Below, in pieces: positions 1-41,955 of a stretch of 41,955 nucleotides of DNA (its first letter is position 1; every line of letters begins with the position of its first letter). Source of the stretch: Welwitschia mirabilis (lineage: Eukaryota). Made by a program: the position numbers and the translations under genes. The DNA is taken from the NCBI GenBank assembly GCA_051453625.1, contig JBOZIK010000001.1, positions 29,546,581 through 29,588,535 on the forward strand, in the 5' to 3' direction. The notes beneath the pieces are model-generated. The model worked only from the letters and a program-made list of their open reading frames with translations. It did no database searches and was not told where the DNA came from.

Positions 1-372
1 TATTTTAATTTAGTCTTATTCGATGAATACACCCCACAAATACATGCATACAATTCACAATAATATGGATATTTAACGGATTATTTACCTAATTAGAATA
101 ATTTTAATAATTATTAGGTTCATTTTATAGAAACAATCATAAAAGTGAAAACAAGCATATTAGAACATCTCTATATTCAAGAATACAATAATGAAAATAT
201 AAATAAAGGAAATATTGTTTTATTTTCTATCTAAATAAAGGAAATATTTTTTATTTTTTCTTTCAATAAATAATAAAAATACTTAAAACATATGAAGTTA
301 AAATTTAATAATGTACTTAAAGAAACTAATCAATACCTAAAGCTATGCCAATCCTAGAAACATTCTTCTATG

Positions 373-1051
373 CTCATATGTCAATCTCCATAGATTGGTG
401 CAATGAAGGTAAACAAAAGAAAGTATAGCTCAAGCATGGTCATGAAGACATAATACTTTATTCAAGAATTACATGGCTATATTATAAGTTAAAAAAAATC
501 TATGATAAATTAAGAATTATTTATGTTACTTAAATTACTAAAGTGAAAACTCTTACAAGCATGCACATTTGAAGTAATATAAAGTAAAAAAGGTCAAAGA
601 CATTTTTTTTTTCCTAATAAAATATTATTTCTAAGAAATTTAACTTAAGACCACTGATAGAAACTTATCTTCTATACTTCAACTTCTTATAAAATTTTAT
701 GTAATAATTTTTGTATAATTTAAAACATCAATTATAACATTTTTTATCTCTAAGGGACATCATAGTCAAAAATTAATAATTAATTAATTATGAAGCAAAA
801 CATAATTTATAGTAGTTATTTATAAACTAGACACATATTAGCATCCTTAGAATCTAACTTAAACTATTTTGAAATTCTAGAAATATTATTTCTAAGGTCA
901 TTATTTAAGGTAAAAAACTGTCAAATTTGCTAAAGTTATATTCCTACTATACTATACTAAAATGACCATAACTTTTAAAATACTTTGAACTTTGAAATGG
1001 TTTATGCTGTTTTGGAAATCTTATTTAGTTCCTACAACTTAGATGATCAAC
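373..1051 (+). repeat. 1.23-kb direct tandem repeat, copy 1, left part (interrupted by the LINE)
   Basis: Co-linear with 7694-8368. For example tctccatagattggtgcaatgaaggtaaacaaaagaaagtatagctcaagcatgg (385) matches tctccatgaattggtgcaatgaaggtaaataaaagaaagcatagctcaagcatgg (7706). Roughly 80% identity by eye. Confidence 0.9.
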
Positions 1052-1304
1052 AAGAGCGGAGAGCAGAGATCGGAGAGCAGAGAACGAGGGAGAACAAAGA
1101 ACACGAGGAAGAGCAGAGAGTGAAGAGTGGAGAGTGGAGAACGCAAGGAAGATAGCCGCAAAGGAGAAGTCCGCTAGCACAGTGCTCACTAAGCCTTGGC
1201 AGAAGGAATAGAAGAGCAAGGCAAGTTGGGTAATGTGAGTTTCACTAGTTGCAAGCCCACATCGACACCCCAAGAAAAAAACCCTCGCCTAGGATTTCAA
1301 CCCC

Positions 1305-2242
1305 ATGGCAGTACCAGAAGTCGCAGCCCCTGCAACTGAAGTAACTAGAAACCACACTTGGGCAGATGTTGTGGCAAGGAATCGAGATGTGGAGGATAGC
1401 ATCAAGCTCAACTTTGTTCCCCAGCAATTCTCTTCAATAGAGGTAGTCATCGACAAGCAAGATTGGCAGCTGGGTATTGCACACCAGAAAATTCGCTTAT
1501 CAGATTTGTTTATGGTTTGAAACCCCACCTTCTAAAAATACAAAACTATGTAAGGAACCAGTGGGGAGGGAAAGATGTCATTGCAGCATAGCAAATAGAA
1601 AGAGGTACATTTCTTTTCAAGTTTCAGTCTAAAGTGCAAATGAGTAATATTTTAGAGAAAGGTCTGTGACCATTCGAAAACAGACTTTTGATTTTAAAAC
1701 CCTAGTCCCCTACGGCACTATTAGATTTTGATAAATCTTAAATATTTCAATTTGGATTATATTATCAGGTTTAAACCTCCATCTATGGTCACCTAGGGTT
1801 TTGTCAAAAATAGCAAGCGTTCTGGGAAAATCTATCTATATAGATGTAGTAACAGCAATTAAGAAAAGGCTAAAATTTGCCAGAATATGTGTTGAAATCT
1901 CGTCAGAATATGATTTACCTACTCTAATTACCTTGAAATGTTCAGACGACATTATCCTAAAAAAAAGTTAAATATGAATGGATGCCGGTCAAATGCAGCC
2001 TCTGCGTATGTTTTGAGCATTCTTTAGATTATTACCCAAGAAAGAAAAAAGTAACCCCGGTCTGGAAACCAGTCCCTCCAAAGCCCTTTCTAGCCGTAGC
2101 CACAGGTAGATCTCACAGTGATCTTAAGGTGTCAATCTCAGATAATCAAATAGACCCGCCTTGCTATCCATTAGATGCTGCAGGTCTTCAGTGTCAAGAC
2201 CAACAATTGAAGTTCTTAGTGATGCCTGTCAATCACAAGTAG
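1305..2242 (+). pseudogene. LINE ORF1 (DUF4283/RRM-like region plus CX2CX4HX4C-type zinc knuckle), with frameshifts and stops
   Basis: Fragments read TWADVV, GTFLFKFQS...ILEKGL*PFENRLLILKP*, IWIILSGLNLHLWS..VLSKIASVLGKSLYID..T..KKRLKFARICVEI and YEWMPVKCSLCVCFEHS. These are typical plant L1 ORF1 motifs. The 3' end is uncertain. Confidence 0.88.
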
Positions 2243-2799
2243 GAACCCTCTTAGTAGCAGTACTTCCTCTCCATGTGGATATTCCAACCGCATTGTCAAT
2301 GACAGATATATTAGGTCCTTTGGTAAATCAGTGATCCATGAGGTGGACAAAGTCTTAATAGAAAGGAACCTCAGCTTCCCACAATAGGTGTCAGTGTGTA
2401 ACCTTCAGGGACAGGCATCAGGCCCTTAATGCCTTTCGTCAGGAGCTGGACCGTCATCCCTGCCTTCCTCTCCACACTCTTTTCCTATTTCATCCAAGAA
2501 CAACACTAATGTACTGCAGCTGAAAGAGAGGAACTGAATCAGAGTAGGCGTGTTGCAGGCATATGAAGCTAATAACATAGTACCAGGTCTATCTTAAGTC
2601 CATTCCAAATACCACTAGGTCAGTTACCATTAAACTCAGAATTAAATATTTTATCTAGTGGTAAAATTTTCATTAATATAGCTCTAGTGAAAATAGATTT
2701 TTCTTCTATCGCAATTGCATTGAAGAATCTCGATAGTTCCTCAACACAATGTAAATCAAAATGGGGAAGGGATAAATGTGGATATGACCCACCCAAACC

Positions 2800-5700
2800 A
2801 TTATTATAAAAGTTGCTTCATGGAACATTAGAGGCCTAAACAGCCCATATAAATAATTAGAAGTAAGGTAGCTTGTTTTGAATTTAAAGCTCAGTATTAT
2901 GGCAATTTTAGAAATAAAGGTAAAAATAAATAAAGCGGAAATCATAGCTAAAAGATGTATGTCAAATAAGACGTGGAAGTATTTGCATAATTTTTCAAAT
3001 ACTTCATACGGCAGAATTTTATTAATTTGGAATGCCATTGACATTTAGATTGAGGTGAAACACATCTCACCCTAGATAATGCATTGTGATATAACCACCA
3101 AAATACTATCATTTTGATGTCTTTTGTTTATGCTCATAACTCCCCTAAAGATAGAGAGTCGTTATGGGCAGAAATCCTTAATATTAATCGAGATGTAAAT
3201 AGCCCTTGAGTTCTAATGGGTGATTTTAATTGTATTGCAAACCCCAGCGAGAAAATTAATGGATGCCCCGTATTACTAAAAGACATTGAGGAAATCCAGC
3301 ACTTGTTTTTAACCTCACAACTCTTAGATCTAAAGAAAATTGGTTGTTTTTTAACTTGTTCTGACAAGCACCAAATCCAAAAGAGAATCCACTGCAAGCT
3401 GGATAGAGTTCTCATCAACAGTTTTTGGTTAGATAAGTACCCCCAATCCTTTGCTGATTTCCTCTTGTTAGGCCTTTTGGATGACTTTTCTATCATCTTT
3501 CATCTCAATACAAGTGTTAGAGTATTCCCTCTGTTCAGATTCTACAATTTCTTGTGCAATTACTTAGATTACCTAAATGTTATTCAAGTAAGTTGGAATA
3601 GCATCGTGGGTTGCAATTCATTGGTGGCTACACAAGAAGCTATATCTTACAAAGTAAGCTTTAAAATTAGATTCTTTAAGGAGACTAGATCGCTAAGTAA
3701 ACAAGTGCAAATTGCTAAACAGGATTTATCAGCTATTCAAATTCAGCTTGAATCCTTTCCCTTGTCAAGTGATCTGAATCTAAAAGAAAAAGAAGCTTCT
3801 TTAGCATATAAAAAAATCCTCTGGTAGCAATACATTTTCAATAAGCAAAGAGCTAAAATTAAATAGGCAAAGGAGGGAGACCTGAACATAGCCTACTTCC
3901 ACACTTGTATCAAACAAAATAACTATTCTTCCACTTTCAGGACTCTTTATGATGCCAATGGATCCTTATTAGTCAAACAATAGGAAATCCAGCAAAACAT
4001 CATTCATTATTTCCAAGGTTAGCTTGGCCATGAGGCTAGTATTTCTCAACTAGATACTTTAATCCTTTCGTCTGGCACTTTAATTTCAGAACATTAATGC
4101 ATAGATTTATGAAGGCTGGTTTCTTTACAAGATATCAAAATTGCTTTTTTATTGATAGGAAACGACAAATCCCTAGGCCTAGATGCATTTTCAGCAAAGT
4201 TCTTTAAAACGACCTGGAATATTATAGGTGAAGATGTATGTACAGCAATTAAATTATTTTTCAGCGAGGGGAAAATGCTTAAAAGCATAAATTCCTCATC
4301 TATTATCCTACTTTCTAAATCCATAAATCCATCGAGGGCCTTGGATTTCAGAACCATTACTTATTATAATGTCATTTACAAAGCAAGCTCCATTATCTTT
4401 ACTAACAGACTTAAAACAGTGCTATTAAATCTTATGGTAGATAATCAAGGGGCCTTCATTCCAAATAGAAGCATTATCCATAGCATTCTTCTAGCCCACG
4501 AGCTAGTTCAACATTATGCTAGGAAAAAGATCAGCCCAAGATGTGCTCTTAAAGCGAATCTGAGAAAGGCCTATGACTCGGTCGCATGGTCTTTCTTATT
4601 CAACTTATTAGAAGGCTTTGTCTTCCCTTACAAGCTAATTAAGTGGATTAAGGCTTGCATTTCTAGCCCATTTTTCTCTATTCTTATCAATGGAGGTTTG
4701 GCAGGTTATTTTCCAGGAAGAAGAGGTTTAAGGCAAGATGACCCCATTCCTTCCCTACCTCTTCTTCTTAGTCATGGAGCATTTTTTAAGAAGCCTAAAG
4801 ATTATGGCATAAAACCCTCGCTTTCACTTTAACCCTAAATGTAGTAGGCTTAAAATTACACACTCGTGTTATGTGGATGACATTTTTATCTTCAGTAGAG
4901 GTGATGATAGCTCCATCCAACTGCTGAAATTTATGCTGCATCACTTCTTATAGGTTTCAGATATTCAAGAAAATGGGCTGAAAAGCCAGGCCTTCTTTAG
5001 AGGTATTTCCCAAGGCCAAAAAGATAGTTTCCTTCAGTAGCTAAAATTTTAGAAGGAACCCTCCTGGTCAAATATCTTAGGGTGCCTCTAAATCATAGAA
5101 AGCTTTTTATTACAGACTACTTCCTCCTAATCCTCAGGGTAACTAAGAAAATAAGATCGTGGATTACTAAGATCCTCTCCTTTACTGGGAGACTAGTTTT
5201 AATTAAGGCAATTCTTCAAAATCTACTCTCCTTTTGGTGCAAGGTTTTCATCCTACCAAACAAGATCCTCCATGAAATTATTACCTACTACAGGAAATTT
5301 CTCTAGACTGGTAAAATAGAGAAATCAGAAAAAGCCCTAGTATCCTGGCAGAACATGGTAAAACCAAAAACAACAAGAGGTCTAGGCCTTTTAGACTCCT
5401 TTCTAATGAATAAGGCATTAGTTCTTTCCCAACTTTGGGACTTAGCATTAAAGAAAGATTTTCTATGGATTAAATGGTGTAATGAATACTACTTCAAAGG
5501 CATAAACATCTAGCAATTCCAAATCAGACCAAATTTCTTCTAGCTCATCAGAAAAATCTTGAAGCTCAGACCCATTACAGTAGATTTTGTTCAGGTTTCT
5601 TCTTTAATAGTTTGATGAATAGCATCAGCTAAACCTTTCTCAACCTCTACCACATACTGTCAGCTAGCAGGTCTCCACCCAAAGGTAGACTAGTACTCTC

Positions 5701-6239
5701 TAATCTGGAATAGTTTCACTATCCCTAAATACACCTTTGTGGCATGGCTTGCTTATCAGAATAGATTATATACAAAAGAGAGAATATCCAAGATAGGATT
5801 CCAGATAGACCAAACTTGTGTTTTATGTCAGATGGCAGTAGAGACAAGAGATCATGTCCTATTTGAGTGCCCTCCATGTGCTCAAATACTCTAAACTACA
5901 CTGGGCTTAGTTCACCTCCACCCTCCAGTTTCCTCTTGGAACAATATTCTAAACTAGTTTAAGAGTAGGTGTAGATCAAATTCTACTAAACATTGTATTT
6001 CCATATTTATCTTCATGGCCTACATCTATCATGTTTGGCAAGGAAGGAATGGTAACATCTTTAGACAACAAGAGTTCAATATATCTCTTTTCCTTAAAGA
6101 AATCAAGTTCCATCTTATAAACAGTCTCTACTCTATTCAGTGGCTCAAAAACACTCAGAGGAATAGAGAATGGTACCAACAGGTTGGTATTACCTCAGTC
6201 TTCCTAGGCAGAGCATCCAATCATCAGCTAATTGATTAG
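2800..6239 (+). pseudogene. LINE ORF2 (APE endonuclease, reverse transcriptase, zf-RVT), disrupted
   Basis: SWNIRGLN (2818), MGDFNCI, KLDRVLIN, KSLGLDAFSAKFFK..W, QGAFIPNRSI, KANLRKAYDSVAW, RGLRQDDP, catalytic YVDD (~4870), KYLGVPL, LSFTGRLVLIK and CVLC...ETRDHVLFEC. Multiple stops and frameshifts. Confidence 0.95.
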
Positions 6240-7136
6240 TTTATCCCTGTGGGAAATCCCTTGTATTCAGGTTATTTGTTTTTCTGAGTTATGGATACCA
6301 TTGTCTAGCTTTTTGAAGGAAAGTCTCTTATTTCTCATAGTTTAATTTCTATTATTCTAGTAAACAAGGGTACCTTTTCTGTTAAGATAGCTACTAAGGT
6401 TTCTTAGTCCACTTTTCTCGATCAGTCTAGTGCTGCCTACACAAAAAGACTGATTATATTTTAGCTATCAAGTCTCCTTCTTGAAAAGTAATGCTAGCAA
6501 CAAGAAAAGATTTAAACTGGTAGAGCTACAAGAGTTAGCAAGACATAACTCCTAAAGCAAGGTGAATTATGACCCAGTGAGTTTCCAATGCCATCTGAGA
6601 GAAGAGATGCTATCTCTTCTATGCCAAGGGTCTATTCTTAGTAGCACCAAATCAATGGCACTCAGACTTCATTGCTAATTTCCAAATGTTGTCCTCGTGA
6701 GTTCATGATGTCTATCCTAATCAAAAGCAATCCTGCCATCTGGGGGCTACTCCCATGTCAATGTGTTTCCAATAATGATTAGCCAAAACTCTTGCTATTC
6801 ATAAAAGAGATCAAGGCAATGCTCAACCCCTAAGTAGGGTCCAACTATAGTTTGTAGGTCACCAAAGTGCTTCAAAGAGTATAAGAAAGATCATATTTCA
6901 TCAAGTTCAATCTTTGCAGCCTAAGCCTTATCAAATATGATAAGGAAAATTCATAAATGTTTTCCCTGATAAAGTTTCTTTAGGCCATTGATAGCCTAGC
7001 TCCATAACAATTGAAATTGCTGATTCCTACATCAGGGCGCTCAGCTGTTATGTATTACTTTATATGGTTTTTGCTAAGAGTATGTACTTCCAACGTTTCC
7101 AATAATGAAAATTCATCCAAATTTCATTTTAAAAAA

Positions 7137-7693
7137 GCTTTGTCAATATCTTAATAGATAATTATAGAAATATAAATTAATTACTCATTTTTTTACATTT
7201 ATTTTCTAATGTTTTTTAATAAATAAAATATTTAAAAGTAATTACACATTAGAAAAATTACTATTTTTACATTTTCATGTTCATAACACAATCTTAGATT
7301 AACAAAACAAATTTCACTACTTCATACTAACTAATTAGTAAGTTGCAGTGTTTTTAACCTATGCCTCTATTCTGAAAATTTAACATTAACTATAAGAAAT
7401 GTGGTAAAGTTTCTATAATTAGTTATATAATAATTTAAATTAATGAACTGATGAATATAATAGATAAACTAATTATCTACAATGCATTTTAACTAAATTT
7501 ACTACCTCAAATCAAGGTAAAAATAAAAATCAAATCAATTAAAAAAATGTTTATTATGAGCCTTAGGATTACCATAAAGGAGTACTAGTCTAAAAGAGAT
7601 TCTTTTGGATTAACCTTTACTCCTAATAAGATAGGTCTAATGCATAATGAATGAAAAATATATTGTGATGTAGACTAATGCAAAATAAACATA
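7137..7693 (+). repeat. 1.23-kb tandem repeat, copy 1, right part
   Basis: Co-linear with 8368-8923. For example gagccttaggattacc..aaaggagta.tagtctaaaagagatt occurs at 7558 and 8790. Confidence 0.9.
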
Positions 7694-8923
7694 GTCATAT
7701 TATAGTCTCCATGAATTGGTGCAATGAAGGTAAATAAAAGAAAGCATAGCTCAAGCATGGTCATTAGGACATAATACTTTATTCAAGACTCACATGATTA
7801 TATTATAAGTCAAGAAAGTTATTGATAAATTAAGGAACATTTATGTTACTTAAATTACTAAGGTGAGAACTCTTACAAGCATGCATATTCAAAGTAAGAT
7901 AAAGAAAAAAGATAAAAAGCATATTTTTTCCAATAAAATATTATTTCTAGGAAATGTAACTTAAGGATAATAATAAAAACTTATCTTATATACTTAAAAT
8001 CCTTATAAAATTTTATCTAATAATTTCTCTATAATTTAAAATATTACTTATAACATTTGTGGGCTCTAAGGAGACATCATAGTCAAAAATTAGTAATTAA
8101 TTAATTATGAAGTAGAACATAAATTATAGTAGTTTTTCATAAATAAGATGCATAATAGCATCTTTATAATCTAACTTAAACTATTTTGGAATTCTAAAAC
8201 AATTATTTGTAAGATCATCATTTACGGTTAAAAACTAACAAATTTTCTAAAATTAGAATCTAACTACACTACACTAAAATCACCATAACTTTTAAAATAC
8301 TTTGAATTTTAAAATGATTTAAGATGTTTTGGAAAGTTATTTAATGCCTATAACTTAGGATGCCCAACTTTGTAGATATGTTAATAGATAGTTACAAAAA
8401 TATAAATTAATTACTTACTATTTTCTACATTTATTTTCTAACATATTTTAAGAATTTTTTTAAAATAATTACATATCAAAAATTACTATTTTTACATTTT
8501 TATGTTCATAACACAAGCTTAGAATTACAAAAAGAAAAAAAAAACTCACCACTTTATACCTACTAATTGATAAGTTATAGTGTTTTTAACCTATGTCTCT
8601 ATCTAAAATTTAACTTTAGCTATAAGAAATATGGTAAAGTTTCTACAATTAATTATACAATAATTTAAATTAGTGAATAAATGAATATAATAGCTAAACT
8701 AATTATCTACAACACATCTTAACTAAATTTACAACATAAAATCAATATAGAAAGAAAAATCAAATCAATTAAAAAAACCATTTACTTTGAGCCTTAGGAT
8801 TACCTTAAAGGAGTAGTAGTCTAAAAGAGATTTTTGAGGATCATACTTTGCACCTAACAAGATAGATCTAATGAATAATTAATGAAAAATATATTTTTAT
8901 GTATATTAATGCCAAATAAATAT
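7694..8923 (+). repeat. 1.23-kb tandem repeat, copy 2 (uninterrupted; shows the empty LINE site)
   Basis: Matches 373-1051 joined to 7137-7693 along its whole length. Confidence 0.9.
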
Positions 8924-8929
8924 GGATAC

Positions 8930-10211
8930 CTTAGTATATAGTGAATCTCTAAAGTTTTCACTTGGCTATAAACATCCATTAGTAACCATAATCACCAAGC
9001 ATAGGAGACCCCTTAGATCTACTTACATCTATGTGAGAGCCAATGGGAGGGAATAACATAATTTATGATCTATCATATATAGTAGTATATTGCAATATTA
9101 CATCATTATATTAAAATATTTAAAGAGACCTTAATTGATAACATGAGTAAAGAGCTTACTTAGAAATATTAGTAAGTCTTTCATAGTTGAAAATTGATGA
9201 AGATCCAAGTTCAAGAATTTCTTAGCTCCAAGATTCTAAGCTCCAAGCTCCACAAGTAAGAGAATGAAAGAAAAAGAGAGGGAAGAATAAAATGCACTTA
9301 TATGAAAAAATGAAAAGTATCTCCTTTTTTGTAAGAAAGGAAAGGATCTCTATATATAAATAAACAAAGGCACATAGCTCAAAATTACAAGATCACATGA
9401 TTTAGCATTGATAAGTGGAATGGCTAATAAGTAACATTGAAGTACAAAAAGAGATCATCTTTATGACTCATGCACCTAACTCATATGAGTAATATTCTTA
9501 TTTTAATTAGCAAGATGAGTTAAATATATAATTTCTTCATGCTATCTTCTTCTTAATCCTTTATAAGCTCATATATAAGTTTAATTCATCGAAGACATGC
9601 ATTAAAAGAATAAATGCATAAATCTCAAAATTTTCATGTGAAATAACAAGAAAAACTCTTAAATTCCAATAAATATAACAATAAGTATGCTTTGAACTAA
9701 GTTACCTTACCCATCTTAAGAAGATAAAAGTCATGCTAGAGAAAATCTACTCATTTATCATTCTTGGTTCTAGGTAAGAGTGCATGTACTTATCCGCATA
9801 CTCATTATTTTATAATGCATAAAATCTATCAATCACATAACATAAGGAATAAAATGTCTATTCATAGTATAGTACACCTATCACATTTATTAAGAATTTA
9901 AATGAGTAAATAATATATAAAATATATCATTATATTCTCCTGAAATTTTTAATTTATTAGTTTTCTCATATGATTTTAATTCCTTACATAATGGGATTAT
10001 CTAATTTTAAATGTTTAGATAGAAATTCTTATAAAATATTTTTAACATAATTATTATTATTTTTAGGTGAATTATGAAAATTTACAAACTAAGGTTAATT
10101 CAAAGTACCATCTTATTTTGAAAAGGCCTTTAAATAAAAGTAATTAATCATTTTATTAAAAGCTTAATATACTTAAAAGAAATTAAGATTTACAAAATAT
10201 GGGATATGATA
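8930..10211 (-). repeat. Putative 3' LTR (U3/R part) of the minus-strand Tekay-like element; distal boundary unknown
   Basis: Starts right after the PPT on the minus strand as tatcatatccc (a decayed TGTCATATCCC-type start). A TATA-like tttatatataga at ~9349-9360 is followed by a CT-rich tract on the minus strand. Confidence 0.55.
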
Positions 10212-10225
10212 TTCTTCACCACTTA
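10212..10225 (-). other. Polypurine tract of the Tekay-like element
   Basis: The minus strand reads ...ggattcctagaagtgaattaatctaagtggtgaagaa-tatcat, resembling the Tekay 3' consensus gaattTCGAGGACGAAATT...aaggggggaagaa-TGT. It lies just downstream of the chromodomain. Confidence 0.6.
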
Positions 10226-10289
10226 GATTAATTCACTTCTAGGAATCCAGATACATAAAGATCTTAAAAACATCTAACTACATATTATG

Positions 10290-12853
10290 AAATTTAAAAA
10301 TATTTGGGTATTAATTTTTTATTGTTTCATCTATCTCCTAAGTATATTCATCAATACGATGATTACTCTATTTTATCTTTACTTAATGAATCTCTTTATT
10401 TCATAAATTAANNNNNNNNNNGCACTACTTCCAGCTTCTCTATAATTGAGCAATTTGGCTCCATTTAAATATGATACTAATTCAACATATAACAAGAATC
10501 TACAATATACTTTCTTAGCATACTTACATTAAAAACATCATGCATGTGCAATAATCGAGGAGGTAAAGCTAGCTTGTATGTAACAGGTCTAATTCTTTCC
10601 AATGTTTCAAATGATCTAATGAATCGAAAAGCTAGTTTTAATCTCTTAAATTCTCTTATTGCTGATTTCATTGGTGAAACTTTAAGAAATACATGATTAT
10701 CTATTTTAAACTCAAGATCCCTTCTTTGATGGTTTGCATACATCTTTTATTTATCTACTACTTCTTTAGGTCTATCCTTAATAATACTTATTTTAATTTC
10801 TAATTTTTGTAATATTTTTTATTCTATAATCAATCTTTCTTTAAATTTTGTCCATGAAATGGGTGCTTTGTATTTTCTTCTATATAGGGCTTTAAATAGA
10901 GCCATTTGAATTAAATCTAATAATTGTTACTGTATGCAAATTTTGCTAATGGTAGATACTCTTTTCAATGCTTGGAATAATTTAGAATACATACTCCAAG
11001 AAGATATTCTAAAATTTGATTAACTCTTTCTACCTAATCATCTATTTGAGAGTGAAATGTAGTGCTCATATTTAATTTGGTTCCTAAGCCCATTTGTAAT
11101 TCTTATCAAAACTTAGAAGTAAATTTTTATCTCTATTAAAGATAATCACTAAAAGCACATCATATAATTCAACATCATTTTAAATATATCATTAGCTATA
11201 TCCTTATCATCATAAGTAGATTTTATTGAAATAAAATATGCTAATTTAATTATCCTATTAGTTATCACCATGGTAGAATTATTACCTCTTTGAGTTTTTG
11301 GAAGTCCTCTAATAAAGTCCATATAAATCATGTCCCATTTATATTCTATAATCTCATAAGAATAAAGTAATCATACTGGATTTCTATGTTCTACTTTATT
11401 TATTGACAATTAAGACACCTTGACATACATTCTACTATATCTTTTTCATTCCTAGCCACTAAAATTTTTGTTTCATGTTTTGATATATTTTATTCCTATA
11501 AGACGACTTGCTATAGGTAGATTATAAAATTCAAACATTAACTTATGTCTAATTCCATTTACTTTAGGAACTAAAATCTTCCCTTCAATCTAATAATAAC
11601 CACTTGAATTAATACCGAAATGCTATAAATCTATTGGTTTTTCTAATTTGTTTTTGAATTTTTGATAATTCTCATCCCTTTTATATTCCTCTAAAATAAT
11701 GGTAGGAATTTGGATTTAAATTTTCAACTTTCCTATTGGTATACTTATCTTGCTGTTGTAGTTGTCACCCATAAATACTAAACCATTACATACCTTTCCT
11801 GACGTATCATATTCTTACATAAGCCACTACTAGTATCATGGTACTCTCCCCATCATGGTCTTCTATAGGTGGGCACTCCCTAATCACATCCTTAATCATT
11901 GTTGTACCCACAACAACAACTAGTGTATACATATATGATTACTTAAAGATAATCTTGTCTACTAAAAGCATCTTCAACCTTATTTTCCATAGCTTCATTA
12001 TATAAAATCTTTAGATCAAAATTACATAAAGAATCTCATCCATCTTCTTTGCCTAAGATTTAAGTTTAATTGAGTGAAAATGTATTTTAAACTCTTATGA
12101 TCTATTCAAACATAAATTCTTACACCATAGAAATAATGCTTTACAATTTTAAAGCAATAATTATTGTAGCTAATTCAAGATCATGAATATGATAATTTCT
12201 CTTATAAGTTTTAAGTTATTTTAATCTATAAGCTATTACTCTTTTACCTTGTTTAAGCACTGCTCCAAGACATTCTCTAGATGCATTAGTACAAGCTAAA
12301 AAGATCTTTGAATCATTTAGCATTGCTAAGACTAGAATACTAGTTAAGAATTATTTAAGATGACCAAATGACTATTGATATTTTTCTATTCATTGAAAGT
12401 CTTTATTTCTTCCTAAAAGGATTGTTAATAAAGAAGCTATGTTAAAGAAGTTGAATATAAACTAATAATAATACTTGACAAAACTAAGAAATGTTCTAAT
12501 CTCAATAATATTTGTAGGTATTGGCCATTCAATGATTATTCTAACTTTGTTTTGATCTACTGATATACCTTCATTGAATGTTACATGACCTAAAAATTAA
12601 ATGATTCCTTTCAAAAAGAATACTTTTTCATGTTAACATGTAATTAGTGATTCTATAAAGTTTGTAATACTATTCTTGAGTGTTTTTTGTTCTCTTCATA
12701 AGTCTCAAAATAAATGAGAATATTATCAATAGATACTATTACAAAAGAATTAAAATGTAGTTGAAAGATGTAGTTCATAAGATTTATAAAAACTACGAGG
12801 GCATTAGTTAAACTAAAAGGCATAATAGTAAATCATAATGCTCATAGCGATCT
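10290..12853 (-). pseudogene. Ty3/gypsy chromovirus (Tekay/Del-like) pol fragment: RT C-terminal half, RNase H, integrase, chromodomain
   Basis: RYEHY...MPFSLTNA..VFINLMN (~12770-12850), MDFIRGLPKTQRGNNS (11149-11331), YANHQRRDLEFKIDNHVFLKVSPMK...YKLALPPRL..MHDVFNVSMLRKY (10477-10743), chromodomain VKIK*SNHRIDEYT*EIDETIKN*YPNIF (~10297-10383). Cut within RT at 12853. Confidence 0.92.
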
Positions 12854-13833
12854 TGATGAGTGAAGATAATGATATAAATATTTCTTATTAATAAAATATT
12901 TTTATTCTTATAATCATATATTTTAGATAGTATTCAATATTTCTTCTTTAGTATTTAGGTTAATATACTAGCTAGTTAATAAGTTAGTTAGTTAGTATGT
13001 TAGTAGGTTAGCATATATATATATATATATTGTATCATTGTGTTACAAGTACAAAATGCCATTTGGCATTGAGGATGAGAGAAAAGACCAAGGTGGTAAA
13101 AAAAACAAGAACAACTTCAACCATAAACCTATCCTTTAGAAGCAAAGGAAGGAAGTAGAAGAACAAAAATATGCTAAAATGTATAAGTATAGGATCTCCA
13201 GGGTGAGGGAGGGCTCTTTTAGCAAAAAGGCTCTAGAAATAAGACCAAGCAATAGGTCAAAGAAAAGCTTTAGACATTCTAAAAAGGGTTTAGCAACATC
13301 TCTAATGTTTTAGTGTTACTTATAAAGGAAAACAAAAACTTATCAGTATATTTTTATGTAATGCTCTAGTATTTTAATATAAAGTTGAAAAGCTAATATT
13401 TTTGAAAAGTATTATGAACATGTTTTATTATTTGCAAAAAAGAGATTCTCTTTTACTTGCTCCTATTTACGTAGCTGAACATTAATTAGGATAATTACAA
13501 TACTTAGAAATAAGTATTATTTAGCGTTTAGTTAAACTTCTAATTATTCTTTTTCATTTTCTTCATTTCCCCATAATGTAATATATGTATTTAGCAAATT
13601 TATCAATTATCAACTTGACTAGTTCAAGTAACTTCATCATGAGTTTATCTTAATGATGCATTTTAAACTAAATTGTTAAAGTATTAGTGATCTCAACTAG
13701 TTCTTTAATAAATCTCTAATTTTAATTTAATTTTTTAAGCCTATTTTTGGTTAATAGCATCATAATTTTCTATATTTTTTCTGCATAATTTCTAGTATTT
13801 TCTATATTTATTTCAAAATATAAGCTTTTATCA
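12854..13833 (+). repeat. 5' LTR of an Athila-like element
   Basis: Begins tgatgagtg exactly where the Tekay RT frame stops and ends ttttatca (TGAT...ATCA termini), immediately before a PBS-like motif. Contains (tagt)n and (ta)n microsatellites at ~12970-13030. Confidence 0.65.
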
Positions 13834-13836
13834 TTT

Positions 13837-13850
13837 TGGGACTAGAAGGA
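13837..13850 (+). promoter_or_regulatory. Primer binding site, tRNA-Asn(GUU) type
   Basis: tgggactagaagga matches TGGCGCTAGAAGGA, the complement of the plant tRNA-Asn 3' end as I recall it, at 12/14 positions. It lies 3 nt after the LTR's terminal CA. Confidence 0.55.
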
Positions 13851-13869
13851 CTATCTTAAAGTCAACTAA

Positions 13870-16566
13870 TGGAGATGAAGAAATATATAATCCAACAAGA
13901 TAGTCTAGGAAAATGATGGAATGGGAGACATAAGTTCATTAAAAATCTTGGCAAACATAATTTGGATGAGTAGACTAGAAGTAAGATTAAAATAGAAATA
14001 GAAGAGAAAGAATTTAGTATGGATGAAACTACTATTGGAAAGACTGTGAAAGAATAAATATTTTCTAAATTAATGAGTAAAATAGAATAGTGATTGCGTA
14101 TTCTTCTCAAATCACCTATTACCCAAGGAGAATCTTCCTAAATAGCTAGGATAAATAAACCTAAAAAAATCTTTGTAATAGGATGCTATTAAGAAGATAA
14201 TGTAAATTTAAGTGCTTTGAATTATGAAACTCATTGGCTAGAAGATTTAAGTCCTATTAATCTTATAGCCTTAGCATATCCAAAATAAAGTGAGAAATAT
14301 AAATATAATATCAATACCAACTTGAGGGTAAGAAATCAGGAGAACCTTTGTTGCATTTAAGTCTATTTAATGCCTTCTACAAAACAAATTTATCTTAACT
14401 CAGAATTGGATTTTCTGAGGTATTTTACTTTTTTTTTTTTAAGGGGATGCTCAACTATGATATCATAGAAATCGTAGTCATGCTTTTTTAGTTCATAAGA
14501 AACTTCTAAAAATGATTTCTTGGGTAAATTTCAACCCATAAGAATAGCTAGAGATTTAAGAGAATAAATTTTGAATATTAAATAGAAAGGTAATGAAAGG
14601 TCTCATGAGTTCATGGATAGATATAATATATTATTACCTAAATATCCTAGCCATGGAATTGTAGCTAGAAAATGAGTCAAACCTTTACTTAAAGCATTAC
14701 ATAATTCAACTTTAAAGGAATTAGTCTTATCATGCAGAGGAAGCATCAAAACAAAGAATGTTTAAGAGGTAATAGAAGTTATTACTCAGTTTTATAATAG
14801 GAGTCAAGAATGGGAATAAAAGATTGACAAGAAAAAAAGAATAAATGAATTATTTTCCTCAAAGAAGTAGCTAAAAAGATGAGTTATAGTATGATGGAAA
14901 AATTTAATCAATTAGTTATACAACACTTTAAAGAGAAAGGAGGACCTATATGTGAATATTATGAAGATAATAATAAAGGAATAAAATATTCTTAAATACA
15001 AGAATTTTTTCCTTGGTTGGATACTAATAGAGTATATTCAAATATAAGAAATCAACCTTAAGCAAGAAAAAAGAAACATATCCTTAACCAAGTAGGAAAT
15101 GGAAAGGTGAGATAGAAAAGCTATTATAAAACTATGTAAATTCTAAAAGACAAGAGAAACTTAATTATTAAAGGAATTTGATAAACAAAGATTTAAAAGA
15201 CATGAAAGAAAAATCAAAGGTAAGGAAGAAAAAAGAAAAAATTCCTGCTCAACCTCAACCAAATCCAAGGAAAGAAAGAAGTAAGGTAGTGACTATGAGA
15301 TCTAAAAAACAAATAGTAGTAGATAAAGACCAAAAAAAGAAAAACATTTGAACAACTCTCTAGTTCATGAAAGAATAAATATGGGAAAGGAAGTAGTAGT
15401 TAATGACTTAGTGGATCCTCTATCTTTTCTAATGAGAACTAAACAAATATAACATCCAAAAATTAAATGGGACATAGAATATTTAACAAAAGTTTTAGAA
15501 GATATAATAATTTACTACCTCTTTTAAAATTATTAAAAGATGTACCTATGTATTGAAAGTAAATGAAGTGCATGTGCTTACAAAAAAGGAATAAGAAGAA
15601 AAGTAAGAAAGAAAAACAAATTGAATTGGTTAGAAAATATCAAGTTTCATGGGCATCCACACAAGTTCTTAAAAATAAATACATAAAACATACAGTGATC
15701 TAGGAACACCTATGATAGACATAAAAATTAATGGAAAGGTCAAATTATAAGCACTTGTGGATCTCGAAGTAAGTGTTAATGTGCAGGCATATGAGACTTA
15801 TGAGGAATTTGAAAAGCCAAAATTGATACCTTACCAAGGAAAAGTATACCTGGTAGATGGTTTAACACTATTTAACATTATGGATTGATCTATTTGATAG
15901 ATTGTTTAGTAATGAATACTTAAAGATATAACCATGTAGTAATTTTAGAAAGACCTTAAATGGCTACTATAGATGCTACTACTTATTATAGAAAAGGGAC
16001 AATGGAAATCAGTCTAGAAGATTCTAAAAAAGAGATTAAGTTATCTGATGCAGTAGTTGTAGAGGTGATGGCAAATAACACAGAAGCTAAAACCAATGCA
16101 ATTATAATACAAGAGATTAGCATGATGTTAAATAAGTAAAATAAAGAAAAGTATGAAGAATAAAGTTTACCATCTCAAGAAATATAAAAGCCTCCACTTA
16201 AAAAGGGATTAGAGTATATTAAAGTAGCTTCAAATAAACCTTTGATTATAAATAGTTCTTTAACTCATTGTCAAGAAAAAATCTTAAAAGAATGCTAATC
16301 AGAAGAAAAGGAGATTTTTATTAGGATCATACTAATATTAAGAAAATATATCCAAAAGTATGTTAACATAGAATCTATNNNNNNNNNNNNNAGTTTTATT
16401 ACAATAGTACCAAAGAAAGAAAATAAATGTAGAGTATATATAGATCTTGGAATGTTGAATACAACAACTTATAAAGATCAATGTCCTCTTCAATTTATAG
16501 GTCAAGTTTTAGAAAGAGTACTTAGACAGTAATATTACAACTTTCTTGATGGATATAGTGGATATA
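13870..16566 (+). pseudogene. Athila-like gag, protease and start of RT, heavily decayed
   Basis: KNDFLGKFQP, ILNIK*KGNERSHEFMDRYNILLPKYPSHGI (Retrotrans_gag-like), PAQPQPNPR and VVTMRSKK, protease DLGTPMIDI...ALVDLEVSVNV, RT IVPKKENKCRVYIDLGMLNTTTYKDQCPLQFIGQVLE...YYNFLDGYSGY. Ends abruptly at 16566. Confidence 0.9.
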
Positions 16567-16981
16567 TATAATGTTCCAAATTTATTAATTATGTAATAAA
16601 GGATGTTAAATGATAATCAAGCATAGTTAATACAAATGTGATTGGATGTGACCCAAATATGAAAGGATGTATTCCTTCATTATGCAATATAAGCTTATGG
16701 CATTAGGTGGGGATAGATAGACTGAGTGGATGTAACCAGCGACAACTTGGCTAATGCCCAAGGGTCATAGGAGAGGGACTTAGGTCATAATCCATGTCTT
16801 TACCTTTGACCACTAGTCGAAAGCTATTGGCTAATGATGAGGAATGTAATATGCTACTATTAATAATAAAAGTCTTATTCTTTCTAAATTGTTCCTTGTT
16901 ATTCCTGTTGATTCTGGCATATTATTTTATATGTTCCTTTTTATGCAAAGTAATCTGGAATCAGTAAAATGGGACATTACA
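16567..16981 (+). repeat. 5' LTR (415 bp) of a chromovirus-like Ty3/gypsy element
   Basis: Terminal inverted repeats tataatgttcc and gggacattaca match at 9/11 (TG..CA with the left G mutated to A). Starts exactly at the Athila RT break and is followed by a PBS. An aataaa signal lies at ~16865. Confidence 0.88.
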
Positions 16982-16983
16982 TT

Positions 16984-16994
16984 TGGTATCAGAG
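16984..16994 (+). promoter_or_regulatory. Primer binding site, tRNA-iMet
   Basis: tggtatcagag, 2 nt after the LTR end; the canonical iMet PBS. Confidence 0.92.
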
Positions 16995-17095
16995 TAAACA
17001 ACAAGTACTAAAACTACTACTTAAGGGAAACAAGGAAGGAACTCTATTTTATAAATAAAACAAGTCTTATGTTAAAGGAAAAACAAGCCAAAGGT

Positions 17096-19496
17096 CTATA
17101 GTACATCAAAGGCATGAATATGATAATCAAAGCAAATAAGATGCCAGTGGATATAGAGCACATGATGCCTTAACAAGATGAACCAAATTACTACCGAGGA
17201 GGAAGAAGATCCTCCAAAGAGAAGAGAATAGGGTTGTAACCCTCTGTGCCTGGGATAGGAGGCTATGCCACCTGGAATAACTTCCATTCTAGTCGGCTAT
17301 GTGAAAATCACCATAGTACTAATCTCAACTGAAGAAGAACCTACTGTAGAATCTTCTCTAGTAATAGGATATGGTCACTTATAGAGCTTCATATGAAGCT
17401 TACTAAAAGCAATTAAAGTCCCCAACATATGCTCCNNNNNNNNNNATGACACAGTACATTGATGTGATTAATGGTAATGGCCAAATGATCTACACAGGCC
17501 TAAATTATCCTCTCCCTCTTGGCTAGCCAAGTAGACAAAGTAGTCTGATTTTCTTCTAATATAGCCATAAAGGAAGCATTTGCCCATGATCTATTCTCTA
17601 TTAAGTGCATGTTCTAAACTTGATTCTTTAGCATGCAAAGGAAATCACTCATGAACTCAAACTCCTCAACTCCATAAAGAGCCATGAAATAGAAGAACTT
17701 CATCATATTAACCATGTTGTAGAAGTCTCAGAATAGGATAGGACATTCATGTTATAGATAATAATGAGGAGCAAAACAAGTAGAACAACTATACTCAAAG
17801 TTTCATGATACATTCACTACCTTAGATTGACAATGGGTGTAGATGTCATCTAAGTGAGATGAATGCATAACCTTTATATGCAAGAGGCTAAAAAGGGATT
17901 TCTATTCTCCCAGTTGATTCATTAACTCCTCAATTAAGGTCTTCACCAATAAAAAGAGCTAATTAGTATAATAAGATACTTGTCCCTCTTCATTTTACAA
18001 TGGACTATGGAGCTATAAGTAGACCACAAAGAGGCTCTAGAGAACGGCAAGCAATAGGAGAACTATGACCTAAAGGCTGAAAACAAGAAATGGAATAGGA
18101 AATATCCCCCTAATCCATTAATGTATTAAAATTATCAAGTACCTCTTTCCCTTAAGAATTAGTAGGGAATAATAAATCCATGAAAAGTTCAGTGGAAGGA
18201 ATGAAAGAAAACTTTTCACTTATTGCAATGAATTCCTCCTCTAGCTACCAAAGGGAGAGCTTCCTCAGAGGTAATGTAGGAAAATCCATATCTTTCTCGA
18301 TCAAAGTCTCTAAGTAAGAAACCTAAAATAAAAGAAGAAAATGCCTAAGTTATAAAAAAAGAAAGAAAAGAAAAGAGAAATGAAAAGAAGACTTGGTAGT
18401 AAGTAATACCCCATGGGGATAGTGTCACAAAGAAAAGCTAAAGGATGCATCCTATTCTTGTTCTAGTTCTTAGGCACAGGTCAGTTAACTAGAGCTTTAT
18501 CACATTTTCAGTAGGAAAAGTATCACATTTTCAGTAGAAAAAGTCATAAGATCCCAAGACCTTACTCATATACAAACACAAAATAACAAAACCAGAGTCA
18601 TTAGAAATATCCTTTACATCAACAATCCTCAGCAAGAGCCCATATCTCAAATAGAATAGAAAAAGTATCATGAGATTTTTTTTAAGATTATAATCCATAA
18701 AACCTTTACCCTCCATATATGAAAAAGAGTAAGAATGAAGTATAGATTTAGTAGGAATCTCATGAGGAGAAAAAATAAAGAAGGAATCTATAGAAGTAGA
18801 TCTAAATGGCTATAGACATCCTAGACCCATAGAAGCAAAATATAAACCTAACAAGATGTAATCATAGAAACATTTTTTCCTATCTTCGTTTCTCTTTAAG
18901 TGGGACAACTAGAAAAGAGTAAAGAAATAGACAACTGAAGCCCAATCTAAAGAAATTCCACTAACTTAAAAGGTGAACAAGTAAATTATGTAAGTTAGAA
19001 TCTTGCTCACTTGATCATGAAGGAAGGCCCTACTAGTAATCAATTCTCCACAAGCAACAAAATACATAGTGGTTAAAATGGCAATAAAGATCCCATGATG
19101 ATGAGTGTCCACCTCCCATAAATATACAAAATCATCTAAATGATTATCCATAAAGTAATGATAGTCCTCATCAAAATGGAAAAATTTGGGAGAAACACGA
19201 TCATCTTCACTCATTTTAAAGAGTAGCATGATGCTCTCTTCTAAAATCTAGACTGGGTCATGACAAAGATGGGTAATGGTAATAGTGCATAGATTAAAAG
19301 AATAATAGAAGAAATCAAGAATGAAAAGAATCATGGAATAGCAAAGATAGAAGGATGGGAAGCCACAAAAATCTAAGAGATTGGAGGAGAAGATCCAAGA
19401 AAACCTTTGCTCTGAAGGTCATTATCATATTTCCAATTCTACAAACTTGACATTGGTAAAATTCCAAGAAATAGTGGGGCAAAGTCTTGAATCCAT
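17096..19496 (-). pseudogene. Antisense accessory gene in the gypsy 5' leader; N-terminal part resembles the plant-transposon accessory protein (Transposase_32/PMD-like) family; probably two exons
   Basis: An ATG at 19496 and track ORFs 18966-19229 and 18531-18716 all lie in one frame: 322 codons with 7 internal stops. Motifs include FILDFFYYSF, PV*ILEESIMLLFKM, GISLDWASVVYFFTLF*L and CFYDYILLGLYFASMG. Further stop-poor frames occur at ~18320-17900 and 17435-17096. The family assignment is by motif resemblance only. Confidence 0.6.
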
Positions 19497-19545
19497 ACTT
19501 TGACCAGAGAAGAAGTGCAGTCATGAACATTGAAGGAGAACTCAC

Positions 19546-19554
19546 ATTTATAGG
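19546..19554 (-). promoter_or_regulatory. TATA box of the antisense gene
   Basis: cctataaat on the minus strand, 50 nt upstream of the ATG at 19496, followed by a pyrimidine-rich leader. Confidence 0.55.
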
Positions 19555-19764
19555 CAGAGATAAGTTGTGGAAAGATCTAGACAAAATACCAAAAAAAGAT
19601 AGGAAAAACATTAAATAAATTAAAAAAAAGGAGAATTAAAAAAAAAATGATAAGGAAAAGGCTAAATAAAGAATAAAAAAGAGGAGCTACCGATTTGACT
19701 ATAAATTCATGTGAAAAATGAGATAAAAATGAGGAATTATAAGGCTATTTGTAGTGGTGGACTA

Positions 19765-19845
19765 AGGGTTAACCTGATCCTAGAGTAATAGTTAACTATA
19801 GTTAACTAAATCCTAGTTAAGTGTAATTAACTGAAGTTAATTATA
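19765..19845. repeat. 10-bp-period array of GTTAAC palindromes
   Basis: ggttaacc (19767), tagttaacta (19789, 19799), tagttaagtg (19814), taattaactg (19824), aagttaatta (19834). Confidence 0.75.
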
Positions 19846-19871
19846 GAAAAATCAAGATTCAGAACTGCAAT

Positions 19872-20586
19872 TAGACATCATACTTTGAAGCATGTCACAC
19901 TTCCAAAAGACCAATGTCGCACTTCGAAAGCCAACATCTCATTCCATTGAACCTGATGTCACATTCCTAGAAGGTAGATGTCACATTTTGAAGGTTGATA
20001 TCACACTCCACTGAACTCAATATCATACTCCCAAAAGGCCAATGTCACACTTCAAAGGCTAACATCACACTCAAAAGGTTGATGTCGCACATGGTATCAT
20101 CAAATTCGATGTCACACTCCAAAATCCCTTGAATGCCAATGTCACACTTAGGTGTCCAACATCATACTTGGATGCCCAATGTTGCACTTGCACCTGTTAG
20201 GCCTAGTTTCCATCATTGCTTCATAGAAATCACCTATTTCACTCACTTGCCTAAGGAACTCCAATGTTGCACTTAAGTGTCTGATGTCACACTTGGGTGT
20301 CTGATGTCACACTTATCCCCACCAGGTCGAGACTCTACAATCACTTCTTGATAATCATTTGTTTCATTCTCCTATGTAAGAAGCTCTAACATTACACTTG
20401 ATGACCTGATGTTATACTTAAGTGCTTGATGTTACACTTGGAGACCTGACATCACACTCATACCATAAATGCGCTCTAACCCCTAATGTAACTTAAGATA
20501 ATCCAAAATTCTTTCAAAACCTCTAACATTATACTTAGGTATCTGATGTCATACTCAGTACACACAGGTGTCTGATGTCATACTTG
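19872..20586 (+). repeat. Array of ~25 copies of a 20-22-bp unit with core (c/t)(tg/ca)a(tg/ca)tcacact
   Basis: Cores at e.g. 19911, 19931, 19953, 19995, 20017, 20039, 20059, 20079, 20106, 20136, 20156, 20176, 20261, 20281, 20301, 20386, 20406, 20426, 20446, 20523, 20543 and 20572. The right half has a ~125-bp higher-order period. Confidence 0.9.
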
Positions 20587-20733
20587 GGTTTTCACCATCA
20601 TTCCCAGATGCTGGATAATACATAGATCACCCTCCCACCCCAAAAAAAAACCTCTGGTAGTTGACACCATGCTAGCAAGGTTGTTACGGAACCTATTAAA
20701 AATTACTTTTCTAACTATTTTCTTAACTACAAG

Positions 20734-23700
20734 ATGGTTGTAAGTGCCTAACTACCACTAGCAATGCTATAAAAAGATAGCATTACTAGAAGGAAGGGAG
20801 AACAAGTAGAGAATACTTATAAAAGGAAGAGATATATGAGTTTAGAAGGACATCAAACTAACTAATGCATCATAGAACATAGGGTAAATAAACAAATAGA
20901 GGAATTGGAAAACCAAATCGACCATATTTACTTTTAGAATAAACTGTTAGCTAGTAGGATCAATAGCCTTCTCTTTCATTTAGAAGATAGATCTAAAGAA
21001 CATAACCTGAGGGCATTTCAATAGCCACAATCTACATCAAGACATTACACTTCCACAACTGCTATTAACCTATAGAATATTTAGATGNNNNNNNNNNNNN
21101 NNNNNNNNNNNNNNNNNNNNNNNNNNNNNNNNNNNNNNNNNNNNNNNNNNNNNNNNNNNNNNNNNNNNNNNNNNNNNNNNNNNNNNNNNNNNNNNNNNNN
21201 NNNNNNNNNNNNNNNNNNNNNNNNNNNNNNNNNNNNNNNNNNNNNNNNNNNNNNNNNNNNNNNNNNNNNNNNNNNNNNNNNNNNNNNNNNNNNNNNNNNN
21301 NNNNNNNNNNNNNNNNNNNNNNNNNNNNNNNNNNNNNNNNNNNNNNNNNNNNNNNNNNNNNNNNNNNNNNNNNNNNNNNNNNNNNNNNNNNNNNNNNNNN
21401 NNNNNNNNNNNNNNNNNNNNNNNNNNNNNNNNNNNNNNNNNNNNNNNNNNNNNNNNNNNNNNNNNNNNNNNNNNNNNNNNNNNNNNNNNNNNNNNNNNNN
21501 NNNNNNNNNNNNNNNNNNNNNNNNNNNTTATTAAACATAGAGGCCAACTTTTAAGCTTTTCTGACAAATAAAACCAACCTTTCCAATATTAAACAACATA
21601 AAGGAGATAAAATTGTAAAGATGATATGTTTAAGGATCTATGAAGGTAAATCTGGAACAAGAGAAGAAGCTATATTTTGGATCTGGCAATTAAAGAATTA
21701 CTTCAAACTTTGAAATATACCTCAAAAAAGGTGATGCATATATGCTACTACTTTTCTTGTAGGAAATGCATAGGAATGATGATCCAGATGTCAATAGAAA
21801 CACCGGTAAAAAATACCATGGGATATATTCATTGAAGAGTTTAAAAGAAAATTTATCCCAAAATACTTCATTAAAGATTAAATGATACAGTTCCAATGCC
21901 TATGCTTGGGAAAGCATTCATTGAATGAACATTAGTCTAAATTCTAGTGCCTCATGAAGTACTAGAAGAATTTCATAGAAATGTAGCTGATTAACAATTT
22001 TATTGGGATCTTACCACCCAAACTCAAAAGCATTTTACAAACTTTAGATATCAAGCTCATAGAAGATGCTTATCATAAGATGAGACACTATCTCTAAGAG
22101 AATCGATGGATAGAACAGCAACACCCCTAAGGGGATAGACACCTTCTTTTAAATGCGCCACTGGTAAGAAAGCCATAGAGAACAAATCTCACTTATCATA
22201 AGTACCAAAAGAAAGGTGACATTATTAGGAATTACCCATCCCAAGCATGACCCCCAAATCTACTTTAGCACAATCAGTTCAATCTTTACAAAATTTGTCC
22301 ATGCCATCTAAAAAGGTATATGCTATCATCCAAATAGATCTGATTTACAATCAATATTCCATCCTAGAATTATATGATCATATTTCATCTTTGAATGTTT
22401 CATTCTTAGTTGATAGTAATGCATCTCACAATTTCATTTTTCCCACATTATTTTATAAATTAAATATCATTCCATTCAAAGAATAAGAATACATCATAGG
22501 ATTTATAAGGGACAGTATTCTTACATAAGATGGGATTGTCTCCCTTAGTAGTTATATCATTCATGATTTACACTTTAGGAATTAAATTTTATTTTATGTC
22601 TTTTAAATTGGGGAGTACCATGTCATTCTAAGAATTCTTTTAATAATTAGATATAATGTTTGAATCAATTTTTGTTAAAGGATCTTATTATTATCTACTT
22701 CATTTGAAGAATAAATCTTTAAAGAAAAGGGGAGGAGTAAGAACATATCTTTAACCTCACCTACATAGATCATGTTAAAAAGAAACAAGTATTCATTGCC
22801 CTGGTATAGGCAAAAAATCATAAAGAAGATCTTTTTATACCAGAAGAACTGTAAGATTTCTATAATATGTTTAAAGACTCAAAAACACTATCACCTAATA
22901 GGAAAGTACATTATGTAATCAACTTAGGTTCTAGAGCACAACCAATAGCATAAGCACCTTATCACTTCTCAGTAGTAGAACTAAGAGAATTAAAGTTACA
23001 AATTGAGCACCTATTATTAAAAGGGAAAATTCACTCTAGTGTGTCATCATGGGAAGCACTAGTACTTTTTTATAAGAAGAATGATGGTATCTTACAGCTT
23101 TTCATTGACTATAGATAGTTCAATAAGGTAACCATCAAGAACAAGTACTCATTACCAAGAATTGATGATCCATTAGATCAACTACAAGGAGCCAAATACT
23201 TTTCAAAGATCAATTTAAAATCTAGTTACCATCAGATCTGCATCAAGAATGAAGACATCTACAAAAGTGTTTTTAGAATAAGATATGATTATTACAAGTT
23301 TTTAGTGATATCTTTTAGTTTAATAAATACTCTAGATACTTTTATGAATTTAATAAATGATAATTTTTAATCTTNNNNNNNNNNCTTATTTGGATAAATG
23401 CATGGTTCCATTTTTAGAGATTTTCTAATATATTCTAGAAATTAGGATGATCAAATTACATACTTGAAGAAAGTTCTACAGGTTTTATCTAAGCATAATT
23501 TCAAGTTAAAGTTAAGCAAATATGAGTTCTTTCAAATAGAAATTAGTTATCTAGACCATATCATCTCTAGTAAAGGAATCACAACAAATCCATTCAAAGT
23601 ATAAGAGGTAAGAGAATGGCTAAAATTAAAGGATGCTATGCAAGTTCAAAGTTTCTTAGGATTGACTAGCTTCTATCGAAAATTTATTCCATAATTCTCT

Positions 23701-24740
23701 TAACTTACAACTTCATTAACAGATTTGACTAAAGTAATCAATACATTTAATTTCAATGACAAATGCAAGGAAGCATTTCTCAGGTTAAAGTTACTACTCA
23801 TAACAACACTTTTCCTTAAGATCATAGATATAAACAAACCATTTACAATTATCACTGATGCTTCTACTCAAGGAATAGGACTCGTCCTTAACTAGGATGA
23901 TCAATTAATTGCTTATGAATCATGGAAGTTAAACTAGCATGGGAGGAACTATCCCATCCATGATTTGAAATTGCTAGCCATAGTATGTGATTTGACAGTT
24001 TGGATGTACTATCTTATGAGAAGTAAATTCCTTCTCAAAAAAAATCATAAAAGCTTGAAATATGTTTAGAAATAACCTCTTTTAAATGTGTGCCTTAGAA
24101 GATGGAGTAATGTACTTACAGAATACAACTTCAAATTATAGTACACCCTTGGAAAAGAAAACAAAGTATTAGATGCTTTGAGCAAAATATGGTGCATGTT
24201 AACCATCACTATTACATCTGACCTATCTACCTTTTTTAAAATGTCATTGACTAACAATCTATGCTTCAAAGAATTAAATTAACAAGTCCAAGAGGGAAAA
24301 GAAGTGGATACATATATGATGTTATGAGATGAATACCTATTAAAAAGAATATGTTTGTGCATTCTATAAGGTCTATGGAGAAGAAAGATAATGTTTGAAC
24401 TGCATGAAGTTCCATATGTAGTACATTTTGGATTCATCAAAAATTATCACCAACTATTAAAATACTACTTTGGTTTTAAACTAAAGAAGATTTAAAGAAA
24501 TAGATCTATAATTACCCTATATGTCAATAGATGAAGATTAATCAAGGAAAACCCATTGATCTCTTTTAACTATTGGAAATAACATAGTGAAAATGGAAGG
24601 AAATATCCATGGATTTCATCAGTAGATTACCTCTCACTACAAGATAACATGATGCAATTTTCATTTTTGTAGATATGTTGATTAAGATGGTTCATTTTAT
24701 TATAGTTCAAAGATCCATGTTGCAATGGGTATTTATGCAA
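20734..24740 (+). pseudogene. Chromovirus-like Ty3/gypsy gag-pol (gag, PR, RT, RNase H, integrase N-terminal half), decayed
   Basis: gag YEGKSGTREEAIFWIWQLKNYF and PWDIFIEEFKRKFIPKYF. Protease FLVDSNASHNFI (~22404). RT [55 protein letters not shown]. RNase H TDAST.GIG...IAYES.KL...NYPIHDLKLLAIV. Integrase KWKEISMDFI..LP....HDAIFIFVD. Truncated at 24740. The start position is approximate. Confidence 0.93.
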
Positions 24741-25819
24741 TGTTACATCCTGAGTAAAATCCTGTTAATCACAAATATAATGCATACACACCACATGTTG
24801 ATATAGACGGGAGTAATTCAAATGTTGTAATCCATCAAAGATCAATGTAGGAAATAAGAGAGTTTCTTTTCACAAAGAAATTCTTATACCCTAACTATAG
24901 AAATAACTTGCAATGTATGAAAGTAAAATGTAATAACTTGTACAAAGCTAATTTAGGAAAATAAAACAACAATGCACTTAATCTAAACTAATCAAGCATA
25001 ACCTTGATAAAGGTTGCCCTCATAACCTATATAACTAAAGAAACTATTACCAGTTTAGAAGCAACATAAGCTATAAGGATGAATAACAATCATACATTGA
25101 AATTAGAAAAAGTATATTTTGTATNNNNNNNNNNTATGAACCACTTTCATGTTATAAAATAGCCACATCTCAATGGAGAAAACATCATCCAACATCAAGG
25201 AAAATGTCTCTCTACAACTGCAAAGATGGATCTCTAGTCCTTCAATTCCATCATAAGAATTTTAGGTGCAAATGAAGATAAGCAGGAGTCGAGGATAAGA
25301 TCACTATTTATTGACTTATAAGCATACAATAAAATAGACAAAAAGGAATGTGTAAACCATAACGTTCTCATAAGAAGAAATGGAAACACATGTGATAGAA
25401 GATAAGTAAATTTTTAGTACAGATGTTACAATATTATTGTCTAGTTTGTCATCCAGATGATAGAAGAGATGATGCCACCTCATAATTAATCCACGTTAGC
25501 TATCAAGTTGATTATAGTTAGCATCCTTGTTGGTACTCTTTGCTCAGTTATTCATATAGTATCCAAATGATGTAGTGGATGATGATCTTTGATAGATCTT
25601 TAATCAGTGCATCAGCCTTAATGTTTTACAAGAAGTTGTCTTAGGAATGTAAAGTATTCAGAATTGTTAAGAATGCTATAAACCATCATGGAAATTACAT
25701 GTTTTCATTCTTTTTATCTTAGCTCTTAATTATCATAGAAATCAAGCATTGACTTATCTAATTACCTATAAAACAACTTGAAATATCCTATAAAATACAT
25801 ATAATTTATCAATATAACA
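24741..25819 (-). repeat. LTR of an Athila-like family (minus orientation)
   Basis: Termini tgttacat...atataaca. 24741-25595 is the reverse complement of 40808-41650, which is followed by an Athila PBS. For example aagcataaccttgataaaggttgccctcataacctatat (24995) pairs with ~41358-41395. Confidence 0.85.
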
Positions 25820-27160
25820 TCTTACTATTTGTGGTAAAAACAAGATCAGTGGTTTATAAATGAGTACTTTATATCTTGAAGTATTTTATAATTATTACAT
25901 TATCAAGTATTATTAGTTTGCAACCATCATTTGAGTTGATGCTCTAGATATAGCTATCATATGTTAATGTCAATTAGTACATTATCATTTTCATCAATGT
26001 TATTTAAATAAAATCATGATGTTTTATTAATTGAGAATTATGTGTCTTTAATTAAAAATAAAAAACTACTAGTAAGTGATTGAATTCAAATAGAATAGGC
26101 TCTAATGCAATCTCTGTTTTTCTATTTATTAAGTTAGACAATTTTAAAGTTATTAAACATATTTTTTCTATTTATCATAGAATCATAACATTAGATTAAT
26201 TAATTTAATCTTTTAAAAAATGATTTGTATTTCTTTTTTTTAAAAATAAAGTGTCAAGTTTTGAGAGTTTAACATTTAGGACCTAAGTAGTTTAATGTTT
26301 GTTCTCATGATTCTTTAGCTTATTGTAGTTTTTTTCCCTTAATTTGTTATGTTATATTGGTGTGCTTTTATTATGCACTTTATCTTTTGCCTTTAATGAA
26401 TTTATTACAATCTTTTAGATACTAAAATATGTTGTACTTTCTCTACTTGGCTTTTACTTTTTATTTTACATCCCTTAAAACCTTTAACTTCTTTCCTTTA
26501 ATTATCACATATAAACTAACTTTGGATTGAATTTATCTACCTCATGGATGTGGAATCTTTAAAGTCTTTAAAAGATTGGATTCGTTTGAAATGAATTTGT
26601 ATATTAAAAATATTTTTTCCATAAAACTAAAACCATAGTTCTAAATTTAATGCATACATTTTTCATGATGTTTAATTGGAATACATTTTTCATATGCTAA
26701 AATGATATGCCTTCTATGTTCAATAATGTAAGTATCATTTATACTTAAGTATTATGTTTCATATCTTTTTCAATTTGGCTTGTTTCTATTATTTTCCACC
26801 TTTTTTAGTTATGGAGTAATAAATTCTTAATGAAGGACTATGTTGTGAAGCCATATTGGCCATATTTAACATCATGTTTGGAGTATGTTTTAGATCTATT
26901 TAAGCAATTTTTTGATCAATTGAAAATAAAATTGGACTTGCTATTAGAATGAGTAAAAAAGAGTAGATTTCTAACATTTCTAACCCTTTAGAAATAATTT
27001 TTGAAACATGTTCCATTTATGTTTCTTAAGATAGTGTCTTAATATCCAGACAATAATGGAATGTGATAACATTAAAATGTTTTAGCAATTATCATAATGT
27101 CCAATTGGGACTTATATGATTAATTTGATGCATTTGAATTTATTTATTATGATTTGAAAT

Positions 27161-28149
27161 TGATAAGTCAATCTTCAACTAACATATCATGACTAAATCT
27201 GATTTTGATGAGAAACATTCATTGCTAAAAGTAAGTTACTATTGTAAAGTTACTATAGTATAGTTACCATAGCAAGTACTATAGCAATTACTATATCTAT
27301 AATCTACCTCATTGTCCATACAATAATTAGATGATGATACTAAGTTACTATAGTGGATCTACTATTATAAAGTTATTATAATAGGGTACTGTAGTAGCTA
27401 CTCTAGTTATCATTCACCTATTTGTCTAGACGATATTCAAAGAATGATAAATATTACATACAAATAGAAACCCCCCCTCCCCCCTTCTCTCCGTTTCCTC
27501 TAATAGTCATCCATCTTATCATCTAGATGATACAAGCAAATAATAATAAAGAATTACACTAGAAAGACATATAAAGTTTAGTTATCTACTATAAGAAAAA
27601 ATTACATTATAGCAATATCATCTCCTATCTCATCTGGATGACACCTAGAAGGAAGATAGCTTTAATGAATGTAAAACATATTCTATCTATTACAAAGTTA
27701 TTAATATGATCACATCTTGTTAGTTACTACTCCTTGCTAATCTAAACTAATAATCCAAAACTATAAATACCCCTCCTTAGGTATTTGATTTCGCATCTTT
27801 GGCATCAATTATTATTGTAATATTTGAGATTTATTTAGTAAGGGATCCATTTATCTTAGCAAAGAAGCTTATCTTGGTGTTGGACTATGTTTGTTCCATT
27901 GAGTAGTGACTNNNNNNNNNNNNNNNNNNNNNNNNNNNNNNNNNNNNNNNNNNNNNNNNNNNNNNNNNNNNNNNNNNNNNNNNNNNNNNNNNNNNNNNNN
28001 NNNNNNNNNNNCCAACTTATTAGCTAATAAAATAGCTAAGACAATTAAGGAAATCATCTCAAAAATATTTTTAAAATTTAATATAGATACATATACTGGG
28101 TTTTGAAAAATTAGATAGATTAAACATTTCACCTATCAAAAGCTTAACA
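27161..28149 (+). repeat. Putative LTR (SIRE/copia-like), boundaries tentative
   Basis: Starts tgataag and ends cttaaca, with ttttgatgagaaaca near the 5' end. Repeated tactatag and tcatctagatga motifs lie upstream of the TATA-like ctataaatacccc (27761). No TSD, PBS or PPT seen. Confidence 0.4.
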
Positions 28150-28489
28150 GTCAGTTATTTGGGTCACTGTCTAAATGATAAAGGGAAAGACATGCTTAGA
28201 AAAAGTTTTTGAAATCTAGAAATTGTGACAGAACTTTTATTTTTGTAGATAGTCAATAATGTAATTAAATAGCCTCCCACTAAATTAAGTAGTAATGAAT
28301 GAAAAATTACGCAAGTAAAATAAATCATCATCATAACATGTAAAAGAGTAAAAAATAAACAGGAAAAATTATATGCAAATTAATACATCATACTGGAAAA
28401 ATAAAGTTTCTATATCATATCAAAAGAAAGTTTTCAATACAAAAATGTATAAAAGGGAAGATACAGAATAATAATACAAAATCATTTCC

Positions 28490-31320
28490 CTCATCTATAC
28501 ATGATAATACAAAGTCAGGAGTAGAAGAAGAAGAAGAAGGATGCTTAGGATCTGTGGGGAAATGGAGGTCCAAAGATATAGAAATCGATTTGACTATCTC
28601 ATCACCCTCGACATGTACAGCCTCAGGAATGTCTACATTCACACTCTGCTAAATGAAAACGACATGCTAGTGCATGTTGACAATCTAGTCCTTAGTGTGT
28701 TGTACTCTCCTCTTAATAAATGGGACCCTATGATCTAAATTCTANNNNNNNNNNNNNNNNNNNNNNNNNNNNNNNNNNNNNNNNNNNNNNNNNNNNNNNN
28801 NNNNNNNNNNNNNNNNNNNNNNNNNNNNNNNNNNNNNNNNNNNNNNNNNNNNNNNNNNNNNNNNNNNNNNNNNNNNNNNNNNNNNNNNNNNNNNNNNNNN
28901 NNNNNNNNNNNNNNNNNNNNNNNNNNNNNNNNNNNNNNNNNNNNNNNNNNNNNNNNNNNNNNNNNNNNNNNNNNNNNNNNNNNNNNNNNNNNNNNNNNNN
29001 NNNNNNNNNNNNNNNNNNNNNNNNNNNNNNNNNNNNNNGGATCTGAGTCTCCTCTAGATAAATGTAGAAAAGTCCATATACTCCCCTTTTCTAAAAGTTG
29101 TCAACATCTATAGATATATAGCCATAGTGTAACTATTATGAAAGGACAGGCTGATGTTATGGATCAGTCCTCTATGCAAAACTTTGTATGCAAGAGTCAA
29201 TTGAGTAACATTTATCCCTTATCGATCAGTAGTTAGATTAACTAGTATATCTAAAATGGTATTATATGCTAGATATTCCTCAGTCCCACCAACTGAGTAT
29301 ATGTGCATGCTCCCAAGCCCACTAATAACTATTATGAAAGGATAAGCTGATGTTATGGATTAACCCTCTGTGTAAAACTTTGTATGCAAGATTCAATTGA
29401 GTAACATTTATCCCTCATCGATCAGTAATTAGATTAACTAGTATATCCAAAATGGTGTTATATGCTAGATATTCCTCAGTCCCACCAACTGAGTATATGT
29501 GCATGCTAAATGAAAATGACATGCTAGTGCATGTTGACAATCTGGTCCTTGGTGTGTTGTACTCTCCTCTTAATAAATGGAACCCTATGATATAAATTCT
29601 AGATCTTTGATCAAGTGATTGAATACCTCTATCAACAAAACCTCTAATACTCTCAGTGATCTCAATTAGGAGAGCCTGAATCTACTTAAGAGATGCTTCA
29701 ACTATAGGTCTCTAAACTTGAGGTCTCTCTGCCTCTTCTAGAACCTATATACCCATGTCTTATAAATAGCAAGCAGAGGTCTGAATGTGTAATAAATGCT
29801 ACTCATTCATTGGCTCTAGTATCCCAAATTATCTAAAGAGTGCTCAGAGGAGGAATGGATAACTAAGTATCTGAAGCTTTTGTGCCTCTACCATGGATCT
29901 GAGTCTCCTCTAGATAAATGTAGAAAAGTCCATATACTCCCCTTTTCTAAAAGTTGTCAACATCTATAGATNNNNNNNNNNNNNNNNNNNNNNNNNNNNN
30001 NNNNNNNNNNNNNNNNNNNNNNNNNNNNNNNNNNNNNNNNNNNNNNNNNNNNNNNNNNNNNNNNNNNNNNNNNNNNNNNNNNNNNNNNNNNNNNNNNNNN
30101 NNNNNNNNNNNNNNNNNNNNNNNNNNNNNNNNNNNNNNNNNNNNNNNNNNNNNNNNNNNNNNNNNNNNNNNNNNNNNNNNNNNNNNNNNNNNNNNNNNNN
30201 NNNNNNNNNNNNNNNNNNNNNNNNNNNNNNNNNNNNNNNNNNNNNNNNNNNNNNNNNNNNNNNNNNNNNNNNNNNNNNNNNNNNNNNNNNNNNNNNNNNN
30301 NNNNNNNNNNNNNNNNNNNNNNNNNNNNNNNNNNNNNNNNNNNNNNNNNNNNNNNNNNNNNNNNNNNNNNNNNNNNNNNNNNNNNNNNNNNNNNNNNNNN
30401 NNNNNNNNNNNNNNNNNNNNNNNNNNNNNNNNNNNNNNNNNNNNNNNNNNNNNNNNNNNNNNNNNNNNNNNNNNNNNNNNNNNNNNNNNNNNNNNNNNNN
30501 NNNNNNNNNNNNNNNNNNNNNNNNNNNNNNNNNNNNNNNNNNNNNNNNNNNNNNNNNNNNNNNNNNNNNNNNNNNNNNNNNNNNNNNNNNNNNNNNNNNN
30601 NNNNNNNNNNNNNNNNNNNNNNNNNNNNNNNNNNNNNNNNNNNNNNNNNNNNNNNNNNNNNNNNNNNNNNNNNNNNNNNNNNNNNNNNNNNNNNNNNNNN
30701 NNNNNNNNNNNNNNNNNNNNNNNNNNNNNNNNNNNNNNNNNNNNNNNNNNNNNNNNNNNNNNNNNNNNNNNNNNNNNNNNNNNNNNNNNNNNNNNNNNNN
30801 NNNNNNNNNNNNNNNNNNNNNNNNNNNNNNNNNNNNNNNNNNNNNNNNNNNNNNNNNNNNNNNNNNNNNNNNNNNNNNNNNNNNNNNNNNNNNNNNNNNN
30901 NNNNNNNNNNNNNNNNNNNNNNNNNNNNNNNNNATATCTATCTCGTGATCTCATATAAATAAAACAATCATATCCTATAGCTAACCACGAGCATCTAATC
31001 ACCTTTCAATATGCATAGTGTTGTAGAATTCCCTTATCTCTGATATGTTATATGATACATGTGCATCTATAATCTATTTAAGTCATAAGTATATTAACCT
31101 CTATTCAACCTCAAGCTTAATATGACTTATAAAATCACTAAAATATCACTCGATGCGTATACTAGCTATCTGAATCATTAAGGAACGAATGTGCTGAGGT
31201 GGCAGATGTGCAGGCTCTACATGCTCAATATTAGGCTTAACTATAGGAATCACTTCCTACTATATTGCCTCAGCCTTAGCCTTAGCATACCTAGCTCTAT
31301 GTCTACAGGGCTTACTCAAT
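28490..31320 (-). pseudogene. Athila env-like accessory ORF (putative plant transposon protein / Transposase_32-like), decayed, with internal duplications and gaps
   Basis: SYNISEIREFYNTM (~31015-31056), LTLAYKVLHRGLIHNI...FRKGEYMDFSTFI*RRLRSM...LSYPFLL*ALFR*FGI, a coiled-coil-like IQALLIEITESIRGFVDRGIQSLDQR and C-terminal PSSSSSTPDFV. It lies downstream of, and on the same strand as, the Athila pol. Confidence 0.75.
28648..29971 (+). repeat. ~857-bp tandem duplication with a nested 182-bp duplication
   Basis: 28648-28744 matches 29505-29601. 29039-29115 matches 29895-29971, identical by eye. 29130-29311 matches 29326-29507 with a few substitutions. Confidence 0.9.
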
Positions 31321-33509
31321 TGGAAACACAAAAATCATCACACAAAAATAGAAAGATATGTTATAAACATCACATGGATGTGCAATAACGACCCCTGAAA
31401 TCGATAGACGACTATGAAAGATATATAAAATATATCATGTCCTTTCTCTAAAAGTTGTAATGTGTCTAAAATTACCTAAATGGAAGAGAAAAATGATAAA
31501 TTCACAAAAAATGCCAAAACCCTAGTGGCCCCACATGAAGTAAAAATTCAAAGTGCTCAAATAAAAAATATAATCTGACAAAATTGTAAAACCCATCAAA
31601 CTAATCAAGTTTTCCTAAAGAACCACTACTTTTCGATCTACAGCTTATGAGAAAATGAGTGTAAAATGTGGAAATTTGAAAATACCCTATAAAATGCAAT
31701 AAATATTCATGACTCGAAAAATATGTAGTGAAATTCAAATCCATAAGTTCCAAACTAAAGATCATGAAAAACCAAGTGATATAGGTAAAAAGTGCATATC
31801 AAAAGGCTAAAAAATGGGAAAAAAAGTAAAAAGAAAGAGGAGAGAGAAACATACCTTATTTTTAAAAATTTACTAAGATTTGATGAATCTGGACAGAAAA
31901 GCTAGTGGGACAAATTCCAAAATGCTGATACAAGCTAGAGTAATTGTTATCTCTCAAATAAATAGGAAAAAATGATGAAAAAACAAGGAAACATTAGGAA
32001 AAAAGGTTTGAGTCATGATTTTGTCACACTATCATCCGATCACATCATCCAAACTATAACCCTAGGATGACTCTCAAAAAAATTAGACCATCATCTGCCC
32101 AATGTCATCTAGATGACTCAATGGACAATAAGCATGAAAAGGTTTTCAGAAAGAAAAATATCAGCTAGAAAACTTAGGCTCAGATATGATTATTTAAGTA
32201 GGAATTGTAAATAGAAAAACTCAGAAAACCAAGAAAAACAAAGGAAAAAGTACAAACACATAAAAAAGAAAAAACTATCGCTGAAGAAAACAGACTATCT
32301 AGGTTGAAACCTATAAGAAAAACTACATGAATGTACCTAGATAGAAAAGAAAATCATGGTAAACTTATAACTCTATAAGCTATTAGTTTTGTTTTAGTTT
32401 TCAAATGTTTAATGTAAAATGATATAACATAAAAGAATAGCAAGGAAACTACTAAATGATTAAATTCCTAGGAAAGAATGAGAAAATGTATAAATAACTT
32501 TAAAATCCTAAACTTAAAAAACTGAAGAAACATAAAGTAAAAATGGACACAAGGAACAAGAAGAATATTGTTTACCTATCCTAATTCCTAACCTAGCGAA
32601 CTCCCAAGGATGACATCATAAAGCCACCTGACTAAATATGCATCACAAAATGTATATACTTCATAACATTCACTCAAAAAGGCAGTGATTGTGGTGATAT
32701 CCAAAGATTCAAGTGCATAGAACAATAAAGGTTAAAATTAAAAGTTACTTAGAAATGGACTTACCTACTCTCCTCGCAAATACACCCGAATCTTCAAAAG
32801 TAAAATAACCAAGTGGGAATACTAAGAGTCTAGGAAATAATAAATGCCTCTGATAACACTACAAACACCACTGATCCCTAGCCATAAAGTTTATTTATTT
32901 TTCTATGATGAGGGGAGTGCAACCATTGTTAGAGGAGTAGGGACCCATGAAGCATGGCCAACTGACCCCCCAATAGAATTCCTACAAATACCAACACTAC
33001 CAAAGTTTTCTTTTAGAAATATTTACCTTAGTATGATAGAACATTATGGTGAGTATGTATTTTTCTTTCAAGCATAAAATATAATAGTTCATGATCTTTT
33101 TTTTATATTTGTTTTGAAAAATTCCTACATGATCACATACTAAAAAAATAAAAGTAAATAAGTGAGATAAAAGAAAAAAAAGAACACTCCTAAATAAACT
33201 AAGACCTTAACACCATTGAAAAAGGCATAAGGAACTAAGACATCTTCCTTAAAATAAAGTCCATAGACATTGGATCATCTTATTGGGTGAATCTAATCTT
33301 ACCACTATAAATACCCAAGTATAAATACTAGTTATTAAACTTCATAAAGAAATATATTAGTCAAGTTTAAAAGATGATCAGGTAACATCATAATATCAAT
33401 CAAAGAAGTAAGCTAACAAAGAACTCAGATAATAATAGGAAATAAGTACTCCTCATTAAGGAGAACCTCTAAAATAAGCACTTCTACTATGTTCATGGTT
33501 GCATCTAAG

Positions 33510-36500
33510 GATCCTTTATATAATTTCAACCATTATCCATTAACCTTCTGGATCTCTCTAGTCTTTAAGTTTAAAATCTTAACTAATCCATTAAGATGCA
33601 CTTTCTTTACAAGGTAATAATCTAGTCATTTAGAAATCAACTTATTATTCAAAAGATGAACTTTAGTATTGTATAATAAGACAAGTTAATTAAGTTCAAA
33701 GTTTTTATGAAATATCTTTTTATCATGTTTAAACGTCACTTGAAATTTATGGATTAATTGATAATGTATGACATGAGTTATTTTTTTATTAAGATGATCT
33801 AGTTGAACTAATCTATATTTAAGGTTTCCATGAAAATCCATAATATTAAGTTAATAAGATGCATGATAAGATATATAACACACATCAATATGTAATACAA
33901 NNNNNNNNNNNNNNNNNNNNNNNNNNNNNNNNNNNNNNNNNNNNNNNNNNNNNNNNNNNNNNNNNNNNNNNNNNNNNNNNNNNNNNNNNNNNNNNNNNNN
34001 NNNNNNNNNNNNNNNNNNNNNNNNNNNNNNNNNNNNNNNNNNNNNNNNNNNNNNNNNNNNNNNNNNNNNNNNNNNNNNNNNNNNNNNNNNNNNNNNNNNN
34101 NNNNNNNNNNNNNNNNNNNNNNNNNNNNNNNNNNNNNNNNNNNNNNNNNNNNNNNNNNNNNNNNNNNNNNNNNNNNNNNNNNNNNNNNNNNNNNNNNNNN
34201 NNNNNNNNNNNNNNNNNNNNNNNNNNNNNNNNNNNNNNNNNNNNNNNNNNNNNNNNNNNNNNNNNNNNNNNNNNNNNNNNNNNNNNNNNNNNNNNNNNNN
34301 NNNNNNNNNNNNNNNNNNNNNNNNNNNNNNNNNNNNNNNNNNNNNNNNNNNNNNNNNNNNNNNNNNNNNNNNNNNNNNNNNNNNNNNNNNNNNNNNNNNN
34401 NNNNNNNNNNNNNNNNNNNNNNNNNNNNNNNNNNNNNNNNNNNNNNNNNNNNNNNNNNNNNNNNNNNNNNNNNNNNNNNNNNNNNNNNNNNNNNNNNNNN
34501 NNNATTTTTAGCCTATCCATTAGTCTGAGGATGATAAGCATAATCTACTCTATGTTCTATACCAATGGACAAAAGAAGTTGCTGAAAAATATAATTAATA
34601 AAATAAGTACCCTAATTACTAATGATAACTCTAGAAAAACAAATCTCTAAAAGATATGAGTTTTAAAAAAATGATAAACAATCTAGGCATCATTCAAAGA
34701 AGTAGGTATAAATTCAACCCATTTAATTATGTAATTCATAGCCACTGAAATGTAATGCTTACAAAAGAAAGATATATGAATAGGGCCTATGAAATCAATA
34801 CCCCAATAATCAAAAGGCTTGCACTCAAAAATAAGTCTAAGGAGCATTTCCTGTAAATAAAAAATGCTACCATAACACTAATGAGGATTATATCTTCTAG
34901 TAAAATCAAAAGAATCATGAAAAAGAAAAGGCCAATAAAAACCAAAATGAAGGATTTTCATCATTATTTTATGTCTAGTAAAGTATCCTCCACGAATACT
35001 ACCATAATAAAGATGAAGGATTTTAGGTATTTTCCAATCAGGCACATACTTCCACATGATTTAATCTTTATACCTATGATACAAATGTGGCTCTATCCAC
35101 TTATAGTCTTTTATCCTATAAAGAAAAGTTTTGCGTTGAGTGTATATCTAATGTTGTGGTGTTTTCATGTCACAAGATAATTAATGATATCTACATATTA
35201 AGGAGGAGGATGAGAAAAAGACATGATAAAAAACTACTCATTAGGAAATGAATCATCAATAATAGAATCATCTGGAGAAGAATAAAAACAAGATAAATGA
35301 TTGACAATAGAATTATGCTTCCCTAATTTATCTATGATGGTTAATTTAAACTCTTACATAAGGAAGATCTATCTAATAAAATGTGCACTAGAATCTTTCT
35401 TAGTTAGAAGGTAATGATTGATAATATGATTGATATAAACATTTATATGAAATCCTAAAAGATAATGTCTAAGAGAATCAAAGCAAAAGATAATAGCTAG
35501 CATCTCTTTTTCTATACTAATATAATTTATTTAACCTCTAGACAAATATTTGATATGAAAATCATTTTCATATTTCTAATAAAGGATCCCACTTATCACA
35601 AAATTACTCATATCACACATAAGTTCAAAATCTTTTTCCCAATTAGGTATCGTTACTAGAGGATCATATGAAAGTTTACATTTAATCCTATCAAAAGAAA
35701 ATTAACAAGATTCATTCCATTTAAATTTGGTTTATTTCTCTAGTAACAAGTAAAGAGGTTTACATATATTAGCATAATCATGAATGAACTGATAGTAAAA
35801 AATACAATGATCAAGAAAAGATCTAAACTATTTAATATTTATAGGGAAACTTAGATTTTGAATAATAATAACTTCTAACTATTTAATATTTGTAGGGGAA
35901 TTTAGATTTTGAATAATACTAACTTTAGAAGTGTCCATCCTAATCCCTTCTTTCAAGATATGATGACCTAAAACAATTCCACTTTCCATAATAAATAAAC
36001 TCTTTTCCCAACTCAATTGTAGGCCACTAGAAATACAATGATCTAATACTTTCTCTAATCGATCTAAAATTTGTTTAAATATTTTAGCATAAATTGAGAA
36101 TTCATTCATAAAAATCTCAATAGAACCCTTAAGAATATCAGAAAAAATACCCATCATAGCATGCTAAAAACTATCAAGAGCATTACAAAGTCCAAAAGGC
36201 ATGCATCTAAAAGTGAAAGTACCAAAATAAGAAGTAAAAGTGGTTTTGGCTTGGTTCTCACTAGAAATGCAAACCTGGTTGTAACTTCTATAACCATTAA
36301 CAAAATAGTAAAATACATAAACTTGAACCTTATCAAGAATTTAATTAAGAAAAGGAAAAAGATAGTGGTCTTTTTCAGTTACCTCATTTAGTTTTATAAA
36401 GTCTATACACATTCTTCATTTCACATCTTTTTTATGAACTACCATTAAGGAGCTAATCCACTCACTATCAACAATTGAATAAATGATTCTAACATCCATT

Positions 36501-39500
36501 AATTTTATGATTTCATCTTTTATAATGTGTCTAAGGGCTAGAGGAAGTCTATGTTGGGGTTACCACATAGGTTTAGCATTTTCTTTAAGGTATATCTTAT
36601 GTTGAACAATGAAAATGGGCATGGCTATAAAATCATTATAGGACCAAGCAAATGGATTTACTTTAGATTGTAGAAGAGAGACTAGACTCAATTCTTATTG
36701 AGGAATAAGATTTTTATTGATAATCAAAGCTTCACTCAGGTTACTATTTAAATAATGTATTTTAGTCCACTATCTAAAGGTTTTAGGTTTATATTTAAGC
36801 TTAGATTTTTACTATCTGTAAAATTTTTAGAATAATAGATTATAATCTCGTACTATCATCCAAGAGTAAGTAGTGGATGAGCATCCTTAAAATAATAAAT
36901 CTTAGGTCTTCTAAATTCTTAGACTTCTGCATAGTTAATAGACTTAGACTTCCTACTCTTCATATCAAAAAAACTTAGTTTTTAGATGTTCAAAATCAAG
37001 TTGATATTTAAAAACATATAAGTTATCTACTTCTATTTTATCATCAAATAAGGTTGGTTTTTGAAGCAAGGACCATCTTTCCTTAAGTGGATAGTGCTAT
37101 AAAAATAAAGTTGGCCTAATTTCTTTTTCCACATTCAAATTGTTTCCTAAATATTTTTCTGTTACACCTAAAACTCTTATTGAATACTATTTATTTCTAA
37201 AATAGTATCTTATCAAATTTATTCTTATATCTATAATACAGTGGAATGTTACATAAAAAGCTCTACCTAGAAGTAAAGGGTATCCACCATGGTGCTCAAT
37301 TGCGATAACTACAACATCAATGGGGTAGAAAGCTTCTTCTATCTAAATGATTAAATCATTAATCACACTTAATAGTTTATTCAACAGTATCAGCTAGTTC
37401 TAAAATAATTCATGTAGTTTTTACTCTTTCCTTCAACCCAAGTCTCTAATAAATGTACAAGGGCATGATGTTAACACTAGTTTCTATATCTATCAAGGAT
37501 TTTTTAATCCTATGGTTTTCTTCTAAAGTGACACTCATAGTTGTTGCCCTCAAATCTTTAAACTTTAGGAATTTTTGATAAACTAAATTATTAATAGATT
37601 GAGTTAGAAAGACTTTACTAGGGATGGTTCATTTTTGTTTTCTTCTAATCAAGTTTTTTCATAGCTTTGAATACTTTGGATTTTCCTACAANNNNNNNNN
37701 NNNNNNNNNNNNNNNNNNNNNNNNNNNNNNNNNNNNNNNNNNNNNNNNNNNNNNNNNNNNNNNNNNNNNNNNNNNNNNNNNNNNNNNNNNNGGATTTTCC
37801 TACAAAAGTTTCTAAAATGATAAGTTGATGCTTACATTTTGTATTAAGGCTTTTAGATGATCATTAAAAATAGGATTTGTGTTAATCTTATCAAGCCATG
37901 TGTATCCAGTTTTTTTTTTGTAAAGATTGTTTCCTTTTATTGCTTAATAAAGAAGGGAAACAATGGTTTTCTAATATTTCTATGTTCTCTTCTTCATCAT
38001 TTTTGTCACTTTGTGATGTGGAAGCCTCATGAGTGGAAGCAATTATGTCATTTCCAATTTTTATCATTACCTTACAATCTTTTATAACTTCATTTGGATT
38101 TGGTAAAGGTTGAGTGGCAAGAGATACTTATGGTCTTTGATTAGAAAGCATAGTTTGTTATAGGATTCTTACAAGGTTTTTAATGTTAGTGTTTGTCTTT
38201 TTAATATTTGAGTTTGTATTTTCTTATGATTTTTTGAACTCCTTAATGAATTTCCTAAGATAATCACTTTGGTTTTAGGAGTTGGATAAGCTTACTAAGT
38301 TGTTTGATTTATTACATTAAAATTTTATGTTCTCAAATCTTTTCTTAAAAGGTTAAAAGTAAGTTGATTTATTCACTCATCCTAGGTTAAAATTTGTTGT
38401 GATTTTAGACTTATTTAATTTTGGTTGTGTTATAGTTTGAAGACATCTGTTTAAAAGCACATACTTCCTCATAAATTCTCTCTTTCTGAGTTGGAAGCAA
38501 AGGACATTCTTTAGTAACATGATAACTATCCTCACACAAATCACAAGTATGAACTAGAACTTCACTCTTCTTGGTTGCCATCTTAGAATCAAGAATCATT
38601 TGTGTGTATTTTTCTAAGATCAAAGTAAAATCCTTTATGACATTGATTGGTCCTTTTTTAGCTCTTATTTCATTTTTCTAATGTTTTACCTCCTTTAGAT
38701 CTTTAATGATTTGGCCTATTGTTTAGTTTTTTCTAGGTGAAGGTTTAGGCCATGTTTGATTTACTTCTACCAAGTCTTCCAACACTTTTTAGGCATCATC
38801 TAAGATTTGTTTCAAAAATTTACCTTAACATGAAAAATCTACATGTTGCTTTGTGTGACTATGTAATTCACTATAAAATTAGTCAACAAGTTCTACCTAT
38901 GAAAAGGCATCTACAGTATTCAAATGTAAAGTAATAAAGAATCTCTTATAAGTAGAGGCATAGTCTTCATTAGCCATTTATTAGAAGTTAGTAACTTCTT
39001 TCTTACATTTTTAGATGGTGATTTCACTCACAAATCTCTTGATAAAGACTTTCTAAACTTGACTTTTCTAAACTTGACTTTAAGATTTTTTAAACTTTTA
39101 TTAGTAATCATTCTAAGTCATAGTTTTGCTTTATCTTTTAAAGTAATGGGAAAGATGACCATTTAGGTTCTATTATTTATGTGTTTTTTATCATTTTTGA
39201 AAGTGAAGACTAACTATTCTATATTAGCAATGTGTTACAAAGGATATTCATTGAGTTCACTACTAAAGGTAGTATATGCATTTAGGTTTCATAGTTTAAC
39301 ATGTTACCAGAAGTTAAGTCAAATGGGATTTGGATTTCATATTTCTTATTTGCAATGATATCTCGAAGGGTGATATGAGCATTGGTATGAGTAGGAGTAT
39401 TTGTAGGGGTTCCAATAACAAGGGGTGGATTTGATAAGATAGGTTGCTTTTGCTTTTAGAATGAGGTAACATGATTGAAAATTGAAAACTCTCATCTAAA

Positions 39501-39690
39501 AAATCATCAGAAAAATTTTCTTTAACAAAATCAGACTCTGTAGAAATAAAAGTAGATATTACAGGAATTTCTAAATTTTGTGTACCTTTGCTGTGTTTAC
39601 CTAATTTAGTTTCTAGGTCTATCAAATCTTCTCAGATATTTTTTATACTAAATATCCACTCTCTTTGGTGTTTTTCTTTCTTACTAGATT
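33510..39690 (-). pseudogene. Athila-like gag-pol (gag with zinc knuckle, PR, RT, RNase H, integrase), decayed
   Basis: gag IFPITLKDKAK, CDLCEDSYHVTKEC and LATQPLPNP. Protease LIDIETSVNIMP and PLLLGRAFL. RT DSEWISSLMVVHKKDVK*RMCIDF, MPFGLCNA and IEIFMNEFSIY. RNase H FELMCD...EKEMLAIIF. Integrase FDYWGIDFIGP and C-terminal LVLLYN...KVNG*WLKLY (~33520). Confidence 0.93.
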
Positions 39691-39729
39691 TTACTATACA
39701 TACTTAGTATTGAACAGATTGTTATCCCT

Positions 39730-40503
39730 GAAGTCATCTCAGGTGTCCGGTCAACCCCTTGATGATTGGCTAGGAAGTATTTGGTACATAGTACTCAAGT
39801 CTGATCAACTCCTTAGATGTCTGATTGATCCCTTAATGATTGATTTAAAAGTATTAGATGCATAGTGCTTAAGTCTGGTCGACCCCTTAGATGTCCAGTT
39901 GACCCCTTAATAATTAGTTAGGAGTACTATTTCTCAGGTTTATAAATCTAGTTGACCCCTTAAATATCTAATTGATCCATATAAATTTGGTTTATTTCTA
40001 AGTGTTTGCTTTAAGTGGAATCGACCCCTTGGAAGTCTAATTAATCCATTAATAGGGTAACAAAACTTGACAAGTTTCAAGATCAAAATATGATAAACAT
40101 TACTTTAGCTTTTGAGCTATAAATGATAATATTTTTTGTAAAAGATACAACAAATTTTTCTACATAAAAAATATTAGTTTGACATTAATTGATAAATAAT
40201 AATTTAACAATCTCCTCCTTTGACATTAATAATGAGCATTTTCTTAGTTGAGAAGATTAGATTTGGAAAAACTTTCCCTCACAAAATGCCTATTAATGTT
40301 TATAAAAATATTTAAACCTTTATATCAAGTTAGACATTTTAATAATTCTTCAAATTGTGCTAAAATTTAAAAACACTTTGAAGTGATAAAATATATATGA
40401 TAAACAACATTTTAATCATGAATTATTAAATAACCATAAGATATACTAGAAATTTTAGTTCATATTAAAAATAAATATGCACTAAAAAATTTGAGACACA
40501 AAT
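39730..40503 (-). mobile_element. SIRE (Ty1/copia)-like 3' end fragment: PPT and start of the 3' LTR
   Basis: The minus strand reads gtcaaaggaggagat-TGTTaaa (PPT 40210-40221, LTR start 40209), matching the SIRE AAAGGGGGAGAT-TG signature, followed by palindromic repeated motifs. No coding region is visible because of the adjacent gap. Confidence 0.6.
39745..40050. repeat. Array of ~9 GTCCGGTCGACCCCTT-like palindromic motifs (SIRE-type LTR repeated motifs)
   Basis: gtccggtcaacccctt (39745), gtctgatcaactcctt, gtctgattgatccctt, gtctggtcgacccctt (39873), gtccagttgacccctt, atctagttgacccctt, atctaattgatcca, ggaatcgacccctt, gtctaattaatccatt. Confidence 0.8.
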
Positions 40504-40807
40504 NNNNNNNNNNNNNNNNNNNNNNNNNNNNNNNNNNNNNNNNNNNNNNNNNNNNNNNNNNNNNNNNNNNNNNNNNNNNNNNNNNNNNNNNNNNNNNNNN
40601 NNNNNNNNNNNNNNNNNNNNNNNNNNNNNNNNNNNNNNNNNNNNNNNNNNNNNNNNNNNNNNNNNNNNNNNNNNNNNNNNNNNNNNNNNNNNNNNNNNNN
40701 NNNNNNNNNNNNNNNNNNNNNNNNNNNNNNNNNNNNNNNNNNNNNNNNNNNNNNNNNNNNNNNNNNNNNNNNNNNNNNNNNNNNNNNNNNNNNNNNNNNN
40801 NNNNNNN

Positions 40808-41650
40808 TTATTGAAGGCCATCATTCACCTCATTGTTTGGATGATTATATGAATGACTATGCTAATTGGATGCTAACTGAAGTCTATCTAATAGCTGATA
40901 TGAATTGATTATGAGGTGGTATCATCTACTCTATTATCCAAATGACTAACTAGACAATAATATTGTAACATCTGTACTGAACATTTACCAAAATTTTTCT
41001 ACTTGTATTTCCATTTTTTTTCCTTGCATGGCTATTATGGTTTACCCACAACTTTTTGTCTTTATTGTTATGTGTTTTGGTAAATAAATAGAGATCTTAT
41101 CCTTAACTCCTACTTATTTTAATTTGCATTAGAAATTCTCATGACAGGAGATTGAAGGACTAGAAATCCATCCTATAGTTCTAAAGAGATGTTTCCTTAG
41201 TGTTGGACAGCATTTCCTCCACTGACGTGTGGCTACTTTGTAATATGGATGTTGTTTGATTCCTAATACAAAATATTTTCTTTTATGATTTCAATGTATG
41301 ATCTTTTTTATCCTCATAACTTATATTTCTTCTAATTCAATGATAGTTTCTCCATTGATATAGGTTATGAGGGCAACCTTTACCAAGGTTATGCTTGGTT
41401 AGTTTAAGTTCAGTGCATTATTTTTTTCTTTTTTTAAATTTTCTTTACATGAGTATATTTTATTTTACTTTTATGCATTATAAGTTATTTCTATATATTA
41501 GGATATAAGTATTTCTTTAGAAAGCAACTGTGATATTTTTTACATTACCTTTCGATAGATTATGACATTTGAGTTACTTTCATCTATATTAGTGTGTTGT
41601 CTTTATGAATTATTATTTATGATTAACAGGATTCTAATTAGGGCACAATA
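40808..41650 (+). repeat. 3' part of the 5' LTR of an Athila-like element (same family as 24741-25819)
   Basis: Inverted homology to 24741-25595. Ends gggcacaata (decayed ...aaca) directly before a PBS. Confidence 0.85.
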
Positions 41651-41653
41651 TCT

Positions 41654-41671
41654 TGGCATCATTGCTAGGGA
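41654..41671 (+). promoter_or_regulatory. Primer binding site, tRNA-Asp (Athila type), deaminated
   Basis: tggcatcattgctaggga versus TGGCGCCGTTGCCGGGGA matches at 13/18. All five mismatches are C>T or G>A transitions. Confidence 0.8.
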
Positions 41672-41955
41672 AGACTACTTGGATTCAAGAGTTGTCATTA
41701 CTTCAGTGAATATTTTAGTTTGTATGCTTACTACAAAAACAGTGTATTAGTATCTATAGTAGCATAGGTTTTTCCTTTTTATAAAGTTAATTTTCTATTT
41801 TTTAAATAAAAGTCTCTTTTTTGTTCTATAATAAAAAGTTAGTCATTCACTTTATTATCTAGATGATGCATGTTAGGATTTTATTTTTGCTAATTGATTT
41901 CAAACTAATATGGTATTTATAGAATGAAAAGTGATTTTACAAGTACGAAAAACTA

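Follow-up and report, generated by a model that had tools for sequence, protein, structure and literature searches.

Relic of an antisense extra reading frame beside a variable tandem array, possibly parts of one old chromovirus-like Ty3/gypsy copy, in Welwitschia mirabilis

Plant LTR retrotransposons carry many extra open reading frames (ORFs), most of them orphans without a functional explanation. For the additional ORFs lying 5' of gag in Tekay elements, Steinbauerova et al. 2011 (Genetica) is cited. These ORFs, located between the LTR and gag, are typical of Tekay-clade chromoviruses and family-specific in sequence, with examples in sunflower (Tekay 13-2), rice (RIRE3, RIRE8, and Retrosat-2), maize (Tekay), and sorghum (Sb7) (PMC11728184). 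Neumann et al. 2019, covering 314 gypsy groups, report that 21.4% of all eORF proteins have a CDD match and already provide a category for 5' extra ORFs in reverse orientation, eORF-5'R (PMC6317226). The layouts already known are sense 5' ORFs (Tekay) and antisense 3' ORFs accompanied by arrays (Retand, Grande). Among DNA transposons, VANDAL21 encodes VANC, an anti-silencing protein whose target motifs are arrayed in the element's own noncoding DNA. Tandem repeats have also been described in UTRs adjoining gag, chromoviruses included (10.1101/2021.07.15.452536). A first-pass annotation of the DNA studied here had described chromovirus leaders as usually short and noncoding and extra ORFs as best known from Ogre, Retand/Tat, and Athila, a background that is incomplete in view of the Tekay 5' extra ORFs (PMC11728184) and the 5' reverse category (PMC6317226).

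The DNA analyzed, hereafter the window, is a 42-kb stretch (41,955 nucleotides) of a gapped draft scaffold of Welwitschia mirabilis, which homology mapping resolved into a mosaic of truncated elements (Table 1). Our preferred reading, tentative and held with a little less than even confidence, is that an old copy of a chromovirus-like Ty3/gypsy element carries, in its 5' internal region, an orphan extra ORF in reverse orientation together with a hypervariable UTR repeat. The region would then be the 5' internal part of a single old, dead, 3'-truncated copy with the order LTR, iMet primer binding site (PBS), ~3.7 to 4.4 kb of internal DNA, gag, protease, RT-RNase H, and integrase start. Its internal part would hold the opposite-strand relic, of at least ~430 codons and with no recognizable domain, and, between the start of this ORF and gag, a ~700-bp array of a 20-bp unit.

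Table 1. Positions of the features discussed, numbered from the first nucleotide of the window
Feature	Position	Strand	Basis or remark
Putative 5' LTR, ~410 bp, TG...CA	16572-16981 (first-pass annotation: 16567-16981)	+	Unpaired in the window
iMet-type PBS, TGGTATCAGAGT	16984-16995	+	11 of 12 bases match tRNA-iMet, 1 mismatch
10-N scaffold gap	17436-17445		N map; splits LTR/PBS plus 440 bp from the ORF/array block
Decayed antisense extra ORF	17955-19604	-	Stop depletion, three-base periodicity
TATAAAT motif	19546-19552	-	~50 nt upstream of ATG 19496; without evidential weight
Micro-array (array 1), GTTAAC/GTTAAT	19768-19841		5 GTTAAY sites in 74 bp; 10-bp unit x2.1 at 19788-19808
Main tandem array (array 2)	19874-20585	+	12-nt motif, 23 strict copies and 2 with one mismatch; 20-bp unit
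Possible gag N-terminal part	20734-21087	+	ATGs 20734 and 20836 in one frame; weak
440-N gap	21088-21527		Two sides joined by read contigs
Decayed gag-pol, chromovirus-like Ty3/gypsy	21612-24749	+	Pfam, tblastn
gag	21612-22085	+	PF03732, E = 0.0067
Protease	22250-22711	+	tblastn with polyproteins
RT-RNase H	22855-24489	+	RVT_1 2.6e-9, RT_RNaseH 1.1e-20
Integrase start	to 24749	+	Homology ends at ~24749

The antisense stretch is a genuine, decayed reading frame, and not the intact divergent gene starting at ATG 19496 that had been proposed for it. Its core (P0001; 18207-19496 on the minus strand) has 12 stops in 430 codons and remains open for longest over 93 aa (18969-19247) and 92 aa (18534-18809). 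The frame opened by ATG 19496 runs for 23 codons into TGA TAA TGA at codons 24 to 26; a frame-shifted continuation toward 17446 is possible. Between 18217 and 19417, stop density was 1 to 3 per 100 codons compared with 5 to 12 in the other two minus-strand frames. Across the window, 91 of 5956 windows of 430 codons contained 14 stops or fewer and these fell at four loci only, the other three being known retroelement ORFs, namely a LINE (2703-6482) and two gypsy pol genes (22711-24480, and 34994-36883 on the minus strand). The relic was as stop-poor as the element's own pol, the best windows of which likewise had 12 stops per 430 codons. Three-base periodicity (chi2 18.5 to 21.4, G being overrepresented at codon position 1) exceeded that of the decayed pol and gag (8.6 to 12.5) and of noncoding controls (1.5 to 3.5). 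The ORF and gag-pol had the same observed/expected CpG (0.09), which, together with their equal stop load, suggests that the two are of similar age.

It is improbable, given these data, that the frame was never a gene and that an open antisense frame arose as a by-product of an A-rich sense strand in an expanded UTR leader with tandem repeats. The minus strand is T-rich and poor in A and G, a composition that leaves fewer stops, with T at 0.39 to 0.46 of each codon position, unusual for a gene; F, L, S, and I abound in the translation, its "membrane-like" segments are compositional, and homologue, domain, and confident fold are all lacking, with low recognition in the Atlas search. However, the depletion of stops is frame-specific (30 and 36 stops in the other two minus-strand frames over the ORF), control regions equally rich in T had 23 to 42 stops per 430 codons, no noncoding locus in the window came down to 14, and the frame has a periodicity that places G at codon position 1.

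No relative of the ORF was recovered. Pfam searches of six frames of 16995-21087 (E ≤ 0.1) found no family, a search with P0001 at E ≤ 10 none, and seven further single-frame ORF pieces a sole chance-level match, to PF15088 (E = 0.21). The PMD profile PF10536 was absent from every frame searched, including the ORF pieces at E ≤ 10, so that the link to PMD proteins drawn by the first-pass annotation is not supported, and Transposase_28 (PF04195) was undetected in the ORF or the six frames. phmmer with the ORF against 1.84 billion representatives gave 0 matches, the 93-aa open piece found no usable match in the Atlas, and P0001 had no relatives in viral contigs or metagenome contigs. In the same homology searches, used as controls, the element's own gag was also without matches and its RT had no relative above 47% identity; hence, the orphan status of the ORF is weak evidence. 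AlphaFold2 returned a fold of P0001 that was unusable (mean pLDDT 41, pTM 0.22). A multi-pass membrane protein was considered and rejected, as other frames and T-rich controls displayed 4 to 12 hydrophobic segments compared with 6 in the ORF. Searches of the whole window with Rfam (gathering thresholds) and ARAGORN found nothing.

Gag of LTR elements is read from LTR-driven genomic RNA, with no promoter beside its ATG. The bidirectional promoter that had been envisaged between the ORF and gag is therefore not upheld, nor is the TATA box as promoter evidence, since TATAAAT occurred at chance frequency (36 in the window, 41 expected).

Both motif arrays do lie between ATG 19496 on the minus strand and ATG 20734, put forward as the start of gag, and the larger, placed at 19872-20586 in the first-pass annotation, is real. 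The motif RAYRTYRYAYWY had 31 matches in the window compared with 5.6 expected, a count reached in 0 of 100 shuffles; 23 of the 31 fell in the main array, all on the plus strand and 0 on its minus strand. Copies are mostly 20 bp apart (exactly so for 11 of the 22 spacings, with 3 more at 22 bp), and TRF reported periods of 20 and 64. Higher-order periods are ~64 bp in the first third of the array and ~125 bp in the rest, where triplets or quadruplets start at 20138, 20263, 20388, and 20525 (125, 125, and 137 bp apart). The second array, proposed at 19765-19845, amounts to a small local cluster of five sites, with GTTAAY not enriched across the window (54 compared with 64 expected). Two former CpGs per motif of the main array are suggested by a TG/CA signature at motif positions 3-4 (TG 15, CA 6, TA 2) and 6-7 (CA 15, TA 4, CG 2, TG 2). 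The description of the arrays as CpG palindromes is at most partly borne out: only 6 CpGs are left in the main array, and array 1 has no CpG signal.

Array length differs among genomic copies. We scrutinized Logan read contigs (~300 nt, from four runs), which are too short to span the block, and 7 of the 15 joints listed fell inside the main array, with skips and back-steps of 52 to 434 nt in contigs of all four runs. Head-to-tail units in a noncoding internal region with variable copy number are the marks of a UTR tandem repeat, and taken alone the main array is an ordinary one. Its predicted RNA folding was unexceptional (z = -1.38, equalled by 2 of 20 shuffles). No other copy of the LTR, leader, or array was found in the window, and among metagenome contigs a degenerate three-unit pattern of the motif occurred at 3 loci, the one examined being a three-unit chance repeat on an unrelated, GC-rich contig. 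Read contigs covered 30 of 30 bins of 14000-27911, with 48,034 to 83,930 contigs per run (2 organisms, 3 studies), a depth not usable as copy number; the whole block is repeated in two related genomes.

At the 5' side, the TG...CA stretch adjoining the PBS, which begins TGTTCC and finishes ATTACA, bears out part of the LTR assignment; no second copy was found within the window (blastn, word size 9, E ≤ 1e-3). It is the only LTR-like stretch there, and neither a 3' LTR nor a target-site duplication was found in the window, where several downstream N gaps could hide an LTR. The iMet PBS reported at 16984 was confirmed 2 nt after the ...CA end: compared with a consensus that we take to represent the tRNA-Met primer site, TGGTATCAGAGT was the sole match with at most one mismatch on either strand of the 42 kb. 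An iMet PBS is consistent with chromoviruses (PMC6317226; cranberry preprint 10.1101/2021.07.15.452536).

At the 3' side, RVT_1, RT_RNaseH, and RT_RNaseH_2 share one frame in the gypsy-type pol order, tblastn placed polyprotein residues ~600 to 1270 at 22855-24749, and the best relatives were chromovirus-type polyproteins (41 to 47% identity). Many read contigs diverge at 24743. Neither a match to the chromodomain PF00385 nor any homology was found past 24749, an absence that concerns this truncated or interrupted copy and not its family. The start of gag, first proposed at ~20734, is uncertain. The possible N-terminal frame has 4 to 5 stops per 100 codons compared with 5 to 13 in the other plus-strand frames, and no homology match was found in 20734-21087; gag homology to other elements begins at 21612. 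Because homologues put the start at least 108 to 145 codons before 21813, it would lie inside the N gap or, if that gap is spurious, at ~20.95 to 21.05 kb. Likewise, the ~3.7 kb earlier given from PBS to gag is a distance that crosses the 10-N gap and ends ahead of the 440-N gap.

LTR-PBS and gag-pol point the same way and follow each other as expected, which supports one element, and "candidate accessory module" is a fair description of an opposite-strand coding relic and a real array lying between them. According to the N map, the gap-free contig 17446-21087 carries the ORF together with the two arrays and what may be the N-terminus of gag. Five read contigs from three of the four runs join 21081 to 21528 as a skip with no strand change (shorter side 32 to 40 nt), and the orientation of the contig relative to gag is fixed thereby. 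Among the joints listed, no read contig bridges the 10-N gap. The LTR/PBS is linked to the block across this gap only, which counts against our preferred reading.

This joint also bears on the prospect that the 3.6-kb contig is misoriented or chimeric and that the ORF is truly sense, an ordinary Tekay-type 5' extra ORF. Tekay LTRs are long, unlike the short LTR (~410 bp) here, and with the joint backing the given orientation we regard this prospect as quite improbable, despite gaps on both sides of the contig. The ~430 codons are comparable to the ~400-aa sense 5' aORFs of Tekay (PMC11728184). The known chromovirus 5' extra ORFs in that source are sense, not antisense, which counts against the preferred reading as well.

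The main rival, possible but rather unlikely, is that the block from 17446 to ~20650 derives from another element, the best candidate being the pol-to-3'LTR region of a Tat/Retand-like (OTA) element, joined via nested insertion, deletion, or scaffolding, in which case the ORF and array would be ordinary 3' features of another lineage. A possible source is a plus-strand element immediately upstream, with protease and RT start at 15600-16566, that is cut at 16567 (its RT breaks off at ~16566-16572); we take its RT start motif, ...YNFLDGYSGY, to be of Athila/Tat type. The AT skew of the block (0.25) is nearer to that of the upstream element (0.13 to 0.26) than to that of gag-pol (0.05 to 0.15), N gaps flank the block in a window that is a mosaic of truncated elements, and downstream of the array come an A9 run (20642-20650) and a TG (20655), loosely resembling a PPT and LTR. 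Gymnosperm and other Tat lineages carry 3' antisense eORFs (PMC4408406), and the Tat/Retand-type 3' end likewise combines antisense ORF, tandem repeats, A-run, and TG (PMC11963269), a resemblance that counts against a single element. Adjacency of parts in so mosaic a window may be secondary, a further point against the preferred reading.

However, a foreign fragment would need at least two rearrangements, LTR-PBS and gag-pol would have come to lie in this order and in one orientation by coincidence, and neither PMD nor Transposase_28 was detected. The A-run is just 9 purines, 4 nt from the TG, 20587-21087 had no match elsewhere in the window and thus forms no LTR pair, and read contigs join 21081 straight to the gag side. 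As to boundaries of the block, terminal inverted repeats or LTR pairs were limited to short, low-identity pairs of 15 to 31 nt, none at plausible ends. The remaining half of the interrupted upstream RT was not found: no plus-strand RT besides the element's own occurs in 20600-29971, and none in 30934-40503.

The first-pass annotation had gone further and envisaged a methylation-sensitive, VANC-like or PMD-like factor binding its own element's CpG-palindrome array against silencing, with the array as a bidirectional control region. We consider this view highly improbable, as we do its boldest form, in which a chromovirus-type family of this large, heavily methylated plant genome would have carried a regulatory cassette in its leader, with an antisense, lineage-specific DNA-binding protein and the ~25 phased, CpG-bearing palindromic sites that it recognized, to resist or sense methylation, as an LTR-retrotransposon counterpart of VANDAL VANC. 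In its favor, the copies are regularly phased at 20 bp in one orientation, have two probable former CpGs in a core of ACGT type, and lie immediately ahead of the start of the ORF. PMC11728184 speculates, taking VANDAL as its model, that extra ORFs of retrotransposons may counter silencing, and the proteins of Retand antisense ORFs are predicted to bind DNA (PMC11963269). On the other hand, neither PMD nor another DNA-binding domain was found, phasing is a property of any tandem repeat, array length varies freely between copies, and the copy is dead, with CpG loss that is window-wide (observed/expected 0.04 to 0.25) and not array-specific.

Under the single-element reading preferred here, the ORF would have been transcribed, while the family was active, from an antisense promoter inside the element, located in the repeats and A/T-rich stretch that precede the ORF, on the model of Grande gene23 and the Retand antisense ORFs, and by the same analogy its product may have been a lineage-specific accessory protein. 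The simplest view of the array is that of a hypervariable tandem repeat in a UTR, such as LTR elements generate and vary during replication, and its units would once have carried two CpGs, since lost through methylation-driven deamination, as throughout the window.

If the block proves integral to, and conserved in, a chromovirus-like family, the known layouts would gain one in which a 5' extra ORF is antisense and adjoins a motif array, and a compact ORF-plus-array pair would be suited to the question of whether a retrotransposon protein acts on its own DNA. In the literature consulted, which for Neumann et al. 2019 comprised the text, we found no description of this layout in a chromovirus, and this is not a claim of absence. 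At present the locus is one decayed copy on a gapped draft scaffold, a pointer toward younger copies and not a finding in itself. Antisense ORF and array are parts of kinds familiar from other plant retrotransposons; a tie between the two, or joint action, is not supported by the present data.

Compared with known systems, the relic resembles Tekay 5' aORFs in its place, after the 5' LTR/PBS and ahead of gag in a chromovirus-type element, in its length of ~400 codons, and in its lack of domains or cross-species similarity (PMC11728184). Unlike those aORFs, which are ORF(+), proline-rich, and disordered and have an NLS, it is antisense (no plus-strand frame being open), rich in F, L, and S, adjoined by a 700-bp array, and represented by one dead copy (PMC11728184). 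With Grande and Retand it shares an antisense ORF in a long internal noncoding region with family-specific tandem arrays of variable length; the Grande ORF has its own internal promoter, and a regulatory role has been proposed. In contrast, Grande and Retand ORFs follow pol in Tat-type elements, which are not chromoviruses, whereas the present block precedes gag in the scaffold and the pol beyond it is chromovirus-like. Transposase_28 is encoded by 97% of Retand clusters, and its profile PF04195 was undetected here. The likeness to VANDAL21 is one of layout only, an extra protein with arrayed short motifs; VANDAL is a DNA transposon, and no sequence, domain, or functional link to it was found here. 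The array, a short-unit repeat of variable copy number beside gag, shows no substantial difference from the hypervariable UTR repeats of plant LTR retrotransposons (10.1101/2021.07.15.452536; PMC7004042). In lineages without eORFs, internal regions are nearly all coding, and large, array-bearing noncoding regions belong mainly to non-chromoviruses (PMC6317226). By position and orientation, the relic fits eORF-5'R, the category for reverse-oriented extra ORFs of the 5' part that reach 250 codons or more, where eORFs are mostly orphans as well (PMC6317226).

[quoted passage not shown] As written the gene is absent; the frame is nevertheless a real, decayed coding relic. Over 18217-19417, it held 1 to 3 stops per 100 codons, compared with 5 to 12 in the other two minus-strand frames. 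With the window itself as the null (5956 windows of 430 codons across six frames, typically containing 25 to 31 stops), 91 windows had 14 or fewer, all within four loci that included this frame (Table), and equally T-rich control frames elsewhere held 23 to 42. Three-base periodicity (chi2 18.5 to 21.4, p 0.002 to 0.005), with G enriched at codon position 1, exceeded that of the decayed pol and gag (8.6 to 12.5) and was lacking in non-coding controls (1.5 to 3.5). Counting against a gene, the coding strand was unusually T-rich. The TATA box assigned to it is a chance-level motif, occurring 36 times in the window vs 41 expected.

Table. Positions of retroelement features and low-stop loci
Feature	Position	Strand	Remark
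LINE	1019-7694		DUF4283, RVT_1, zf-RVT
Low-stop locus: LINE ORF	2703-6482
Chromovirus fragment	10293-12895	-	tblastn; RT to C-terminal end of integrase
Gypsy protease and RT start (...YNFLDGYSGY)	15600-16566	+	cut at start of LTR-like stretch
Putative 5' LTR, TG...CA	16572-16981	+	neighbour's RT frame breaks exactly there
iMet PBS TGGTATCAGAGT	2 nt after LTR-like stretch	+	sole match with ≤1 mismatch in window
Low-stop locus: antisense frame	17955-19604	-	minimum 11 stops
gag	21612-22085	+	tblastn
Protease	22250-22711	+	tblastn
Low-stop locus: element's pol	22711-24480	+
RT-RNase H	22855-24489	+	tblastn
Integrase start	up to 24749	+	tblastn; homology ends there
Low-stop locus: pol	34994-36883	-
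Gypsy pol fragments	35210-36619 and 40867-41606	-

The antisense frame encodes nothing recognisable. No Pfam family was matched by the six frames at E ≤ 0.1 or by P0001 at E ≤ 10, and seven neighbouring single-frame pieces gave one chance-level match only (PF15088, E = 0.21). Neither PMD (PF10536) nor Transposase_28 (PF04195) was detected in the antisense frame, and the suggested PMD link is not supported, PF10536 being undetected in frames, P0001, and neighbouring pieces alike. A phmmer search against 1.84 billion representatives returned 0 matches, an Atlas search returned nothing, and AlphaFold2 gave P0001 a mean pLDDT of 41. A multi-pass membrane protein was considered and rejected, the apparent pattern being compositional. 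These missing homologues are a weak negative, because a search for homologues of the element's own gag found none and its RT had no relatives above 47% identity in the sequence collection. The family is therefore poorly represented there, and fast-evolving proteins of this copy fall below detection. Orphan status is the rule for such extra ORFs: the survey by Neumann et al. (PMC6317226) counts 314 gypsy groups and finds a CDD match in only 21.4% of all eORF proteins, and Tekay 5' ORFs show no similarity across species (PMC11728184).

The main array reported beside the frame (array 2, 19874-20585(+)) is real beyond doubt. Its motif, RAYRTYRYAYWY, matched 31 times in the window compared with 5.6 expected, a count reached by 0 of 100 shuffles; 23 matches lay in array 2, all on the plus strand and 0 on the minus strand, alongside two one-mismatch copies. 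Exactly 20 bp separated 11 of 22 neighbouring pairs, triplets and quadruplets recurred at 125, 125, and 137 bp, and TRF returned periods of 20 and 64. Both arrays had been described as CpG palindromes, and for array 2 it may fairly be inferred that two CpGs per unit were lost by deamination, because motif positions 3-4 read TG (15), CA (6), or TA (2), positions 6-7 read CA (15), TA (4), CG (2), or TG (2), and TG+CA was over-represented 1.6-fold (~1.0 elsewhere); six CpGs survive. Array 1 (19768-19841) is a small cluster of five GTTAAY sites without CpG signal, and GTTAAY was not enriched window-wide. CpG loss was equally severe across the AT-rich window (GC ~0.30; CpG observed/expected 0.16 overall and 0.04 to 0.25 by segment; 137 CpGs in 42 kb), and transitions were the main class of difference among genomic copies. 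Near-extinct CpG and this transition excess point to very old, heavily methylated repeats. Across four public runs, which came from three studies and two coded organisms, 7 of the 15 best-supported joints in the read contigs lay inside array 2, as skips or back-steps of 52 to 434 nt found in all four runs; array 2 length thus differs among genomic copies, a trait it shares with hypervariable UTR repeats in other LTR elements. Predicted RNA folding of array 2 was no better than that of shuffles (z -1.38), and Rfam and ARAGORN gave no match across the whole window. Single motif matches also occurred at 16973-16984 (the LTR end, overlapping the first PBS base) and 21041-21052 (just before the 440-N gap), and may be chance.

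Downstream of the arrays, fetched chromovirus-type polyproteins used as tblastn queries located gag-pol (Table), and Pfam matched RVT_1 (E = 2.6e-9), RNase H (E = 1.1e-20), and, weakly, Retrotrans_gag (E = 0.0067, ~21741-22005) on the plus strand. Many read contigs diverge at 24743, where pol homology ends. The copy is truncated or interrupted within integrase, which accounts for the lack of a visible chromodomain and 3' LTR; the remainder of integrase seems replaced by a far more abundant repeat. Summed contig depth rose ~tenfold at 24672-25135, with many contigs diverging at 24743, 25448, and 25807. The PBS was located with the iMet consensus as pattern. A possible gag N-terminus at 20734-21087(+) had 4 to 5 stops per 100 codons in frame, and homologues put the gag start at least 108 to 145 codons before 21813. 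This start is uncertain and would fall inside the 440-N gap or, if the gap is spurious, at ~20.95-21.05 kb; hence the PBS-to-gag distance of ~3.7-4.4 kb.

The window, which contains 12 N runs, is a mosaic of old retroelements, and the whole of 14000-27911 is a high-copy repeat in a large genome, since contigs of the four runs together covered 30 of 30 bins (48,034 to 83,930 contigs per run, mostly <90% alike). With 6 stops per 430 codons, the LINE-like ORF is the best preserved in the window. Direct repeats of ~640 bp (374-1018 and 7695-8335, 80-87% identical) bracket the LINE, so that a non-LTR element sits in an LTR-like frame; the LINE may be nested within another repeat, or the repeats may be a duplicated target. 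The minus-strand chromovirus fragment aligned with the polyprotein queries as far as their final residues, yet shared only ~31% identity with the pol at 22.9-24.7 kb. Further downstream lay a 196-bp unit repeated 1.9 times (29130-29507, 93% identity) and a 98-bp direct repeat pair (28647-28744 and 29504-29601, 95% identity, 857 bp apart with an N gap between). The RT start abutting the LTR-like stretch is presumably of a Tat/Athila-like lineage; the rest of this RT was not found on the plus strand of 20600-29971 and 30934-40503.

Such a mosaic, with a Tat/Athila-like RT start directly upstream, raises the alternative that the block at 17446-~20650, holding the relic and both arrays, is the Tat/Retand-type 3' region of another element. 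The lack of a 3' LTR and of a target-site duplication favours it, as does the succession of antisense ORF, tandem repeats, A-run, and TG, the known Tat/Retand 3' order (PMC11963269). However, this origin needs at least two rearrangements, the expected domains were not detected, and 20587-21087 has no LTR partner in the window; we consider it the main rival, somewhat less probable than a single element. ORF, both arrays, and the possible gag N-terminus lie on a single gap-free contig (17446-21087), and its orientation relative to gag is supported because 21081 runs directly into 21528 in five contigs, drawn from three of the four runs, which bridges the 440-N gap. None of the displayed contigs bridged the 10-N gap between LTR/PBS and block, and within the window neither a second copy of the putative LTR nor sister copies of leader or array were found; among viral and metagenome contigs P0001 had no relative. 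In favour of one element are LTR, PBS, gag, and pol in order and common orientation, and equal decay (the ORF and the best pol windows each hold 12 stops per 430 codons, and CpG observed/expected is 0.09 in the ORF as in gag-pol).

We tentatively favour, with slightly less than even confidence, the reading that this is what remains of an accessory region in a chromovirus-like element. Its extra ORF, antisense and specific to the lineage, would have been under an internal promoter lying in the A/T-rich DNA and repeats upstream, and the adjoining UTR tandem repeat may have held cis-elements of that promoter; an internal promoter was shown for Grande gene23 (PMC7264820). Expression and function of the antisense ORF are inferred by analogy. 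The bidirectional promoter proposed earlier is improbable in that form, since LTR-driven genomic RNA is the template for gag translation. A VANC-like, methylation-sensitive factor encoded by the element and acting on its own array, as in VANDAL, is drawn from the layout alone and seems highly improbable. The initial observation is partly confirmed and its interpretation partly supported.

It is too strong a premise that chromoviruses carry nothing but short non-coding leaders, because 5' extra ORF layouts have been published. Such ORFs are described as typical of Tekay chromoviruses (sense, ~400 aa), with conservation in 500 of the 523 elements of sunflower group 2 (PMC11728184), and a 5' reverse extra ORF category already features in the REXdb survey (PMC6317226). 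In our literature search, which for Neumann et al. 2019 excluded figures and supplements and did not extend to Steinbauerova et al. 2011, no paper described exactly this layout. If the block is integral, it would add to the known layouts a variant that combines antisense orientation, 5' side, and adjoining array. Unlike the sense 5' ORF of Tekay, the frame here is antisense and adjoins an array; Retand and Grande share the antisense ORF with tandem arrays (PMC11963269, PMC7264820), but theirs lie on the 3' side, whereas those described here lie on the 5' side.
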